NCBI GenBank assembly: GCA_019637815.1
Contig: JAHBUZ010000001.1
Location: 151,865 to 215,864, forward strand
Direction of reading: 5' to 3'
From: Chloroflexota bacterium
Lineage (GTDB): Bacteria; Chloroflexota; Limnocylindria; Limnocylindrales; CSP1-4
DNA: 64,000 nt
Shown: positions 1-64,000 of the stretch, piece by piece
How the letters are laid out: the number at the start of each line of letters is the position of its first letter
How positions within the stretch are numbered: position 1 is the stretch's first letter
Translations under genes and position numbers: made by a program
Notes under the pieces: model-generated
Told to the model about the DNA's origin: nothing
The model's input: only the letters and a program-made list of their open reading frames with translations
Database searches by the model: none

Positions 1-2
1 AG

Positions 3-992
3 CTCGATGGCGCGCAGCACCGCGATGTCGCTGCCCACGTCCGGCATCCGCTGGAGCGCCCACCGGCGGCCGTCCCAGCGGAGCACCATGGGCAGGTATC
101 GACCTCCGGACACCCGATAGCCGACCGCCCAGACGAGGCCCGAGCGCTGGATGATGACCGAGGTGAGGGCACCTTCCCGACCGGCTGCGCCGGTGATGGG
201 CGTGCGCTGCCAGCGTCCCGCCGAGCGGCGTGCGGCATGGGGGCGAGGGATGCCATCGACGGTGGTCCAGCCCACCGCCCAGACACCGCCGTTCGCCTCC
301 GCCGAGATGTCCATGAAGGCACCCGTCGCGCCCGGTGGCACGGGCGGGTCCTCCGATCGCCAGCCGGTCGAGGGAGAGCCACGCATCACCGACGGTCGTT
401 GTCCGCCCCGCGTGCTGTGGTAGCCGACGGCCCAGATGTCCTGGGCCGTGCGTGCGTCCATGCCCGTGAGGACGCCCACGCGCCGACCCGCTCGGCCGAG
501 GTCGACGCGGCGCCAGCGACCGGCGGACCAGCGCATCACCTGTGGTCGATACAGCCCATCCACGGTGCGGTAGCCCGCCGCCCAGAGCTGTCCCTCCGGG
601 CTGCGGTCCATCGCGAACAGGGCCTGCTCGCCACCCCGGTCCGCGACCGGGACCTCGCGCCACGCCGTCCCGTCCCAGCGTGCGGCCACGATCGACCGCG
701 CGTCCTCGGAGATCGAGCGCATGCCCACGGCCCACGCCTGTGGACCGGCCGTGACCACGGAGTTGAGCGTCGTCCGCTGGAACGAGCGGTCGAAGTGCGA
801 GGGACCCTGCGGGCACGCCTCGAGGACGGTGTCGCCCGTCACGACCGTTCCGTCGGTGTCCGGCAACGCTGCCGCGACCGGGCCCGTGGCGGTCAGGGGC
901 GCGGCGAGACACATCACCAGGGCCAGCCGGGCGAGGAAGGCGGGGGTCCGACGGGATGGGTCGGGCCGATGGCGCGTGCCCTGATGACGCAT
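3..992 (-). CDS. Secreted beta-propeller-like repeat protein (runs off the left edge; not in ORF track)
   Basis: Hand translation from ATG at 992 is open to the window edge. It has a signal-peptide-like N-terminus (FLARLALVMCLAAPLTATGPVAAA) and five W-A-[VA]-G repeats (AWAVGM, LWAAGY, IWAVGY, VWAVGW, VWAVGY). Confidence 0.7.
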   Translation of the reverse strand, partial: MRHQGTRHRPDPSRRTPAFLARLALVMCLAAPLTATGPVAAALPDTDGTVVTGDTVLEACPQGPSHFDRSFQRTTLNSVVTAGPQAWAVGMRSISEDARSIVAARWDGTAWREVPVADRGGEQALFAMDRSPEGQLWAAGYRTVDGLYRPQVMRWSAGRWRRVDLGRAGRRVGVLTGMDARTAQDIWAVGYHSTRGGQRPSVMRGSPSTGWRSEDPPVPPGATGAFMDISAEANGGVWAVGWTTVDGIPRPHAARRSAGRWQRTPITGAAGREGALTSVIIQRSGLVWAVGYRVSGGRYLPMVLRWDGRRWALQRMPDVGSDIAVLRAIE

Positions 993-1215
993 CAGGGGCG
1001 GCAGAGTGACACGGATCGGACTGGGGCCTCGTTCGGGCAGGACGACGCAGGCCGCCTCCCTCCTGCGTCCCGCACCAGGGCGCAGGATACCCGCGGCCGG
1101 TGATCCGCGCCGAGGACCGGGCCCATCGCACTGACGATCGAGGGACTTACGGTGTACGCTCCGGGTCGTGGACACGCACGCCAGATCGGCGTTCGTCACA
1201 CCCTGGGAGGACACG

Positions 1216-1659
1216 ATGGCCGGTGATTGGGCAGCGATGGAGCAGGACCTGTACACGCAGGTGCGGAGCGGTGATGGGAGCATCACGCGCGGTTTCTTCA
1301 CGGGACGACAGGTGCTGTTGCTGACCACGATCGGCGCGAAGTCGGGCGAGCCGCGCACGACACCCCTCGTCTACTCCCACGAAGGCGGGAAGGTCGTGGT
1401 CATCGCCTCGGCAGCTGGCTCGCCGACACATCCCGCGTGGTACCTGAACATCCTCCAGGACCCCATCGTGACCGTCGAGGCAGCCGGGGAGACCTACCGG
1501 GCACGTGCCGTCGTGGTCGCGGACGCGGCGGAGCGCCGACGCATCTACGACCAGCATGCGGAGCTCCACGATTCGTTCACGGAGTACGAGGCCCAGGCGG
1601 GTGACCGGGTCATCCCGGTGATCCTGCTCGAGCGACTGCCGGCGGACGCCGCGAGCTGA
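1216..1659 (+). CDS. Deazaflavin (F420)-dependent nitroreductase family protein (Ddn-like)
   Basis: LLLTTIGAKSGEPRTTPL, VIASAAGSPTHPAWYLNI and R-VIPV motifs. Start placed at ATG 1216 behind GGAGG. Confidence 0.85.
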   Translation: MAGDWAAMEQDLYTQVRSGDGSITRGFFTGRQVLLLTTIGAKSGEPRTTPLVYSHEGGKVVVIASAAGSPTHPAWYLNILQDPIVTVEAAGETYRARAVVVADAAERRRIYDQHAELHDSFTEYEAQAGDRVIPVILLERLPADAAS

Positions 1660-1704
1660 CCTGGATGGCCGGGGCGCGACACCCCGGCCGACACCCTCGC
1701 CGGA

Positions 1705-2538
1705 TCAGCGCTCGTCGGGCAGCAGCGGTCGGATGACCAGCTCCACGGCACCACCGTGGCCGTCGGCATAGACCAGGCCCAGGACGCCGCCATTCGGGAC
1801 CGGGATGAGCTCGGCCACCTGGTCGGAGGTGAGCACGGCCTGGGGGACCCACCCGTCGTCCGGCGTCACGAAGTCGTCCATGGGCACGGACAAGCGCCAC
1901 TCGGCGGCAAGGCCGATCTCCTGGACCGCCGTCGGGACCAGCATGCCCAGGTAGGCGTCGGGGGCATATGTCTCGGTGGTGAGGCCGTGCTCGCCCGCCC
2001 ATGACTCGAAGTCCGCGAGGCTGGCAGCCAGCGTCGAAAGGGCGGTGAGCGCCGGATCCTGCGGGCTGTCGGGTCGCTCGAAGCCAAGGGCGTAGATGGA
2101 GACCGTGCGCTGGTCGGTCCCATCATCGAAGGTGAACGTCGTGGTGGGGGCATCCGCGACCACCGACTCGAGGCCGCTCGGCCCGACGGTCATGATCGGG
2201 TCATGGACGGCGGCCAGGAACTGGCTCGTCATCTCCTCGTCGAGATGCGTCACGCGGAATGCCGGCGGTGTCTCCCACGTCTGGCCCTCCAGCCATGGTC
2301 CGCGGTAGATCGCGGTGCCGTCGGCGTAGAGCGTGAAGGAGGGCATCTCCATGAGCGCGATCGACTGGGGCACGAAACCGCCCCCGACCTCCATCCGGAG
2401 CGCCACGGCCGTCGGCTCCGGACCCGGCGAGGGCTCCGCTGCCATCGCGCTCACGGGCACCGCGGCGAGGACCGCCACTGCGAGACCGATGGTGCGACCG
2501 GCACGCGGCCGAACGGGGTGGCGAGGATCGATGGACAT
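1705..2538 (-). CDS. Secreted hypothetical protein
   Basis: GGAG SD before ATG 2538, and a signal-peptide-like segment (IGLAVAVLAAVPVSAMA). No family recognised. Confidence 0.65.
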   Translation of the reverse strand: MSIDPRHPVRPRAGRTIGLAVAVLAAVPVSAMAAEPSPGPEPTAVALRMEVGGGFVPQSIALMEMPSFTLYADGTAIYRGPWLEGQTWETPPAFRVTHLDEEMTSQFLAAVHDPIMTVGPSGLESVVADAPTTTFTFDDGTDQRTVSIYALGFERPDSPQDPALTALSTLAASLADFESWAGEHGLTTETYAPDAYLGMLVPTAVQEIGLAAEWRLSVPMDDFVTPDDGWVPQAVLTSDQVAELIPVPNGGVLGLVYADGHGGAVELVIRPLLPDER

Positions 2539-2735
2539 GGGTGACGCTCCAGACAGGGACGCGGATGCGGGAGGCGCTGCGTCGACTGGGTGACCGGACG
2601 CCCGGACGCGCTCAGCGGTTCCCTCGAAAGGGGACCTTGGGGGCGAAGCCACACCCGCGGACGACCGGACCGATGATTCCCCGATGATGGCTGGGTCTGA
2701 ACCTCCAGGGACGACTCCGGGGTGAGCGCCCCGAC

Positions 2736-3689
2736 ATGACACGGAGGTCGACGATGGACGGACGGACAGGCATCGCCCTGCTCGGAGCGGTCGTGATATC
2801 CCTGGCGCCCGGTGTTGCCGTGGCGCAGGAAGGCTCAGCGGGCCCTGGCTCGCCGGCCACGCCGAGCGTGTCGTCGCTCGTCACACCGGGGAGCGGCACC
2901 GCATCCGTGAACGGCCTGGAGATGTACTACGAGGTCCACGGGACGGGCGAGCCACTCGTGCTCCTCCACGGGGCGCTCGTGGGCATCGACCTCTCCTGGG
3001 GTCAGCTCATGCCCATGCTCGCCGAGACGCGCCAGGTCATCGCCGTCGAGCAGCAGGGCCACTGGCGGACGCCCGACATCGACCGGCCCCTCTCGTACGC
3101 CCAGATGGCCGACGACACCGCGGCCCTCCTGGGCCAGCTGGGTGTCGAGCAGGCGGACATCCTGGGCTACAGCATGGGTGGGACGATCGCGCTCGAGCTC
3201 GCCATCCGGCACCCGGACGCGGTGCGGCGGCTGGTCGTGGTGTCCGCGGGCTTCGCGCCGGAGGGCACCTACCCCATCGTGGTCGCGGACATCGAGCGGC
3301 TGCGCCCGGAGGACCTCATCGGGTCCGGCCTGCCCGAGTCGTATGCGGAGGTGGCGCCCGATCCGGATGGCTGGTCCGGGCTGGTCGAGCGGATCAAGGA
3401 GCTCGAGCGGACCTGGGAGGGCATCCCGGCCGAGCAGGTCGCGGGTATCGAGGCGCCGACGTTGGTGGTCATCGGGGATTCTGACGCGGTGACGCCCGAG
3501 CACGCGGTCCAGCTCTTCCGGCTGCTCGGCGGCGGCGTGTCGGGCGACAACGAGCCCACGGTGCCCGACCGCTTCGCGATCCTGCCGGGCCTGTCGCACG
3601 TGGCCGTGGGCATGACCATCCCGACCTGGTTCCCCCACGTCGTCCAGCCGTTCCTGGACGAGCCCGCAAGCACCGAACGAGGCACATGA
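2736..3689 (+). CDS. Alpha/beta hydrolase with signal peptide
   Basis: PLVLLHG, nucleophile elbow GYSMGG, VIGDSD, and His in GLSH. Confidence 0.9.
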   Translation: MTRRSTMDGRTGIALLGAVVISLAPGVAVAQEGSAGPGSPATPSVSSLVTPGSGTASVNGLEMYYEVHGTGEPLVLLHGALVGIDLSWGQLMPMLAETRQVIAVEQQGHWRTPDIDRPLSYAQMADDTAALLGQLGVEQADILGYSMGGTIALELAIRHPDAVRRLVVVSAGFAPEGTYPIVVADIERLRPEDLIGSGLPESYAEVAPDPDGWSGLVERIKELERTWEGIPAEQVAGIEAPTLVVIGDSDAVTPEHAVQLFRLLGGGVSGDNEPTVPDRFAILPGLSHVAVGMTIPTWFPHVVQPFLDEPASTERGT

Positions 3690-3840
3690 TGTCCCGTGGC
3701 GGCGACATATCCTCGGGTTCGCGGTCCGCGACCTCGACGAGGCACGGACGTTCCATCGGGACACGCTGAGCCTGGTCGGGTGAGAGACGCCTGCCGCCGA
3801 GCGCTGGTTGGGCTGGTCGATCGATGCCCTCGTGATCGAC

Positions 3841-3984
3841 GTCCTGGGTGACGGTCGCGCACCACACTCCCACGCTCACCGTGGGAACCGGGGTCAGGGT
3901 GCAAGCCCCCTTCGAGCTGGAGCCTGATCGAAGCGGCCACATCCCGGGGTGGACCCACAGCGAATGGCGGCAACGCACAGGGAC
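3841..3984 (+). ncRNA. Candidate 6S (SsrS)-like RNA
   Basis: By-eye rod-like fold with a central open region. Ends GUCCUGGGUG and GGCGGCAACGCACAGGGAC, plus an internal GAACC, resemble 6S hallmarks as I recall them. Not tested with a covariance model, and the strand is inferred. Confidence 0.45.
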
Positions 3985-3986
3985 CT

Positions 3987-4358
3987 TGGTGGAGATGGGG
4001 GAGAGTCGAACTCCCCGTCCAGAACCTTCAGCCGGGAACCAACTACGAGCGTGTCCAGCGATTTATCGTCAGATCCGTCATCCGGCACTGGCACCGTGCG
4101 GCGGACCCCAGTCACGTCCCCTTGCGGGCTTTACTCCTGGCTACGCGACGATGACCAGGAGCGCATCCCCGCTGGATGACGCTTCCACAGCCCGCGGGGA
4201 TGAGGCTGCTTCCACGCTCACCTTACTGCCTCAGGCAGCGAGGGCGAGAGCAGGCTGGCGGTTGCCAGTTACTTCGTTTTGCCGCCTTTTTACGAGGCCA
4301 GACGGCACCTCGGCTCGCGCTTCCCGGGGATCCGACCCTGTCGAGACCACGCATCCCC
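3987..4358 (-). ncRNA. ssrA: tmRNA; tag peptide (A)GNRQPALALAA
   Basis: 5' GGGGATG pairs with 3' CATCTCC-ACCA with a G3.U wobble. T-arm GGGAGTTCGACTCTCC. UAACU precedes the resume codon. Tag ORF at 4266..4231 ends ALALAA-TGA. smpB lies nearby. Confidence 0.97.
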
Positions 4359-4367
4359 AAGACCTTG

Positions 4368-4376
4368 ACTATATCA
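4368..4376 (-). promoter_or_regulatory. Extended -10 promoter of ssrA (TGa-TATAGT)
   Basis: TATAGT at 4373..4368 lies 9 nt before the mature tmRNA 5' end. Confidence 0.75.
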
Positions 4377-4378
4377 CT

Positions 4379-4392
4379 CGAACACCTGTTCG
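4379..4392. promoter_or_regulatory. Gram-positive-type LexA/SOS box in ssrA promoter
   Basis: CGAAC-ACCT-GTTCG has perfect palindromic arms matching CGAAC-N4-GTTCG and sits between the -35 and -10 positions. Confidence 0.65.
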
Positions 4393-4416
4393 GCCACCAG
4401 GGTCCCGGCCGACGGC

Positions 4417-4893
4417 TCAGTAGCGGAGGAGCGTCATCACCGCACCGACGCGGTTCAGCATCAGCAGCCCGACGGGCAGCGTGATGAGGAGGGCGCACAG
4501 GGACCACGCGATGCCCATGTAGATGGCACCCAGCCACCAGCCCACGAGCAGGAACCAGGCAGCCCGGAGGATCATCGGCAGCTGGTCGTGGGGCTCACCG
4601 CGGACGTACCGGACGCCATCCCGCACCTCGGTGACATACCCCTCGCTCCGCGGTCGGAGCGTCATGACGGCCGGGATGCGGTCGAACAGGGCGAAGCCGA
4701 CGGGTAGACCGACGATGGTGACGCAGCAGAGGTAGGCGACGGTGATGACGATCGAGCTGAGCCACCAGCCGATGAACAGGAACCAGAGCGCCCGGATGAG
4801 TAGCCCGACGTCGTTCGATTCGCCCGGGAGGACGAGCACGTCCCTCGTGCTCGATGTCTCCTGCTGCTGCGCCTTCGGCCAGGGATAGCTCAT
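4417..4893 (-). CDS. YccF-domain inner membrane protein (duplicated DUF307-like halves)
   Basis: Two repeats of RAxWFLxxGWWL...CxxxITxPxG. Start placed at ATG 4893. Confidence 0.8.
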   Translation of the reverse strand: MSYPWPKAQQQETSSTRDVLVLPGESNDVGLLIRALWFLFIGWWLSSIVITVAYLCCVTIVGLPVGFALFDRIPAVMTLRPRSEGYVTEVRDGVRYVRGEPHDQLPMILRAAWFLLVGWWLGAIYMGIAWSLCALLITLPVGLLMLNRVGAVMTLLRY

Positions 4894-4984
4894 CACTGCG
4901 TCCTTGCTGTTCCCGCGCCGCCGGATCCATCGAGACAGCGAAGGATCCGGGTGCCGACACGCAGCGGATGCCGCATCACGGACC

Positions 4985-5446
4985 TCAGCGGCCGCGTTGG
5001 AGGTCGGCCAGCTCGCGTTGCAGGTCGCGCCGTGCATCCCGCTCCGCGATGTCCTGGCGCCGGTCGTGGAGCTGCTTGCCGCGCGCGACGCCCAGCTGCA
5101 CCTTGGCACGTCCGCGATCGTCGATGTAGAGGCTGAGGGGCACGATGGTCATGCCCTTCGACTTCACGCGGCCGATGAGCTGGTCGATCTGGACGCGATG
5201 AAGGAGCAGCTTCCGATCGCGACGCGCCTCGTGGTTCCATCGATTGCCCCCGGTCCAGGGCGCGATGTTGACGCCCACCAGCCAGGCCTCGCCGTGCTCG
5301 ATGCGGGCGTGGGAGTCCTGGAGATTCACCTTCCCGGCGCGGATGCTCTTGATCTCGGTGCCGCGCAGCACGAGACCCGCCTCGAGGGTGTCCTCGATGG
5401 TGTACTCGTGACGGGCCTTGCGATTGACGGCGATGGTCTCGCCCAT
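4985..5446 (-). CDS. smpB: SsrA-binding protein SmpB
   Basis: IAVNRKARHEY, EAGLVLRGTEIKSIR, RKLLLH, ARGKQLHDRR. AGGAG SD before ATG 5446. Confidence 0.97.
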   Translation of the reverse strand: MGETIAVNRKARHEYTIEDTLEAGLVLRGTEIKSIRAGKVNLQDSHARIEHGEAWLVGVNIAPWTGGNRWNHEARRDRKLLLHRVQIDQLIGRVKSKGMTIVPLSLYIDDRGRAKVQLGVARGKQLHDRRQDIAERDARRDLQRELADLQRGR

Positions 5447-5560
5447 GACTGGACTCCTGGGGACGATGGACCGGCCATGGCCGGACGTCGGATGGTGGTC
5501 GGGCTCGAGCGCCTGCGGCGACACTCGGTCGCGCCGGCGAAGCAGCGTGAGACCCGGACG

Positions 5561-5596
5561 CACGAACGCCGGCCCACAGTGGACCGGCGCTTCGTG
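5561..5596 (-). terminator. Long GC-rich hairpin between the small ORF and smpB (terminator/attenuator-like)
   Basis: CACGAA-CGCCGG-CCCAC / GTGG-A-CCGGCG-C-TTCGTG inverted repeat. No U-tract. Confidence 0.5.
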
Positions 5597-5626
5597 GCTG
5601 GCTTCACCACCCGAAGGGGCTACCGA

Positions 5627-5674
5627 CTAGCGGGCCGCCTCCGAGGTGGTGCAGCGCTGGCTACTGTCACTCAC
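5627..5674 (-). CDS. Small ORF MSDSSQRCTTSEAAR (putative leader/small peptide)
   Basis: TAGGCT -10 at 5708..5703, perfect SD GAAAGGAGGTGAT at 5692..5680, GTG at 5674 and TAG at 5629..5627. Confidence 0.55.
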   Translation of the reverse strand: MSDSSQRCTTSEAAR

Positions 5675-5756
5675 TGCACATCACCTCCTTTCGTTCCCGA
5701 TGAGCCTAGACCGATCCCGCGCTCGATGCAAGAGGCGATCCTGCGCGTCAGGTCCG

Positions 5757-7226
5757 TCAGGGCAGGATGGACGCGTCGGGCGAGCCGCCACCCGGCCCGA
5801 CCGACCCTTCGGGCGACCCGCTGCCCGGTGCCGGCGACGCGCCAGCCGGGACCGTCGAACCGGCCGGCGATGGGCTCGGCGCTGCGGACGTTGACGGGAC
5901 ATCGCCCCGGATCGCGGCCTCGAGGATCGCGAGCGCCCGCTCGAGCTGCGGGTCGATGTCGTCCACACCGCTCGGTGCCACGACCTCGTCCGGTGTGATG
6001 CCCACGCCGTGGATCCAGGTCTGGTCCGGCGTCAGCCAGCGCGCCACGGACAGCCGGAAGCCACCCGCGTCCCCGGACAGCAGGTGCCACTGCTGGACCG
6101 TGCCCTTGCCGAAGGTGGTCTCGCCCACGAGCATGGCGCGATCCGCGTCCTGGAGCGCCCCCGCCACGATCTCGCTGGCGGATGCCGTGCCCCCGTTGAC
6201 GAGCACGACCATGGGCAGCGTCGGATCGGTGGCCAGGCCATCGGGCAGCGCCTCGTGCGGGATGGTCCGACCGTCCGCGTACTGGTCCCAGTAGATGGGC
6301 CCGCTGCCCACGAACTGGCTCGCGATCGACAGCGCGGCTTCCACGAACCCGCCGGGGTCATCACGCAGGTCGAGGATGAACGCACCCGCCCCGGCATCGA
6401 GCTGCTCCTGGAGCCGCGCCCGCAGCTCGTCCGCGGAGCCGCCGCTGAAGCCATCGATGCGCAGGTAGCCGACCGAGCCATCCGCGAGCAGCTCGGCCTG
6501 CACGGCCGGTCGCTGGATGACATCCCGGGTGATCGTCAGCTCCATGGGGCTGCCGTCGCGGACGATCGACAGCCGGACGGTGGTGCCGCGTGGGCCGCGC
6601 ACCCGTTCGACGACCCGGTCCACGGTGGATCCCGTGACGTCCTCGTCGTCCACGGCCACCAGTCGGTCGTTCGCCTCCAGGCCGGCCGCCTCCGCCGGTG
6701 AGCCGTCGATGATGCCCACCACGACCAGGTGGCAGGCCTCGCCGAGCGTGGTGCAGACGCCCCCCGAGTCGTCCAGCGACTGCATGGTGGCGCCGATGCC
6801 CTCGAACGAGCCGCCGATGGAGTCGAGGCTCTGGCGGTACTCGTCGGACGTCATGTACGAGGAGTACGGGTCATCGAGCGCCCCGAACATGCCCTGGATG
6901 GCGCCCTCCACGAGCTCCCTGGGGTCGTACTGGCCGACGTACTCCGTGGAGATCGTGCGGTACGTCTCCCAGAAGGGCTCGAACAGGGCCCGCTCGTCCC
7001 CCCCGGAACCGGGTGCCAGCGACTGCTGGAGGCCGAGCGTGAAGCCGGCCGCGAAGAGCGCCGAGCCCGCGAGCACCGCGACCAGGAACAGGGCAGCGAT
7101 GAGTGACCCGCGACCGGGCGGGGGTGGAGGCTGCCAGGCGGGAGGCTGGGACACCGGACCTGCCGACCAGCCGTTCGCGGGGTCGGGCATGCCGGACGGG
7201 TCGGTCGGCTCGGGCGTCAGGGACAT
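5757..7226 (-). CDS. ctpA: S41 family carboxyl-terminal processing protease (PDZ + S41)
   Basis: DDPYS, GIG, PDZ domain, ILDLRDDPGG, TASASEIVAGALQD, GETTFGKG. N-terminal TM anchor and Pro/Ser-rich tail. Confidence 0.92.
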   Translation of the reverse strand: MSLTPEPTDPSGMPDPANGWSAGPVSQPPAWQPPPPPGRGSLIAALFLVAVLAGSALFAAGFTLGLQQSLAPGSGGDERALFEPFWETYRTISTEYVGQYDPRELVEGAIQGMFGALDDPYSSYMTSDEYRQSLDSIGGSFEGIGATMQSLDDSGGVCTTLGEACHLVVVGIIDGSPAEAAGLEANDRLVAVDDEDVTGSTVDRVVERVRGPRGTTVRLSIVRDGSPMELTITRDVIQRPAVQAELLADGSVGYLRIDGFSGGSADELRARLQEQLDAGAGAFILDLRDDPGGFVEAALSIASQFVGSGPIYWDQYADGRTIPHEALPDGLATDPTLPMVVLVNGGTASASEIVAGALQDADRAMLVGETTFGKGTVQQWHLLSGDAGGFRLSVARWLTPDQTWIHGVGITPDEVVAPSGVDDIDPQLERALAILEAAIRGDVPSTSAAPSPSPAGSTVPAGASPAPGSGSPEGSVGPGGGSPDASILP

Positions 7227-7245
7227 GGCCGGATGCGCCGCGGTC

Positions 7246-8139
7246 TCAGGTGATCTGCCGGAGGTAGGCGCGCACGGAGATCCAGGCGCCCACGCCGCCG
7301 AGACCCAGCCCGGCCAGGAGCACGAGCGAGACCACCTGGAGCGTGAGCGACTGGGAGAAGCCGACGGGCACCTGGCCGGCGATGGCCCGCGCGACCTCCG
7401 AGATCGGTGCGGACGCGGCGAACAGCAGGCCGAGCGTGACGAGCGCCCCCAGGAGGCCCACCAGGAGCCCTTCCACGATGAACGGCCAGCGCACGAAATG
7501 GTCCGACGCGCCCACCAGACGCATGATCTCGATCTCCTGGGCGCGTGACATGACCGCCATCCGGATGGAGTTGACCACGATGAGCAGCACCGTGAGGCCC
7601 ACCAGCAGCAGCACCGCGACCCCCACGGTGCGCAGGGTCGCGGTCACGCTGACGAGGCGGTCGACCGAGCGCAGCGAGTCGATCACCTGGGCGACCACGG
7701 GTCCCCGAGCGCCGTCGAGCACCACCATCACCGGCTCGTACCGTCGCGGATCCACCAGGCGCACGGACAAGCGTGCCGGGAACGGGTTGGTGATGTACCC
7801 CGACAGGTCCTGCTCGCCAGCCTCGGCACGCTGCCGGTTGAACTCGTCGAGCGCCTCCTCCTTGGTCACGTAGGCGACCGAGGCGACCTCCGGGAGCTCC
7901 CGCAGCTCCGTCGCGAGCGCATCGACGCGCTCCTGTGGCGCGCCCTCGGCGAGCTCGGCGCGGATCTCCACCTTCGACTCCACGAAGGCCACGCCCGCCT
8001 GCATCCCGGACAGGACGATGACCAGGCTCGACAGGAGGATGAGCATCATGACCATCGTCACGGTCGCCGCGAGGCTCATGACCCGGTTGCGCCACAGCCC
8101 CTCGAGCGCCTGCCGGAGGGAGAACGCGAAGAGGTGCAT
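7246..8139 (-). CDS. ftsX: Cell division permease FtsX
   Basis: Four-TM FtsX layout with EIEIMRLVGASDHFVRWPFIVEG; follows ftsE. Confidence 0.93.
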   Translation of the reverse strand: MHLFAFSLRQALEGLWRNRVMSLAATVTMVMMLILLSSLVIVLSGMQAGVAFVESKVEIRAELAEGAPQERVDALATELRELPEVASVAYVTKEEALDEFNRQRAEAGEQDLSGYITNPFPARLSVRLVDPRRYEPVMVVLDGARGPVVAQVIDSLRSVDRLVSVTATLRTVGVAVLLLVGLTVLLIVVNSIRMAVMSRAQEIEIMRLVGASDHFVRWPFIVEGLLVGLLGALVTLGLLFAASAPISEVARAIAGQVPVGFSQSLTLQVVSLVLLAGLGLGGVGAWISVRAYLRQIT

Positions 8140-8996
8140 CAGGCGTATTCGCGGTGGTAGCCACCGACCTCGTCGCGGATGATGCGGCCACCCTCCAGCG
8201 CCACGACCCGCTTCCGGAGCGCGGTCACCACCTCGGCGTTGTGGGTCGCCATGAGCACGGTCGTGCCCATCTCGTTGATGCGCAGCAGGAGCTGGATGAT
8301 CTCCCAGCTGATGAGCGGGTCGAGGTTGCCCGTGGGCTCGTCCGCGATGATGAGCTTGGGGTCATGGACCATGGCCCGGGCGATGGCCGCCCGCTGCATC
8401 TCGCCACCCGACAGCTGACCGGGACGCTGGTCCCCCTGCCCGGTGAGCCCGACCAGCGCGATGAGGCGCTCGACGGTCGCCTGGATCTGGCGTCGGGGCG
8501 TGCCCGTCACCTCGAGCGCGAACGCGACGTTCTCACGCACCGTCTTGCGGGGCAGCAACCGGAAGTCCTGGAACACGATGCCGATCCGGCGGCGGAGCTG
8601 TGGCACCTCGTTCCGACGGATCCGGTCCAGGTCGAAGCCGGCGACCATGATCGAGCCGGTCGTCGCGATCTCATCGTGGACGAGCAGCTTGATGAGCGTG
8701 CTCTTGCCGGCCCCCGACGCGCCCACCAGGAACACGAAGTCCCCCTCCGGCACGACCAGGTCGACGTCCACCACGGCCGGTTTGCCATTGGGATAGACCT
8801 TGCCCACCTCGGACAGCTGGATGGCGAGGCGTGGCGGCTGCAGCGGGTGGGCTCGACCACCGGCCATGCCGGGTGCATCGGACCAGGAGTGCGGTGTGCT
8901 CCCGGGTGGCTCCAGCACGGCCGTGCGCACCAGGGGCTCGCGTGGGCCCGGCACGGCGGACAGGCGCATCGCGCCACCGGACAGGGCGTCGCTCAT
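8139..8996 (-). CDS. ftsE: Cell division ATP-binding protein FtsE
   Basis: GASGAGKST, LSGGEMQR, ADEPTGNLD. ATG 8996 sits 7 nt after TGc-TAGGCT (leaderless start). An alternative ATG is at 8867. Confidence 0.93.
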   Translation of the reverse strand: MSDALSGGAMRLSAVPGPREPLVRTAVLEPPGSTPHSWSDAPGMAGGRAHPLQPPRLAIQLSEVGKVYPNGKPAVVDVDLVVPEGDFVFLVGASGAGKSTLIKLLVHDEIATTGSIMVAGFDLDRIRRNEVPQLRRRIGIVFQDFRLLPRKTVRENVAFALEVTGTPRRQIQATVERLIALVGLTGQGDQRPGQLSGGEMQRAAIARAMVHDPKLIIADEPTGNLDPLISWEIIQLLLRINEMGTTVLMATHNAEVVTALRKRVVALEGGRIIRDEVGGYHREYA

Positions 8997-9061
8997 CGGG
9001 CGGAGCCTAGCACCAGCCCTCCCCGGGTGCCGGGGACCGGGCGACCGGTGCGCCGGCGTCC

Positions 9062-9880
9062 TCAGCGGTCCGCGTGGAGCGTGGCGAGCACGGGGTCGTG
9101 CAGCACGCCGTTGCTGGCGAACGCATCGCCGGAGGTCCAGTCCCGACGACCCTGGAGATCGGTCATCCGGCCGCCTGCCTCCTCCACGATCACCCACGGC
9201 GCGGCCACGTCCCAGACATGCAGGTCGCGCTCCATCATCAGCTCCGCGGCACCTTCCGCCACGAGCAGATAGCCCCAGAAGTCGCCGAACGCGCGATCGC
9301 GCCAGACGCTCGTGAGGAGGGACTCGAAGCCGGTCGCGTAGGGCGAGCTGCGCATGTCGAGGATGGAGCGGTAGATGAGCTGGGCCTCCGCGATCGTGGA
9401 GCGATCCGACACGTGGACCCGGCGTGGCTCGGGTGCGCCGGGCTCGGTGACCCACGCCCCGCCACCCCGCCTGGCCCACCATCGACGACCCAGCGCCGGC
9501 GCGCTCACCACGCCCACCAGCAGCTCCCCGGCCCGCTCGGCGGCCAGGAGCGTCGCGAACACGGGCACCCCGCGCATGAAGTTGTGGGTGCCATCGATCG
9601 GATCGACGATCCAGCGGACATCCGCGGTGCTGGGCGCCTCGCCGTACTCCTCGCCCAGGACGCCGTGCGTCGGCAATCGTTGCCCCAGGAGCTCCCGGGT
9701 GTGTCGCTCGATGGCCTGGTCGGCCTCCGTCACGAACGAGCCGTCGTCCTTGGCATGGATCTCCAGCTGGCGATGGAGAGCGCCCATCGAGATGGCATCC
9801 GCGGCATCCGCGATGTCGAGCGCCACGCCGAGCCACGCGTCGAGCTCGGCGTCCGGGTGCTGGGTACCAGGGATGGTCAC
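9062..9880 (-). CDS. hisN: Inositol monophosphatase family protein, probably histidinol-phosphatase
   Basis: VTEADQAIE, GEE, WIVDPIDGTHNF, WDVAA. IMPase-family membership is firm; the substrate is inferred. Confidence 0.75.
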   Translation of the reverse strand: MTIPGTQHPDAELDAWLGVALDIADAADAISMGALHRQLEIHAKDDGSFVTEADQAIERHTRELLGQRLPTHGVLGEEYGEAPSTADVRWIVDPIDGTHNFMRGVPVFATLLAAERAGELLVGVVSAPALGRRWWARRGGGAWVTEPGAPEPRRVHVSDRSTIAEAQLIYRSILDMRSSPYATGFESLLTSVWRDRAFGDFWGYLLVAEGAAELMMERDLHVWDVAAPWVIVEEAGGRMTDLQGRRDWTSGDAFASNGVLHDPVLATLHADR

Positions 9881-9893
9881 GGCCGTCCGGGCG

Positions 9894-11010
9894 TCAGTCG
9901 TCCGTCGCGCCCTGGCTCAGGGTCGCGACGCGCTCCAGCTCCGCATACATGAACCGGTCGAGGTCGCCGTCCAGGACCCCGGAGGTGTCGCTCGTCTCCA
10001 CCTCGGTGCGGTGGTCCTTGACCATCTGGTAGGGGTGCAGCACGTAGCTCCGGATCTGGTTGCCCCAGCCCGCCTCCACGTGCTCGCCCCGGATGGCGGC
10101 GAGCTCCGCCTCCCGCTCGGCGATCTTGCGCTCCAGGAGGCGCGCCTTGAGCACCCGCATGGCGAGCTCCCGGTTCTGGTGCTGGGAGCGCTCGTTCTGG
10201 CTCTGGACCACGATGCCCGTGGGCAGGTGGGTCAGGCGCACCGCGGAATCGGTCTTGTTGACGTGCTGGCCACCGGCGCCCTGGGAGCGGTAGGTGTCGA
10301 CCCGCAGGTCGTCATCGGGGATGTCCTCGACCTCGATGTCGTCGTCCACCTCCGGCAGCACCTCGATGAGCGCGAAGGTGGTGTGGCGTCGCTTCTGGGC
10401 GTCGAAGGGGCTGATGCGCACGAGCCGATGGACGCCCCGCTCGGCACGCAGGAAGCCATACGCGCGGCGCCCGTCGATGTTGATGGTGGCGCTCTTGATG
10501 CCCGCGCCCTCACCCTCGAGCTGGTCCATGATCTCGGTCTTGAAGCGATGTCGCTCCGCCCACCGGAGATACATCCGGAGCAGCATCTGGGCCCAGTCGG
10601 TGGCCTCTGTGCCACCCGCCCCGGCGCTGATGGAGACGATGGCGTTCGACTCGTCGTAGTCGCCCGAGAACAGGAGCGCCAGCCGCTGCTGCTCGTAGTC
10701 GGCCGCGAGCTTCGTGTGCTCCGCGTCCACCTCGGCGGTCATCTCGTCGTCCGCCGCCTCCGCGGCCAGCTCGGCGATCTCCACGAGATCCCGGGCACGG
10801 GACTCCAGGCCCCGCCAGGTGGTGATGTCCTCGCGCAGCACCTCCGCCTCGCGCAGGACCTTCTGTGCCTCGCGCTGGTCGTCCCAGAAGCCGGGCTCGC
10901 TGGCGCGCGTATCGAGCGCCGTCAGGCGCTCCTCCTTGACGGCGAGGTCAAAGACGCCCCGAGGTCGCCGAGATCCGGGTCGCGAGATCGCGGATGGCGT
11001 TCTGGTCCAT
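9894..11010 (-). CDS. prfB: Peptide chain release factor 2, with programmed +1 frameshift (11010..10951 joined to 10949..9894; 371 aa)
   Basis: ATG 11010 gives MDQNAIRDLATRISATSGRL, then CTT-TGA-C, then DLAVKEE in the +1 frame. SPF and GGQ motifs are present. Confidence 0.95.
10947..10960 (-). other. RF2 +1 frameshift site GGGG-CGT-CTT-TGA-C
   Basis: Canonical CTTTGAC preceded by an SD-like GGGG. Confidence 0.92.
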
Positions 11011-11255
11011 CAGCTGCGGGCTCGCATCTCCTGGAGCAGCTGGGGACGGAGCTCCAGGATCCGGAGCGCGGTCTTGCTGCGGGCGACGACGGGGTTCACA
11101 CAGGGGCAGTAGGCGTTGTGCGGGCACGGACCGCAGTCGCCGTCACAGTCCAGCCATGCGGCATAGCTGCACGTGCGGCAATCGCGCTCGCACGCGATCA
11201 GATCGGTGAACGCCTGGTCACCGAACTCCGGATCCGCCGTCGGAAACGGCTTCAC
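11010..11255 (-). CDS. 81-aa cysteine-rich hypothetical protein (two CX3CX2C motifs + CXC)
   Basis: GTG 11255 behind purine-rich GAGAGAGAGGG. The stop overlaps the prfB start (TGATG). Upstream TATACT -10 at 11357..11352. Confidence 0.7.
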   Translation of the reverse strand: MKPFPTADPEFGDQAFTDLIACERDCRTCSYAAWLDCDGDCGPCPHNAYCPCVNPVVARSKTALRILELRPQLLQEMRARS

Positions 11256-11518
11256 GGTTCCCTCTCTCTCCCTCTCGCGGGTCAGTGCGGCTGGGCTTGG
11301 ACCCGCCCTGACCCGTCGTGCGTCGGGCGACCACGCCCGCTGCACCCCCGAAGTATACGAACTTGGCCGACTTGCTCACAAGAGGGCCCTCTCGGCCGGT
11401 TCCCGAGGGTCCCGACCGGGCCGTCGACGCGGTCATGCGGGCATGCGCACCCCGTCCGACGGGTGTCCCGGCGTGGTCGTCGGGCAGGCTCACGGGGTCG
11501 GCCTATACTTCGCTCCCC

Positions 11519-14500
11519 ATGCGCAGCATCCTGGCCCGCCTCATGGGCGGCGGTAACGAAGCCCATCTCTCCAAGCTGCGCCAGATCGTGGCGCAGATCA
11601 ACGAGCTCGAAGCCCACTATCAGGCGCTCACCGACGACCAGATCCGTGAGGAGATGGCCGCTGTGCGTGCCGAGGTGGCCGAGCGTGCCGCCCCGACGCC
11701 GCCCTCCGAGGAGGAGCGCACCCATCCCGAGCGGGAGCGGCGTGCGGACATGCGTCGCGCCCGGGAGAAGCAGGACCTGAAGCGGCTCCAGGACGTCCTG
11801 GACGAGGTGCTGCCGGACGTCTTCGCCGCGGTGCGTGAGATCTCCAGCAGGAAGCTGGCCATGCGCCCGTATGACGTGCAGCTGATGGGTGCCATCGTGC
11901 TCCACCAGGGCCGCATCTCCGAGCAGAAGACGGGCGAGGGCAAGACGCTCGTAGGGCCCATCGCGGCCGCGCTCAACGCGATGTCCGGCCGGGGCGTCCA
12001 CGTGGTCACGGTGAACGACTACCTGGCCAAGCGCGATCCGCAGTGGATGGGACCCATCTTCCATGGGCTCGGCCTGTCGCTGGGCATCATCCAGCACGAC
12101 AGCGCGTTCCTGTTCGACCCGGAGTACCGCCCCTCGGACGAGCGGATGCTGTATCTCCGCCCGGTGCCCCGCAAGGAGGCCTACGCGGCCGACGTCACGT
12201 ACGCCACCAACAACGAGCTGGGCTTCGACTATCTCCGCGACAACATGGTCACGGAGCTCGCCGAGCGGGTCCAGCGAGGGCGCTACTTCGCGATCGTGGA
12301 CGAGGTGGACAACATCCTCATCGACGAGGCGCGCACGCCGCTCATCATCAGCGGCCAGGCGGAGGAGTCGGGGGACCTGTACTACCGGTTCGCACGCCTC
12401 GTGCCGCGGCTGAAGGCACGTCCGGAAGGGGCCGAGGAGGGCGGCGACTACTTCGTCGACCTCAAGGAGCACGCCGTCTCGCCCACCGAGCAGGGCATCG
12501 AGAAGATCGAGCAGCTGCTGGGGGTCGGTGACCTCTTCGACGCCACCGCGGACCCCCGACTCGCGCGCCACTTCGAGCAGGCGCTCCGGGCGCACGCGCT
12601 CTACAAGGTCAACCGGGACTACATCGTCAAGGACGGCGAGATCGTCATCGTGGACGAGTTCACGGGCCGCCAGATGCCCGGCCGGCGATGGTCGGAGGGT
12701 CTCCACCAGGCCATCGAGGCGAAGGAGGGCCTGCGCGTCCAGCGGGAATCGGTGACCCTCGCCACGATCACCTTCCAGAACTACTTCCGGCTCTACGACA
12801 AGCTGGCGGGCATGACGGGCACCGCGATGACCGAGCAGGAGGAGTTCTTCAAGATCTACGGGCTCGAGGTGGTCGCCATCCCGACCCACCGGCCGATGGT
12901 CCGCGAGGACGATGCCGACCTCGTGTTCCGGACCGAGAACGCCAAGTTCGAGGCACTCATCGAGGAGGTCGCCGAGATGCAGGCGGCCGGCAGGCCCATC
13001 CTCGTGGGCACCGTGAGCGTCGAGAAGTCGGAGCTGCTCTCGGACATGCTCACGCGCCGGGGCGTCAAGCACGAGGTCCTGAACGCCAAGTTCCACGAGA
13101 AGGAAGCGCCCATCGTGGCCCAGGCGGGTCGTCTGGGTGCCGTGACCATCGCCACCAACATGGCGGGCCGCGGCACGGACATCAAGCTCGGTGGTGACGC
13201 CGCTGGTCTGGCATCCGAGGCGCTCCATCGTCAGGGTCTCAACCCGACCGAGGTGGAGCCGGCGGTCTACGAGGCGACGCTCGCCCAGGCACGCGCCCAG
13301 GTCGACGCGGAGCACGAGCAGGTGGTCGCGGCGGGTGGCCTCCACATCATCGGCACCGAGCGGCACGACGCCCGACGCATCGACAACCAGCTGCGGGGAC
13401 GCTCCGGTCGCCAGGGTGACCCGGGATCGTCGCGCTTCTACCTGTCCCTCGAGGACACGCTCATGAAGCGCTTCGCGTCCGATCGCGTGACCGCGCTCAT
13501 GGAGCGGCTGGGGCTGGAAGGGGACGTGGCCATCGAGTCACGACTCGTGTCCAAGACCATCGAGAACGCCCAGTCACGCGTCGAGGGCTACAACTTCGAC
13601 ATCCGCAAGCGCGTCGTGGAGTACGACGACGTCATCAACAAGCAGCGCGAGACGATCTACGCGGAGCGCGACAAGGTGCTCCACAACGAGGATCTCGGCG
13701 AGTCCGTCATGGGCTTCATGGAAGGCGAGCTGGACATGCTCGCCGAGCAGTACCTCGGGCCGGTCATGGACGACTGGGACGTCGAGGCGTTCGCCAAGGC
13801 CGTGGCCAGCCTCGGTATCACGGGCGAGGGCATCGATACCGAGTCGCTCGATGAGCTGGAGAGCCGGGACGAGATCGTGGACCGGGTCACGGCGGCTGCG
13901 GAGGCGAACCTCGCCGAGCGACAGACACGCTATGGCGAGCAGACCTGGGCGATGGTCGAGCGACTGGTCCTGCTGCGCTCCATCGACCAGCTGTGGGTGG
14001 ACCACCTGACCGAGCTCGATGACTTCCGCCGGGGCGTGGGTCTCCGTGGCTATGGCGGCACGGATCCGCTCGTGGAGTTCAAGCGCGAGGCGTACAAGCT
14101 GTACGAGGAGCTGCGCGGCTTCATCCGCCACCAGGTGTCCAGCACCATCCTGCGCGTGAACGTCCAGGTCCAGGCGCCCGCGCCGGCCACGCCGCCACCC
14201 GCGCGGACCCTGCCGATGCCCACGCCGCAGCAGATGGCCGTGCTTCGGGCGGCGGCTGCCCAGCGGGCGCTCGCGGCACAACGGGCCGCGGCCTTGGCGG
14301 CGGCGGCGAACGGCAGTCAGCCGGCTGCCGATGGCGCGGACGGGGCGGACGGGGTCGGACCGGCCGAGCCGGTCGATGACGAGGGGCTGGAGCTGACCGC
14401 CGAGGACCTCGCGAGCGTCGATGAGATCGCGGATGACGACGTGCTGCCGGACGGTGCGGCGGAGGACTTCGAGGCCGCGGAGGCGGTCACCGCCGAGGCG

Positions 14501-14689
14501 CAGGCGGCCGTGCTCGCCGGGCTCGGCGGGGGTCGACCACGCCAGATGACGCTCCAGCACGGGGACGATGCCGTCGAGTCCACTGGGGCCGCCAGGCCGG
14601 CGGCCGTGGACACCGGCGCCAAGATCGGCCGGAACGATCCCTGCTACTGCGGGTCGGGGCTGAAGTTCAAGAAGTGCCACGGCAAGTAG
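11519..14689 (+). CDS. secA: Preprotein translocase ATPase SecA with C-terminal SEC-C motif
   Basis: QKTGEGKT, DEVDNILIDEARTPLIISG, IATNMAGRGTDI, QLRGRSGRQGDPG, GRNDPCYCGSGLKFKKCHG. ATG 11519 lies 9 nt after TATACT. Confidence 0.98.
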   Translation: MRSILARLMGGGNEAHLSKLRQIVAQINELEAHYQALTDDQIREEMAAVRAEVAERAAPTPPSEEERTHPERERRADMRRAREKQDLKRLQDVLDEVLPDVFAAVREISSRKLAMRPYDVQLMGAIVLHQGRISEQKTGEGKTLVGPIAAALNAMSGRGVHVVTVNDYLAKRDPQWMGPIFHGLGLSLGIIQHDSAFLFDPEYRPSDERMLYLRPVPRKEAYAADVTYATNNELGFDYLRDNMVTELAERVQRGRYFAIVDEVDNILIDEARTPLIISGQAEESGDLYYRFARLVPRLKARPEGAEEGGDYFVDLKEHAVSPTEQGIEKIEQLLGVGDLFDATADPRLARHFEQALRAHALYKVNRDYIVKDGEIVIVDEFTGRQMPGRRWSEGLHQAIEAKEGLRVQRESVTLATITFQNYFRLYDKLAGMTGTAMTEQEEFFKIYGLEVVAIPTHRPMVREDDADLVFRTENAKFEALIEEVAEMQAAGRPILVGTVSVEKSELLSDMLTRRGVKHEVLNAKFHEKEAPIVAQAGRLGAVTIATNMAGRGTDIKLGGDAAGLASEALHRQGLNPTEVEPAVYEATLAQARAQVDAEHEQVVAAGGLHIIGTERHDARRIDNQLRGRSGRQGDPGSSRFYLSLEDTLMKRFASDRVTALMERLGLEGDVAIESRLVSKTIENAQSRVEGYNFDIRKRVVEYDDVINKQRETIYAERDKVLHNEDLGESVMGFMEGELDMLAEQYLGPVMDDWDVEAFAKAVASLGITGEGIDTESLDELESRDEIVDRVTAAAEANLAERQTRYGEQTWAMVERLVLLRSIDQLWVDHLTELDDFRRGVGLRGYGGTDPLVEFKREAYKLYEELRGFIRHQVSSTILRVNVQVQAPAPATPPPARTLPMPTPQQMAVLRAAAAQRALAAQRAAALAAAANGSQPAADGADGADGVGPAEPVDDEGLELTAEDLASVDEIADDDVLPDGAAEDFEAAEAVTAEAQAAVLAGLGGGRPRQMTLQHGDDAVESTGAARPAAVDTGAKIGRNDPCYCGSGLKFKKCHGK

Positions 14690-14699
14690 ACGCGTAGAC

Positions 14700-14818
14700 G
14701 CCGGGCGCTGGGACGGCCCAGGGCGGCGTTGTCGGCTGCGCGCCGTCGCTCACGCACATGAGTGCGCTCACTCCGGTGCTCGCCTCCGCCTTGCCCTGGA
14801 CGCGTCCGAGCGCCCGGC
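14700..14818. repeat. ~120-nt palindromic element (REP/MITE-like or bidirectional terminator) between convergent genes
   Basis: Nested inverted repeats: GCCGGGCGCTGGGACG (14700-14715) / CGTCCGAGCGCCCGGC (14803-14818), CCAGGGC / GCCCTGG, GCAC / GTGC. Confidence 0.55.
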
Positions 14819-14868
14819 CGACGTCGCGCTCGGCTCGGATGCTCGCGGTCGCTCGGCCGCGGGCCTGC

Positions 14869-15099
14869 TCAGCCCCAGAGGCCGATGCCGTACCCAACCA
14901 CGATGGCGCCGAACGTCATGACGGCGAGGATGACGATGCCCAGCACCGCCAATCGCTTGTCCGGCAGCTCGACCTCGGGGTTCGAGAGCTGCGCAGCGTC
15001 CCAGCGTCGGGAGCGCAGCTGGCGCCGATAGTCATCCTGGGTGACCGGGGAGGGCGTGAGACCGCCCTCGCCATCCGGGCGGTGCAGCTGCATGGTCAT
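14869..15099 (-). CDS. 76-aa single-TM hypothetical membrane protein
   Basis: ATGA overlap with the prs stop; C-terminal hydrophobic helix LAVLGIVILAVMTFGAIVVGYGIGLWG. Confidence 0.7.
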   Translation of the reverse strand: MTMQLHRPDGEGGLTPSPVTQDDYRRQLRSRRWDAAQLSNPEVELPDKRLAVLGIVILAVMTFGAIVVGYGIGLWG

Positions 15100-16205
15100 G
15101 GTCGGGCTCCGGATCCGTCTGTGATGCTCGCCGATGGTACATCGTCGGAGGTGTCGCTCTCGCCCTCGCTCCAGAGGACCATCTCCTGCACCAGCTGGAT
15201 CTCGGACGAGAACAGGGCGCCCACCGACTCACCGCCGTGGATGCGTCGGATGGCCTCCCCGATGAGCGGTGCCACGGACAGCTGGACGATCTGTGGCAAT
15301 CGTTTGTCGACCGGCAGCGGGATGGTGTCCGTGATGACCACCTCGGTGAGGTTCGACGCCGCGATCCGCTCCACGGCGGGGCCTGACAGCACACCGTGGG
15401 TGGCGCACGCGTAGATCTCGTGGACCCCCTCGCGCTCGAGCGCCCGGGTGACCTGCATCAGGGTGCCTGCCGTGTCGACCTCGTCGTCCACCACGATCGC
15501 CCGCTTGCCCCGCACGTCACCGATGACGTTCAGGACCTCGGCACGGTCGTCGTTGTCCATGCGTCGCTTCTCGACGATGGCGAGCGGCGCGTTCACGAGC
15601 TCCGCGAACGTCCGTGCGCGCTTGGCGAAGCCGAGGTCCGTGACCACGACCAGGTTGTCCAGACCCTTGCGGATGAAGTGGTTGCTCAGCAGGTGGACCG
15701 CCGTGAGCTCATCCACGGGGATGTTGAAGAAGCCCTGGATCTGGCCCTGGTGGAGGTCCATGGTGAGCAGGCGGTCCGCCCCTGCCACGCTGATCATGTC
15801 CGCGATGAGGCGCGCCGTGATGGGCACACGCGGCTGGTCCTTCTTGTCCGAGCGCCCGTAGGCGTAGTACGGCACCACGGCGGTGATGCGACCGGCGCTC
15901 GCTCGCTTGAACGCGTCGATCATGATGAGCAGCTCCATGATCGAGGTCTGGACCGGCGAGCAGGTGGGCTGGACGAGGTAGACGTCGCGCTCGCGCACGT
16001 TGTCCAGGATCTTGACGAAGATGTTCTCGTTCGCGAACTCGAACACCTCGCACCGACCCAGGCGCACCCCCAGGTAGAGCCCGATCTTGGCAGCCAGGTC
16101 AGGGTTCGAGTTGCCGCTGTACAGGTCGACCGACTCCGCGGCCCGACCTGCCGCATCCGATCCGAACATCGTCACGCGGCCCGTCTCCAGCGTGTGCACG
16201 GTCAC
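15096..16205 (-). CDS. prs: Ribose-phosphate pyrophosphokinase
   Basis: [41 protein letters not shown]. Confidence 0.96.
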
Positions 16206-18771
16206 CCAGGCGTTCCCTGACCGTCCGGTCCCGTATCACCCGACCCGGGATCGTCATTCTGGTCGATGCCACGCTGCTCCGCCAGCCCTGCGCGGAACAC
16301 CGCGATGCCGGCCACCTCGTCACCCTCGTTGAGACGCATGACGATGACGCCACGGGCGGCGCTCCCCTGTCGGCTGACCGTCTTGACGTCCGTGCGCACG
16401 ACCTGGCCGCTGCTGCTGATGAGCAGCAGCTCCTCGTCCGTCTCCTCGACGATGCGGACCGCGGCGACGTCACCGGTCTTGGCACCCTCGAGACGGATCA
16501 GCCGCACGCCCTGACCCGCACGTCCCTTCTTGGTCATGAACTCGGACAGCGGGACCCGCTTGCCATAGCCGGTCTCGGTGAGCACCAGGATGTCCGCCTC
16601 GGACGACGGGATGACCTCCATGCCCACCACCTGGTCGCCGGCCTTGGCGAGCCGGATGCCGATGACGCCCGCGGCGTCGCGACCCATCGCACGCACGTTG
16701 TTCTCGTTGAAACGGGCGATGTTGCCGAGCCGCGTCGCAAGGACCACGTCATCGCTGCCGGAGGACACGGCCACCCACGCGAGCGCGTCGTCCTCGGCCA
16801 CGGTGATGGCCCGGATGCCCGTGGACCGGACCCGCTCGAACTGCTCGATGGGGGTCTTCTTGATGATGCCCTTGCGGGTGGCCATCACGAGGTTGTGACC
16901 CTTCTCGAAGTTCGGCAGGGTGATGACCGCGAGCACGCGCTCGCCCGACTCCACCTGGACGCCTTCGAGGTTGATGATGGGCACGCCCTTCGCCTGGCGG
17001 CTGGCGTCGGGCACGGCGTGCACCTTGGAGCTGAACACGCGACCGCGGTTCGTGAAGAACAGCGCCCAGTCGTGCGTGTTGGCGACGAGGAGATGCGCGA
17101 CCGCGTCCTCCTCCACGGTCCGGGCGCCGATGATGCCCTTGCCCCCACGCGCCTGACGGCGATACGTCAGCAGCGGCTGACGCTTGATGTAGCCGCGACC
17201 GGAGATGGTGATGACGACGTCCTCGTCCGCGATGAGGTCCTCGTCCGAGAGCTCACGGCTGGCGTCGTCCTGGATGCGGGTGCGGCGTTGACCGGCGTAC
17301 TTGCGCTCCAGCTCCAGGTTCTCGGTCTTGATGATCTCCAGTACCCGGCGCGGGTTGGCGAGGATGTCCTCCAGCTCGCTGATGAGCTGGATGATCGCGA
17401 TGTACTCGTCCTCGATCTTCTTGCGCTCGAGCGCGGCGAGCCGCCGCAGCTGCATCTCGAGGATGGCGTTCGCCTGCACCTCCGAGAGGGAGAAGCGCGA
17501 CATGAGGTTGACGCGCGCCATCTCGACATCCGCGGCCTCGCGGATGGTCCGGATCACCTCGTCGAGGTTGTCCAGCGCGATCTTGAGGCCTTCGAGGATG
17601 TGGGCCCGGTCACGTGCCTTCTGGAGGTCGTACTCGGTGCGCTTGACGATGACCTCGCGGCGCCACTCGATGTGGTGCTGGATGATCGACCGCAGCGCGA
17701 GCGTCTGGGGCTGCCCATCCACGAGCGCGACCATGTTGGCATTGAAGGCCATCTGGAGCGCCGTGTGCTTGAACAGGTTGTTGAGCACCTTGTGCGGGTT
17801 CGAGTCGCGCTTGCACTCGATGACGACGCGCATGCCGTCACGGTCCGACTCGTCCCGCAGGTCGGCGATGCCATCCAGCTTGCCGCCCTTCACGAGGTCG
17901 GCGATCTTCTCCAGCAGGGACGCCTTGTTGACCTGGTAGGGCAGCTCCGTGGCGACGATGGCGGTGCGACCCTGGCGGGTCTCCTCGAAGGCGCACTGGG
18001 CACGCATCACGACCCGGCCGCGACCGTGGACGTACATGTCCCGGATGGCGTCCACCCGCTCGCGCTGGCCCGTGATGGGGTTGCGTCGCTCCTCGTACCG
18101 GAAGATCGTGCCGCCGGTCGGGAAGTCCGGCCCCAGGATGTGGCCCGCGAGATCGGTGGAGCTGAGATCCGGGTCATCGATGAGCGCGTTGGTGGCCGCG
18201 ATGACCTCGCCCAGGTGATGGGGCGGGATGTTCGTGGCCATGCCCACTGCGATGCCCGCGGACCCGTTGATGAGCAGGTTGGGCAGCTTCGCGGGCAGCA
18301 CGGACGGCTGCATCCGGGTGCCGTCGTAGTTCTCGACGAAGGTGACGGTGTCCTTCTCGATGTCCGCCAGGAGCTCCGCCGTGATGGCGGTCATGCGCGC
18401 TTCCGTGTAGCGCATCGCGGCCGGTGGGTCACCGTCGACCGAGCCGAAGTTGCCCTGGCCGTCCACGAGCGGGTAGCGCAGCGAGAAATCCTGGGCCAGC
18501 CGCACGAGGGCGTCATACAGCGACAGGTCACCGTGGGGGTGGTACTTGCCCATCACCTCGCCCACGATCGCGGCGCACTTGCGGAACGCCGCGCCGGAGC
18601 CGAGACCCATCTCGTGCATCGTGTACAGGATCCGCCGGTGGACCGGCTTCAGGCCGTCCCGGACATCGGGCAGCGCCCGGCTCACGATGACGCTCATCGC
18701 GTAGTCCAGGTAGGCGCTGCGCAGTTCGTCCTCGATGGGGACCGGACGGATGCGCTCGTCCATCGCGTCGG

Positions 18772-18775
<4 letters not shown>
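16202..18775 (-). CDS. gyrA: DNA gyrase subunit A
   Basis: [29 protein letters not shown], GyrA-box QARGGKG, C-terminal propeller repeats. Confidence 0.97.
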
Positions 18776-22589
<3,814 letters not shown>

Positions 22590-22593
<4 letters not shown>

Positions 22594-23417
22594 GAGCGGG
22601 TCACCCAGGCCGGTTCCGGCGCCGGTGGGACGAGGTCGCGGACGATGGGCGTGACGCCGTCACGTGCCAGCAGCTCGTCAGCGAGCTCCGCGTAGGCAGT
22701 GGCACCCCGGGAGGTCGGTGCGTGCTCCGAGACCGGTCGGCCGTGGGACGGCGCTTCCGCGAGCCGGACGCTGCGCGGGATGACCGTGCGGAAGACGCGA
22801 TCGGGGAGATGCTCCCGTACCTCGGCGCTGACGTCCGCGGACAGGGTCGTTCGTGCATCGAACATGGTGAGCAGGACGCCCTTGATGGTGAGCGGCGGGT
22901 TGAGGTGCGCCTTCACGAGGTCGATCGTGCCCAGGAGTTGGCCCAGCCCCTCGAGCGCGTAGTACTCGCACTGGATGGGCACCAGCACGCTGTCGGCAGC
23001 GGTGAGGGCGTTCACGGTGAGTAGCCCGAGCGAGGGCGGACAGTCGAGCAGGATGGTGTCGAACTCGTCGCGCACATCCGCGAGGCCGCGTGCGAGACGT
23101 CGTTCGCGGTTGAACAATGGGACCAGCTCGACCTCCGCACCGGCAAGGTCACGGGATGACGGGATGATGGACAGGCCCTCGATGGCGGTGGGCTGGATGA
23201 GGGCACGTGCCTCGGCACCCTCCACCAACACCTGATGGACGGAACGCTCCGCGGGGACGGAAGACAGACCCACGCCACTGGTGGCGTTCCCCTGCGGGTC
23301 CAGGTCCACGATGAGGATCCGACGACCGGCACGCGCCAGGTAGCTGGCGAGGTTGACCACGGTGGTGGTCTTGCCGACGCCGCCCTTCTGGTTGGCGCAG
23401 GCGATCACCTCACCCAC
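22590..23417 (-). CDS. parA: Chromosome partitioning ATPase ParA/Soj
   Basis: NQKGGVGKTT, DLDPQGNAT, DCPPSLG, EAPSHG. GTG 23417 behind GGGAGG; TAGAAT -10 at 23457..23452. Confidence 0.96.
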
Positions 23418-23516
23418 GCGTCCTCCCGGCGGTGCATCTCCACGACCGCTGATTCTAGCGCGATCTGGACCATCCCGCCCCTCCGAACCGTGATACGGAT
23501 GGAGCGGACGTCTGGA

Positions 23517-23532
23517 GGTGCCACGTGGGACA
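23517..23532. promoter_or_regulatory. parS-like site 1 (degenerate)
   Basis: GGTGCCACGTGGGACA has 3 mismatches to TGTTCCACGTGGAACA and is followed by the half-site GTGAAACA (23538-23545). Confidence 0.55.
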
Positions 23533-23599
23533 TGATGGTGAAACAGGTCGGGGCCTGTCTGCAGCCGTTCGGGCGCGGCACACCGGGTCCGGACAGGGA

Positions 23600-23615
23600 T
23601 GTTCCACGTGGTACC
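23600..23615. promoter_or_regulatory. parS-like site 2
   Basis: TGTTCCACGTGGTACC has 2 mismatches to TGTTCCACGTGGAACA and is followed by the half-site GTGAAACA (23621-23628). It lies directly upstream of parAB. Confidence 0.75.
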
Positions 23616-23778
23616 ATACGGTGAAACACGACCCCGGCCAGCAGGCGGGCCATCACGGGCACGGGGAGCCGCGGCAGCGGCCACGCTCCACCTGCCCACA
23701 CGCTGGCGAGTGACGATACGTGATCGCCGTGGCGGCGAGATATCGTTGACGACGCGAACGACCGATCCGGAGGCAACG

Positions 23779-24156
23779 ATGCGAGAGGCAACGGACGGCC
23801 CGGACGCTCCGGCGCCCGCGACCGGCGGCCTCGATCCATTCGATGAAGGGCTGTTGGTGGGCGTGCTCATCGGGGAAGGGCACTTCGGCGGCGATGGTCG
23901 CCAGCCCCAGGTGACGCTGCGCATGCACACCGACCACGCCGCCCTGTTCCGCTGGCTCGAAGCGACCGTCCCCGGGAGCCGACTCTACGGGCCATACCAC
24001 CACGGTGGTCGTTCGTACTACCAGTGGATGGTGCGCGGGGAACCGCTTCGCGGCTGGCTGGTGCCGCTCCTCGCTCGGCGCCTGACCCCCGCCCTCGATG
24101 AACGTGCCTGGCAGCGATTCCAGCGGATGTGCGAGGAGTACCGCATCCCGGTCTGA
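23779..24156 (+). CDS. Free-standing single-motif LAGLIDADG-fold protein (125 aa)
   Basis: LLVGVLIGEGHF aligns to the LAGLIDADG motif with the acidic residue at position 8 retained, followed by a beta/alpha pattern (VTLRMH..ALFRWL..GSRLY..YQWMV..LVPLL). GGAGG SD and TATCGT -10 at 23741-23746. Confidence 0.65.
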   Translation: MREATDGPDAPAPATGGLDPFDEGLLVGVLIGEGHFGGDGRQPQVTLRMHTDHAALFRWLEATVPGSRLYGPYHHGGRSYYQWMVRGEPLRGWLVPLLARRLTPALDERAWQRFQRMCEEYRIPV

Positions 24157-24291
24157 CCGCGAGTCGAGCGTCGCCCCTGCCTGGGCACCGGTCCGGGGGC
24201 CGGTGGACGCTCCGGGTATACTGCGGACGCCCGTGCGAACCGGTCGCGACCGGGCTGGCACGTGAGCGACGAGGAGTGGGGGCTGAACGCG

Positions 24292-24795
24292 ATGGGCCTC
24301 CTCAGCACAGCCGTCGGAGCCGTCGTGGCGGCGATCCTCGAGGTCAGCGTCCTGGCCCAGCTCCAGCTGGGCGGTATCCGCCCGGACCTCGTGCTGGCCA
24401 TCGGCATCGGCGTCGCCATGACCATGGGGTTCGATGCCGGCATGACCTGGGCGTTCACTGGGGGACTCCTGCTCGACGTGATGCTCCCGGAGCGACCCAT
24501 CGGCTCGACGACCCTCGCCATGCTCCTGGCCATCGGTCTCGCGGTGCTCGTGGCGCGCCTCGCTGACCCACCCCGTCTGGCGCTCATCGGTGTGACGGCC
24601 TTCGGCGCCGCGCTGCTGTTCCTGACCCTGGCGCGAGCGATCCTCGCCATGGCGGCGGGCATCGGCATGGGCGATATCGTCGTGTCCACGTGGGCCATCT
24701 CCGCCCTCCTGACCGCGGTCATCGCCATGGCGACCGCATGGGCCATCCGGTCCATCGCCCTCCGGTTCGGTGCCGTGGAGCGACTCGACTGGTGA
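24292..24795 (+). CDS. mreD: Rod shape-determining protein MreD
   Basis: Hydrophobic multi-TM protein with RPDLVL and GGLLLD, directly upstream of PBP2. TATACT -10 at 24217-24222. An alternative GTG start is at 24262. Confidence 0.85.
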   Translation: MGLLSTAVGAVVAAILEVSVLAQLQLGGIRPDLVLAIGIGVAMTMGFDAGMTWAFTGGLLLDVMLPERPIGSTTLAMLLAIGLAVLVARLADPPRLALIGVTAFGAALLFLTLARAILAMAAGIGMGDIVVSTWAISALLTAVIAMATAWAIRSIALRFGAVERLDW

Positions 24796-26741
24796 GCGTC
24801 AACACCGATCGGCCACTGCTCGACCCGAACGCCGGGACCGTCACGCCCCGCCAGCTGTGGCGACGCTTCCTCGTCTTCGGCATCGCCATCGTCCTGGTGG
24901 TCGCGGGCCTCGGCCTGCGCCTGTTCCAGCTCCAGGTCGCGGAGGCGGACCGATTCCAGGCGCTCGCCGTCCAGCGTCGCCAGGGGACCGCGGCCGTCCC
25001 GGTCACCCGGGGTCTCATCTACGACCGCAAGGGCCGACAGCTGGTCGAGAACGTGCCGGTCTTCGTCGTGCGCATGGTCCCTGGCGAGATCCCGTACGAG
25101 CAGCGTGACGCCGTCGTGGAGCGGCTGGCGACGCTCCTCGACATGGACCGGCTCCGCATCTACCAGATCATGGACCAGGTCATGGGGTCCAGCTTCGAGC
25201 CCCTGACCATCGCGAGGGGGGTCTCGACCCAGGTCGCCCGGGTCATCGCCGAGGAGCATCTCGGCCTGCCCGGCATCAGCGTGGAGGTGGAGGCGCGGCG
25301 TCGGTACCGCTACGGCAAGCTCGTGTCCCACATCCTGGGCTGGACCGGCCGCGTCACCCCCGAGGAGCACGGACGTCTCGCGAGCGAGGGCTATCTGGCG
25401 AGTGACACCATCGGCAAGGCCGGCGTGGAGCTCACGTTCGAACGCCAGCTGCGCGGGACCTACGGCCTCGACGAGGTGCAGCGGGACGCGGCAGGCCGGG
25501 TCACCAGCACCCTGCGCACCCTGCGCGAGCCGGTCGCGGGCGATTCCATCGAGCTGACCATCGACCTCGAGATCCAGCGCGAGGCACAGAAGGCCCTCGA
25601 GTGGGGGATGCGTGCCGCGAAGCTCCAGCGCGGCGTGTTCCTGGTCATGAATCCCCAGAACGGGGAGATCCTGGCGATGGTGTCCCTGCCCGCGTACGAC
25701 AACAACGAGTTCGCCAGGGGCGTCACCACGCAGCGGTATCGCAAGCTCGCCCGTGATCCCAATCGCCCGCTCATCAACCTCGCCATCAGCGAGCAGCTGC
25801 CACCCGGCTCCACGTACAAGCTCATCACGGGGATCGGCGCGCTCCAGGACCGCAAGATCCTGCCATCGACGCGGATCCGGACGGCGGGCCACATCATGGT
25901 CGCGGGGACCCGCATGAACGACTGGCACAGCTACGGCTGGGGTCATATCGACATCTACGGCGGCTTCGCCCATTCGAGCGACACCTTCTTCTACCAGGTC
26001 GCGCTCCGCCTGGGAGTCGACCGGCTGGCCTACTGGGCGCACGAGTTCGGCTTCGGCCGCAAGACCGGGGTCGACCTGCCCGGTGAGACGGTGGGCACGG
26101 TCCCCACCCACGCCTGGAAGCGGTCGATCACCAATCCGCCCCAGCCCGTGTATCCGGGCGAGACCGCGCAGGCGGGCATCGGCCAGGGCTATGACATGGT
26201 CACGCCCCTCCAGCTGATCAACGCCTACAGCGCGCTCGCCAACGGCGGCACGCTCTATCGGCCCCAGCTGGTGCGCCGCATCCGTGACACCAACGGCGAG
26301 GTCATCCGGACCATCAAGCCGGAGGTGATCCGCAAGCTGCCCATCGACGCGTCGCTGCTCAAGGTGATGAGGGTCGCCTCGCGGCACGTGCTCACGAGCC
26401 GACACACCCTGAACTTCGTGGACATGCCCGTCGTGGTGGCGGGCAAGTCGGGCACCGCAGAGTACGGGGTGCGGGACAGCAAGGGTCGCCTGCCGTTCCA
26501 CTCGTGGTTCGTGGGCTTCGTGCCCAGGGAGGCACGCAAGAAGGCCGGGGATCCGAACGGCTACAAGGCCGTCCAGCGTACCGATTCGGAGCTCGTATTC
26601 CTTGCCTTCGCGCACGATTCGCGGACACGGGGTAATGCCGCGATCGAGATCTCGAAGTACTTCATCCAGCTCCACTACGGGGTCAAGAAGGACTACCGTA
26701 ACCCGGAGTTGATGATCAAGGGCAACTTCTACGGTCAGTGA
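24792..26741 (+). CDS. mrdA: Penicillin-binding protein 2 (class B)
   Basis: RGLIYDRKG, PPGSTYK (SxxK), HSSDTFF (SxD), KSGTAE. GTGA overlap with mreD. Confidence 0.93.
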   Translation: MSVNTDRPLLDPNAGTVTPRQLWRRFLVFGIAIVLVVAGLGLRLFQLQVAEADRFQALAVQRRQGTAAVPVTRGLIYDRKGRQLVENVPVFVVRMVPGEIPYEQRDAVVERLATLLDMDRLRIYQIMDQVMGSSFEPLTIARGVSTQVARVIAEEHLGLPGISVEVEARRRYRYGKLVSHILGWTGRVTPEEHGRLASEGYLASDTIGKAGVELTFERQLRGTYGLDEVQRDAAGRVTSTLRTLREPVAGDSIELTIDLEIQREAQKALEWGMRAAKLQRGVFLVMNPQNGEILAMVSLPAYDNNEFARGVTTQRYRKLARDPNRPLINLAISEQLPPGSTYKLITGIGALQDRKILPSTRIRTAGHIMVAGTRMNDWHSYGWGHIDIYGGFAHSSDTFFYQVALRLGVDRLAYWAHEFGFGRKTGVDLPGETVGTVPTHAWKRSITNPPQPVYPGETAQAGIGQGYDMVTPLQLINAYSALANGGTLYRPQLVRRIRDTNGEVIRTIKPEVIRKLPIDASLLKVMRVASRHVLTSRHTLNFVDMPVVVAGKSGTAEYGVRDSKGRLPFHSWFVGFVPREARKKAGDPNGYKAVQRTDSELVFLAFAHDSRTRGNAAIEISKYFIQLHYGVKKDYRNPELMIKGNFYGQ

Positions 26742-26744
26742 CGG

Positions 26745-27893
26745 ATGGGCACCCTTCGACTCCAGCCAGCACGCCTCGCGGGTCTCTCGCCCCGCGCGGT
26801 CTCGCGTGCCTGGACGGTGTTCGATATCCAGCTCGCGGTGTACGCCACGGCGCTCGTGGTCATCGGCCTGCTCATGGCCTTCACGAACTCCGGCGACGAC
26901 CCGCTCGAGGCAGGGTCCCTGTTCACCCGCGGCCTCATGTGGCTGGCCATCGCGATCATGGTGTTCACGGTCGCGGCCGCGTTCGACTATCGCTGGGCGC
27001 GCACCTTCGTCTGGCTCGTCTATCTCATCGACATCGGGTTCCTGGTCATGACCCTGGCCATCGGCACCGGGGTGGGCGGGACATCGCGCTGGGTGACCCT
27101 CGGGCCACTCCAGTTCCAGTTCTCGGAGATGGCCAAGGTCCTCACGGCGCTCACGATCGCAGCGTGGCTCGCCCATCGGCAGACACGCATCGACGGCTTC
27201 GGCACCATCCTGGGCGCCGCGGTCATCGTGGCGCCACCGCTCGGCCTCGTGCTCATCCAGCCGGACCTCGGCACCTCGCTCGTGCTGGGCGCGATCCTGT
27301 TCGGTGCCCTGTTCATGTCGGGCGCCAGCCTGCGCTGGCTGGCCGCCGGCATCGTGATGGTGCTCGCGGCGTTCCCGGTGGTCTGGACGTCGGTGCTCAA
27401 GGACTATCAGAAGGAACGACTCATCTCGTTCCTGGACCCCGCGGCGGATGCCCAGGGTGCCGGCTACCAGCTCATCCAGTCACAGGCGGCGGTGAGCTCC
27501 GGCGGGCTCTTCGGCCGGGGCCTCACGAACGGCCAACAGGGTGCCGCGTACCTGCCCGTGCAGTCCACCGACTTCGTGTTCTCCCGGGTCGGCGAGGAGC
27601 TGGGTTTCCTGGGCGGGGCGCTCGTGCTGGTCCTGTTCGCGCTGCTCCTGTGGCGCGTGCTGACCATCGGCTGGCGCTGTCGTGACCCCTTCGGGCTCGC
27701 GTTCGCGGGTGGCGTGGCGGGCATGCTCCTGTTCCAGCTGCTCGTCAACGTGGGCATGGTGCTTGGTGTGATGCCCATCACGGGCATCCCCTTGCCGTTC
27801 ATCACACACGGCGGTGCATCGCTCATCAGCACGGCGTTGGCGCTCGGCCTCCTCGAGAGCATCGCGATGCGGCAGGGCAAGCCGAGCGGCTAG
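26745..27893 (+). CDS. rodA: SEDS family rod shape-determining protein RodA
   Basis: QFSEMAK, QPDLGT, GYQLIQS, STDFVFS, GIPLPFITHGG. Confidence 0.93.
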   Translation: MGTLRLQPARLAGLSPRAVSRAWTVFDIQLAVYATALVVIGLLMAFTNSGDDPLEAGSLFTRGLMWLAIAIMVFTVAAAFDYRWARTFVWLVYLIDIGFLVMTLAIGTGVGGTSRWVTLGPLQFQFSEMAKVLTALTIAAWLAHRQTRIDGFGTILGAAVIVAPPLGLVLIQPDLGTSLVLGAILFGALFMSGASLRWLAAGIVMVLAAFPVVWTSVLKDYQKERLISFLDPAADAQGAGYQLIQSQAAVSSGGLFGRGLTNGQQGAAYLPVQSTDFVFSRVGEELGFLGGALVLVLFALLLWRVLTIGWRCRDPFGLAFAGGVAGMLLFQLLVNVGMVLGVMPITGIPLPFITHGGASLISTALALGLLESIAMRQGKPSG

Positions 27894-27942
27894 GCCATCG
27901 TTTGTCCCGTGCGAACAAGGCCTGGCCGATCGCCGCCCGGAC

Positions 27943-28440
27943 CTAGCGGCCGCGACCGGCGAGGAGCGTCGCGATCTCGGCGCGGTACTGGCGACCCGTC
28001 GGCGAGCGTTCCAGCCACTCCAGCCAATCCGGGTCGTGCGTCGCGATCTGGCCGAGCGACCAGCCCTTGTAGCGCCCGAAGTCGAGCACCGATCCGCGGG
28101 CGACGCCACGCGGCGGTGGCCCGGCCTCCCCATACGGGCTCTCGGGTGCGCTCATGCTGGTGCTCATCGGCGGCGGGTCGGTGGGTCGTCGGACGTAGCG
28201 GTCGCCCGTTCGTCGGTCGCGCCGGGCGGCCAGCTCCCGGTCGTAGCGTGCACGGCGCTCGGTGTTGCGCAGCACGTCATACGCCTGGTTCACCTCGGTC
28301 ATGCGCTGCCGGGCCTCCTCGCTCGGGTCCATGTCCGGGTGGTAGCGCTGCGCGAGGCGTCGATGCACCACCGCGATGATGTCCTGGTCCGCCGACGGGT
28401 CCACCATCAGGATCTGGTAGTACGTCTTGCGTCCGATCAC
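27943..28440 (-). CDS. J-domain (DnaJ-like) protein with C-terminal FGxYKG domain
   Basis: YYQILMV, YHPD, EVNQAYDVL; C-terminal FGRYKGWSLGQIA..DWLEWL. Confidence 0.85.
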   Translation of the reverse strand: MIGRKTYYQILMVDPSADQDIIAVVHRRLAQRYHPDMDPSEEARQRMTEVNQAYDVLRNTERRARYDRELAARRDRRTGDRYVRRPTDPPPMSTSMSAPESPYGEAGPPPRGVARGSVLDFGRYKGWSLGQIATHDPDWLEWLERSPTGRQYRAEIATLLAGRGR

Positions 28441-29747
28441 GGCGTCGCCGTCGCCTCCGTGTGCTGCTCGCCACGCTCGGCGAGTGGTGACTGACGCGTC
28501 TTGTGGGCCATGTCCGACGCGTCCGGGTCAGGGATGGCGGGATCGTCCTCGCTCATCCGCCGGAACCAGTAACGATAGATATCCCGGACGGCGGCTGTCA
28601 CGGGCACCGACAGGATCGCACCCAGGATGCCGAACAGGGCGCTGCCCACGATGAGCGCCAGGATCACCAGCGAGGGGTGGAGCTCCACCGCATCCCCCTG
28701 GATCTTGGGCACCAGGACGTGGTTCTCCACCTGCTGCACGACGAGATAGAGCAGCACCACGGCGAGCGCGGCACGCATGGGGTCCTGGGCCGTGAGCGCC
28801 AGGATGAGCGTGGGGATCATGGACAGGATGGGTCCGATGACCGGCACCAGCTCCAGCACGCCTGCGACCACCGCGAGCAGCACCGCGAACGACAGGAACA
28901 CGGGGTCCACCAGCTCGCCGAGCAGCAGCAGCCCGAGGAACGTCGCGACGCCCACCACGAGGCCAAGGATCAGCTGGCCCCGGATCCAGCGCCCGAAGGT
29001 GTGGTCCACGATGCCCATGACCGCCATGCCATCGCGCCGCCAGCTCGGCGGCAGCGCCTGCTCGAACGAGCGCGCGAGACGCGGCAGGTCACGCAGCAGG
29101 TAGAACGCCCAGAACGGGATGATGAGGAAGCCGAACGCGCTGATGACCGTCGAGGCGACGCTCCGGGCCAGGGGTAGCAGACCGGCCAGGCCCATGCCGC
29201 CCTCCTCGCCACCCGAGCGGATGCCCTCGAGCGCCTGGTCGATGCCATCCCGCGCCCATCCCGGCAGGTCGAGCCGTGCGTACCAGTCCTGGGCCGCGGC
29301 CAGGAAGGCCGGCGCCTGGTCGACGAACCGCTGGACCTGCTCGTTCATCGGCCCGAGGACGAGGGTGACACTCGCGCCCAGGCCGACCACGATCCCGGCA
29401 TACAGCAGCAGGATGGCGAGCCAGCGCGGGATCGTCCGCTGACCGACCCGCACGAGCGCGAGGCGGTCCACCGCGGGTGCCAGGAGGTACACCAGGAGCA
29501 GGCCCACCACGAACGGCGTCAGCGTGTCGAGCATGGTCATGCCCAGGAGCAGCAGGACCACTCCCGTGATACCCGCCAGCATCGCCCGCGGCGTCGGCCG
29601 GTCGAGGCGCGTGCGCGGCAGCGGATCCGGCCCCTCGGGCGGTGTCGCGGCGTCCGGTCCGGACGCCAGCGCGAGGGCCCGCTCGGGCGACGCATGCTCG
29701 CTCGATGCGGGTCGTGGGGCGGCGGCGGACCGGCTGTCCTCGTCCAT
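28437..29747 (-). CDS. AI-2E family transporter
   Basis: Multi-TM protein with PFWAFYLL, RWIRGQL, ELVPVIGP, QQVENHVLVPKI, LHP, GILGAILSVP. ATG 29747 sits 8 nt after TGc-TAGTGT. Confidence 0.9.
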   Translation of the reverse strand: MDEDSRSAAAPRPASSEHASPERALALASGPDAATPPEGPDPLPRTRLDRPTPRAMLAGITGVVLLLLGMTMLDTLTPFVVGLLLVYLLAPAVDRLALVRVGQRTIPRWLAILLLYAGIVVGLGASVTLVLGPMNEQVQRFVDQAPAFLAAAQDWYARLDLPGWARDGIDQALEGIRSGGEEGGMGLAGLLPLARSVASTVISAFGFLIIPFWAFYLLRDLPRLARSFEQALPPSWRRDGMAVMGIVDHTFGRWIRGQLILGLVVGVATFLGLLLLGELVDPVFLSFAVLLAVVAGVLELVPVIGPILSMIPTLILALTAQDPMRAALAVVLLYLVVQQVENHVLVPKIQGDAVELHPSLVILALIVGSALFGILGAILSVPVTAAVRDIYRYWFRRMSEDDPAIPDPDASDMAHKTRQSPLAERGEQHTEATATP

Positions 29748-30026
29748 GGCGCGCGACACTAGCAGAGGGCCGGGGACCGAGCGACGACCTGGACATGCCG
29801 ACGTCGCCCGCACGGGGGTCGTTCGTCCGATGCCACCTCCGGGGCGCCGGTGCGATGCTGTCGGGGCGGCCCACGGTGCATCGATGGTGCCCGCCGGCAC
29901 CATGCGCCCGGACACCGTTTGACGTTCGGACGGCCGGGCCGCTATCATCCCTCACCCCGCCCATCTCGCCGGTTCGACGTGCCACGAGGGGCGCACACCC
30001 CACCCGTCGACCACCATCAGGGAACC

Positions 30027-30710
30027 ATGTACGCAGTCATCGAAACCGGCGGCAAGCAGTATCGGGTCGAGCTCGGCAGCGAGATCGAGGTCGATCGGAT
30101 GGATGTCGAGCCCGGCCAGACCATCGACCTCGATCGTGTGCTGCTCGTCGCCGATGGCGATGACGCGGCCGTGGGCCGTCCCGTCGTGGAGGGCGCATCG
30201 GTCAGCGCGAGCGTCGTCCGTCAGACGCGGGGCGACAAGGTCGTCGTCTTCAAGTACAAGCCCAAGGCGCGCACGCGGGTCAAGCAGGGCCACCGGGCTG
30301 ACCTGACGGTCCTGCGCATCGCGGACATCGCGTGGGCCGGCCGCAGCGCCGCCAGCGAGCAGGCCAAGGTGGACAAGGAGCGTGCGAAGCAGGCTGCTGC
30401 TGCCGAGAAGGCCGCCGCCGAGCAGGCCGCCGCGGACGAGGCGCTCGCGAAGCAGCTCGCTGCCGCCAGTGCCGCTGCCGCGGACGCGGAGACGGACGCT
30501 GCGGAGCCCGCGAAGCCCAGGCGGACGCGCAAGGCTGCCGCCGAGGCGGCGACGCCCGCCGAGACGACGACTGACGAGTCGGCCGACGCCGACGCGGTCG
30601 CGAGCGCCGCCGACGAGACACCTGCCGCGGACGGATCCGCGGCACTGACCCAGGATGCCCCCGCAGCGGCCGACGCCGAGCCCGCGGACGAGCCCAGGAA
30701 GGACGGGTAG
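30027..30710 (+). CDS. rplU: 50S ribosomal protein L21 with long Ala/acidic C-terminal extension
   Basis: [14 protein letters not shown]...VFKYKPK..GHR. About 120 extra low-complexity residues. TATCAT -10 at 29943-29948. Confidence 0.95.
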
Positions 30711-30714
30711 CAGC

Positions 30715-30993
30715 GTGGCCCACAAGAAGGCCGGTTCCAGCTCCAAGAACGGTCGTGACAGCGTCGGTCAGCGCCTCGGCGTCAAGCGGGGTGATGGCCA
30801 GCTGGTGAGCGCCGGCTCGATCATCGTGCGCCAGCGCGGGATGACCTTCCTGGCCGGTCCGGGCACCGGCCTCGGCCGGGACTTCACCGTGTTCGCCACG
30901 GTGACCGGGCGGGTGCGCTTCGAGCACGTCCGCCGCGACAAGAAGCAGATCCGCGTCATCGAGGACACGCCGGCCGTCGTCGCCGGCGCCTGA
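30715..30993 (+). CDS. rpmA: 50S ribosomal protein L27
   Basis: GTG start; [24 protein letters not shown]. Confidence 0.97.
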
Positions 30994-31021
30994 CCCGACC
31001 GCATCGTCCTCGGAGGACCCC

Positions 31022-31234
31022 GTGAAGCCCGACATCCATCCCGCCTATCACCAGGCGAGCGTCACGTGCGCCTCGTGCCACACCACCTTCACGGTGGGGT
31101 CCACGAGCCCGTCGCTGCGCGTGGACGTGTGCTCCAACTGCCACCCCTTCTACACGGGCAAGCACACCATCGTGGACACGGCCGGCCAGGTCGAGCGCTT
31201 CCAGAAGCGGCTCGAGCGCGCGGCGCGTCTCTGA
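31022..31234 (+). CDS. rpmE: 50S ribosomal protein L31 (zinc-binding type)
   Basis: KPDIHP, CASC, DVCSNCHPFYTG, GQVERF. Confidence 0.97.
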   Translation: MKPDIHPAYHQASVTCASCHTTFTVGSTSPSLRVDVCSNCHPFYTGKHTIVDTAGQVERFQKRLERAARL

Positions 31235-31293
31235 GCCCCGACGGGACGGATCGGCTCCGCATGATCCGCCTCCAGCCCGGGAGCATCTGAACC

Positions 31294-32304
31294 ATGGCTC
31301 GCTTCGCCTACGGCGGTCAGGCCCTCATGGAGGGCGTCCTGATGCGCGGCAAGGACGCCATCGGCGTCGCCGTGCGCGGCCCGGATGGCCAGATCTTCGG
31401 TACCCAGGAACGTCTCAACAGCATCCTGCATCGGAACCGCTTCGCGCGAGCGCCGTTCTTCCGGGGCATCGTGGTGCTCTACGAGACGCTCGTCATCGGC
31501 ACCCGCTGGCTGATGCGCTCCGGCTCCATCGCGGCGGCCGGCGAGGGCGTGTCCATGGGCGGGCGTGCGGTCGCCCTGACGTTCGCCATCACCATCGTCT
31601 TCGCGCTCGGCCTGTTCGTGGTGCTGCCGCTGGTCATCGGCCAGGGCGCGGCCTCGATGACCATCGGCCGGAACCCGTTCGTGGAACACCTCATCGAGGC
31701 AGCCATCCGGGTCGTCATCTTCGTGGGCTATCTGCTCGTGGTCAGCAGGTCCGCGGAGATCCGTCGCGTCTTCCAGTACCACGGCGCGGAGCACATGACC
31801 ATCCACGCCCTGGAGCACGACCTGCCGCTGACCGTGGAGAACGCGCGCAAGTACCCCACCGCGCATCCCCGCTGTGGCACCGAGTTCCTGGTGGTGTTCA
31901 TCATCGTGAGCATCATCCTGTTCAGCCTGCTGGCCGGACAGGACCTGCTCATCAGCATCGTCGGACGCATCGTGCTCATCCCCGTCGTCGCCGCGGTCGC
32001 CTACGAGGTGCTCCGCTGGGGCGCCCGGCATCGCGACCAGTGGGCGGTGCGCTGGCTGTTCCTGCCCGGCATCTGGCTCCAGGGCATCACCACCAAGCAG
32101 CCCGATGACTCGATGATCGAGGTTGCCATCGCCTCGATGCAGGAGGCCCTCGCGGCGAACGACGAGACCGCCCCCGAGGGCAGCTTCGATCCCGAGCGGC
32201 AGCCGATGCCGGACCCGGAGGAGCTGGCCAGGGAGATGGAGGCCCGTCTCGAGGCCGAGGAGGCCGAGGCCGGCACAGTGGGGTCGACCGGGACCGGGTC
32301 GTGA
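31294..32304 (+). CDS. DUF1385 domain membrane protein
   Basis: YGGQALMEGVLM, FQYHGAEH, HPRCGTEF; typical position upstream of prfA. Confidence 0.9.
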   Translation: MARFAYGGQALMEGVLMRGKDAIGVAVRGPDGQIFGTQERLNSILHRNRFARAPFFRGIVVLYETLVIGTRWLMRSGSIAAAGEGVSMGGRAVALTFAITIVFALGLFVVLPLVIGQGAASMTIGRNPFVEHLIEAAIRVVIFVGYLLVVSRSAEIRRVFQYHGAEHMTIHALEHDLPLTVENARKYPTAHPRCGTEFLVVFIIVSIILFSLLAGQDLLISIVGRIVLIPVVAAVAYEVLRWGARHRDQWAVRWLFLPGIWLQGITTKQPDDSMIEVAIASMQEALAANDETAPEGSFDPERQPMPDPEELAREMEARLEAEEAEAGTVGSTGTGS

Positions 32305-33392
32305 GCCTCGAGGACCGCCTCGACGACATCGAGCGCCGGCTCAGCCAGCTGGACGAGGAGTGGTCCGATCCCGCCGTCGCCGGCGACCCGGACCGGGCAC
32401 GCGCCCTGGGTCGGGAGCAGGCGCGGCTGGCGCCCATCGTGGACAACGTGCGTCGGCTCCGGAGCGTCCGGGCGCAGCTCGAGACATCGCGTCACGAGCG
32501 GGACACGGAGCAGGATCCGGAGATCCGGGAGCTCGCCCGCGAGGTCATCGCGGAGCTGGAGACCCAGGAGACGTCGCTCGTGGAGGAGCTGCGCGTCCAG
32601 CTCCTGCCGCGGGACCCCAACGACGAACGCGGTGTGCTGCTCGAGGTGCGCGCGGGCGCCGGTGGCGACGAGGCGGCACTGTTCGCCGCGGAGCTCGTCC
32701 GGATGTATCTGCGCTACGCCGAGCGCCATCGATGGTCCACGGAGATCATGACCAGCAGCGAGACGGGCATCGGGGGCATCAAGGAGGCCATCGTCGAGGT
32801 CGGCGGCGACGGTGCCTGGAGTCGTCTCAAGTACGAGGGTGGGGTCCACCGCGTGCAGCGCGTGCCGGAGACGGAGTCGAGCGGCCGCATCCATACCTCG
32901 ACCGCCACCGTGGCGGTGCTGCCGGAGGCGGACGAGGTGGAGGTCGCCATCGATGAGGACAAGGACCTGCGCATCGAGGTGAAGCGCTCGTCGGGCCCTG
33001 GCGGCCAGAGCGTCAACACGACCGACTCCGCCGTGCGCATCACGCACCTGCCGACCGGTCTGGTGGTCGAGATCCAGGACGAGAAGAGCCAGCACAAGAA
33101 CAAGGCCAAGGCCCTCGCCGTGCTCCGCGCACGACTCCTGGAGCAGGAGCAGCAGCGGGCGCATGCGGAGGAGGCCGCGGCACGTCGCACGATGGTCGGC
33201 TCGGGTGACCGGTCGGAGAAGATCCGCACCTACAACTACCCGCAGGACCGGGTGACCGACCACCGGATCCGGATGGACGTGCACGGGTTGCCCGCGGTCC
33301 TCGATGGGGACCTGGACCGACTCCTGGACGCCCTGATCCAGGACGACCAGGCGCGTCTGCTCGCCAACCTGGAGGGCACACCGGAGCCATGA
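32301..33392 (+). CDS. prfA: Peptide chain release factor 1
   Basis: [16 protein letters not shown] (PxT), [16 protein letters not shown]. Confidence 0.97.
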
Positions 33393-35569
33393 GCGAGGCC
33401 GTCCAGCGGGCCACGGACCTCACTGGCACGCTCATCCTCAAGCACGACCACCTGTTCCTGCTGAGCGACCCGTTCGGCGACGTCCGATCGGACCAGCGGG
33501 GCCTGGGCCTGTATCTCGGGGACACCCGGATGCTGTCGCGCTATCAGCTGCGCATCGACGGTCAGCGACCCGTGGTGCTTCGGACCGGCGGTGGGGCCAG
33601 CTACCGCAACACGATCCAGATGACCAACCCGGACCTGGTCCGGAACCCGCTCGAGAAGAGCGATCCGGTGGCCGTGCTCCAGCGTCAGTCACTGGGCATC
33701 ATCCGCGAGCGTCTGATCACCGATGCATTCGAGGAGCGCATCCGGGTCCACAACTACACGCTCCACCCCGAGCGTTGCCGCCTCACCCTGGGCCTCGACG
33801 CTGACTTCGCGGACATCTTCGAGGTGCGGGGCGTGGCCCGCCAGGCCCGTGGCACGCGCACGGCACCGCGCCTCGTGGAGGATCTGGTCGGGTTCGGCTA
33901 CGAGGGTCTCGATGGACGGTCCCGCCAGACCTGGGTGCGGGTGTCCGAGGCCGGCGTCCGGACCATCGATGACCCCGACGATGCCGCATCCGGCGTCACG
34001 CTCACCATCGACTGGGAGATCCCACCCGGCGGCGACCGGTCGATCGAGGTGCGGGTGAGCGGCGAGGTCCTGGAGCCGGAGGACCGGCGGACACGGACCC
34101 GACCCGGCACCGCCATCGCGGGAGAGGATCCCGAGGCCGCTCACCGAGCGTGGCACGCGACCTCGGCGAGCATCTCCAGCAGCCACGCGGCCACCGATCG
34201 GGCGTTCCGGCGCAGCATGTCCGACCTGCGCCTCCTGGTGGACCCGGGACCCCTCCCCGGCGAGCGCTACATCGCGGCCGGCGTCCCCTGGTACGACACG
34301 CTCTTCGGGCGCGACGCCATCATCACGGCGCTCCAGCTGCTGATGGTCCGGCCGCAGGTCGCCCGGGAGACCCTGACGGTGCTCGCGCGGCTCCAGGCTG
34401 TCGCGATCGACGATTGGCGGGATGCCCAGCCGGGCAAGATCCTCCACGAGCTGCGGTCCGGGGAGATGGCACTCGCCCACGAGATCCCGCACACGCCCTA
34501 CTACGGCTCCGTCGACGCGACCCCCCTGTGGCTGGTGCTCCTGGGGGCCTACGAGCGCTGGACGGGTGACCTCGACCTGGTCGACCGGCTGTGGCCGAAC
34601 GCGCTCGCTGCCCTCGACTGGATCGACCGATCGAGCGATGGGAACGGCTTCGTGGCCTATCACCGACGCTCCGACCAGGGCCTCATCAACCAGGGCTGGA
34701 AGGATTCCGCGGATGCCATCCGCTGGGCCGATGGCCGTCTCGCCGAGGGTCCCATCGCGCTCGTCGAGGTCCAGGGCTATGTCCACGAGGGGCGCCGGGA
34801 GATGGCGCGCCTGGCACGTCGTCGAGGCGAGGTGGAGCTGGCGGAGCGGCTCGAGGCCGCTGCCGACCGACTGCGCAGCGCGTTCGAGGCCGCCTACTGG
34901 CTGGAGGATGCCGGCACCTACGCGGTCGCGCTCGACGGTGCGGGGCGACCCGTCGATTCGGTGACCTCGAACCCGGGTCACGCGTTGTGGAGCGGCCTGT
35001 GCGACCCCCAGCGCGCATCGCGCGTCGCGGAACGCCTGCTGGGACCCACGATGTTCAGCGGCTGGGGCGTCCGCACGCTGGCCGCGGACATGGCCGGCTA
35101 CAACCCCATCAGCTATCACATCGGCAGCATCTGGCCCCACGACAACGCCATCTGCGCCGCCGGACTGTGGCGATACGGCTTCCACGAGCAGGCCTCGCAG
35201 GTGGCCGCGGCGCTCATCGAGTCGACCCAGTACTTCCGCGACGCACGCCTGCCGGAGCTGTTCTGCGGGTTCGACCGGACCTCGTCGCCGTACCCGGTCC
35301 CGTATCCCGTCGCCTGCTCCCCGCAGGCGTGGGCCGCGGGGTCGGCGTTCCTGCTGCTCCAGGCGATGCTCGGCCTGCAACCCGATGCCGCCGCGCATGA
35401 GCTGCGGCTGCTCTCACCGACCCTCCCCGCGTGGCTCCCCGACGTGCGCCTCGAGAACCTCGTCGTGGGTGACGCCGTGGTGGACCTCCTGGTCCGCCGG
35501 ACGGACGGATCGACGGGTGTCGAGGTGCTCCGCCGCTCGGGGCCACTGGACGTCGTGGTCCGTGTCTGA
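33389..35569 (+). CDS. Amylo-alpha-1,6-glucosidase (glycogen debranching GDE-type) family protein
   Basis: AGVPWYDTLFGRD, QPGKILHE, YYGSVDAT, NQGWKDS, YHIGSIWPHDN, LPELFCG, QAWAA. Confidence 0.88.
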   Translation: MSEAVQRATDLTGTLILKHDHLFLLSDPFGDVRSDQRGLGLYLGDTRMLSRYQLRIDGQRPVVLRTGGGASYRNTIQMTNPDLVRNPLEKSDPVAVLQRQSLGIIRERLITDAFEERIRVHNYTLHPERCRLTLGLDADFADIFEVRGVARQARGTRTAPRLVEDLVGFGYEGLDGRSRQTWVRVSEAGVRTIDDPDDAASGVTLTIDWEIPPGGDRSIEVRVSGEVLEPEDRRTRTRPGTAIAGEDPEAAHRAWHATSASISSSHAATDRAFRRSMSDLRLLVDPGPLPGERYIAAGVPWYDTLFGRDAIITALQLLMVRPQVARETLTVLARLQAVAIDDWRDAQPGKILHELRSGEMALAHEIPHTPYYGSVDATPLWLVLLGAYERWTGDLDLVDRLWPNALAALDWIDRSSDGNGFVAYHRRSDQGLINQGWKDSADAIRWADGRLAEGPIALVEVQGYVHEGRREMARLARRRGEVELAERLEAAADRLRSAFEAAYWLEDAGTYAVALDGAGRPVDSVTSNPGHALWSGLCDPQRASRVAERLLGPTMFSGWGVRTLAADMAGYNPISYHIGSIWPHDNAICAAGLWRYGFHEQASQVAAALIESTQYFRDARLPELFCGFDRTSSPYPVPYPVACSPQAWAAGSAFLLLQAMLGLQPDAAAHELRLLSPTLPAWLPDVRLENLVVGDAVVDLLVRRTDGSTGVEVLRRSGPLDVVVRV

Positions 35570-35617
35570 CGCCATGTGGCGATGGCCGGCGATCCCCGTG
35601 GCCGCGTGGGACGGGTC

Positions 35618-36517
35618 ATGACCACGGTGGCTGCGGCCCTCGACGGCGCGGTGGCCCGCCTGGCGGGTGCGGGCGTCGATACGCCGCGCCTCGATGCGGA
35701 GGTGCTCCTGGGGCACGTCCTGGGCGTGGCCCGGACGGGTGTGCTGGCACATCCGGAGGCGCCCCTCGGCGATGGGCAGGTCGTCGCCTACCGGGATCTC
35801 ATCGAGCAGCGCGCTGCCGGGCAGCCAGTCGCCTATCTGCGTGGCCTGCGCGAGTTCCACGGCATCGCCCTCGCGGTCGATGCCCGGGTGCTCATCCCGC
35901 GGCCCGAGACGGAGCTGCTCGTGGACCTCGGGCTCGCGGACCTGCGCGTGCGGCTCACCGGAGCGCCACGCCCGCCGGACGCGCCGGCCCTCCGTGCCTG
36001 GGACGTGGGGACGGGCAGTGGCGCCATCGCGGTCGCGCTCGCCGTCGCGCTGCGCGCGGGTGGCTACCTGCCCGAGGTGCGCATCGCGGCCACGGACATC
36101 TCATCGGACGCCCTCACGCTGGCCATCGAGAACGCGGTCGCGCACGGTGTCGCCGATCGCGTCGATCTGGCGCCCGGGGACCTGCTGGATGCACCCGTGC
36201 CCCAGCCCGTCGAGCTGCTCCTCGCGAACCTGCCGTACATCGCCTCCGCCGAGGTCGCGACGTTGCCCGCCGAGGTACGCGCCGAGCCCCGCCTGGCGCT
36301 CGATGGCGGTGCCGATGGCCTGGAGCTCCTCGCTCGCCTCGTGCGTGGTCTGCCGACGGCCGTGGCCCCCGGTGGTCTCGTGCTGCTGGAGGTCGGTGCC
36401 GGCCAGGCCCCCGCGGTCGAGGCGCTCGTGACGGCGTCCCTGCCGGGCTGGTCGGTGCGCCACCACGTCGACCTCGCCGGCCACGCGCGCGTCGTGGCCA
36501 TCGACGTCCCCCGGTGA
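35618..36517 (+). CDS. prmC: Release factor glutamine methyltransferase PrmC/HemK
   Basis: LIPRPETE, DVGTGSGAIA, ANLPY (NPPY variant), ALDGGADG. An alternative GTG start is at 35576. Confidence 0.92.
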   Translation: MTTVAAALDGAVARLAGAGVDTPRLDAEVLLGHVLGVARTGVLAHPEAPLGDGQVVAYRDLIEQRAAGQPVAYLRGLREFHGIALAVDARVLIPRPETELLVDLGLADLRVRLTGAPRPPDAPALRAWDVGTGSGAIAVALAVALRAGGYLPEVRIAATDISSDALTLAIENAVAHGVADRVDLAPGDLLDAPVPQPVELLLANLPYIASAEVATLPAEVRAEPRLALDGGADGLELLARLVRGLPTAVAPGGLVLLEVGAGQAPAVEALVTASLPGWSVRHHVDLAGHARVVAIDVPR

Positions 36518-37140
36518 GCGACCCCCTGGTCCTGCCGGCCACCGATCCCGTCGCGCTCGAGGAGGCGGCGGCGGCGCTCGAGCAGGGCGACATCGTGGGC
36601 ATCCCGACCGAGACCGTGTACGGCATCGGGGTGCGCCCGGCACCCGATCCGCTGCGCGCGCTCATCACCGCGAAGCATCGTGACGAAGGCAAGGGCATCG
36701 CGCTGCTGGTCGATGGGCTCGACCAGGTGACCGAGCTGGTGACGCTGCCCGACGCCGCCCACCGTCTGGCTGACCGGTTCTGGCCGGGTGCGCTCACGCT
36801 CGTGCTGCCGCTGCGACCGGGCGTCGTGCTGCCGACCGCGCTGACCGGGGGTCGTCCGACGCTGGGCATCCGATTGCCGGATCACTCCGTGCCGCGGACC
36901 CTCGCCCGTCGGCTGGGCCCGCTCGCCGTGACGTCCGCGAACCGCAGCGGGGAGCCCGAGGCACGCACCGCGGCGGAGCTCGTGGCCAGCGTCGGCGATG
37001 CGCTGGCGCTGGTCCTCGACGACGGACCCGTCCGGGGCGGCGTGGCCTCCACGGTGGTGGCGCTCGACGTCGATGGCCGTCCGACCGTGCTGCGACCGGG
37101 CGCCCTCGACCCCGGGCTCCTCACCGCGACGCTCGGCTGA
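36514..37140 (+). CDS. tsaC: L-threonylcarbamoyladenylate synthase (TsaC/Sua5 N-terminal domain)
   Basis: [32 protein letters not shown]. Confidence 0.9.
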
Positions 37141-37292
37141 GCGCCGGCGTCCACTGGCCGAGGACGTCCGAACGGGACCGCGGCGTCGCCACCGGACGCC
37201 GCCCACCAACCACGCGGACCGTGCCTCGGGCGCTCGGGCCGGACGCGGGTACACTGGCCGCGAACGCGCCGGACCCGTCGAGGAGGACCCCC

Positions 37293-38567
37293 ATGACCGC
37301 CACCGCCAGCCCATCGGCCGCGCTCGCCCCGCTGGCCGAGGCGGATCCCGAGGTCTGGGACGCGATCGTCCGCGAAGGGGAGCGGCAGCGCTGGAAGATC
37401 GAGCTCATCGCGAGCGAGAACTACGTGATGCCCGCGGTCCTCGAGGCACAGGGCACGTGGCTCACCAACAAGTACGCGGAGGGCCTGCCCGGGCGGCGCT
37501 ACTACGGTGGCTGCGAGTTCGTGGACATCGTGGAGCGCCTCGCGCAGGAGCGCGCCCTCGCCCTGTTCCCGGGCGCCGAGCACGTCAACGTGCAGCCCCA
37601 CTCAGGTGCCCAGGCGAACATGGCGGCCTATTTCTCGGTGCTCTCTCCGGGTGACCGGATCCTGGGCATGAACCTTGCCCACGGCGGTCACCTGACGCAC
37701 GGCATGGCCCTCAACTTCTCGGGCAAGCTGTACGAGGTGCATGCGTACGGCGTGCGCGAGGACGACCAGCGCATCGACTACGACGCCCTGGAGCGGCAGG
37801 CCGCCGAGGTGCGTCCGAGGCTCATCGTGGCGGGTGCCAGCGCGTATCCCCGGATCATCGACTTCGAGCGGATGGCGCGCATCGCGCACGACGTGGATGC
37901 GCTGCTGTTCGTGGACATGGCACACATCGCGGGGCTCGTCGCGGCGGGCCTGCACCCCAGCCCCTTCCCGCACGCGGACCTCGTGACGACGACCACCCAC
38001 AAGACGCTCCGCGGCCCTCGCGGGGGCATCGTGTTCGCCCGTCGCGAGATGGCGACCGCGGTGGACAAGACGGTCTTCCCGGGCATCCAGGGGGGTCCCC
38101 TGATGCACGTCATCGCCGCCAAGGCGGTGGCCTTCAAGCTCGCCCTCGAGCCGGACTTCGTCGCCGACCAGGTGCGCACCATCGAGAACGCGCAGGCACT
38201 CGCGAGCACGCTCGCGGAGCTGGGCGCCAGCCTCGTCTCGGGTGGCACCGACAACCACCTGATGCTCGTCGACGTGACACCCCTGGGCGTGACCGGCAAG
38301 GAGGCGGAGCGGCTGCTGGACGACGTGGGCATCACCGTCAACAAGAACGCCATCCCCTTCGACCCGCTGCCGCCCAACACCGCCTCGGGGATCCGAGTGG
38401 GCTCACCCGCCGTCACGACGCGTGGCTTCGGGCCCGACGAGATGCGCCAGGTGGGCCGGCTCATCGTGCGCGCCCTGACGGGCCGCGACGACGAGTCCGT
38501 GCTGGCGTCGGTGCGCGACGAGGTCCGCGACATCTGCGCCCGGTTCCCGGTCCCGGGCCTGCCCTGA
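37293..38567 (+). CDS. glyA: Serine hydroxymethyltransferase
   Basis: [42 protein letters not shown]; TACACT -10 at 37250-37255. Confidence 0.97.
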
Positions 38568-38601
38568 TCGGGTCATGCCGCTGCCGGGGTCACGGGTCGT
38601 C

Positions 38602-39873
38602 ATGACCACGGACCTGGTCCTGTTCCTGGTCCTCGCCTTCGGTGTCGCCGTGGCCGTGGGGCTCGTCCTCACGCCCGTCGCGATCCGCCTGGCGCGCTCG
38701 CTGGGTGCCATCGACCTGCCGGATTCGGAGCGACGCGTGCATCGCACGCCCATCGCCCGCCTGGGCGGCCTCGCGGTGGGCACCACGTTCGTGCTCGTGG
38801 GCATCGCCGCGGTGATGGTCGGCCGACAGCTGTTCCCGGTCGCGCTGCCGGGCTCGAACCCGATCGTGAACGTGCGCGTCGGCGACCAGCAGCTGCTGGC
38901 CCTGTTCGGTGGCGTCCTCCTGGCCATGGTCTTCGGCGTCATCGACGACCGCTGGCAGATCCGGGCGCGGTACCAGTTCCTGGGCCAGCTCGCGCTCGCG
39001 GTCGTGGCGCTCCTCGGGGGCATCCTGTTCACGTTCATCGCGAACCCGTTCCAGGCGCTCGGATCGGCGTTCGGTGGTGCCAACCTCGTGTTCCTGGAGC
39101 TGTTCCAGCTGCGCATCGGCGACATCGTCATCCAGCCCGTGCCGGCGGTCCTGACCGCCCTCTGGATCGTGGGCATGATCAACTGCATCAACTGGATCGA
39201 CGGTCTCGATGGGCTGTCCACGGGCGTCTCGCTCATCGCGGCCGTGACGCTGGGCATCATCAGCGTCACTGCGGCGCCCGTGGAGCCGATGGTCGCCCTG
39301 CTGTGCGCCGTGCTCGCGGGGTCGCTCGCGGGGTTCCTGCCCTGGAACTTCCACCCGGCGCGTATCTTCATCGGGACCGCGGGGGTGATGGCCGTGGGCT
39401 ATGCGCTCGCCGTGCTGTCCATCCTGGGCACGGCCAAGGTCGCCGTGGCGCTGCTCATCCTGGGGGTGCCCATCATCGACACCTTCTGGATCATCATCCG
39501 ACGCATCGCGTCCGGGGTCTCCCCGTTCGAACCCGACCGGGGTCACCTCCACCATCGATTGCTCGACCTCGGACTGAGCCATCGCGGAGCGGTGCTCCTG
39601 ATCTATGCCATCTGCATCGGCCTGGGTGTCAGCGGCCTCGTCCTGTCCTCGTCGGGCGCCGGTCCCCTGTACGCGTTCCTGGGCGTGGTCATCGCGGGTG
39701 GCCTGGTGCTGTATCTCCTGACCCGCCGGACCCGTGACGCGCTCGACGCCCGGAGCTATCCGGACGAGCCGGAGTCGTCCGACGCCCGACCGGGTGACGC
39801 CACGCCACCCGAGGGCACCTCGCAGGCAGCGGCGACGGGCACCCAGGGCCATCGCACGAGGCCCGTCCGATGA
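38602..39873 (+). CDS. Undecaprenyl-phosphate GlcNAc-1-phosphate transferase (WecA/TagO, MraY family)
   Basis: IARLGG, GVIDD, NWIDGLDG, WNFHPARIFIG, PIIDT, DRGHLHHRL. An alternative ATG is at 38575. Confidence 0.88.
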   Translation: MTTDLVLFLVLAFGVAVAVGLVLTPVAIRLARSLGAIDLPDSERRVHRTPIARLGGLAVGTTFVLVGIAAVMVGRQLFPVALPGSNPIVNVRVGDQQLLALFGGVLLAMVFGVIDDRWQIRARYQFLGQLALAVVALLGGILFTFIANPFQALGSAFGGANLVFLELFQLRIGDIVIQPVPAVLTALWIVGMINCINWIDGLDGLSTGVSLIAAVTLGIISVTAAPVEPMVALLCAVLAGSLAGFLPWNFHPARIFIGTAGVMAVGYALAVLSILGTAKVAVALLILGVPIIDTFWIIIRRIASGVSPFEPDRGHLHHRLLDLGLSHRGAVLLIYAICIGLGVSGLVLSSSGAGPLYAFLGVVIAGGLVLYLLTRRTRDALDARSYPDEPESSDARPGDATPPEGTSQAAATGTQGHRTRPVR

Positions 39874-39928
39874 GGCGTCGCATGCGCGGGGACGTGCTGA
39901 TATACTCCGCTCGCCCGGACCGAGCCTG

Positions 39929-40165
39929 ATGGACGGTCACGCACGAGCGCTTGGCTACTTCGCGCTCTTCACGGAGATCGGGCTCGTCCTCTTCGTGACG
40001 ACCATGGTCGGTGCGTTGGCGGGTCACTGGCTGGACCAGCAGCTCCAGACGAACCCATTGTTCGTCGTTGCAGGGTTCCTCGGTGGCGCGTTCCTGGGGG
40101 CAGTGGCGGATTACCGCCTCATCGCCAGGTTCCTGAAACGACTGGACAGCGAGGATGGAGCGTGA
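39929..40165 (+). CDS. AtpZ/AtpI-family ATP synthase accessory protein
   Basis: Two TM helices with GHWLDQQLQTNP; first gene of the atp operon. TGa-TATACT -10 at 39901-39906. Confidence 0.8.
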   Translation: MDGHARALGYFALFTEIGLVLFVTTMVGALAGHWLDQQLQTNPLFVVAGFLGGAFLGAVADYRLIARFLKRLDSEDGA

Positions 40166-40196
40166 CCGGCCGGTCACGCCCGGGTGTGGAGCGACG

Positions 40197-41222
40197 GTGA
40201 CGAGCGAACAGAGCCCGACGGTGGTCCTGGGCGAGGCCCTTGAGCCCAGGAAGCGCAGCCCGCTCAAGGTGCTGCTGCTCATCCTGGTCGCCGTCATCGT
40301 GATCGACGTGCTGGCACTCATCTTCGTGCCGCCCATGAACCGCGAGACCGGCACGACCGACTGCGCCTACCCCGTCTGCTTCATCGACGGCAACCTGCAC
40401 CTGCCGGCACCCCACGCCATCTGGTCGCCGTCCGGCGAGCACGCCGAGCTGGGGCTCATCGCGTGGGACGTGTCCATCACCGACTCGCTGTTCACGATGA
40501 TGCTCATCAGCGTCGTCCTGCTGGTGCTCATGATCCTCGCCACGCGACGGCGCGACCTGCATCCGGGGCGCATCCAGAACTTCGTGGAATGGGGCTGGGA
40601 GGGCCTCCACGGCTTCGCCAAGGGCATGGGCGGTACGGCCGCCGAGCGGTACGTGCCCATGTTCGCGGCCTTCTTCCTGCTCATCCTCGCCATGAACTGG
40701 AGCGGTCTCATCCCGGTCGTGGGCCGGGTGGACTTCCTGCGTGCCCCCACCAGCGACCTCAACATCACGGTCGGTCTGGCGCTCGTCGCCTTCTGCTTCT
40801 TCCACATCGAGGGCGTCCGGCGCCTGGGCATCAAGGCGTATCTGAGCAAGTTCTTCCCGCTCTACGAGTTCAGGAACGGCGTCGGCGCGGGCGTCATCGC
40901 GATGTTCGTGGGCCTCGTGGAGCTGCTGCTCGAGTTCGTCAAGCCGCTCACGCTGTCGATGCGACTCTTCGGCAACATCTACGGCGGCGAGACCGCGCTC
41001 GCGGTGCTCACGGCGCTCACCATCGGCGTGCTGCCGGTGGCCCTGTACGGCCTGGAGGTGATGCTCACCTTCGTCCAGGCACTCATCTTCTCCACGCTCA
41101 CCCTCATGTTCGTGATCGCGGCCATCGAGAGCCACCATCACGAGGAAGGCGAGATGGGGCACGAGGCGATGGACGCCGTGCACGATGCCGGTCATCACCC
41201 TGCCCCGAGCGCGGCCCACTAG
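40197..41222 (+). CDS. atpB: F0F1 ATP synthase subunit a
   Basis: PGRIQN, APTSDLN, LSMRLFGN (essential Arg), QALIFSTL. Start 40197 or 40155. Confidence 0.95.
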   Translation: MTSEQSPTVVLGEALEPRKRSPLKVLLLILVAVIVIDVLALIFVPPMNRETGTTDCAYPVCFIDGNLHLPAPHAIWSPSGEHAELGLIAWDVSITDSLFTMMLISVVLLVLMILATRRRDLHPGRIQNFVEWGWEGLHGFAKGMGGTAAERYVPMFAAFFLLILAMNWSGLIPVVGRVDFLRAPTSDLNITVGLALVAFCFFHIEGVRRLGIKAYLSKFFPLYEFRNGVGAGVIAMFVGLVELLLEFVKPLTLSMRLFGNIYGGETALAVLTALTIGVLPVALYGLEVMLTFVQALIFSTLTLMFVIAAIESHHHEEGEMGHEAMDAVHDAGHHPAPSAAH

Positions 41223-41294
41223 GGATCCGCGCCGATCACCACGGCCCAACGGAGCGCCGGGATGTCGTCCCGGGCATAGGAGGTATAGGAACTC

Positions 41295-41504
41295 ATGGAG
41301 ACTCTTGGCGCAGGCCTGGCTGCGTTCGGTGTGCTTGGCCCCGGCCTCGCCATCGGCATCCTGGGTGGCATGTCCGCAGCGGCCATCGGCCGCAACCCGG
41401 ACGCGGCGGCCCAGATCCGTGGCCTTGCCATCATCCTCGCGGCGTTCGCCGAGGGCCTCGGCGTGCTCGCCGTGGTGGTCGGCCTGCTGACGCTGTTCCT
41501 CTAG
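41295..41504 (+). CDS. atpE: F0F1 ATP synthase subunit c
   Basis: GPGLAIG, RNPD loop, conserved Glu in AEGLG. Confidence 0.95.
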   Translation: METLGAGLAAFGVLGPGLAIGILGGMSAAAIGRNPDAAAQIRGLAIILAAFAEGLGVLAVVVGLLTLFL

Positions 41505-41526
41505 TCACCGGACCCGGGAGCACGTC

Positions 41527-42129
41527 GTGGACCTTCTCGCGGTCGCAGAAGGCGTCGGGCGCACCGTCGCCCCCGTCTTCGCCGCGGCGGCCAGCGCCGA
41601 GGGAGAGGGCGGTGGCGGTGGGCTGACGATCAACCTGTTCTGGATCATCGTCGCCGCTGCCAACTTCCTGCTGTTCTTCGCGCTCGCCTACTACATCGTG
41701 CTCAAGCCGGTCGGGGCCACGGTCGCCGCGCGGCGGGAGCGCATCGAGCAGGGGCTCAAGGATGCCGACGCCGCCCGGCGGGACCGGGAGGCAGCCGCCG
41801 ACCAGCGCCAGGCGATCCTCGCCGAGGCGCGCCGGGAGGCGAACGACATCGTGGTGCGCGCCCAGAAGGCGGCCGACGAGGCCCGCGACCAGGGCGTCAC
41901 CGAGACCCGTGCGGAGATCGAGCGTCTCAAGGAGCAGGCCGTCGCGGACATCGAGGCGGAGCGTCAGCGCGCCGTGTCCGAGGTGCGTGGCCAGGTCGCC
42001 GATCTCGCCCTCCAGGCCGCCGGCCGGGTCGTGGGCGAGACCATGTCCGGTGACCGCGAACGTCGACTCGTGGACGAGTTCCTGACCCAGGTGACCGCCC
42101 CCGCGGCGGGCACCGCCGAGCGGAACTAG
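41527..42129 (+). CDS. atpF: F0F1 ATP synthase subunit b
   Basis: FWIIVAAANFLLFF TM, RRERIEQGL, coiled coil. Confidence 0.92.
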   Translation: MDLLAVAEGVGRTVAPVFAAAASAEGEGGGGGLTINLFWIIVAAANFLLFFALAYYIVLKPVGATVAARRERIEQGLKDADAARRDREAAADQRQAILAEARREANDIVVRAQKAADEARDQGVTETRAEIERLKEQAVADIEAERQRAVSEVRGQVADLALQAAGRVVGETMSGDRERRLVDEFLTQVTAPAAGTAERN

Positions 42130-42138
42130 GCGATCCCC

Positions 42139-42684
42139 ATGCCCACCCCCCGCAGCACCGCCCGTCGATACGCCGAGGCAGCCACCCAGATCGCCGATCG
42201 GGATGGCACGCTCGGTGACTGGGTGGCGGCCGTGGAACGTGCCAGCGAGCGGCTGTCCGCCGCGGACCTGATGCGTGTCCTGTCCGACCCGGCCATCCCG
42301 TTCGCGGATCGCCGCCGCGTCGCGGAGCAGGTCCTCGGCGACACGGTCACGGGCGGTCCCCGGAACCTCGTGCTGCTGCTCGTCCGGCGTGGTCGGATCG
42401 AGCTGCTGCCGCAGGTCGCCGCGGAGCTGCGCCGACTCCATGACCAGCGAGCGGGCATCGCCACGGCCGTCGTCACGAGCGCCGCGCCGCTCACCCCGGA
42501 GGAGGCGGCGGCCGTCAGCCAGCGTCTCTCCGAGATGACCGGTGACACCGTCCAGCTGGAGCTCCAGGTGGACCCATCGCTCCTGGGCGGCGTCCAGGTG
42601 CGCATCGGCGACCGGCTCATCGACGGCAGCGTCCGGGGTCGTCTCGAGCGACTCCGCTCCCGCCTCGCCGCGGGCGCCATCTGA
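42139..42684 (+). CDS. atpH: F0F1 ATP synthase subunit delta
   Basis: [26 protein letters not shown]. Confidence 0.95.
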
Positions 42685-42724
42685 CACCAGACACCACGCA
42701 CCACCGGCACCAGGGAGTCCCACC

Positions 42725-44257
42725 ATGGCCATCCGCTCGGACGACATCACCGAGATCATCAGGTCCACCATCGAGCACTTCGACGCGGGCGTCGAGAACC
42801 GCTCCGTCGGCACGGTGGTGGCCGTCGGCGACGGCATCGCCAGCATCTATGGCCTCGATGGTGCCCTCGCGTCCGAGCTGCTGGAGTTCCCCGGTGGCGT
42901 GCGCGGCATGGCCCTCAACCTCGAGGAGGAGACGGTCGGCGCCGTGATCCTGGGTGACTACACCCAGATCAAGGAGGGCGACACCGTCAAGACCACGGGC
43001 TCCGTCGTGGAGATCCCCGTGGGCGCGGCGCTCGTCGGCCGGGTCGTGGACCCGCTCGGGCGACCGCTCGATGACAAGGGCCCCATCGCGGCGACCGCCA
43101 TGCGGCCCGTCGAGCGTGTGGCACCGGGCGTCATCACCCGCAAGTCGGTGGACACGCCGCTCCAGACCGGCGTCAAGGCGATCGACGCGCTCATCCCCAT
43201 CGGCCGGGGCCAGCGCGAGCTGATCATCGGTGACCGCCAGACGGGCAAGACCGCGGTGGCCATCGACACGATCATCAACCAGAAGGGCAAGGGCGTCATC
43301 TGCGTCTACGTGGCCATCGGACAGAAGCTGTCCACGGTCGCGAAGGTGGTCGCCGTCCTCGAGCAGCACGGCGCGATGGAGCACACGGTCGTGGTCCTCG
43401 CAGGCGCCGAGGATCCCGCGTCGCTCCAGTACCTCGCGCCGTACGCGGGTGCCACGATCGGCGAGGAGATCATGGAGAACGGCGTGGAGGTGGGCGGCCA
43501 GCTCATCAAGGACGCGCTGTGTGTCTATGACGACCTCACCAAGCACGCCTGGGCGTACCGCGAGATGTCGCTGCTGCTCCGCCGACCGCCCGGCCGCGAG
43601 GCCTACCCGGGTGACGTGTTCTATCTCCACAGCCGCCTCCTCGAGCGTGCCGCGCGTCTCAACGAGGACAACGGCGGTGGCTCGCTGACCGCGCTGCCCA
43701 TCATCGAGACGCAGGCCGGTGACGTGTCCGCGTACATCCCCACGAACGTCATCTCCATCACGGACGGTCAGCTGTTCCTGGAGACGGACCTGTTCAACGC
43801 CGGTCAGCGGCCCGCCCTCAACGTGGGCATCTCGGTGTCCCGCGTGGGGTCCGCGGCCCAGACCAAGGCGATGCGCAAGGTGGCCGGTCCGCTCAAGCTG
43901 GACCTCGCCCAGTACCGCGAGCTGGCCGCGTTCGCCCAGTTCGCATCGGACCTCGACAAGGCGACCCGCGACCAGCTGACCCGCGGCGAGAAGATCTCCG
44001 AGGTCACCAAGCAGCCCCAGTACCAGCCGCTCTCGGTGGAGAAGCAGGTGGCCATCCTGTGGGTGGTCACGAACGGCTTCCTCGATGACATCCCGACCGG
44101 CCGCATCAAGGACTTCGAGGCGCGCTTCTACCGCTTCCTCGAGACGGAGCGCCCGGACGTCCTGACCACCCTGGCCGCCAAGCCGGAGCTCACGGACGAG
44201 ATCGTGGGCGCGCTCCGATCGGCCGCCACCGACTTCAAGGAGACGTTCACGGCCTGA
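42725..44257 (+). CDS. atpA: F0F1 ATP synthase subunit alpha
   Basis: [36 protein letters not shown] before ATG 42725. Confidence 0.98.
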
Positions 44258-44311
44258 CCCGGCGCGACCGCTGACCCGGTCGCCCGGCCCGCCGTCCGAC
44301 CAGGAGGCCCA

Positions 44312-46616
<2,305 letters not shown>

Positions 46617-46617
46617 C

Positions 46618-47043
46618 ATGCCGCTCCACCTCGAGATCGTCACACCCGAGCGCCTCGCCTACGAGGGCGAGGTCGACGGGGTGGTGTGTCCCGGCATCGA
46701 GGGCGAGCTGGGCATCCTGCCCCACCATGCCCCGCTGCTGACCACGCTCGGCGTGGGCGAGCTGCGCATCCGGACGCGTGGCCAGGAGGAGTTCTTCGCG
46801 ATCGCGGGCGGCTTCCTCCAGGTGCGCCCGGACCGCGTGGTGGTGATGGCCGAGACGGCCGACCTGGCATCCGAGATCGACCTGGAAGCCGCGGAACGCG
46901 CCCGCAAGGACGCCGAGCGGGCGATGGCCGAGGGCTTCACCGAGCCAGCGGACATGGCCCGTGCCCGCGCGGCCATGGAGCGGGCGCTGCTGCGCATCCG
47001 CGTCGCGGAACGGCGGCACCGCGAGGGCCCACGGTCCCGCTAG
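46618..47043 (+). CDS. atpC: F0F1 ATP synthase subunit epsilon
   Basis: LEIVTPER, GELGILPHHAP, GGFLQV. Confidence 0.96.
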   Translation: MPLHLEIVTPERLAYEGEVDGVVCPGIEGELGILPHHAPLLTTLGVGELRIRTRGQEEFFAIAGGFLQVRPDRVVVMAETADLASEIDLEAAERARKDAERAMAEGFTEPADMARARAAMERALLRIRVAERRHREGPRSR

Positions 47044-47067
47044 GGCGGCCCGAGCCCGGAGCCACCG

Positions 47068-48402
47068 ATGGCTGACGCCCGCCCCTTCCACTGGGAATAC
47101 CAGGCACCCCCGGTCCAGCGCGAGGCGTTCCGGGTCGAGGGTGGACGCGCGCTGCGAGGCGTGGTGCCCGTCAGCGGCAGCAAGAACGCCGCGCTCAAGA
47201 TGCTCGCCGCCGCCACCCTCACCGGGGAACGCTGCCGACTCACGAACGTGCCCCAGATCGCGGACGTGGCGGTCCTCGTGGACGTGCTCCGCGACATGGG
47301 CATCGTCGTGGACCATCCTGCGCCGAACACGTACGAGGTCGCATCCGGGGACGTCGACTGGCTGTTCGTGCCGCTCGAGGCGGCGGCCAAGATGCGCGCC
47401 AGCTTCATCCTGCTGGGGCCGCTGCTCGCCCGCTTCGGGCGGGTCATCATCAGCAACCCGGGTGGTGACCGGATCGGTCGGCGGCCCGTGAACCTCCACG
47501 TGGACGCGATGCGGGCGCTGGGCGCCGAGATCGAGTACCGCAACGGCTATTACTTCGCCCGCTCCCCCGGTCGGTTGCGCGGCGCGGACGTGGTGTTCCC
47601 CACGGTCACCGTCATGGGCACCGAGAACGCGCTCCTCGCGGCCACCCTCGCGGACGGCCACACGACCATCCGGCCCGCCGCCCAGGAGCCGGAGGTGGAT
47701 GACCTCATCGCGTTCCTCGTGTCCATGGGCGCGGAGGTGGCGCGGACCGCTCCGGATGTCATCGAGGTGGAGGGGCGTCGTCGGCTGCGGGGCGCCGACC
47801 ACCACGTGATGGCCGATCGCATCGAGGCCGGCACGTTCGTCATCGCGGCCGCCGTGACGGGTGGCGAGGTGACCCTGACGGGTGCGCCCCGGGAGCACCT
47901 GGGTGCGTTCCTGGACGTCGTCACGGACGTCGGCGTGGAGGTCACCGAGGAGGGCGACCACCTGACCGTGCGGCCGGACCCGCGTGGCTTCCGGGCCGTG
48001 GACATCACGACCGCGCCGTATCCCGGTCTGGCCACGGACCTCCAGTCGCCCACGGCCGTGCTGCTGACCCAGGCCCAGGGCACCAGCCACATCCACGAGA
48101 CGATCTTCGAGGATCGCCTGGAGTGGATGGAGGAGCTGCGCCGGATGGGCGCCTCGGTGGACATCCCCGACACCCACCATGCCTATCTCCACGGCCCCGC
48201 CCGGCTCCATGGCGCGGAGGTGGAGATGAGCGACCTGCGCGCGGGTGCCTCCCTGATGCTCGCGGCGCTCGCCGCCGAGGGCACCAGCCTCATCCACGGC
48301 GCACACCAGGTCCGCCGGGGGTATGAGAACATCGAGACCAAGTTCCTGGACCTCGGCGCGAGCATCGAGGTCGTCTCCGAAGGATCGCCCGTCCCCTCAT
48401 GA
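47068..48402 (+). CDS. murA: UDP-N-acetylglucosamine 1-carboxyvinyltransferase (Asp at the catalytic Cys position)
   Basis: [44 protein letters not shown]. Confidence 0.93.
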
Positions 48403-48421
48403 ATCCCGTTTCCCTCGCGCC

Positions 48422-49411
48422 GTGAAGATCGGCATCGACCTCGGTACTGCCAACGTCCTCGTCTACGTCAAGGGCAAGGGCGTCGTCATCCGTGAGCCGT
48501 CCGTGGTGGCGGTGAGCGAGGACAACATGATCGTGGCCGTGGGCGAGGACGCCCGCGAGATGATCGGCCGGACACCCGGCAACATCACCGCGATCCGGCC
48601 CATGAAGGACGGCGTCATCGCGGACTACGTCATCACGGAAGCGATGCTGCGCTACTTCATCCGCAAGGCGGGTCGCTCGTTCACGCGCCCGGACGTGATG
48701 ATCAGCGTCCCCTCGGGCGTGACGAGCGTCGAGAAGCGGGCCGTCCGGGACGCGGCGCTCAAGGCAGGGGCCCGGGAGGCGTATCTCATCGAGGAGCCCC
48801 TGGCAGCAGCGATCGGGGCCAACGTGCCCATCGCCGGACCGTCGGGCAACCTCATCATCGACATCGGCGGCGGCACCAGCGAGATCGCGGTCATCGCGCT
48901 CGGCGGCATCGTCGTCAGCCGGTCGGTGCGGGTCGGTGGCAACCGCTTCGACGAGACCATCGCGAGCTATATCCGCCGCAAGTACAACCTGATGGTCGGT
49001 GAGCGGACGGCGGAGGAGGTCAAGATCGCCATCGGCACCGCGCTGCCACTCGATCGCGAGCTGCACATGGAGGTGCGTGGCCGGGACCTCATCGCGGGCC
49101 TGCCGCGGACCATCCCGCTCACCAGCTCGGAGGTCATGGAGGCGCTCGAGCAGCCGCTCCAACAGGTCGTCGCGTCGGTCCGCCAGGTGCTGGAGGAGAC
49201 GCCCCCGGAGCTGTCCAGCGACATCATCGACAAGGGCATGGTCATGTCCGGTGGTGGTGCCCTGCTGCGCAACATCGACAAGCTGCTGACCCAGGTGACG
49301 GGCGTGCCCTGTCACGTCGCAGAGAACGCCCTCAACTGCGTTGCGCTGGGGACGGGTCTCGCGCTCGAGCACTTCGACTTCTTCCGCAAGTCGCTGGTCC
49401 AGCGGGTCTGA
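48422..49411 (+). CDS. mreB: Actin-like rod shape protein MreB/Mbl
   Basis: [42 protein letters not shown] start at 48422. Confidence 0.95.
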
Positions 49412-49418
49412 CGCGGCC

Positions 49419-50189
49419 ATGACCGGGTCGTCGATCCCGTCGGCATCGATCCCGTCGACGGCCGGCCGGTCGTTCCTCGACCTGCACTGCCACAGCTCGG
49501 CGTCGTTCGACTCGCTGGCCTCGCCGCAGTCGCTCATCGCCAAGGCCCGACGGATCGGTCTCACGCACCTCGCCATCACGGACCACGAACGCGTGGACGT
49601 GGCGCTCCGAGCGCGGGACCTCGCGCCCGCGGACCTCGTGGTCATCGTGGGCGAGGAGGTGCGCAGCGCCGATGGCGACCTCATCGGCCTGTTCCTCGAG
49701 CGTGCCGTGCCACCCGGTCTGTCCGCGGCGGAGACGGCCGCTGCCATCCACGAGCAGGGGGGCATCGTGGGGCTGCCCCACCCGTTCGACCGGTTCCGCT
49801 CCTCGGGTGGCAGCAAGGCCGCGGAGCAGGAGCGCGCCCTGGCGGCGCTCGCGGCGGCCGTGGACTACGTGGAGGTCCACAACGCACGTGCCTATCGCGA
49901 TGCCAACCCCCGGGCAGCCGCGTTCGCGCAGGCACATGGCCTGCCGGGCACGGCGTCCTCCGACGCCCACAGCGTCATGGAGCTGGGTGTCGCGTCCACG
50001 GTCGTGCCCGCCGACGTGACCGACGGCGCCAGCCTGCTCGCCGCGCTCGCCGACGCACGCCTGATGACGAGTCGTGCCTCGTACCTGGTGCGCGGCTGGA
50101 CCCCCGTGGCCAAGGTCATCCAGCGCGTCCGGGGCAACCGCCGTATCGTGCCCGGGATGTCCATGACCACGACCGCGGTCGACGCGTGA
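49419..50189 (+). CDS. PHP-domain metallophosphoesterase
   Basis: DLHCHS, AITDHE, GEEV, PHP, SSDAH. Confidence 0.88.
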   Translation: MTGSSIPSASIPSTAGRSFLDLHCHSSASFDSLASPQSLIAKARRIGLTHLAITDHERVDVALRARDLAPADLVVIVGEEVRSADGDLIGLFLERAVPPGLSAAETAAAIHEQGGIVGLPHPFDRFRSSGGSKAAEQERALAALAAAVDYVEVHNARAYRDANPRAAAFAQAHGLPGTASSDAHSVMELGVASTVVPADVTDGASLLAALADARLMTSRASYLVRGWTPVAKVIQRVRGNRRIVPGMSMTTTAVDA

Positions 50190-51409
50190 CCGAGCCGCGC
50201 GATCCCGCCACCGGGGACGACGCGAGCCCCTCCGGTGGCCTCCCGGCGGATGAGCCCTCGGTGGCCCGGCCCGCGTCCGGGCGACCGGTCGTCCACGCGG
50301 ATCTCGCCGGGATCCCGGCGGAGGAGATCGCGGAGGCGGAGCGGCTGGACCTGCCGGGCGTCAACGAGGACGTCGAGCAGGGCGCCGTGCCACTGTCGAG
50401 CCGGCTGCGGTCGCCGCGCACGATCATCTCGATCGTGGTGCCCATCGTGGTCGTGGTGCTCATCCTCACGGCACTGCCCGGGTTCAAGCTCGACCAGCTC
50501 GCCACGTACGTCTCCGAGGCGAACCCCTGGTGGCTGCTCGCCGCCCTCGGCATCTACTACCTGGGCTTCCCGCTCCGCGGCTACCGCTGGGCGCTCCTGG
50601 TGCGGGGTGCGGGCTATCCCCTCCGGGTCCGCGACTCGACCGAGATCATCCTCATCAGCTGGCTCGTCAACTGCCTGGTGCCCGCCAAGCTGGGTGACGT
50701 GTACCGCGCCTACCTGCTGCGCATCAACACCGGCGTGTCGCTGTCCAAGACGTTCGGGACGGTGTTCATCGAGCGCATGTTCGACCTCATCGCGATCGCG
50801 ACGCTCGGTCTGGCGGCGGGCTTCTGGAGCTTCCGGGACGGCATGTCGCCGGAGGTGCGCGTCATCTTCGGGTTCGGCCTGATCGTGCTCGTCGTCCTGG
50901 TCGTCGGTCTCGTGCTCGTCCGCAACTTCGGCCGACGCATCCTGGTCCGGCTGCCCATCCCGCATCGGGTCGTGGAGATGTACGACATGTTCGAGGAGGG
51001 CATGTTCGCCATCGACCGACGGACGGTGGTCGTGGTCGGGCTCACGACCGGGCTCATCTGGACGACCGAGGCGTTGCGTCTCCTGTTCGTGGTCGAGTCC
51101 ATGCCGTTCGATGTCCAGATCGGCATCAGCGGTGCGTTCTTCATCGCGCTCATCGCGTCGCTCCTGACGGCGGTGCCGTTCACACCCGCCGGTCTCGGCC
51201 TCGCGGACGGTGCCATGGTGTTCGTGCTGACCGCGGTCTACGACGTCCCCCAGACGGAGGCCGTGGCGATCACCCTCGTCGATCGGGCCATCAGCGTCCT
51301 GTCGGTGATCGTGGTGGGCGGTATCGCGTACGTCCTGTCCTCGAAGACGCGCGGCGACCCGGAGATCACCTCGGGACGCGGCCTCCCGGCGGACGTGACG
51401 AGCAGCTGA
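50186..51409 (+). CDS. Lysylphosphatidylglycerol-synthase TM region / flippase-like protein (UPF0104)
   Basis: RGYRW, NCLVPAKLGDVYR, ERMFDL, PFTPAGLG, DRAIS. Confidence 0.85.
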   Translation: MTEPRDPATGDDASPSGGLPADEPSVARPASGRPVVHADLAGIPAEEIAEAERLDLPGVNEDVEQGAVPLSSRLRSPRTIISIVVPIVVVVLILTALPGFKLDQLATYVSEANPWWLLAALGIYYLGFPLRGYRWALLVRGAGYPLRVRDSTEIILISWLVNCLVPAKLGDVYRAYLLRINTGVSLSKTFGTVFIERMFDLIAIATLGLAAGFWSFRDGMSPEVRVIFGFGLIVLVVLVVGLVLVRNFGRRILVRLPIPHRVVEMYDMFEEGMFAIDRRTVVVVGLTTGLIWTTEALRLLFVVESMPFDVQIGISGAFFIALIASLLTAVPFTPAGLGLADGAMVFVLTAVYDVPQTEAVAITLVDRAISVLSVIVVGGIAYVLSSKTRGDPEITSGRGLPADVTSS

Positions 51410-51501
51410 CGGCCGACACACGACGACCGGCCCTGGTCAGGCCGGCCGTCCGGGGTGTCACGTCGACGCGGGCGCCCGCAGGCGCCAGAGGATGGGGTCG
51501 G

Positions 51502-51915
51502 TCAGTTGCCCTTGGGCATCGCCACCGGGCGGACCGAGGCGCCCTGCCCCGGCTGACGGACCGCGAGTCGACGCATCCGCAGCGCGAGGTAGTACTCCAT
51601 CACCTGCCGCACCTGGGGTTCGTTCAGCATGTCGTCCGCGCGCAGCGCGTACTCGACCCGCGCGGTCGGATGGCTCGTACCCGCCGCCATGACCCCGAAG
51701 TAGCCGGGCGTATCGCTCTCGTCGCGCAGCTCCCGCAGGCCACGGGCGAGCTTCGTCGCCGTGCCCAGCGACGGCGTGCGGTCCCCGCGCACCAGGCGCG
51801 AGATCGTGGAGTGATCCACTCCGGACTGCTGAGCGAGCTGACGCTGGGACATCTTCTTCGCCTTCAGCTGGGCGCGGAGCCACTCGTTGAAGGCGCGACC
51901 ATTCTGGACGCTCAT
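51502..51915 (-). CDS. XRE-family helix-turn-helix regulator
   Basis: MSQRQLAQQSGVDHSTISRLVRGDRTPSL. GGGAG SD before ATG 51915. Confidence 0.88.
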   Translation of the reverse strand: MSVQNGRAFNEWLRAQLKAKKMSQRQLAQQSGVDHSTISRLVRGDRTPSLGTATKLARGLRELRDESDTPGYFGVMAAGTSHPTARVEYALRADDMLNEPQVRQVMEYYLALRMRRLAVRQPGQGASVRPVAMPKGN

Positions 51916-52023
51916 GGTTCTCCCGACTGACACGGATCTGCGACGGAGGGGCACTCGTCCGCCGTCTGCGCCCGTGCTCGGCGGGTCGACGGCTGCACCA
52001 TCATCCGGGCGACGCGTGGTGCC

Positions 52024-52045
52024 CGATATGGGTGAGAGGTACCAG
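52024..52045 (-). promoter_or_regulatory. Shared upstream motif CTGGTACC-N5-CCCATATCG (copy upstream of XRE gene)
   Basis: The same 8+5+9 pattern recurs at 62540-62561, and the CCCATATCG core recurs at 62930-62938. Confidence 0.5.
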
Positions 52046-52091
52046 TCCGCCCCGTTCCACCGGTGCAGCGGATGGGTCGGCTCCGGTGTGG

Positions 52092-53099
52092 TCAGGGGTC
52101 GTGTGGTGGGCAGATGGTCCTGTGCGCGCGCGCACCACCCGGGTCGTAGCGTGGCGCAGGCTCATCGACCACGTCCGCGTCCTGTCCGGTGAGCAGCCCG
52201 CGGGCTCGCGCGAGATCCACCACCCCCCAGTCCGTGTCCACCGCCGGCGTCTCGAGCACGATGGGCACATCCGGCAGGCGTGGATGCCGGAGCAGATGCC
52301 CGAGGGCCGCGCGACCGATGGCGCCGTCCCCGATGTGCTGGTGACGGTCGGTCCGGGAGCCCAGGGGGGATGCGGAGTCATTCAGGTGGAGGAGCAGCAG
52401 GCGGTGCCGTCCGACACGGGTCTCGACCTCGGTGAGGAGCGTCTCGACCACCGCCGGGTCATCGAGCGCGACCCCGGCACCCCAGAGGTGGGCCGTGTCG
52501 AGACAGATGCCGACGCGGTCAGGGTCCGCCCCGTGTCGCTCCGCGGCCGCCAGGATGTCCGCCAGCTCGGCGATGGTCACGCCGACCGCATCACCCTGCC
52601 CGGCGGAGTCCTCGAGCGCGAGACGCGGCGCGTCAGGCCGGACCGACAGGCCGTCGAGGATGCGCGCGACCGACTCCCCGGCCCGCTCGATGCCCAGCTC
52701 CTGGCCCGCTCCCTTGTGGGATCCGACATGGACCGTCACGACCCGTGCCCCGAACGCCTCCGCCGCGACCATCTCCCGCTGCATCCGCTCCACGGCGCGC
52801 GCCCGGGACGCCCCATCCGGCCCGGCCAGGTTGACGAGGTAGGAGGCATGGACCACGAGCGTGACGTCAGATCGCTCGAGGTCCGTGCGCAAGGCGTCGA
52901 GGTCGGCGTGCGGTTCCGCCCGGGGCGCCCACCCGCGCGGGTCATCGGTGAACACCTGGACGACGCCACTGCCCAGCTCCCGGGCGCGTGCCGAGACGGC
53001 CGCCAGTCCGTGCCGGATGGGCAGGTGTGCGCCGATCCGTCGGCCGCCGAGGACAGCGTGCGCCGCCGCCGCGTCCGGCGCGGGATCCGCGGTGCTCAC
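52092..53099 (-). CDS. nfo: Endonuclease IV (AP endonuclease 2 family)
   Basis: GAHL, HASYLVNL, HVGS, LEDSAGQG, CLDTAH, HLNDS, DRHQHIG, LETP. Confidence 0.9.
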   Translation of the reverse strand: MSTADPAPDAAAAHAVLGGRRIGAHLPIRHGLAAVSARARELGSGVVQVFTDDPRGWAPRAEPHADLDALRTDLERSDVTLVVHASYLVNLAGPDGASRARAVERMQREMVAAEAFGARVVTVHVGSHKGAGQELGIERAGESVARILDGLSVRPDAPRLALEDSAGQGDAVGVTIAELADILAAAERHGADPDRVGICLDTAHLWGAGVALDDPAVVETLLTEVETRVGRHRLLLLHLNDSASPLGSRTDRHQHIGDGAIGRAALGHLLRHPRLPDVPIVLETPAVDTDWGVVDLARARGLLTGQDADVVDEPAPRYDPGGARAHRTICPPHDP

Positions 53100-53136
53100 G
53101 ACCCGTCCTTGACAGCGCGCGTCATGACTGCGGACG

Positions 53137-53526
53137 ATGGGATCCATGGACGACCATCATGCCCGGTCCGGGCCGGACATCGACCCCGGTCATCGCTTCT
53201 CCTATGCCGACAAGGTCCTGTACGCGTTCGTCCGTGACGGACGGCTGGTGTCCATCCCCGCCCAGCAGCGCAAGCGCCGTGTCGTGCTCCGCTGGCTGGC
53301 GTCGACCGACTTCCAGGACGGCGAGGAGGTCCCCGAGCGGGATGTCGACGTGCGACTCGCGTCGCGTCACGCGGACGTGGCGTCGCTGCGTCGCTATCTC
53401 GTCGAGGAGCACTACCTCGCGCGCGCCGGTGGCATCTATCGACGACGACCCGTGGCCGACTGGCCCCGGGACCCCGCGGATGTCGCTGTGACGCCGGCTC
53501 AGGACGACCGCAGCCCCGACGAGTAG
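53137..53526 (+). CDS. DUF2087 domain protein
   Basis: IPAQQRKRRVVL, ERDVD, DVASLRRYLVEEHYLAR. Confidence 0.8.
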   Translation: MGSMDDHHARSGPDIDPGHRFSYADKVLYAFVRDGRLVSIPAQQRKRRVVLRWLASTDFQDGEEVPERDVDVRLASRHADVASLRRYLVEEHYLARAGGIYRRRPVADWPRDPADVAVTPAQDDRSPDE

Positions 53527-54092
53527 GAGCCACCGACGGTCGGCTCGATGAGCCCGTAGTCGCCGTCCCGCCGCCGATACAGCACCGCCGTCCGCTCGCT
53601 CTCCGCGTTCACGAACACGAAGAAGTCGTGGCCCAGCTCCTCCATCCGCGTGACAGCGTCCTCCTCGAACATCGGCTCGATGGCGAACCGCTTGACCTTG
53701 ACGATGCGCGGCGCATCATCACGCGTGGATGCCGGCGCCTGGCCGTCCACGCCCGATCGCTCGCCTGCGGCGGACTCGGGTCGATGCTCCTGCGGTCGTG
53801 CCGCCCGCTCCTTGAGGTCCACCACCTGGCGCTCCAGCCGGTCGATGACCAGGTCGGCGGCGCCCCGATGGTTGGCCGCACGCGCCACCGCCCGGACCGG
53901 CTTGCCGTCCACGAGCAGCGTCACCTCCACGATCGCCGCCTCCGCCGGTGACCGATGCGCCGCCCGTGACAGCTCCACGGACGCGTCGCTGCGGTCATCG
54001 AGGAGCCGCTCCAGGCGACCCATCTTGCGCAGCACGTAGGCTCGGTCCTCCTCGGGGACGTCGAGGTTGCGGGCGGTCACGACGGTTCGCAT
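53499..54092 (-). CDS. hpf: Long ribosome hibernation promoting factor
   Basis: N-terminal HPF domain, and C-terminal EPMFEEDAVTRMEELGHDFFVF..VLYRRRDGDYGLIEP. GAGGAGGT SD; downstream of comF. Confidence 0.93.
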   Translation of the reverse strand: MRTVVTARNLDVPEEDRAYVLRKMGRLERLLDDRSDASVELSRAAHRSPAEAAIVEVTLLVDGKPVRAVARAANHRGAADLVIDRLERQVVDLKERAARPQEHRPESAAGERSGVDGQAPASTRDDAPRIVKVKRFAIEPMFEEDAVTRMEELGHDFFVFVNAESERTAVLYRRRDGDYGLIEPTVGGSYSSGLRSS

Positions 54093-54176
54093 GGCAGATA
54101 CCTCCTCGTCCGATCCTACCCCGCGCCGGGTCGTCCGGCATACGGGTCCAACAGGCGGTCCAGACCGTGCCGAAGG

Positions 54177-54836
54177 TCATCGTTCGCGAGCCACGGTGAG
54201 CGCGGACACCGCGAGGACACCCGTCGCGTGAAGGGCGGCAGCGCACTCCGCGAGCGTCGCCCCGGTCGTGGTCACGTCATCGATGAGCACCACCCAGCGA
54301 CCGCGCACCGCCGTCGCGGACCGTGGCTCCACGCCAAAGGCACCTCCCAGGTTGGCGGCACGTGACGCGCGGCCGAGCCCGTGCTGCGCGGTCGTGCGAT
54401 GGACCCGCACGAGCGCCGTGTGCATCGGCAGCCCGCTGACGCGACCACAGGCACGCGCGAGGTCCTCCGCCTGGTCGAATCCGCGCTCCCGGCGCCGTGA
54501 GGGATGGACCGGCACCGGCACCAGGAGGTCACCACCCCGGCCGGCACGCGCCCAGCGCGCGGCGAGCGCCGCGCCCAGCGGGCCGGCGAGCCGACGCTCC
54601 CCGCGGTACTTGAGGGCGTGCACGGCGTCACGTACCGGACCCGTGAACGAGGCGCACCACTCGAGCTGCACGATGCCCGGGGGCAGCGGCTCCAGCAGGC
54701 CGACCGGCACCCCCGGCGGCTCGTCCCGGCGCCGCCCGAGCGGTACCAGGCAGCGCTCGCACAGGGGCGCACCCTCCGTGCCGCATCCGGCGCAGGTGGG
54801 GGGCAGCAGCAGGTCGAGCGCGCGACGCATGTCCAC
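54177..54836 (-). CDS. comF: ComF family protein (Zn-ribbon + PRTase-like)
   Basis: CAGC..CERC, LKY, VPVP, ERGFDQ, LIDDVTTTGATL. Confidence 0.92.
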   Translation of the reverse strand: MDMRRALDLLLPPTCAGCGTEGAPLCERCLVPLGRRRDEPPGVPVGLLEPLPPGIVQLEWCASFTGPVRDAVHALKYRGERRLAGPLGAALAARWARAGRGGDLLVPVPVHPSRRRERGFDQAEDLARACGRVSGLPMHTALVRVHRTTAQHGLGRASRAANLGGAFGVEPRSATAVRGRWVVLIDDVTTTGATLAECAAALHATGVLAVSALTVARER

Positions 54837-54880
54837 ATCCTGATCCGCGTCTCGTACCGCGCCGTTATCATCCCGGCGCG

Positions 54881-56038
54881 ATGCCCGATCACGAACCGCT
54901 CGCTGATCCCGCCGCCTCGGCCGATCGCGAGCGTCGCGACCGGCTCATCCTGTTCACCGCGTTCGTGCTCGCGGTCCTGGGTGGCCTCCTGCTCGTCCTC
55001 GCGCTCGCCCGGTATCGAGGCTCCGTGGGATGGGGCTACGACCTCGAGGCGTATCTCGATGCCGCCCGGCGCTTCGCGCGGGGCGAGAACATGTACAGCC
55101 TGGACACCCTGTCGGGTCCGTTCCGGCCGGGGCCCTACAAGCTGTATCTCTACTCGCCACCGTTCGCGGTGACCATGGTGCCGTTCACGTGGCTGAGCAT
55201 CGATACCACGATCCTGCTGTGGTACCTCGGGCGTGTCGCGCTGCTGGTCGTCGCGTGCGCCGTGCTGCCGGTCCGCCGGACGATCCGGTGTCTGGCGTTC
55301 GTGGTCGCTGCCCTCGCGTACCCGGTCCACATCGACCTCAACCTGGGCAACGTGAGCGTGCTGGTGACCTGTGCCGGGGCGTTCCTGTGGCGCTGGCTGG
55401 ACCGACCCGTGGGTGCGATCGTGCTGGCGCTCGTCATGACCATCCGGCCCGTCATGGGCCTCGTGCTCATCTGGAGCCTGCTCCGGCGGCAGTGGCGGTT
55501 CGTGGCGTGGACCATCGCCGCGGGTCTGGTCATCATCGTGCTGTCACTGCCCGCGGTGGGCGTCCAGGGCTACCTCGACTTCGCCACGGTGCTCCGCAAC
55601 GCGACCGGTGTCACCGGCCAGGACAACAACCTCGACCTCGGCTCCACCATCGCGCGCCTGGGCTGGGGACCGCTGCCGGCTGCGCTCGCGCTCTATGGCG
55701 GGTTCCTGCTGGGCATCGTGGCGATGCTCGCGAGCCTCCGGTACGACCGCGAGACCGGGCTCATGGTGACCATCGGCGCGACGTTGCTGGTCTCACCGCT
55801 GCTCTGGGACCACTACCTCGCGCTGAGCATCCTGCCCGCCGCGTTCCTCGCACAGCGGGGTCGACGCTGGGGCCTGCTGCTGCCGCTGCTCGTGTGGCTG
55901 CCGCCCATCACCACGCCGCTCGTGGCGATCGCCGCGATGCTGCTGCCGTTCCTGGTGGCACGCCGCCGGCCCGGGGGCGCGGCGGTGACCACGGGATCCG
56001 GGGCGGACGTGCCCGCCATGGGCCTGCCGGCCGCCTGA
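54881..56038 (+). CDS. Glycosyltransferase family 87 (GT-C fold) membrane protein
   Basis: YDLEAY, YLYSPPF, LNLGN, WDHY, multi-TM. ATG lies 9 nt after TATCAT (54866-54871). Confidence 0.8.
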   Translation: MPDHEPLADPAASADRERRDRLILFTAFVLAVLGGLLLVLALARYRGSVGWGYDLEAYLDAARRFARGENMYSLDTLSGPFRPGPYKLYLYSPPFAVTMVPFTWLSIDTTILLWYLGRVALLVVACAVLPVRRTIRCLAFVVAALAYPVHIDLNLGNVSVLVTCAGAFLWRWLDRPVGAIVLALVMTIRPVMGLVLIWSLLRRQWRFVAWTIAAGLVIIVLSLPAVGVQGYLDFATVLRNATGVTGQDNNLDLGSTIARLGWGPLPAALALYGGFLLGIVAMLASLRYDRETGLMVTIGATLLVSPLLWDHYLALSILPAAFLAQRGRRWGLLLPLLVWLPPITTPLVAIAAMLLPFLVARRRPGGAAVTTGSGADVPAMGLPAA

Positions 56039-56063
56039 CCGCGCACGCGGAGCTCCGCCCGGG

Positions 56064-56492
56064 TCAGCCCTCGGTCGTCGGTGCTCCCGCTGGATCGAGG
56101 TGGACGCTGTCGCCCACGGCGACACCGGCGCGAGCGCACGTGCCCGCCGGCAGCTCGACCACCGCGGCCGCACCCCGCACATACCACACGACACCCGTCC
56201 AGGGCCGCAGGTCCTGCCGGATCGCGACCACCCGCTGGTGGCCGGTGGCATCGGGTGCGCCCAGGAACAGGGCATCGATGGGGAAGCGCATGAACAGCAT
56301 GTGGATGCTGTTCGTGGCGAGCACGAGGCCCTCGTCCGGTGCGAGACCGGGGTGGCCCATGAGCCCCCGGAAGCGGCCCCAGAAGCCCGCCGCGGATCGC
56401 ACGCGGTCGGCGATCGGGGCGCCGACTGCGGTCCGCAGCGTGAACATCGTGCCGGCCATGGCGCGATCGGCCACGAGGCGGCTCGTCGTCAC
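56064..56492 (-). CDS. DUF192 (UPF0127) protein
   Basis: RFRGLMG, SIHMLFMRFPIDALFL, VVELPAG. GTGA overlap with tadC. Confidence 0.85.
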   Translation of the reverse strand: MTTSRLVADRAMAGTMFTLRTAVGAPIADRVRSAAGFWGRFRGLMGHPGLAPDEGLVLATNSIHMLFMRFPIDALFLGAPDATGHQRVVAIRQDLRPWTGVVWYVRGAAAVVELPAGTCARAGVAVGDSVHLDPAGAPTTEG

Positions 56493-57415
56493 GTGCGTCC
56501 GCCGAGCTGGATCATGATGTTGATGATCGCCGGGCCCAGGATGACGATGAAGATCGACGGGAAGATGCAGCCCACGAGCGGGAACAGCATCTTGATGGGC
56601 GCCTTGGCGGCCATCTCCTCGGCTCGCTGGCGACGCTCGATGCGCAGCTGCTCCGACTGGATCTGGAGCACCTTGCTGATGGACACACCCAGGGTCTCCG
56701 CCTGGATGACCGCGCCGATGAAGCTCGTGAGGGCCTGGACGTTGGTCCGGTTCACGATGTCCTTGAGCGCGTCCTTGCGGGCCTTGCCCACGCGGATCTC
56801 GGCGAGCGCTCGCTGGAACTCGTCGGGCAGCGGGCCCTGCATCTTCTCGGTGACCTTGCCCAGCGCCGCGTCGAAGCCAAGACCCGCGCGGACGGAGATG
56901 GTGAGCAGGTCGAGGGCATCGGGGATCTCCAGGAGGATGCGCTTCTGGCGTGCCCGGATGCGCCGGGTCAGCCAGTACTCGGGTGCGATGAAGCCGATGC
57001 CCGTGCCCGCGAGCGCGAGGAGCATGCCCATGCCGAGGTTGCGGCCGAGCACGCCCACCAGCAGGAACAGGATGCCTGCCACGACGCCCGCGACGACCAC
57101 CTTGAGCCCCAGGAAGTCGACGCTCCGCATCTGATACGGGTTGCCGGCCGTGGCGAGTCGTCGCTCGGTGCCCAGGACCTTCTTCGTGCCGGTGAGCTTG
57201 CGACCGACGCCGGAGAGCTTGAGGGCGATGGGCCGGACGGTGCGGTCGAAGAACGGCTGCTGGAGCTCCAGCTCCTCGAGCGTCTTGGCCTGCATCGCAC
57301 CCAGCTGGGTGAGACGCGCCTGGACCGGGTCGGCGCCCCGCTGCCAGACGAGCGAGAACACCACGAGCAGGACGCCGAGGCCGGCCACGGCGGCGAGGAT
57401 GATGGTCGGGTTCAT
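56489..57415 (-). CDS. tadC: Tad pilus assembly membrane protein TadC
   Basis: IPDALDLLTISVRAGLGFD, QAETLGVSI, RRQRAEEMAAKAPIKMLFPL. Confidence 0.9.
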   Translation of the reverse strand: MNPTIILAAVAGLGVLLVVFSLVWQRGADPVQARLTQLGAMQAKTLEELELQQPFFDRTVRPIALKLSGVGRKLTGTKKVLGTERRLATAGNPYQMRSVDFLGLKVVVAGVVAGILFLLVGVLGRNLGMGMLLALAGTGIGFIAPEYWLTRRIRARQKRILLEIPDALDLLTISVRAGLGFDAALGKVTEKMQGPLPDEFQRALAEIRVGKARKDALKDIVNRTNVQALTSFIGAVIQAETLGVSISKVLQIQSEQLRIERRQRAEEMAAKAPIKMLFPLVGCIFPSIFIVILGPAIINIMIQLGGRT

Positions 57416-57419
57416 GGCC

Positions 57420-58439
57420 TCAGACCTCGATGTTGACGATGCGCCGGATGAAGATGAAGCCGAGCCCCATCATCAGCGCGCCGAAGGCCATGACCACCAC
57501 GCCCAGTGGCAGGCCGAACGCCTCGGGCGGCTTCTCGAACATCGGGCCCACGAACTGGGGCGCGATCGCCGAGATGATGACGAACAGGAAGATGGGCAGG
57601 GCACCCACGACATAGCCCGACATGCGGCCCTGTGCCGTGAGCGTCTTGATCTCGCCCTTGATGCGCACCCGCTCACGGATGGTGAACGCGATGGAGTCGA
57701 GGATCTCCGCGAGGTTGCCGCCGACCTGGTGCTGGATGTTGATGGCCGTGGTCATCAGCTCCAGGTCATCGGAGCGGACGCGACGCACCATGTTGTTGAG
57801 CGCCTGGTCGAAGGGCAGGCCCAGGTTCACCTCGCGGATCACCCGGTTGAACTCCGTGGAGATGGGCGGCTGTGACTCGCGGACCACCAGCTCGATCGAC
57901 TGGAGGAACGACGCGCCCGCGCGCAGCGAGTTCGCGATGAGCGTGATGGTGTCGGCGAGCCGGGAGTTGAAGGCCTTGAGTCGCTGGCTCTTGCGCCGGT
58001 TCAGCCAGAACCGGGGGAGCCACCAGCCGACGACGCCCGCGAGGAGATAGGCGAATGGGTTGCCGACCGTCGGCAGGACCGTCGCCCCCAGCAGGACCAC
58101 CGCGGCGGGCAGACCCACGATGCAGCCGGCCCGGATGGCCAGGAACTCGGAGGGCTTGAGCGCGAGGTCCGCGCGCGCGAGCTCGCGGGCGAGGTTGGCG
58201 CCCCAGTCCCGCTTCTCGACGACCTTGTTGAGGTCCGTAAGGGCGCGCGACGAGGCGAGCTGCTCGAGCAGCGTCTGCTGCTCCTGGCGCTTCTCCTCGC
58301 TCTTCTCGCCGCTCGCGCCAGCTGCGTAGCGCTCGAGGCGATCCTGGACGTCGTCCCGTCGTGTGCCGAAGAGACCCCAGAAGACGAGCAGGACGGCTGC
58401 CGCGGCGATGGCCGCCGCGACGAGCATCGTGGGGCTCAT
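57420..58439 (-). CDS. tadB: Tad pilus assembly membrane protein TadB
   Basis: NSLRAGASF, QVGGNLAEIL, TLTAQGRMS. Confidence 0.9.
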   Translation of the reverse strand: MSPTMLVAAAIAAAAVLLVFWGLFGTRRDDVQDRLERYAAGASGEKSEEKRQEQQTLLEQLASSRALTDLNKVVEKRDWGANLARELARADLALKPSEFLAIRAGCIVGLPAAVVLLGATVLPTVGNPFAYLLAGVVGWWLPRFWLNRRKSQRLKAFNSRLADTITLIANSLRAGASFLQSIELVVRESQPPISTEFNRVIREVNLGLPFDQALNNMVRRVRSDDLELMTTAINIQHQVGGNLAEILDSIAFTIRERVRIKGEIKTLTAQGRMSGYVVGALPIFLFVIISAIAPQFVGPMFEKPPEAFGLPLGVVVMAFGALMMGLGFIFIRRIVNIEV

Positions 58440-58451
58440 GGTCGGCTGCTC

Positions 58452-59867
58452 CTAGTAGCGGAAGCCGAACAGGCCGGGCGGCAACGCGATGCCCATCTGC
58501 TCGAACTTCTCGGCGAACTTGGGCCGGATGCCGGTCGGCTTCAGGCGGCCCTGGATCTTGCCGTCCGTGACGCCGGTCTGCTCGAACACGAACACGTCCT
58601 GCATCACGATGACATCACCCTCCATGCCCTGGACCTCGGTGATGTTGACGATCTTGCGGCTGCCGTCCTTGAGACGGCTCTGCTGCACGATGAGGTCCAC
58701 GGCGGAGGCGACCTGCTCCCGGATCGCCCGGAGCGGCAGGTCGACACCGGCCATGAGGACCATGGTCTCGAGTCGCGAGAGCATGTCGCGCGGGCTGTTG
58801 GCATGGCCCGTGGACATCGAGCCATCGTGGCCCGTGTTCATGGCCTGGAGCATGTCGAGCGCCTCGCCGCCACGACACTCGCCGACGATGATGCGGTCGG
58901 GCCGCATGCGCAGCGAGTTGCGGACGAGCTCCCGGATGGGGACCGCGCCCTTGCCCTCGATGTTCGAGGGTCGGGACTCGAGCGTGATGACGTGCTCCTG
59001 GCGGAGCTGGAGCTCGGCCGCGTCCTCGATGGTCACGATGCGCTCATCGCTCGGGATGAACGATGAGAGCACGTTGAGCGAGGTGGTCTTGCCCGAGCCG
59101 GTGCCGCCGGACACGAACACGTTGAGCCGTGCCTCGACGCACGCCTTGAGGAAGTCGAACATCTCCGGCGTGGCGGTGCCGAACCGGACGAGGTCATCCA
59201 CCGTGTACGGCGTGGCCGAGAACTTCCGGACCGTGATGACCGGGCCCACCAGCGAGAGCGGCGGGATGATGGCGTTCACGCGGGAGCCATCGGTGAGTCG
59301 TGCGTCCACCATCGGGCTGGACTCGTCGATGCGCCGGCCGATGGGGGCGATGATGCGATCGATGATGCGCAGCACATGGTCATCGTTCTGGAACGTGACG
59401 TTGGTCAGCTCCAGCTTGCCGCTGCGCTCGATGTAGACCTGGCGCGGGCCGTTGACCATCACCTCGGTGACGGACTCGTCACGCAGGAGCGGCTCCATGG
59501 GCCCGAGGCCCACGATCTCGTCGGTGATCTGCTCCAGCATCCGGACGCGCTCCGCCCGGGTGAGGGCGAGTGCCTCCTCCTCGAGCGCACGGCCGAAGAT
59601 CTCCTCGATCTGACGCCGCACCTCGATCTGGTTGGACAGGTCGAGCTTGGGGTCCAGGTCCTGGATGACCCGCTGCTGGATCCGGAACTTGGTGTCCCGG
59701 AACGATTCCCGGGCGGGCACCTGGGACAGCATCCGGGAGGGTGCCGGCACCGGCACCGAGCCGCCAGGACCTGCGGGAGGCTGGCCGGGTGCGCCCGGAG
59801 CGGGTGGGGTGGGGAGCACGCCGTCAGCGCCCGGACGAGCGCTTTCGATGCGCCTCAACAGGGACAT
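58452..59867 (-). CDS. cpaF: Tad pilus assembly ATPase CpaF/TadA
   Basis: GGTGSGKTT, TIEDAAEL, LRMRPDRIIVGE, AMNTGHDG. Confidence 0.95.
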   Translation of the reverse strand: MSLLRRIESARPGADGVLPTPPAPGAPGQPPAGPGGSVPVPAPSRMLSQVPARESFRDTKFRIQQRVIQDLDPKLDLSNQIEVRRQIEEIFGRALEEEALALTRAERVRMLEQITDEIVGLGPMEPLLRDESVTEVMVNGPRQVYIERSGKLELTNVTFQNDDHVLRIIDRIIAPIGRRIDESSPMVDARLTDGSRVNAIIPPLSLVGPVITVRKFSATPYTVDDLVRFGTATPEMFDFLKACVEARLNVFVSGGTGSGKTTSLNVLSSFIPSDERIVTIEDAAELQLRQEHVITLESRPSNIEGKGAVPIRELVRNSLRMRPDRIIVGECRGGEALDMLQAMNTGHDGSMSTGHANSPRDMLSRLETMVLMAGVDLPLRAIREQVASAVDLIVQQSRLKDGSRKIVNITEVQGMEGDVIVMQDVFVFEQTGVTDGKIQGRLKPTGIRPKFAEKFEQMGIALPPGLFGFRY

Positions 59868-59912
59868 CGGTTCAACTCCCTCGTGTGGTGGGGCGGTGGC
59901 GGGTGGTCATCG

Positions 59913-61160
59913 TCAGCGCCATGCGAACAGCTTCCGCTGGGCCGGGGCCTTGTCGGGTGGGGCGACCACCGCGGCGTCCCCGGCCACCGCGCGGGCGAGC
60001 GCCAGGACGTCCTGGCTCACTTGTGTCTGCTTGTTGCTCCACACGAACGGGACACCCCGGTTGAGGGCGTACACGACGGTGCGGCCGTCCGACACGACCG
60101 TGTGGTCGACCTTGCGGCCGATGGAGTTCTCGACATCGGCCACCCGGATGCCATACGCGGAGTCCGCGCGGTTGAGCACCAGGCGCACCTTGTCGGCCCC
60201 GTAGCCGAGCTGGTCGGCCACCTCGAGGAACAGGCGGATGTTCTTGATGTTGGTGATCTCCAGGGTCAGCAGACCCAGCACCTGGTCGGACAGGTCGAGC
60301 AGGGCGAGGGTCGCGTCCTGGAACACCGGCGCGGTATCCACGATGACCACGTCATGCGTGGCACGCAGCCGCTCGACGATGCGCCGGATGTGGTCGGTCG
60401 TGACCAGCTCGGCCATCTCGGGGCTGGGCGGCGCCAGCAGCACCTTGATGCCCGTGCTGTGGCTGATGAGCGCGTTGTCGACGATCGCGTCGCCCTCGCC
60501 ACCCGCCAGGTCACCGAGCACGTCCACCACGGACTTGTTCTTGGGGTTGAGGTTGAGCAGCACGCCCACGTCGCCGAACTGGAAGCTCGCATCGACGAGC
60601 GCCACCGATCGGCCCTGGTCGGCGGCCATGGCCACCGCGAGGTTGACCGCGAGCGTCGTCCGGCCGACACCGCCCTTGGGCGAGAACAGGGTGATGACCC
60701 TGCCGTCCTCCCTGGGCGTGGTCACGGTCAGCGCCGAGGTCGCGGCGGCGGGCTGTGCGCTGACCATCCGGCCCTGCTTCTCACGCTCCCGCGTGTAGAC
60801 CCCCCGGATGGCGGCGCAGAGCTCGTCCGCGCTGAAGGGCTTGACCAGGAACTCCCGGGCGCCCGCCAGCATCGACCGGCGCAGGTAGTCCGGCTCGCCC
60901 TGGACGCTCATCATCACGACGGCGGCGGTCGGGACGGTCCGCCCCAGCTCCTCGGTGGTCGCGATGCCGTCCATGCCGGGCATGTTGATGTCCATGAGGA
61001 CCACGTCCGGGGTGAGCCGGGTGGCGATCTCGATCGCCTCCTGGCCAGAGGCCGCGACACCCGCGACCTCGATGTCGGTCTCGAACGACAGGAGCTTGGC
61101 GAGGTGTTCCCGTGTCTCGAGGATGTCGTCGACCACGACGACCCTGATGGTGTCAGCCAC
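59913..61160 (-). CDS. cpaE: CpaE/TadZ-like protein: REC domain + MinD/ParA-like ATPase
   Basis: VVDD, LMDINMPGMDG and FLVKP (REC); SPKGGVGRTT Walker A variant. Confidence 0.88.
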   Translation of the reverse strand: MADTIRVVVVDDILETREHLAKLLSFETDIEVAGVAASGQEAIEIATRLTPDVVLMDINMPGMDGIATTEELGRTVPTAAVVMMSVQGEPDYLRRSMLAGAREFLVKPFSADELCAAIRGVYTREREKQGRMVSAQPAAATSALTVTTPREDGRVITLFSPKGGVGRTTLAVNLAVAMAADQGRSVALVDASFQFGDVGVLLNLNPKNKSVVDVLGDLAGGEGDAIVDNALISHSTGIKVLLAPPSPEMAELVTTDHIRRIVERLRATHDVVIVDTAPVFQDATLALLDLSDQVLGLLTLEITNIKNIRLFLEVADQLGYGADKVRLVLNRADSAYGIRVADVENSIGRKVDHTVVSDGRTVVYALNRGVPFVWSNKQTQVSQDVLALARAVAGDAAVVAPPDKAPAQRKLFAWR

Positions 61161-61202
61161 CCCGCTGCTCCCTTCGGCTCATGCTGCTCGGATCCCGACC
61201 AC

Positions 61203-62051
61203 TCAGGGCAGGCGGGTGATGATCACGCGCGGCGGCAGCACGCCCCAGCGGTCGGTCAGCTCACGCAGGGTGATGCCGGTCGTGGGCACGTCCGGTGCCG
61301 TCTCGTCCTCGGGGGACCGCAGCAGCAGGTACAGGTTGCCGTCCAGCTGCGCGAACCGGACCAGCTCGGCCTGCTGCGGCGTGACCGCGAGGAGCGCGAT
61401 GGCGCCGATCTCGTTGTCGCCGTTGGCCTGCTGCTCGGTGACCACGGTGGGCAGGATGGTGCCCAGCACCTGGACGTTCTGGACCAGGACCTTGATGGTC
61501 GTGTTGTTCAGCCACTCGTCGAGGATCTTGGTGGCGGGCAGGCCGCTCTGGTCGCGGAACTCCGCGACGACGGGCGCCTTGTTCGGGTCCGGCTGATCGG
61601 TGATGGCGAGCATCACGTCCACGTAGTCACCGGTCTGGATGAGCGAACCCACCCCGGACAGCGAGTCGACCCGGATGGCCATCGCGCGCAGACCGGGCTT
61701 GAGCCCGCGGGTCACGTCGAGGGCGTTGGCATTGCCGCTCTGGAAGTCCGCAGCGGTGAGCACCTGACCCGCGGTCACGGTGCGTCGGATCACCTGGTTG
61801 GTGAGCACGGCCGGGTCGCGGAAGGTGTCGAGCGCCTCGTTGGCAGGCAGCTCCCGCGTGGCCAGGTCGGTCGGCGCCAGGCGCGTGCCAAGGGCGAGGT
61901 CGGTCGCGGCGGTCACGACGGTGACGACCTGGGGTGGTGCCTCGGGGCCGGACGGACCGCCGGGCCGGGAACCGAACATCAGGACGCCGCCGAAGGCCAC
62001 CACGGCCAGCAGCACGCCCAGCAGGAGCATCAGGCGATTCGAGCGCTTCAC
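61203..62051 (-). CDS. cpaB: Flp pilus assembly protein CpaB (SAF + RcpC)
   Basis: N-terminal TM, SAF domain, GLRAMAI, GDYVDV, NVQVL, VTPQQAE. TAGAGT -10 upstream. Confidence 0.9.
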   Translation of the reverse strand: MKRSNRLMLLLGVLLAVVAFGGVLMFGSRPGGPSGPEAPPQVVTVVTAATDLALGTRLAPTDLATRELPANEALDTFRDPAVLTNQVIRRTVTAGQVLTAADFQSGNANALDVTRGLKPGLRAMAIRVDSLSGVGSLIQTGDYVDVMLAITDQPDPNKAPVVAEFRDQSGLPATKILDEWLNNTTIKVLVQNVQVLGTILPTVVTEQQANGDNEIGAIALLAVTPQQAELVRFAQLDGNLYLLLRSPEDETAPDVPTTGITLRELTDRWGVLPPRVIITRLP

Positions 62052-62192
62052 GGATGGTCTCCACAGATGCGGGGGGTGACAGGCGTCGCGACTCTAGAAA
62101 AGGGAGTGGCAGTCGGACGAGATGACGAAAGGGCTATGACTGGTAGGACGGTGTGGATGGGTCAGGACCGCTGGGATGCGTGATGACCCGGT

Positions 62193-62216
62193 GGGGTGGG
62201 GGTGGGAGCGGGTGGG
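62193..62216 (+). other. G-quadruplex-forming motif
   Basis: GGGG-T-GGGGG-T-GGG-AGC-GGG-T-GGG: five G-tracts with 1-3 nt loops, intergenic, 16 nt from the flp repeat. Confidence 0.6.
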
Positions 62217-62232
62217 ATGTCCGGGAGATGGA

Positions 62233-62314
62233 GAAGGGCGGTGCTCCCGGGGGAACACCGCCCTTCGAAGGTTCCGAAGGAACGACGGTCAGATGGACTC
62301 GCCGACCTCGCTCA
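62233..62314. repeat. 82-bp identical direct repeat, copy 1 (flp 3' end + hairpins)
   Basis: Identical to 62630-62711; contains an 11-bp stem GAAGGGCGGTG / CACCGCCCTTC. Confidence 0.95.
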
Positions 62315-62462
62315 TGATCGTGTTGACCTGCGAGCCGAGGAAGATCACGGCGCCGATCACGACGATCGCGATGAGAGCCAGGATGAGTGCGTACTCGGCC
62401 AGACCCTGCCCCTCCTCGTCGCGGCGGACAGCGGTCTGCAGCCAGGTGATGAGAGCTGCCAT
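62289..62462 (-). CDS. flp: Flp/Fap pilin 1 (57 aa)
   Basis: EEG|QGLAEYALIL cleavage/Flp motif. SD GAAAGGAGGT before ATG 62462. Confidence 0.93.
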   Translation of the reverse strand: MAALITWLQTAVRRDEEGQGLAEYALILALIAIVVIGAVIFLGSQVNTIMSEVGESI

Positions 62463-62539
62463 GTCGTTGGGTACCTCCTTTCTCTCAAGATCCGTCCCGG
62501 AGGGCGGTGACCGCACTGTCGCTCGTCGCCGCCATGCCT

Positions 62540-62561
62540 CGATATGGGCCATCGGTACCAG
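62540..62561 (-). promoter_or_regulatory. Shared upstream motif CTGGTACC-N5-CCCATATCG (copy upstream of flp1)
   Basis: Same pattern as 52024-52045. Confidence 0.5.
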
Positions 62562-62629
62562 CCGGGGGCGCCAGTAGGGTCCCCGCCGGACCTGGGGACG
62601 GACCGGGTGATCCGTGCCGCGGACAGCAC

Positions 62630-62711
62630 GAAGGGCGGTGCTCCCGGGGGAACACCGCCCTTCGAAGGTTCCGAAGGAACGACGGTCAGATGGACTCGCC
62701 GACCTCGCTCA
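62630..62711. repeat. 82-bp identical direct repeat, copy 2
   Basis: Identical to 62233-62314. Confidence 0.95.
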
Positions 62712-62862
62712 GCATCCCGTTCAGGGTCGTGCCGAAGAATGTCACTGCGCCGATCACGATGATCGCGATGAATGTGAGGATGAGTGCGTATTCGGCCAGT
62801 CCCTGTCCGTGCTGATCACGGGGGATGGTCGATGTGAACCAGGTGCGGAACGCTGCCAACAT
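62686..62862 (-). CDS. flp: Flp/Fap pilin 2 (58 aa; absent from ORF track)
   Basis: MLAAFRTWFTSTIPRDQHG|QGLAEYALILTFIAIIVIGAVTFFGTTLNGMLSEVGESI. SD GAAAGGAGGTGA. Confidence 0.93.
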   Translation of the reverse strand: MLAAFRTWFTSTIPRDQHGQGLAEYALILTFIAIIVIGAVTFFGTTLNGMLSEVGESI

Positions 62863-63072
62863 CGTAGGTCACCTCCTTTCCCGGACTCCATGGCCGGGGC
62901 GATGGCGACCCACACGAGCCCACCGGGGTCGATATGGGATCGGGACTGCTCCAGCGTGTCCGACGTCCCGCTGACACTGGGCCGCCGTCGCTCCGTGGCC
63001 TATGGGACGGATGTCATGGGGCCCGGGGCGAATCGGGGGATCCGCCGCACCATCGAGAGGGAGCAGCGACGT

Positions 63073-64000
63073 TCAGCTCGTGCTGACGCTCAGCTCCACG
63101 GTGGTGCCATCGGGGCTCACGGACAGCCCGACCGCCATGACCCGGGCGCGGTCACCGAGGTCCGCGAGGAGCTCGGCCGGCAGCGAGTGCGCCTCGCTCG
63201 TGACCTGGCGCTCCTGCTCCCGGGTCTGCTCCATCATCGCGCGCAGCGCTGGCGGCAGGTCCTCCGGGAGCCGACCCGATGGCGTCGGCGCCGAGCTGGG
63301 CCGTGGCTCGTGGAGCCAGGCCGACCGGATGGTCACACCCAGGCGTCGCTCCGACCAGTCCAGTCGCACCGCCACGCGTGAGGGCCGCAGCGCCAGGTAG
63401 CCGTTGATGGTGTCGTCCACGAGCCGGAACAGACCGCTCTCGGTCTCCTGTGGCAGGCGTCGCTCCGTGCCCTGGGAGTCGAGGTCGATCTCGACCCCGG
63501 CTCGTCGTCCCCGGTCGACCGCCGTGCGGCGCAGCGTGGGCACGAGGCCCAGGTCGTCGAGCACCATGGGCCGGACGTCGAAGATGAACTCCTTGGTCGC
63601 GTCGAGCGCGTGCTCGACCATGACCCGCAGCTGGTCCAGCTCACCCTGCGTGCGAGCGTCACCCCGGCTCGCGAGCCGCAGCACGATCTCCGCCTGGAGC
63701 GCGATGTTGGCGAGGCTCTGGGCAGGCCCGTCGTGCATCTGTCGGGCGATCTCGCGACGCAGCTCCTCCTGGGCCCGTAGCAGCACGCTGGGATCGGTCG
63801 CATCACCGACGGGTGCGGTCGCCCGGAGGGCGAGCGCCTGGCTGAACGCGGAGGCTCCGGTCGTGCCGGCCGCCGCGATGCCCGAGGCACGCACCGATCG
63901 GAGGTCCTCCTCGACCCGTGCCATGCGGTCACGGAAGCGCGTCAGCGTCCGTTGCTTCCCCTCGAGGAGCTGCTGCTGCGCCTCGAACAGCGCGGCCCGC
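63073..64000 (-). CDS. DegS-like (HisKA_3) histidine kinase, 5' part outside the window; ATP-binding domain looks degenerate
   Basis: EIARQMHDGPAQSLANI H-box and LRPxxLDDLGL-like RPMVLDDLGLVPTL. No recognisable G1 (DxGxG) or G2 box. Confidence 0.8.
   Translation of the reverse strand, partial: RAALFEAQQQLLEGKQRTLTRFRDRMARVEEDLRSVRASGIAAAGTTGASAFSQALALRATAPVGDATDPSVLLRAQEELRREIARQMHDGPAQSLANIALQAEIVLRLASRGDARTQGELDQLRVMVEHALDATKEFIFDVRPMVLDDLGLVPTLRRTAVDRGRRAGVEIDLDSQGTERRLPQETESGLFRLVDDTINGYLALRPSRVAVRLDWSERRLGVTIRSAWLHEPRPSSAPTPSGRLPEDLPPALRAMMEQTREQERQVTSEAHSLPAELLADLGDRARVMAVGLSVSPDGTTVELSVSTS

Follow-up and report, generated by a model that had tools for sequence, protein, structure and literature searches.

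The DNA analysed here, a 64-kb window (the whole stretch under study), comes from a 4.07-Mb metagenome-assembled genome (MAG) of an uncultured soil Chloroflexota of the class Ca. Limnocylindria. The assembly comprises 61 contigs, has a GC content of 71% and is 87% complete. Near one end of the window, three co-oriented genes lie on the minus strand: smpB, which encodes the protein partner of tmRNA, a gene for a YccF-like inner-membrane protein (yccF), and ssrA, the gene for tmRNA itself (Table 1). Between yccF and ssrA lies a perfect palindrome of the type bound by LexA in Gram-positive bacteria, with 24 nt from the yccF stop codon down to the palindrome. Its position between smpB and ssrA notwithstanding, yccF is context and no regulated target. 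Gene calls beyond the window were made with a crude GC3-based ORF filter, and Pfam or NCBIfam confirmation applies only to the genes named.

Table 1 Coordinates of the ssrA locus and of related features. Positions without a prefix are those of the window.
Feature	Position	Strand	Evidence or detail
64-kb window	C1:151865-215864		
ssrA (tmRNA)	3987-4358	minus	ARAGORN, tag GNRQPALALAA; Rfam RF00023 full length, 116.9 bits, model positions 1-374
Extended -10 of the ssrA promoter, TGATATAGT	4368-4376	minus	hexamer TATAGT at 4373-4368, TG at 4376-4375
Predicted LexA operator (SOS box, Gram-positive type)	4379-4392	plus strand reads CGAACACCTGTTCG	CGAAC-N4-GTTCG, zero mismatches
Palindrome core, GAACACCTGTTC	4380-4391		
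Putative weak -35-like hexamer, TGGCCG	4391-4396	minus	3/6 consensus, 17 nt from the -10, overlaps the first 2 operator bases
yccF (YccF-like inner-membrane protein)	4417-4893	minus	Pfam PF03733 YccF, 3.4e-11
smpB (tmRNA protein partner)	4985-5563	minus	upstream of ssrA; PF01668; NCBIfam SmpB equivalog, 205.6 bits
Second GAAC-N4-GTTC core, CGAACTGGGGTTCG	20645-20656		inside a 657-aa coding frame
lexA	C13:67535-68182		LexA equivalog TIGR00498, 199.7 bits against a cut-off of 111; also PF01726
recA	C23:142950-143990	minus	PF00154, 454.9 bits
SOS boxes of lexA and of the repair and other genes named in the text	C13:67495, C16:39563, C16:60769, C16:66590, C15:7981, C4:70293, C22:13573, C34:34521, C34:77424		
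Two paralogous 102-aa proteins	C61:124358-124666; C1:28234-28542		no Pfam family
GAAC-N4-GTTC match, GTGAACGGATGTTCGAT	C23:148322		
129-aa ORF	C23:148661-149050		NCBIfam: no hit
tmRNA of another lineage (410 nt)	L161:1560-1999		Rfam, 114.2 bits

The palindrome in the putative ssrA promoter

Read along the minus strand, the region upstream of ssrA is composed of TGGCCG (4396-4391), the palindrome CGAACAGGTGTTCG (4392-4379, that is CGAAC-AGGT-GTTCG), AG, TGA, TATAGT (4373-4368), CAAGGTCTT and GGGG, with the 5' end of the tmRNA at 4358. The full upstream region reads TGGCCGAACAGGTGTTCGAGTGATATAGTCAAGGTCTT and is followed directly by the start of the tmRNA, GGGGATGCG. A TG one base upstream of TATAGT makes the -10 of ssrA an extended one. 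The end of the box is separated from the -10 hexamer by 5 nt, and the hexamer from the mature tmRNA 5' end by 9 nt. The sequence-only reading from which this work departed had described a perfect LexA-type box just upstream of an extended -10 of ssrA, at roughly -18 to -31. The first part is confirmed by the letters themselves, and the second holds if transcription starts about 7 nt past the -10, which would place the box at about -31 to -18.

The remainder of the promoter is less canonical. In relatives the -35 position is occupied by TTGTCG, and the promoters of g18-like and several g1 sequences (g1 being the genus of the source genome) contain TTGTCGAAC. A consensus sigma-70 scan of positions 3900-5800 called no promoter at ssrA, where the -35 matches only 3/6 consensus bases, so the ssrA promoter is placed by its extended -10 and by the fixed position of that element in relatives. 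A terminator scan of the same interval found none between yccF and ssrA; read-through from smpB-yccF is thus possible and could supply tmRNA regardless of LexA. The 67-nt intergenic RNA does not fold significantly (z = 0.03). This value, together with the lack of any terminator-like site, rules out a terminator or leader structure as the function of the palindrome, and its location upstream of the predicted start, combined with the lack of an RNA fold, points to a signal acting at the level of DNA.

Chance expectation was estimated with a first-order Markov model of the 4.07-Mb genome. The extended motif CGAACN4GTTCG occurs 10 times against 2.9 expected, which corresponds to 2.9e-5 expected occurrences per 40-nt window, and the bare core GAACN4GTTC 37 times against 16.9 expected. 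Several of the genomic core copies fall in coding regions or in the T-arms of tRNA genes. Because the core is enriched merely about two-fold, the motif by itself is weak evidence, and the case rests on its context and its conservation. We also scored all genome positions with a position weight matrix (PWM) built from 10 sites of the genome with the ssrA site left out. The ssrA site reaches 20.3 bits and rank 15, as compared with 24.0 bits for the lexA operator; one of its flanks is GC instead of AT, which accounts for its score below those of the best operators.

Within the window, GAAC-N4-GTTC is found at only two places, starting at 4380 and 20645. The second core lies inside a long coding frame, ranks outside the top 60 PWM hits and is probably a chance match. 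The region upstream of smpB contains neither a GAAC-N4-GTTC nor a site among the top 60 PWM hits, and with smpB lacking a box induction would extend to just one half of the rescue system.

LexA and the SOS boxes of the genome

Both regulatory partners expected of an SOS system, LexA and RecA, are encoded in the genome. The 216-aa LexA displays an Ala-Gly cleavage site (AAG-G) as well as GDSM and TLKR motifs, which we take to carry the catalytic Ser and Lys as they do in E. coli LexA. The lexA gene is preceded by the promoter TTGACG-gtCGAACAGACGTTCGg-TATGGT, in which the operator fills the 17-nt spacer, and GAAC-N4-GTTC was present between a TTGACA -35 and the -10 in 80/80 lexA loci fetched from related Limnocylindria MAGs. 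The lexA operator, CGAACAGACGTTCG, and the ssrA palindrome on its minus strand are nearly identical, and the predicted place of both is the 17-nt spacer between -35 and -10. The two promoters differ in their upstream elements: the lexA -35 is consensus-like (TTGACG/TTGACA) and its operator starts 2 nt after it, whereas at ssrA the final 2 nt of a weak, putative -35 fall within the operator and the promoter depends on its extended -10.

Perfect boxes are also found directly upstream of uvrB, dnaE (pol III alpha, replicative-type), lhr, and genes for an Rv2578c-like radical-SAM protein, a RecA-fold ImuA-like protein and a YjzC-like protein. These perfect boxes are flanked by AT-rich sequence, and their consensus is roughly aTCGAAC-N4-GTTCkAT. 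Boxes with one core mismatch precede uvrA and a gene for a DECH-box helicase. At recA, no site with two or fewer mismatches occurs in the 250 nt upstream and no high-scoring PWM hit lies nearby. The prediction that lexA, recA and uvrA would share the motif of the ssrA promoter therefore stands for lexA, with a perfect box, and for uvrA, with one mismatch, and fails for recA within 250 nt. Since recA lacks a box over that distance, this regulon departs from the textbook one. Expression of recA may be constitutive, may result from co-transcription starting further upstream or may answer to another regulator. Directly upstream of recA there is an ORF that is small and very basic.

GAAC-N4-GTTC is the LexA box, also called the Cheo or DinR box, of Gram-positive bacteria including Bacillus subtilis, Mycobacterium tuberculosis and Clostridium (PMC3323433; PMC4234289). 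The boxes described here resemble that system in their palindromic core, spacing, predicted promoter overlap, autoregulation of lexA and use at uvrA and uvrB, and depart from it in the target ssrA, in the host, an uncultured Chloroflexota class, and in a recA without a box. The SOS set of this Limnocylindria MAG is closer to the mycobacterial damage regulon than to that of Bacillus.

Conservation and distribution of the ssrA box

Conservation of the box upstream of ssrA in relatives had been proposed as a check on the LexA reading. The tmRNA genes of 60 relatives were identified and the sequences upstream of them inspected, which gave 34 same-genus species with a recoverable ssrA. A perfect GAAC-N4-GTTC precedes ssrA in 19 of these 34 species, and in 18 it occupies the same position, with its start 31-36 nt upstream of the mature 5' end and its end 5-6 nt short of a TAnnnT -10. 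The nineteenth, G025, carries an insertion of about 17 nt that shifts its box to -52, and decayed remnants of the box are recognizable at the usual position in G004, G036 and G014. When the sequences are anchored on the box, no variation is seen at the eight core positions or at the G that follows GTTC (2.0 bits each). The N4 positions have about 1 bit, as compared with a mean of 0.35 bits over the 22 columns upstream. This pattern of columns is a classical phylogenetic footprint. The N4 of the ssrA boxes begins with R and ends with Y, like that of the other operators. In nearly all same-genus species the mature tmRNA 5' end is preceded, at a distance of 9-10 nt, by a TAnnnT hexamer, and among those with a box the extended -10 TG has an invariant G.

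The box is missing in 15 of the 34 same-genus species, though nearly all of them keep lexA, and is found at ssrA in 0/13 members of a neighbouring family of 1.1-Mb genomes, in which lexA is retained. LexA was identified in 56/61 relatives, with absences confined to incomplete or fragmentary bins. Loss of the ssrA box is thus not loss of the SOS system, and loss of lexA is ruled out as the cause of box-less ssrA genes. One relative, G022 (L004, L035), has two tmRNA genes with the tags ADQRDLALAA and GNRQPALALAA and is probably a mixed bin.

For a wider survey, genomes were scanned with a pattern consisting of a perfect-core box, 15-32 nt, and a tmRNA 5' end of the form GGGGNTG-N3-6-GGNNTCGAC; the reversed pattern served as control. 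The arrangement was detected in at least 17 of 401 genomes of the class, representing at least 5 of 65 genera, and the reversed pattern gave 0 hits in the same 401 genomes. By genus, it was present in 3/8 sampled genomes of the source genus g1, 8/8 of g18, the single genomes of g19 and g14 (1/1 each), and 4/7 of g46, which belongs to a different family. Among Chloroflexota outside the class, 0/354 genomes match this perfect-core, fixed-5'-end pattern. Because the pattern demands an intact core and one form of tmRNA 5' end, these counts are lower bounds, and some Chloroflexota tmRNA genes were perhaps missed. In public metagenome contigs, at least about 50 of the 80 matches examined represent ssrA promoters of the Limnocylindria type that carry the box (33 g18-, 15 g1- and 2 g14-type), showing a constant relation of box to -10 and varied N4 and flanks; most of the other matches examined are not tmRNA genes. 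Conservation in relatives is therefore borne out within the genus, in the further genera and in the metagenomes.

Two architectures were observed. In g1, g18, g19 and g46 the box is in the promoter spacer, 5-8 nt upstream of the -10, often overlapping a TTGTCG -35. In g14-type sequences (L146 = G162, L206, L212) the order is the opposite one, the box lying 5-6 nt downstream of a TAGAAT -10 and covering the expected start site. Both are repressing positions. The gene upstream of ssrA also varies: yccF in the source genome, smpB in g18, g46 and g14 (there preceded by a peptidase-like ORF), and a divergent oxidoreductase gene in g19. Because the upstream gene changes with the lineage, ssrA alone accompanies the box in every case. 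A divergent gene as the target of the operator is ruled out, as a divergent neighbour is present in g19 only.

On a tmRNA tree of low resolution, the presence of the box requires at least 9 state changes. The g14, g19, g18 and g1 lineages all include box-bearing members, and g46 has a branch whose length prevents its placement. This distribution fits a putative operator in the ancestor of this part of the family that was later lost repeatedly. ssrA would thus be a facultative regulon member subject to turnover, not a fixed one. It lies outside the cross-phylum LexA core set of lexA, recA, uvrA, uvrB and translesion polymerase genes, with the arrangement in 0/354 genomes outside the class and no paper found that names ssrA as a LexA target, and would be a lineage-specific recruit to the LexA regulon.

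A separate observation concerns a tmRNA of another lineage (L161, Table 1), in which CGAACGCGCGTTCG lies 2 nt upstream of a TATCAT -10. This site suggests that an ssrA-LexA link may exist outside Limnocylindria.

Predicted control of ssrA by LexA

Taken together, the motif, its near identity to the genome's own lexA operator, its position relative to the -10 and its selective conservation make it likely, in our judgement, that the palindrome functions as a genuine LexA operator and renders ssrA damage-inducible. From these observations we infer LexA binding, repression, induction and a physiological benefit as follows. In an undamaged cell, a LexA dimer at about -31 to -18 would block access of RNA polymerase to the extended -10 and the -35, and so would lower transcription from the dedicated ssrA promoter; basal tmRNA might come, more speculatively, from incomplete repression or from smpB-yccF read-through. 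Upon DNA damage, RecA on single-stranded DNA would trigger self-cleavage of LexA, the operator would be cleared and synthesis of tmRNA would rise. Damage in these bacteria would thus probably be followed by more tmRNA. The likely benefit would be increased rescue of ribosomes stalled on truncated or non-stop mRNAs, where the truncated mRNAs could arise from RNA polymerase halted at lesions or from damage- or SOS-induced nucleases cutting mRNA. Concerning the evolution of this arrangement, we lean toward direct LexA control of ssrA as a selected, probably ancestral trait of a large soil and freshwater group of Limnocylindria, realized in two architectures.

Several features count against this control. 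Repression of an abundant housekeeping RNA is unexpected, and the weak -35, the labile distribution, the moderate PWM score and the box-less smpB and recA point the same way. In one alternative, an ancestral site still binds LexA with little physiological effect, ssrA being fed by read-through or a leaky promoter while the site drifts to loss. The lack of the box in 15 of 34 same-genus species, the three decayed remnants, the nine or more state changes on the tmRNA tree, the lack of a terminator between yccF and ssrA and the 20.3-bit score of the site would all be compatible with such drift. Neutral decay, however, would not be expected to preserve what is seen where the box is present: all 8 core bases are invariant while N4 and flanks have diverged, the box occurs in 8/8 genomes of g18 as well as in dozens of distinct sequences from metagenomes, and g14-type genomes have a second placement over the start site. 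We consider a vestigial site of this kind unlikely.

The same weak promoter elements bear on whether the palindrome acts on ssrA at all. It could be read by another factor, or could serve mainly as a LexA roadblock or insulator against smpB-yccF transcription and not as a repressor site for ssrA, and the poor -35, the failure of the scan to call a promoter and the co-oriented upstream genes without a terminator would suit either role. Yet the lexA, uvrB and dnaE operators of the genome have this identical motif, the -10 keeps a fixed distance from the tmRNA 5' end whatever the upstream gene, and the distance from box to -10 is held at 5-8 nt, which leaves this explanation improbable. Least probable of all is a chance occurrence of a short, GC-poor palindrome that LexA does not bind. 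The bare core does exceed expectation only about two-fold and has many copies inside genes and tRNA T-arms, but so few CGAACN4GTTCG starts are expected per 40-nt window (2.9e-5), and the same promoter position recurs so widely (18 species of the genus, 4 further genera and at least about 50 metagenome contigs, against 0/401 for the control), that coincidence is hardly credible.

Control of ssrA by LexA can be compared with what is described elsewhere. In Caulobacter crescentus the transcription of ssrA is cell-cycle-regulated, which illustrates that ssrA is not always constitutive; a regulated promoter is common to both cases, the signal being the cell cycle there and, by our prediction, DNA damage via LexA here. 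A physiological link between DNA damage and trans-translation is likewise present in Vibrio cholerae and E. coli. The portions of Krin et al. 2018 (PMC5963079) used here describe a rise of tmRNA abundance of at least 2-fold after mitomycin C in V. cholerae and a role for tmRNA in tolerance of crosslinks between DNA and protein in E. coli. No LexA box at ssrA is reported for either species in those portions, and the effect there may be indirect, whereas a direct operator is predicted here from sequence alone.

Full-text literature outside subscription journals yielded no description of a LexA box upstream of the tmRNA gene ssrA, and an earlier report is possible. The paper on the C. difficile LexA regulon mentions ssrA, tmRNA and smpB 0 times (PMC4234289). 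The sequence-only reading had not recognized ssrA as a standard regulon member, which agrees with the literature, as we found no listing of it as a LexA target. Its suggestion that trans-translation may belong to the SOS regulon gains support from the box at the genome's own lexA and from conservation at ssrA, and applies to the RNA gene ssrA, not to smpB. This type of operator, its repressor and the regulatory logic are already known, and it is the target ssrA that appears new. Comparative genomics gives the predicted LexA-ssrA link good support; its mechanism is an ordinary one and its occurrence is limited to certain lineages.

Accounts of SOS regulons usually list genes for repair, recombination, mutagenesis and cell division, and a conserved operator at ssrA would add translation quality control to these outputs. 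The sensitivity of trans-translation mutants to DNA-damaging agents has long been noted; a LexA-ssrA link would give it a direct transcriptional basis, in which damage leads to truncated transcripts and these are met by more tmRNA. If the proposed control is correct, ribosome rescue by trans-translation would be a genuine SOS output in Limnocylindria, and ssrA would be, as far as we have found, the first stable housekeeping RNA gene known to belong, as a conserved member, to a LexA regulon. That a single bacterial class shows repeated loss and two placements of the operator would also reveal the turnover of a regulon at fine scale, and from the boxes listed above the SOS network of Limnocylindria, a soil lineage that is abundant but uncultured, can be sketched for the first time.

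Further boxes in the genome lie near genes without a family assignment. The two paralogous 102-aa proteins in Table 1 both start with MSALAVGPG.TVRIP, and the box at one of them is the top-scoring site of the genome (33.6 bits) while that at the other scores 20.0 bits; both are candidate SOS regulon members. Another GAAC-N4-GTTC match, on the contig that carries recA, is located about 330 nt upstream of a 129-aa ORF. By its N-terminal sequence the product may be a PIN/VapC-like toxin, and it might be a damage-induced RNase that creates substrates for tmRNA.

Follow-up and report, generated by a model that had tools for sequence, protein, structure and literature searches.

What is the conserved unit that stands directly before smpB on this stretch of DNA, and does it take part in setting the expression of the rescue factor encoded behind it? 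To our knowledge, how bacteria adjust their capacity for ribosome rescue to demand is understood only in special cases, such as that of arfA, which is expressed from a non-stop mRNA. In the window, by which we mean the whole stretch of 64,000 nucleotides analysed here, smpB is preceded by a leader that combines promoter elements, a Shine-Dalgarno (SD) sequence complementary to the 16S rRNA tail, a mini-ORF and a GC-rich hairpin (Table 1). The explanation that we favour, with about even confidence, is that this leader is a separately promoted, translated mini-gene RNA at the 5' end of the smpB mRNA, which would sense free ribosomes and set the mRNA of the rescue factor. No description of a leader of smpB or arfB was found in the literature searched, where searching by sequence string returned only papers on 16S primers, and the smpB leader appears to be undescribed.

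The locus, its promoter and its linkage to smpB

The features of the locus are collected in Table 1. The genes ftsX and ftsE lie further upstream of the leader, and the tmRNA gene encodes the tag peptide GNRQPALALAA according to ARAGORN. In other families of the class, the tmRNA gene lies nearer to smpB (for example, in loci L098 and L053), unlike in this genome, where the YccF gene is found between them.

Table 1. Features of the smpB leader and of its neighbourhood, numbered from the first nucleotide of the window
Feature	Position	Strand	Remarks
S41 C-terminal-processing peptidase gene	7226-5757	minus	Pfam PF03572; 5' neighbour of the leader
Leader unit	5731-5562	minus	between the S41 peptidase gene and smpB
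-35-like hexamer TTGCAT	5726..5731	minus	TTGC conserved in leaders; seen in the genus alignment
-10 hexamer TAGGCT (TAnnnT)	5703..5708	minus	17-nt spacer from the -35
13-nt Shine-Dalgarno GAAAGGAGGTGAT	5680..5692	minus	exact complement of the 16S 3' tail
15-codon ORF GTG...TAG	5627..5674	minus	product MSDSSQRCTTSEAAR; GTG 5674-5672, TAG 5629-5627
Anti-SD mimic CTGCAC-CACCTC	5643..5654	minus	codons 7-11; pairs with GAGGTG..GTGCAG of the SD/start (helix P1)
Hairpin P2	5613..5642	minus	stop codon in loop; second GGAGG 5642-5638 with CCTTC 5617-5613
Pseudo-SD CGGGTGGTG	5605..5613	minus	alternative partner of the mimic
GC-rich terminator-like hairpin	5562..5595	minus	16 bp, one bulged G, loop CUG; U-poor tail
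Spacer with smpB SD (AGGAG, 5458-5454)	5447..5561	minus	not conserved after the hairpin
smpB	4985..5446	minus	Pfam SmpB PF01668, 197.5 bits
YccF-domain membrane protein gene	4417-4893	minus	158 aa; PF03733; between smpB and the tmRNA gene
tmRNA gene (ssrA), SmpB partner	3987..4358	minus	Rfam RF00023, 116.9 bits; downstream of smpB

Judged by its sequence, the leader has its own conserved promoter of the form TTGC-17-TAnnnT, located at a fixed distance before the SD. The -10 hexamer, already picked out in the earlier note, is conserved across 179 distinct leaders, with T, A and T at positions -16, -15 and -11 in 144, 148 and 159 of them, respectively. To this can now be added the -35 element, of which the TTGC occupies positions -39 to -36 relative to the G of GAAAGG (T at -39 in 170/179). 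From the position of the conserved -10, transcription would start approximately 3-5 nt before the SD.

When relatives were searched at the DNA level, a unit of approximately 145 nt (window 5699-5554) proved to be conserved within the genus, with 95-69% identity, but its flanks did not. The covariance model built from 20 genus copies gave a full-length match in 144 of the 151 genomes of the order, representing 27/27 genera and including a family whose genomes measure about 1.1 Mb, and short-form model matches were obtained in 169 of the 251 genomes of the class Limnocylindria. In the class families missed by the model, a longer form of the leader, with AGAAAGGAGGTGATGTGGAGTG... and a 28-codon ORF, stands before smpB in 8/8 loci read from eight genomes. 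This long form (L263-L270) displays a 14-nt SD complement, AGAAAGGAGGTGAT, a second GAGGTGATC within the 28-codon ORF, an 11-bp helix formed by CCAAAGACCCA and TGGGTCTTTGG, and a terminator whose U tract, UUCGUUUUC, is better.

There is one leader copy per genome across Limnocylindria, and in 196/196 loci with enough sequence the start of smpB is found on the same strand, 134-353 nt behind the SD. Conservation of the SD-ORF-hairpin unit before smpB in relatives, a point raised by the earlier note, is therefore borne out, in a class across which SmpB itself is approximately 50% identical. In relatives, as few as 18-30 nt can separate the hairpin from the start of smpB, which fits the earlier remark that no separate promoter lies between the two; no promoter-like site, conserved or consensus, was found in this spacer. 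Since spacers of this size leave smpB without room for a promoter of its own, we infer that it is made from the leader promoter by read-through of the hairpin, on which its expression would thus depend.

A leader of the Limnocylindria type (L106, L115, L116, L143 and L156) is also carried by five public MAG records with the titles Angelobacter, Alphaproteobacteria, Zixiibacteriota, Steroidobacteraceae and Saccharimonadales, and an SmpB-like coding start follows it in the four of the five whose downstream sequence sufficed. These taxonomic labels are probably errors.

The Shine-Dalgarno sequence, the mini-ORF and their pairings

The 16S rRNA gene of this genome ends with ...GGATCACCTCCTTTCTAGGG, and GAAAGGAGGTGAT is therefore a perfect complement of the 16S tail, pairing at 13/13 positions with the genome's own 16S end, as had been proposed against the canonical tail. 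The 13-mer occurs twice in the 4.07-Mb, 71% G+C assembly, once in the leader and once as the complement of the 16S gene, and within the genus ACGAAAGGAGGTG is invariant in 20/20 loci. The next-best SDs of the genome, GAAAGGAGGTGAC and GAAAGGAGGTAAT, carry one mismatch each and precede ordinary ATG-led genes at C1:214744 (window ~62880, minus strand) and C34:34452.

Behind the SD, the homologous frame holds an ORF of 13-17 codons in 196/196 leaders, which extends to the relatives the GTG-started, TAG-ended 15-codon ORF first read in the window. It starts with GTG in 168 leaders, ATG in 27 and TTG in 1, and ends with TAG in 121, TAA in 56 and TGA in 19, with the start codon placed 9-11 nt after GGAGG. 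In the comparison of leaders, start codons are exchanged for start codons and stops for stops at the same place, the indel found within the ORF is of 3 nt and in frame, and codon 3 (Asp) varies synonymously at its third position. These swaps, the in-frame indel, the fixed SD spacing and the synonymous variation of Asp3 make it very probable that the mini-ORF is translated.

The conservation of the stop codon bears on a further candidate. In E. coli, the expression of arfA is regulated by trans-translation through its own mRNA (PMC10107115), and the likeness to the present leader lies in the wiring of rescue-factor expression to the state of the rescue system via features of the factor's own mRNA. 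Here, however, an in-frame stop is kept in 196/196 leaders, ahead of the hairpin, and any sensing would fall to an ORF other than the rescue gene. A non-stop mRNA of the arfA type was rejected on account of this stop.

The second half of the mini-ORF contains a segment, CUGCAC-CACCUC, that resembles the 16S tail and can pair with the SD. The resulting helix P1 is recovered by RNAalifold and shows covariation, and an A/G change within it retains pairing (UA to UG). The predicted SD:mimic duplex averages -19.3 kcal/mol, compared with -11.2 kcal/mol in shuffles, and is the stronger of the two in 181/181 leaders; GAAAGG stays unpaired when the mimic pairs with the SD. Further downstream, the pseudo-SD (CGGGUGGU, CGGGUGGUG) offers the mimic another partner, with a duplex of -11.1 kcal/mol against -7.1 kcal/mol in shuffles (stronger in 180/181 leaders), and the most frequent downstream partner of the mimic is CGGGTGGT. 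The SD:mimic and mimic:pseudo-SD pairings are mutually exclusive. In two folds, the pseudo-SD segment had also paired with a CACCACC-like stretch ahead of the SD of smpB; this pairing was rejected, since over 170 leaders it did not exceed chance (-18.7 versus -18.4 kcal/mol).

Between the mimic and the pseudo-SD lies hairpin P2, in which a second GGAGG pairs with CCUUC or CCUCC and pairing is retained across genera despite different sequences. Both of its modelled outer pairs covary, with 15 and 12 cells changed on both sides. The stop codon falls inside a hairpin loop in 126/181 local folds, compared with 37% of shuffles, and a test of contiguous stems around it, a simple one with little discrimination, gave 4.83 versus 4.37 bp. 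The small CC-TTCG-GG hairpin described in the earlier note is not kept as such in relatives: its bases form the 3' strand of the larger hairpin P2, behind which the pseudo-SD follows. The hairpin of approximately 16 bp described alongside it has fared better, as the closing hairpin is conserved and 7/11 of its upper-stem pairs covary. For the unit as a whole, 97.4% of cells pair and 15/27 pairs are changed on both sides in a 53-row alignment, a value reached by 0/500 shuffles, while slid controls paired at 44% or less; these counts lean towards structure because the alignment was fitted to the covariance model.

Similar modules in other lineages

The search was extended to 401 sampled Chloroflexota genomes with the 20-mer ACGAAAGGAGGTGRTGTGCA, allowing one mismatch. 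It is found once per genome in 70 of them, the reversed control giving 0, and outside Limnocylindria it is restricted to two large-genome families and one further genome. The carriers include Dictyobacter aurantiacus, a member of the Ktedonobacteria (L117, ~6255-6500 as oriented). The Ktedonobacteria module (L219-L245) is a stand-alone RNA of approximately 215-270 nt, with a near-consensus TTGACA-17-TAnnnT promoter and an ORF of 23-24 codons that has its stop codon in the loop of a hairpin. It also contains a covarying long-range helix of 12 bp and ends in a canonical U-rich terminator. Most copies are located upstream of a biotin-protein-ligase gene. Because this module is strongly terminated and lies away from smpB, the core role of the module may be independent of smpB.

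A similar arrangement is found in Pseudomonadota. The 14 loci of the CC2171 type that were read (L249-L262) all carry GAAAGGAGGTGATCC or a near variant, followed 6-7 nt after the SD by the start codon of a 14-25-codon ORF beginning with M-S. Four of the 14, all from one proteobacterial order, stand directly upstream of arfB (NCBIfam ArfB), and the remaining loci are not next to rescue genes; no smpB was found near copies of the CC2171 or Ktedonobacteria type. The Rfam family CC2171, classed as a 'non-coding' sRNA, may from its sequence be translated. In the order with the arfB linkage, 76 of the 121 genomes have exactly one copy of the motif, and the loci read there (L272-L301) all carry an 18-codon ORF of the form MSRxxLExxVGT.... 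(30/30), with arfB 174-472 nt downstream in 25/30. In this arfB leader, which likewise looks undescribed, the perfect 15-nt SD GAAAGGAGGTGATCC has as its pairing partner a CACCUCC mimic, directly behind which a canonical terminator follows (for example, L276 1501-1680). The same design thus precedes two different rescue genes in two phyla, smpB in Limnocylindria and arfB in the proteobacterial order, which strengthens the link between the leader and ribosome rescue.

Comparison of the leader with Rfam 15 gave only sub-threshold matches, to the sRNA families CC2171 and Ms_IGR-5. The family RF01867 (CC2171) scored 17.0 bits for the window copy and 16.2 bits for L053, against a gathering score of 75, and RF02471 (Ms_IGR-5), which has a gathering score of 45, was matched by the Limnocylindrus copy alone, at 27.2 bits, the window copy being without a match to this family at E<=10. 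CC2171, known from Caulobacter and other Alphaproteobacteria, shares with the leader the 5' CGAAAGGAGGUGA(UCC), a GTG or ATG start 7 nt behind it, the 14-25-codon M-S ORF, the long-range helix and the terminator, but most of its copies are not next to rescue genes, whereas sub-threshold relatives precede arfB. Homology to CC2171 is not demonstrable beyond the SD, since the SD sequence is fixed by the 16S rRNA. Ms_IGR-5, from Actinobacteria, resembles the leader in its 5' GGAAGGAGGUGGUC, in a hairpin that pairs GGUGGU with a downstream strand, and in its terminator.

These modules lend some weight to an alternative that the earlier note had named in the form of a small mRNA or sRNA with strong ribosome recruitment and that we consider unlikely, namely that the unit is an autonomous small mRNA or dual-function sRNA, which would for instance titrate or test-drive 30S subunits or act in trans, with smpB co-transcribed by leakage through the terminator. 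The Ktedonobacteria copy, with its own promoter and terminator away from smpB, is of this kind, and the CC2171-type loci that were read share the perfect SD and the M-S ORF. CC2171 is moreover a Northern-validated sRNA without a known condition or function (bioRxiv 10.1101/2022.01.24.477521), and for Ms_IGR-5, an sRNA transcription unit, ribosome footprints are reported in mycobacteria (PMC8780764, PMC8079986, PMC4974804, PMC10454040); the literature found on the two gives no function for either. Against this alternative stand the linkage to smpB in 196/196 loci across a deeply diverged class, with minimal spacers, and the independent association with arfB; no trans target is known.

The comparison also raises the possibility, which we put forward tentatively and with more doubt than belief, of a class of RNA modules spread over several phyla that read the 16S tail. 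Such modules would consist of an SD of full complementarity masked by a mimic, together with a mini-ORF, and would be opened by a vacant 30S subunit through toehold displacement. If this were true, the module placed before smpB or arfB would let cells gauge their free functional ribosomes and match rescue capacity to them. The class would then have free-standing members in the orphan sRNAs, i.e., the Ktedonobacteria module, CC2171 and perhaps Ms_IGR-5, and a function would be given to the CC2171-like family and perhaps to Ms_IGR-5. Since there are cultivable groups with the proteobacterial and with the Ktedonobacteria version, the idea is directly testable.

Possible modes of action of the leader

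The conserved features of the leader, i.e., the maximal SD, the mimic of the 16S tail, the pseudo-SD and the mini-ORF that is very probably translated, all concern the contact between SD and anti-SD. In the sensing of free ribosomes that we favour, a free 30S subunit with an intact anti-SD tail would dock on the GAAAGG toehold and displace the mimic from the SD, upon which the mini-ORF would be translated. Occupancy of the SD at the extreme 5' end would then decide the fate of the transcript, and two routes can be envisaged. In the first, the bound 30S subunit would protect the transcript from 5'-end-dependent decay; the genome encodes an RNase J (TIGR00649, 577 bits, cut-off 400), and STAB-SD offers a precedent for 30S binding that blocks RNase J (PMC4113751). 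In the second, occupancy would alter read-through of a leaky hairpin, for which rli80-hflXr is the functional analogue (PMC6310831). Both routes could operate together. As a ribosome sensor, the leader would be a simple and portable device.

Among the nearest known systems is rli80-hflXr, which is grouped with the erm and mef leader-peptide attenuators. In Listeria monocytogenes, rli80-hflXr is a ribosome-dependent attenuator, in which a leader ORF controls a ribosome-recycling factor (PMC6310831). The resemblance to the smpB leader is considerable: in both, a small RNA with a translated ORF of 14-15 codons (translation being very probable here) and a hairpin stands before the gene for a factor that recycles stuck ribosomes, and the downstream gene relies on read-through, the rli80 RNA being constitutively transcribed. 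The smpB leader differs, however, in having neither an antiterminator/anti-antiterminator pair nor an arrest motif of the RLR type, and in its maximal 13-nt 5' SD and internal mimic of the 16S tail, neither of which has been described for rli80.

The earlier note had suggested an attenuator of this kind. In its classical form, pausing of a ribosome within the mini-ORF would, via an antiterminator, keep the terminator from forming, and smpB would rise when translation is perturbed. The short ORF, the stable hairpin and a gene without its own promoter agree with it, as does the use of such a mechanism by rli80-hflXr for a ribosome-splitting factor (PMC6310831). The part of the suggestion that stands is that of a conserved, very probably translated leader with its own predicted promoter, whose hairpin would have to be read through to reach smpB; the classical mechanism with its antiterminator is not supported. 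Complementarity of the upstream RNA to the 5' arm of the hairpin is below chance (-13.8 versus -15.8 kcal/mol in shuffles, and stronger than these in only 29/181 leaders), and in the arfB leaders it is merely marginal (19/30). The closing hairpin also remains in folds in which a ribosome is masked at the start, middle or stop of the ORF. As there is no antiterminator and the hairpin forms wherever the ribosome is placed in the models, the structure offers no path by which ribosome occupancy could act on read-through. Approximately 30 nt separate the stop codon from the stem behind it, the comparison of ORFs between families revealed no conserved arrest motif, and the U tail is poor. We therefore regard a classical ribosome-stalling attenuator as distinctly unlikely.

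The closing hairpin itself has a mean stability of about -26 kcal/mol, the 9 nt behind its stem contain only 2.55 T on average, and its tail TTCGTGCGT lies partly within the lower stem. Canonical U-tract terminators are not above chance in the part of the window that was scanned (positions 1-20000: 3, versus 2.3 in shuffled sequence), and this lineage probably terminates with U-poor hairpins.

It would also suffice for the protection of the smpB transcript if the leader were purely a 5' stabiliser, in which a 30S subunit bound to the 5'-terminal SD kept RNase J away without any sensing. In the STAB-SD of the Bacillus thuringiensis cry3A mRNA (Agaisse & Lereclus 1996), a bound 30S subunit blocks RNase J (PMC4113751). 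STAB-SD likewise relies on an SD-like element that is complementary to the 3' end of the 16S rRNA and close to the 5' end of the mRNA, and in our leader 3-5 nt separate the SD from the predicted 5' end, in a genome that has RNase J. However, STAB-SD starts no translation, whereas here an ORF stands at optimal spacing behind an SD that the mimic would mask, and 196/196 leaders keep its start codon, its frame and its stop. Stabilisation without sensing would leave the mimic/pseudo-SD pair and the stop-codon hairpin unexplained, and we hold it to be very unlikely.

The product of the mini-ORF offers a last set of alternatives. Its sequence diverges widely between families (MIDSTRSCTTSQEMAV, MSSSCHATTEAVR, the 28-residue form and the 23-24-residue Ktedonobacteria forms), while the nucleotides TGCACCACCTC are invariant within the family, third codon positions included. 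With a variable peptide and invariant mimic nucleotides, the passage of the ribosome appears to carry more weight than the peptide itself. A gene for a functional 15-residue micro-protein, which would account for the conserved ORF, for an Asp3 kept through synonymous changes and for the constant 18 codons with a V-G-T core of the arfB-linked ORF, is highly improbable against this divergence between families and this invariance of the mimic. An mRNA for a type I toxin was likewise rejected, such toxins being hydrophobic and membrane-active. The mini-ORF peptides are rich in Ser, Thr, Asp, Glu and Arg and thus hydrophilic, as the peptide in the window had already been described.

Follow-up and report, generated by a model that had tools for sequence, protein, structure and literature searches.

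Comparison with orthologous loci supports the interpretation of an 82-bp identity between two tandem Flp pilin genes as a short gene-conversion patch, by which the 3' end of flp1 was copied onto flp2 after the split from the sister species. A single recent, short and non-reciprocal recombination event accounts for the identity. As a whole, the locus is very probably an ordinary Tad operon with a one-off flp1-to-flp2 3' patch and an incidental G-quadruplex (G4)-capable motif, and with no programmed recombination device. It is chiefly of value as a clear negative example: a strong G4 motif beside a pilin gene, combined with a shared 3' block, mimics Neisseria-type antigenic variation, and the look-alike here comes down to ordinary concerted evolution of tandem paralogues plus a compositional by-product.

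The genome is a MAG of an uncultured soil Chloroflexota bacterium (Candidatus Limnocylindrales; 61 contigs, 4.07 Mb, 71% GC, 87% complete), and the window referred to below is the whole 64,000-nt stretch of DNA that was analysed. An ordinary Tad (type IVc) pilus operon on the minus strand starts at this locus; it begins with two Flp pilin genes, flp2 upstream and flp1 downstream, which are followed by the genes for RcpC/CpaB, TadZ/CpaE, TadA/CpaF, TadB and TadC (Table 1). Both pilins score above the PF04964 (Flp/Fap pilin) gathering cut-off of 32.2 bits and, as read from the sequence, include the prepilin-processing motif G/XXXXEY with a hydrophobic helix after it (G-QGLA-EY-ALIL...). A dedicated prepilin peptidase (TadV/CpaA) was not seen within 49.9-64 kb of the window. 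Besides the two strong Flp genes, the genome includes one intact, distant third copy. A strong Shine-Dalgarno sequence, AAAGGAGG, lies 7-8 nt 5' of each flp ATG, and the CCCATATCGA motif occurs only twice in the window, where 0.07 occurrences are expected by chance. A scan of 61900-63200, which covered sigma-70 consensus sites only, found no promoter-like sites. The genes flp1 and flp2 are two old paralogues. Each forms a self-contained cassette, in which the conserved CCCATATCGA element lies upstream, a strong Shine-Dalgarno sequence precedes ~58 codons, and a strong GC hairpin follows them.

Table 1. Features at and around the flp genes (positions are those of the window)
Feature	Position	Strand	Basis or remarks
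flp2, upstream Flp pilin, 58 aa, MLAAFRTWFTSTIPRDQHG/QGLAEY...SEVGESI; patch recipient	62686..62862	-	ORF; PF04964 33.4 bits
flp1, downstream Flp pilin, 57 aa; patch donor	62289..62462	-	ORF; PF04964 32.7 bits
CCCATATCGA motif, promoter/operator candidate, 77-86 nt 5' of flp1 ATG	62539..62548	-	conserved in orthologues
CCCATATCGA motif, second copy, 67-76 nt 5' of flp2 ATG	62929..62938	-	
Identity block copy 1, native flp1 3' end (last 8 codons, stop, small and large hairpins)	62233..62314	-	93% to G019 flp1 3' end
Identity block copy 2, conversion patch over ancestral flp2 3' end (SDVGQSV and CCGGCGTC-type hairpin)	62630..62711	-	orthologue comparison; junction in four Logan assemblies
Terminator-like GC hairpin 3' of flp1 (15-bp stem, CCGG loop, -31 kcal/mol), then pyrimidine-rich tail	62233..62266	-	
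Same flp1-type hairpin, copied 3' of flp2	62630..62663	-	
Small hairpin GTTCC-TTC-GGAAC in block	62271..62283 (copy 2: 62668-62680)	-	
Five-tract G4-capable motif GGGGTGGGGGTGGGAGCGGGTGGG, C-rich on mRNA strand	62193..62216	+	partly conserved in G019 only
flp1-to-cpaB spacer, candidate rut-like/leader region	62052..62232	-	86 C and 29 G in 181 nt
Conserved non-coding element CCACACCGTCCTACCAGTCATAGCCCTTTCGTCATCTCGTCCGAC 5' of cpaB, then -10-like TAGAGT at 62091-62096	62112..62156	-	near-invariant in orthologous loci, at least 8 species
RcpC/CpaB, first assembly gene 3' of pilin genes	61203..62051	-	PF16976 1.6e-17 and SAF domain
Rest of Tad machinery	56489..61160	-	ORFs and domain matches
REC-TadZ/CpaE	61160..59913	-	
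CpaF/TadA ATPase	59867..58452	-	
TadB	58439..57420	-	
TadC	57415..56489	-	

Over their 82 nt the two copies of the block (62233-62314 and 62630-62711) match without a single difference; 26 nt are coding sequence, including the stop codon, and 56 nt are 3' non-coding. Identity is 86% over the whole 196-nt repeat, and at a background identity of ~76% the chance of 82 consecutive matches is ~1e-10. The GQGLAEY stretch differs between the copies at synonymous sites (GGGCAGGGTCTGGCCGAGTAC versus GGACAGGGACTGGCCGAATAC). The statements made on the sequence in the preliminary description (paired flp genes, synonymous GQGLAEY differences, the 82-bp identity and a G4 motif at 16 nt) all hold, and its caveats that both genes look expressed, that there are only two copies and that G4 motifs are common in GC-rich DNA were right.

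On the 5' side of the block, the coding sequence of flp2 shares 86% identity with the flp2 orthologue in the related genome G019, as compared with 73% with the flp1 of its own genome. The 82-nt block of flp2 is 100% identical to its own flp1, 93% to G019 flp1 and only ~71% to the G019 flp2 orthologue, and flp1 itself is 89-92% identical to the flp1 orthologues of seven relatives. Two flp2 orthologues keep another C-terminus (SDVGQSV) and another hairpin; the second of these, protein P0002 of JGI contig L054 (84% identical), ends in SDVGQSV and is followed by the hairpin GATGCCGGCGTC...GACGCCGGCATC. The spacer on the 3' side of the patch can be aligned to its flp2-to-flp1 counterparts in G019 and L054. 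The tract is thus nearest to the paralogue in the same genome while its flanks are nearest to orthologues, and this phylogenetic incongruence identifies the block as a gene-conversion patch. As both flanks are native, a patch is indicated and not a single unequal crossover or deletion; derivation in that way from a G019-like three-gene array was ruled out by the post-patch spacer, which is of the flp2-to-flp1 type. A recent duplication of flp1 followed by fast divergence was likewise ruled out, given that G019 and L054 both have orthologues of the flp2 5' part.

In this event, ~75-82 nt of the flp1 3' end (8 codons, the stop codon, the small hairpin and the terminator hairpin) overwrote the flp2 counterpart, the patch being bounded by the microhomologies TGAGCGA and CCTTC and the flp2 flanks remaining native. 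Either RecA-mediated conversion or template switching during replication could be responsible, the microhomology at the 3' boundary being just 5 nt. Like other cases of gene conversion (concerted evolution) between tandem bacterial paralogues, the locus combines a short perfect tract amid diverged paralogues, an adjacent donor and recipient, and a tract phylogeny at odds with that of the flanks. It differs from them in that the tract is a 3' end with a terminator hairpin, and in that native flanks are demonstrated via two orthologues. It represents an unusually well-bounded natural conversion patch of ~80 nt, with a whole terminator hairpin moved between genes. The block had been described beforehand as either recently homogenised or under strict selection. 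The incongruent phylogeny bears out recent homogenisation, but strict selection is rejected on the basis of 20 further tandem flp pairs or arrays from the genus. Identical stretches between their paralogues reach at most 8-42 nt, and the hairpin of the upstream paralogue is as a rule a different one.

The large hairpins (15-16 bp stem, -31 to -33 kcal/mol, z-scores -5.4 and -4.2) most likely act as intrinsic terminators or 3' mRNA stabilisers. The flp1-type hairpin is kept in nine flp1 orthologues, with an AU<->UA compensatory pair, and every flp gene of the relatives has a strong hairpin of its own (-28 to -35 kcal/mol). The hairpin tails in this genome, UCUCCAUCUCCC and GUGCUGUCCG, are pyrimidine-rich rather than U-rich, and those of the orthologues are CUUUUUCCC, CUUCUUUCC and UUUUUUG. 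A simple terminator scan of 61900-63200 called neither flp hairpin, and the search of Rfam returned for the hairpin only sub-threshold chance matches to a sobemovirus frameshift element (22 bits, cut-off 55). The hairpins would make pilin transcripts abundant relative to those of the downstream assembly genes. The CCGG in the hairpin loop was also considered as a Neisseria-like R-M cleavage site (PMC13321361) and was dismissed, as CCGG is far too frequent at 71% GC.

The G4 motif has the layout GGGG-T-GGGGG-T-GGG-AGC-GGG-T-GGG and lies 16 nt from block copy 1, 3' of the donor gene flp1, and its G-rich strand serves as the template when the operon is transcribed. It is among only 13 motifs genome-wide (4.07 Mb) that have at least five tracts and loops of up to 3 nt; of canonical G4 motifs the genome has 591, a density of one per 6.9 kb. 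The motif appears to be a by-product of the spacer between the flp1 hairpin and the conserved cpaB promoter region, which is extremely C-rich and G-poor on the transcript strand. The excess of C over G in this spacer, 39 per 100 nt, ranks it within the top 0.012% of the genome when 100-nt windows are compared by C-G skew, and the spacers of relatives have C fractions of 0.42-0.47 and G fractions of 0.17-0.25. A canonical G4 turned up in 37-43% of dinucleotide-preserving shuffles of the spacer; the compact form with five tracts and short loops arose in just 2-3%, which counts against an incidental origin. Of 13 orthologous loci, 4 have a canonical G4 motif, at positions that are not homologous, and the motif itself is missing from most of these loci. 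Its conservation, proposed earlier as a check on a functional role, extends to the sister species only. The spacer is plausibly a Rho-utilisation or leader region, as judged from a C-rich, G-poor transcript of at least 80 nt and the presence of a Rho gene (Rho_RNA_bind, 104.6 bits), which make it a candidate rut site by sequence. For the conserved element CCACACCGTCCTACCAGTCATAGCCCTTTCGTCATCTCGTCCGAC, no family was found in Rfam.

The patch could in principle have been created by a chimeric or collapsed MAG assembly that grafted the flp1 tail onto flp2, as the MAG is in 61 contigs and 87% complete and repeats can mislead assemblers. However, four independent Logan (k=31) assemblies (SRR12908344, 47, 48 and 49) match the window over 927-1319 nt with 0 mismatches, and their contigs all stop at 62682. 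This position is 30 nt (k-1) inside the repeat, just where contigs should break if the repeat truly occurs in two contexts. Five contigs on record moreover encode exactly the 58-aa hybrid protein, and an artefact is scarcely credible. It is very unlikely that selection and not drift fixed the patch, through a factor favouring one tail on both mRNAs (an RNA-binding regulator, a processing enzyme or a requirement for SEVGESI). The flp1-type hairpin is indeed highly conserved between species, and it has been transferred to the upstream paralogue on at least two occasions, with different boundaries, in this genome (G000) and in the lineage of L056, L057 and G029. Nevertheless, most species retain a different hairpin on the upstream paralogue, and the identity spans the loop, the spacer and synonymous sites, which indicates recency rather than constraint. 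Since the replaced and replacing hairpins are similar in stability, the conversion event was probably near-neutral.

Identical tracts were also found in other flp arrays. Within the genus, a 376-bp unit is duplicated in G019, two flp1-type copies in G017 are identical over at least 180 nt, and in metagenome contig L056 a 3' block is identical over 75 nt, its boundaries differing from those in this genome. In the genus sample, a G4 motif accompanied all four arrays with tracts of at least 40 nt (G000, G019, L030 and L056) and 2 of the 19 arrays without them (naive Fisher p = 0.002), and G017, added by hand, is a fifth such case (5/5 versus 2/19). This co-occurrence, together with a five-tract form that is above compositional expectation (2-3% of shuffles), would fit a non-programmed G4 hotspot, at which stalled replication or transcription raises template switching or conversion between flp units. 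However, the association is post hoc, with 4 of the 5 cases coming from one clade, and in L057 and G029 both paralogues share the flp1-type hairpin although no G4 is present. In other genera, identical tracts of at least 40 nt were found in 26 of 32 independent flp arrays, and none of the 32 has a G4 motif. As all 26 of these footprint arrays lack one, a G4 is not needed for the footprints; the association in the genus is assigned to a clade effect, and a hotspot is quite unlikely. Conversion tracts are the rule in Flp arrays of the Limnocylindria (soil and freshwater Chloroflexota), and caution is advisable with pilin paralogue phylogenies and with assembly breaks at flp loci. That such patchy conversion among co-expressed flp paralogues across the Limnocylindria represents a selected reshuffling of pilin segments and 3' hairpins, giving mosaic pilins and co-ordinated termination and further stimulated in the G000/G019/G017 clade by a strong template-strand G4 of the C-rich spacer, is very unlikely. 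The preliminary description had proposed a recombination-driven pilin switch analogous to that of Neisseria. In programmed variation of this type the G4 would initiate frequent conversion that switches the pilin, and the shared 3' block would serve as a recombination anchor. Such a switch is suggested by a strong G4 motif close to the block, by conversion that demonstrably happened at this locus and by the co-occurrence of footprints and G4 in the genus sample. It is nonetheless highly improbable, as there are no silent donors, the patch lies outside the variable region, and the G4 is misplaced and not conserved. The 82-mer was found genome-wide only at its two known positions, with no further copies, and blastn detected no partial flp copy longer than 21 nt (87% complete genome); both flp genes are complete expression cassettes. 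The patch comprises the conserved C-terminus (last 8 codons) and the 3' UTR, and the variable middle of the pilin stays flp2-type. The 26 arrays with conversion tracts and no G4 in other genera, the lack of conservation of the motif beyond the sister species and the 0 mismatches in the four Logan assemblies, the contigs of which drop rare variants, also argue against a switch.

The likeness to Neisseria gonorrhoeae pilE/pilS (PMC3547852, PMC13463697, PMC13321361) extends to a pilin gene with a nearby G4-capable motif, to non-reciprocal transfer of pilin sequence and to a shared block 3' of the genes. Unlike pilE/pilS, the locus has no silent copies, the converted tract is in a conserved region and the motif is not conserved. 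The pilE G4 requires that the C-rich strand be transcribed from an sRNA promoter next to it (PMC3547852, Cahoon & Seifert 2013), whereas here the G4 is downstream of the donor and not upstream of the recipient, the template strand carries the G-rich sequence, and the scanned region yielded no promoter beside it. The pilin is also of the Flp (type IVc) and not the type IVa class.

The closer counterparts are flp-tad loci with several flp genes, such as those of Aggregatibacter actinomycetemcomitans (flp-1/flp-2) and Haemophilus ducreyi (flp1-3), in which tandem Flp prepilin genes likewise precede RcpC/CpaB, TadZ, TadA/CpaF and TadB/C. These loci likewise have stem-loops 3' of the pilins, which would yield more pilin transcript than machinery transcript. 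Transcription of flp-tad with tandem flp genes was reportedly described by Kram et al. in 2008 (J Bacteriol 190:3859) as a 'termination cascade'. The title of that paper is cited in PMC3767616 and PMC7494200. In contrast to the two known loci, termination at the hairpins is here deduced from sequence, and the host belongs to the monoderm-type Chloroflexota, with no secretin seen within the window. Further differences are that TadZ bears an N-terminal receiver domain and that a separate upstream element seems to precede each flp gene.

The two Flp pilin genes of the Tad (type IVc) pilus locus, upstream flp2 and downstream flp1, share a block with 100% identity across 82 nt. Outside it their coding regions are about 73-76% identical, with three synonymous differences in the codons for GQGLAEY. 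As judged by the probability of an 82-match run at ~76% background identity (~1e-10), the block is not due to chance. This agrees with the preliminary description, which had recorded the identity, the synonymous differences and a five-tract G4 motif 16 nt from block copy 1. Read in the transcript direction, the block comprises the final eight codons (…SEVGESI) and the stop codon, then a small hairpin GTTCC-TTC-GGAAC and a large GC hairpin (15-16-bp stem, CCGG loop, about -31 kcal/mol). Each gene is preceded by a strong SD sequence and, about 70-85 nt upstream, by the element CCCATATCGA, which may serve as a pilin promoter or as a regulator site; it is kept upstream of flp orthologues and has only two sites in the 64-kb window, both upstream of flp genes (0.07 expected). 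Thus, flp1 and flp2 are autonomous cassettes (candidate promoter-SD-CDS-hairpin) and, in line with the preliminary description, neither is silent. With its two pilin cassettes, the locus represents an ordinary Tad operon. The genome, G000, is a MAG of 4.07 Mb in 61 contigs (71% GC, 87% complete), and its CpaB-based relatives are Candidatus Limnocylindrales / Chloroflexota MAGs.

Features of the Tad locus and its surroundings (window positions)
Feature	Position	Strand	Context
HisKA_3 kinase-like gene	63073-63924		just upstream of pilin genes
CCCATATCGA	62929-62938	minus	upstream of flp2
flp2	62862..62686	minus	Tad locus at window 3' end
Block copy 2	62630-62711		flp2 3' end
CCCATATCGA	62539-62548	minus	upstream of flp1
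flp1	62462..62289	minus	same Tad locus as flp2
Block copy 1	62233-62314		flp1 3' end
Five-tract G4 motif GGGG-T-GGGGG-T-GGG-AGC-GGG-T-GGG	62193-62216	+	16 nt from block copy 1
CCACACCGTCCTACCAGTCATAGCCCTTTCGTCATCTCGTCCGAC (45 nt, non-coding)	62112-62156	minus	upstream of cpaB, at spacer end
-10-like TAGAGT	62091-62096	minus	with CCACACCGTCCTACCAGTCATAGCCCTTTCGTCATCTCGTCCGAC
RcpC/CpaB	62051..61203	minus	Tad locus, after flp2 and flp1
TadZ/CpaE with receiver domain	61160..59913	minus	Tad locus
CpaF/TadA	59867..58452	minus	Tad locus
TadB	58439..57420	minus	Tad locus
TadC	57415..56489	minus	Tad locus

In this genus, flp genes usually come as tandem pairs or triples, but the upstream paralogue generally carries a 3' end unlike that of its neighbour. 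Upstream of the block, flp2 is 86% identical to the upstream gene of G019, a sister species and the closest relative having both flp1 and flp2, as compared with 73% to its own flp1. The flp2 block, in contrast, is 100% identical to that of its own flp1, 93% identical to the G019 flp1 genes, and essentially unalignable with the G019 flp2 orthologue. A second flp2 orthologue, found by protein search (P0002, 84% identity, JGI contig L054), has the same SDVGQSV C-terminus as the G019 flp2 orthologue and a GATGCCGGCGTC…GACGCCGGCATC hairpin resembling that of G019. Following the block, the G000 spacer aligns with orthologous flp2-to-flp1 spacers. Hence, the flanks of the flp2 block are native and the block itself is derived from flp1. 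On these alignments, the flp2 block is a gene-conversion patch some 75-82 nt long, with TGAGCGA as its 5' boundary and CCTTC as its 3' boundary.

A simple recent duplication of the whole gene, an explanation that the preliminary description had left standing, is excluded by the orthology of the 5' part of flp2 to the G019 upstream gene. The native sequence on both sides of the block rules out derivation from a three-gene array by one unequal crossover. Assembly collapse had also been raised. However, the exact hybrid flp2 protein is on record from five contigs, and four Logan assemblies from separate runs are identical with the window across 927-1319 nt, all ending at 62682, exactly 30 nt (k-1, k=31) inside the repeat, the behaviour expected of a genuine repeat that has two left contexts. 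This makes a chimeric assembly very unlikely. Gene conversion occurred well after the species split, since the block shows no differences between the G000 paralogues, as compared with 7% between the G000 and G019 flp1 blocks. This short event, probably near-neutral, carried the putative terminator hairpin from the flp1 cassette to that of flp2. The incongruent block and native flanks bear out recent homogenisation, as proposed earlier, while the strict selection offered as its alternative is not supported, given the different 3' ends normally found on upstream paralogues.

A G4-driven pilin switch of the Neisseria type, also proposed earlier, is not supported. In Neisseria, many silent pilS copies act as donors to pilE, a G4 lies upstream of pilE, and the promoter adjoining the G4 must transcribe the C-rich strand, letting the G-rich strand fold (PMC3547852). 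The window locus differs in donors, converted region, place of the G4 and adjacent promoter. The G000 genome (87% complete) includes only the two copies of the 82-mer, and no partial flp copies longer than 21 nt were detected in it by blastn; the variable pilin middle lies outside the patch, which is confined to the conserved C-terminus and UTR; the G4 is on the operon template strand, 3' of the donor gene; and no promoter-like site was found near it by consensus scan. G000 has only two strong Flp genes, plus a third (G000:C1:258786-258908, …GQALAEFALILSLIVILSVVALLLMGDQISAILSTIAGQL), intact but divergent, which lies ~44 kb beyond the window end and outside the tad locus.

The window sequence is a strong G4 motif, being one of 13 in the genome with at least five tracts and loops of at most 3 nt (canonical motifs number 591, one per 6.9 kb). 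In the genus sample, a canonical G4 was present in 5/5 arrays with identical paralogue tracts of at least 40 nt (G000, G019, G017, L056 and L030) and in 2/19 others. In G019, the entire flp1 unit, from promoter element through SD and CDS to hairpin, is duplicated in tandem with perfect identity (376 bp), giving three flp genes (G019:C153, 1381-2110), G017 has at least 180 identical nt between paralogues, and the metagenome contig L056 has a 75-nt 3' block with boundaries unlike those of G000. Given that four of these five arrays belong to one clade, and that L057 and G029 have the flp1-type hairpin on both paralogues but no G4, 32 tandem arrays (L058-L089, 2-5 flp genes each) from further genera in the family and class were examined. 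Tracts of at least 40 nt were found in 26/32 and of at least 60 nt in 19/32 (longest 153 nt), mostly within the CDS and some across the stop codon, and a canonical G4 in 0/32. Though biased, as it comprises the best matches to flp1, this sample settles that a G4 is unnecessary for such tracts, and the association in the genus sample was rejected as a clade effect. In the class, it is thus common for tandem flp paralogues to share tracts left by conversion or duplication. Any local effect of the G4 on recombination at the window locus is highly improbable. In the first 250 nt of L057 (Ga0207683_10080968, operon orientation), the 5' part of the upstream flp paralogue, with the leader and GQGLAEY, is missing, and the truncated gene is joined to ~150 nt of unrelated DNA, lower in GC, at the end of the contig. 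An insertion, chimerism of the contig or a leaderless pilin remnant may account for this.

The preliminary description had looked to conservation of the G4 in orthologous loci. A canonical motif occurs in the flp1 hairpin-to-cpaB spacer of G000, G019, G017 and, at another position, L020, and is absent from G003, G015, G035, G031, G018, L024, L025 and L035. On the transcript strand, C (86) far outnumbers G (29) in the 181-nt spacer, and the 100-nt window with the strongest skew there (C minus G = 39) falls in the top 0.012% of the genome. Orthologous spacers are likewise C-rich and G-poor (C 0.42-0.47, G 0.17-0.25), with a variable C-tract pattern. When the spacer was shuffled with dinucleotides preserved, a canonical G4 motif arose in 37-43% of cases and the five-tract short-loop form in 2-3%. 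The conserved trait is thus the C-rich, G-poor transcript, which has the signature of a putative Rho-utilisation region; a Rho gene is present in G000. At the spacer end, CCACACCGTCCTACCAGTCATAGCCCTTTCGTCATCTCGTCCGAC is almost invariant in orthologous loci of at least 8 species, while the rest of the spacer is variable. It matched no Rfam family and, with TAGAGT, probably serves cpaB / the assembly-gene operon as operator, promoter or leader.

In same-genus relatives, a comparable hairpin (-28 to -35 kcal/mol) follows every flp gene with an examined 3' end, many with T-rich tails. Nine orthologues retain the flp1-type hairpin, including a compensatory AU<->UA change. Such hairpins would terminate or stabilise pilin transcripts. 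Transcription of the Aggregatibacter tad locus is reportedly described as a 'termination cascade' (study title cited in PMC3767616); the likeness lies in the hairpins behind pilin genes, with a presumed termination role here. As the tails in G000 are pyrimidine-rich, not U-rich, and neither flp hairpin was called by a simple terminator scan, we only infer a terminator role for them. The TadZ/CpaE ATPase has an N-terminal response-regulator receiver domain (PF00072, 3.9e-27), which, together with the adjacent HisKA_3 kinase-like gene, suggests that piliation may be under phosphorelay control.
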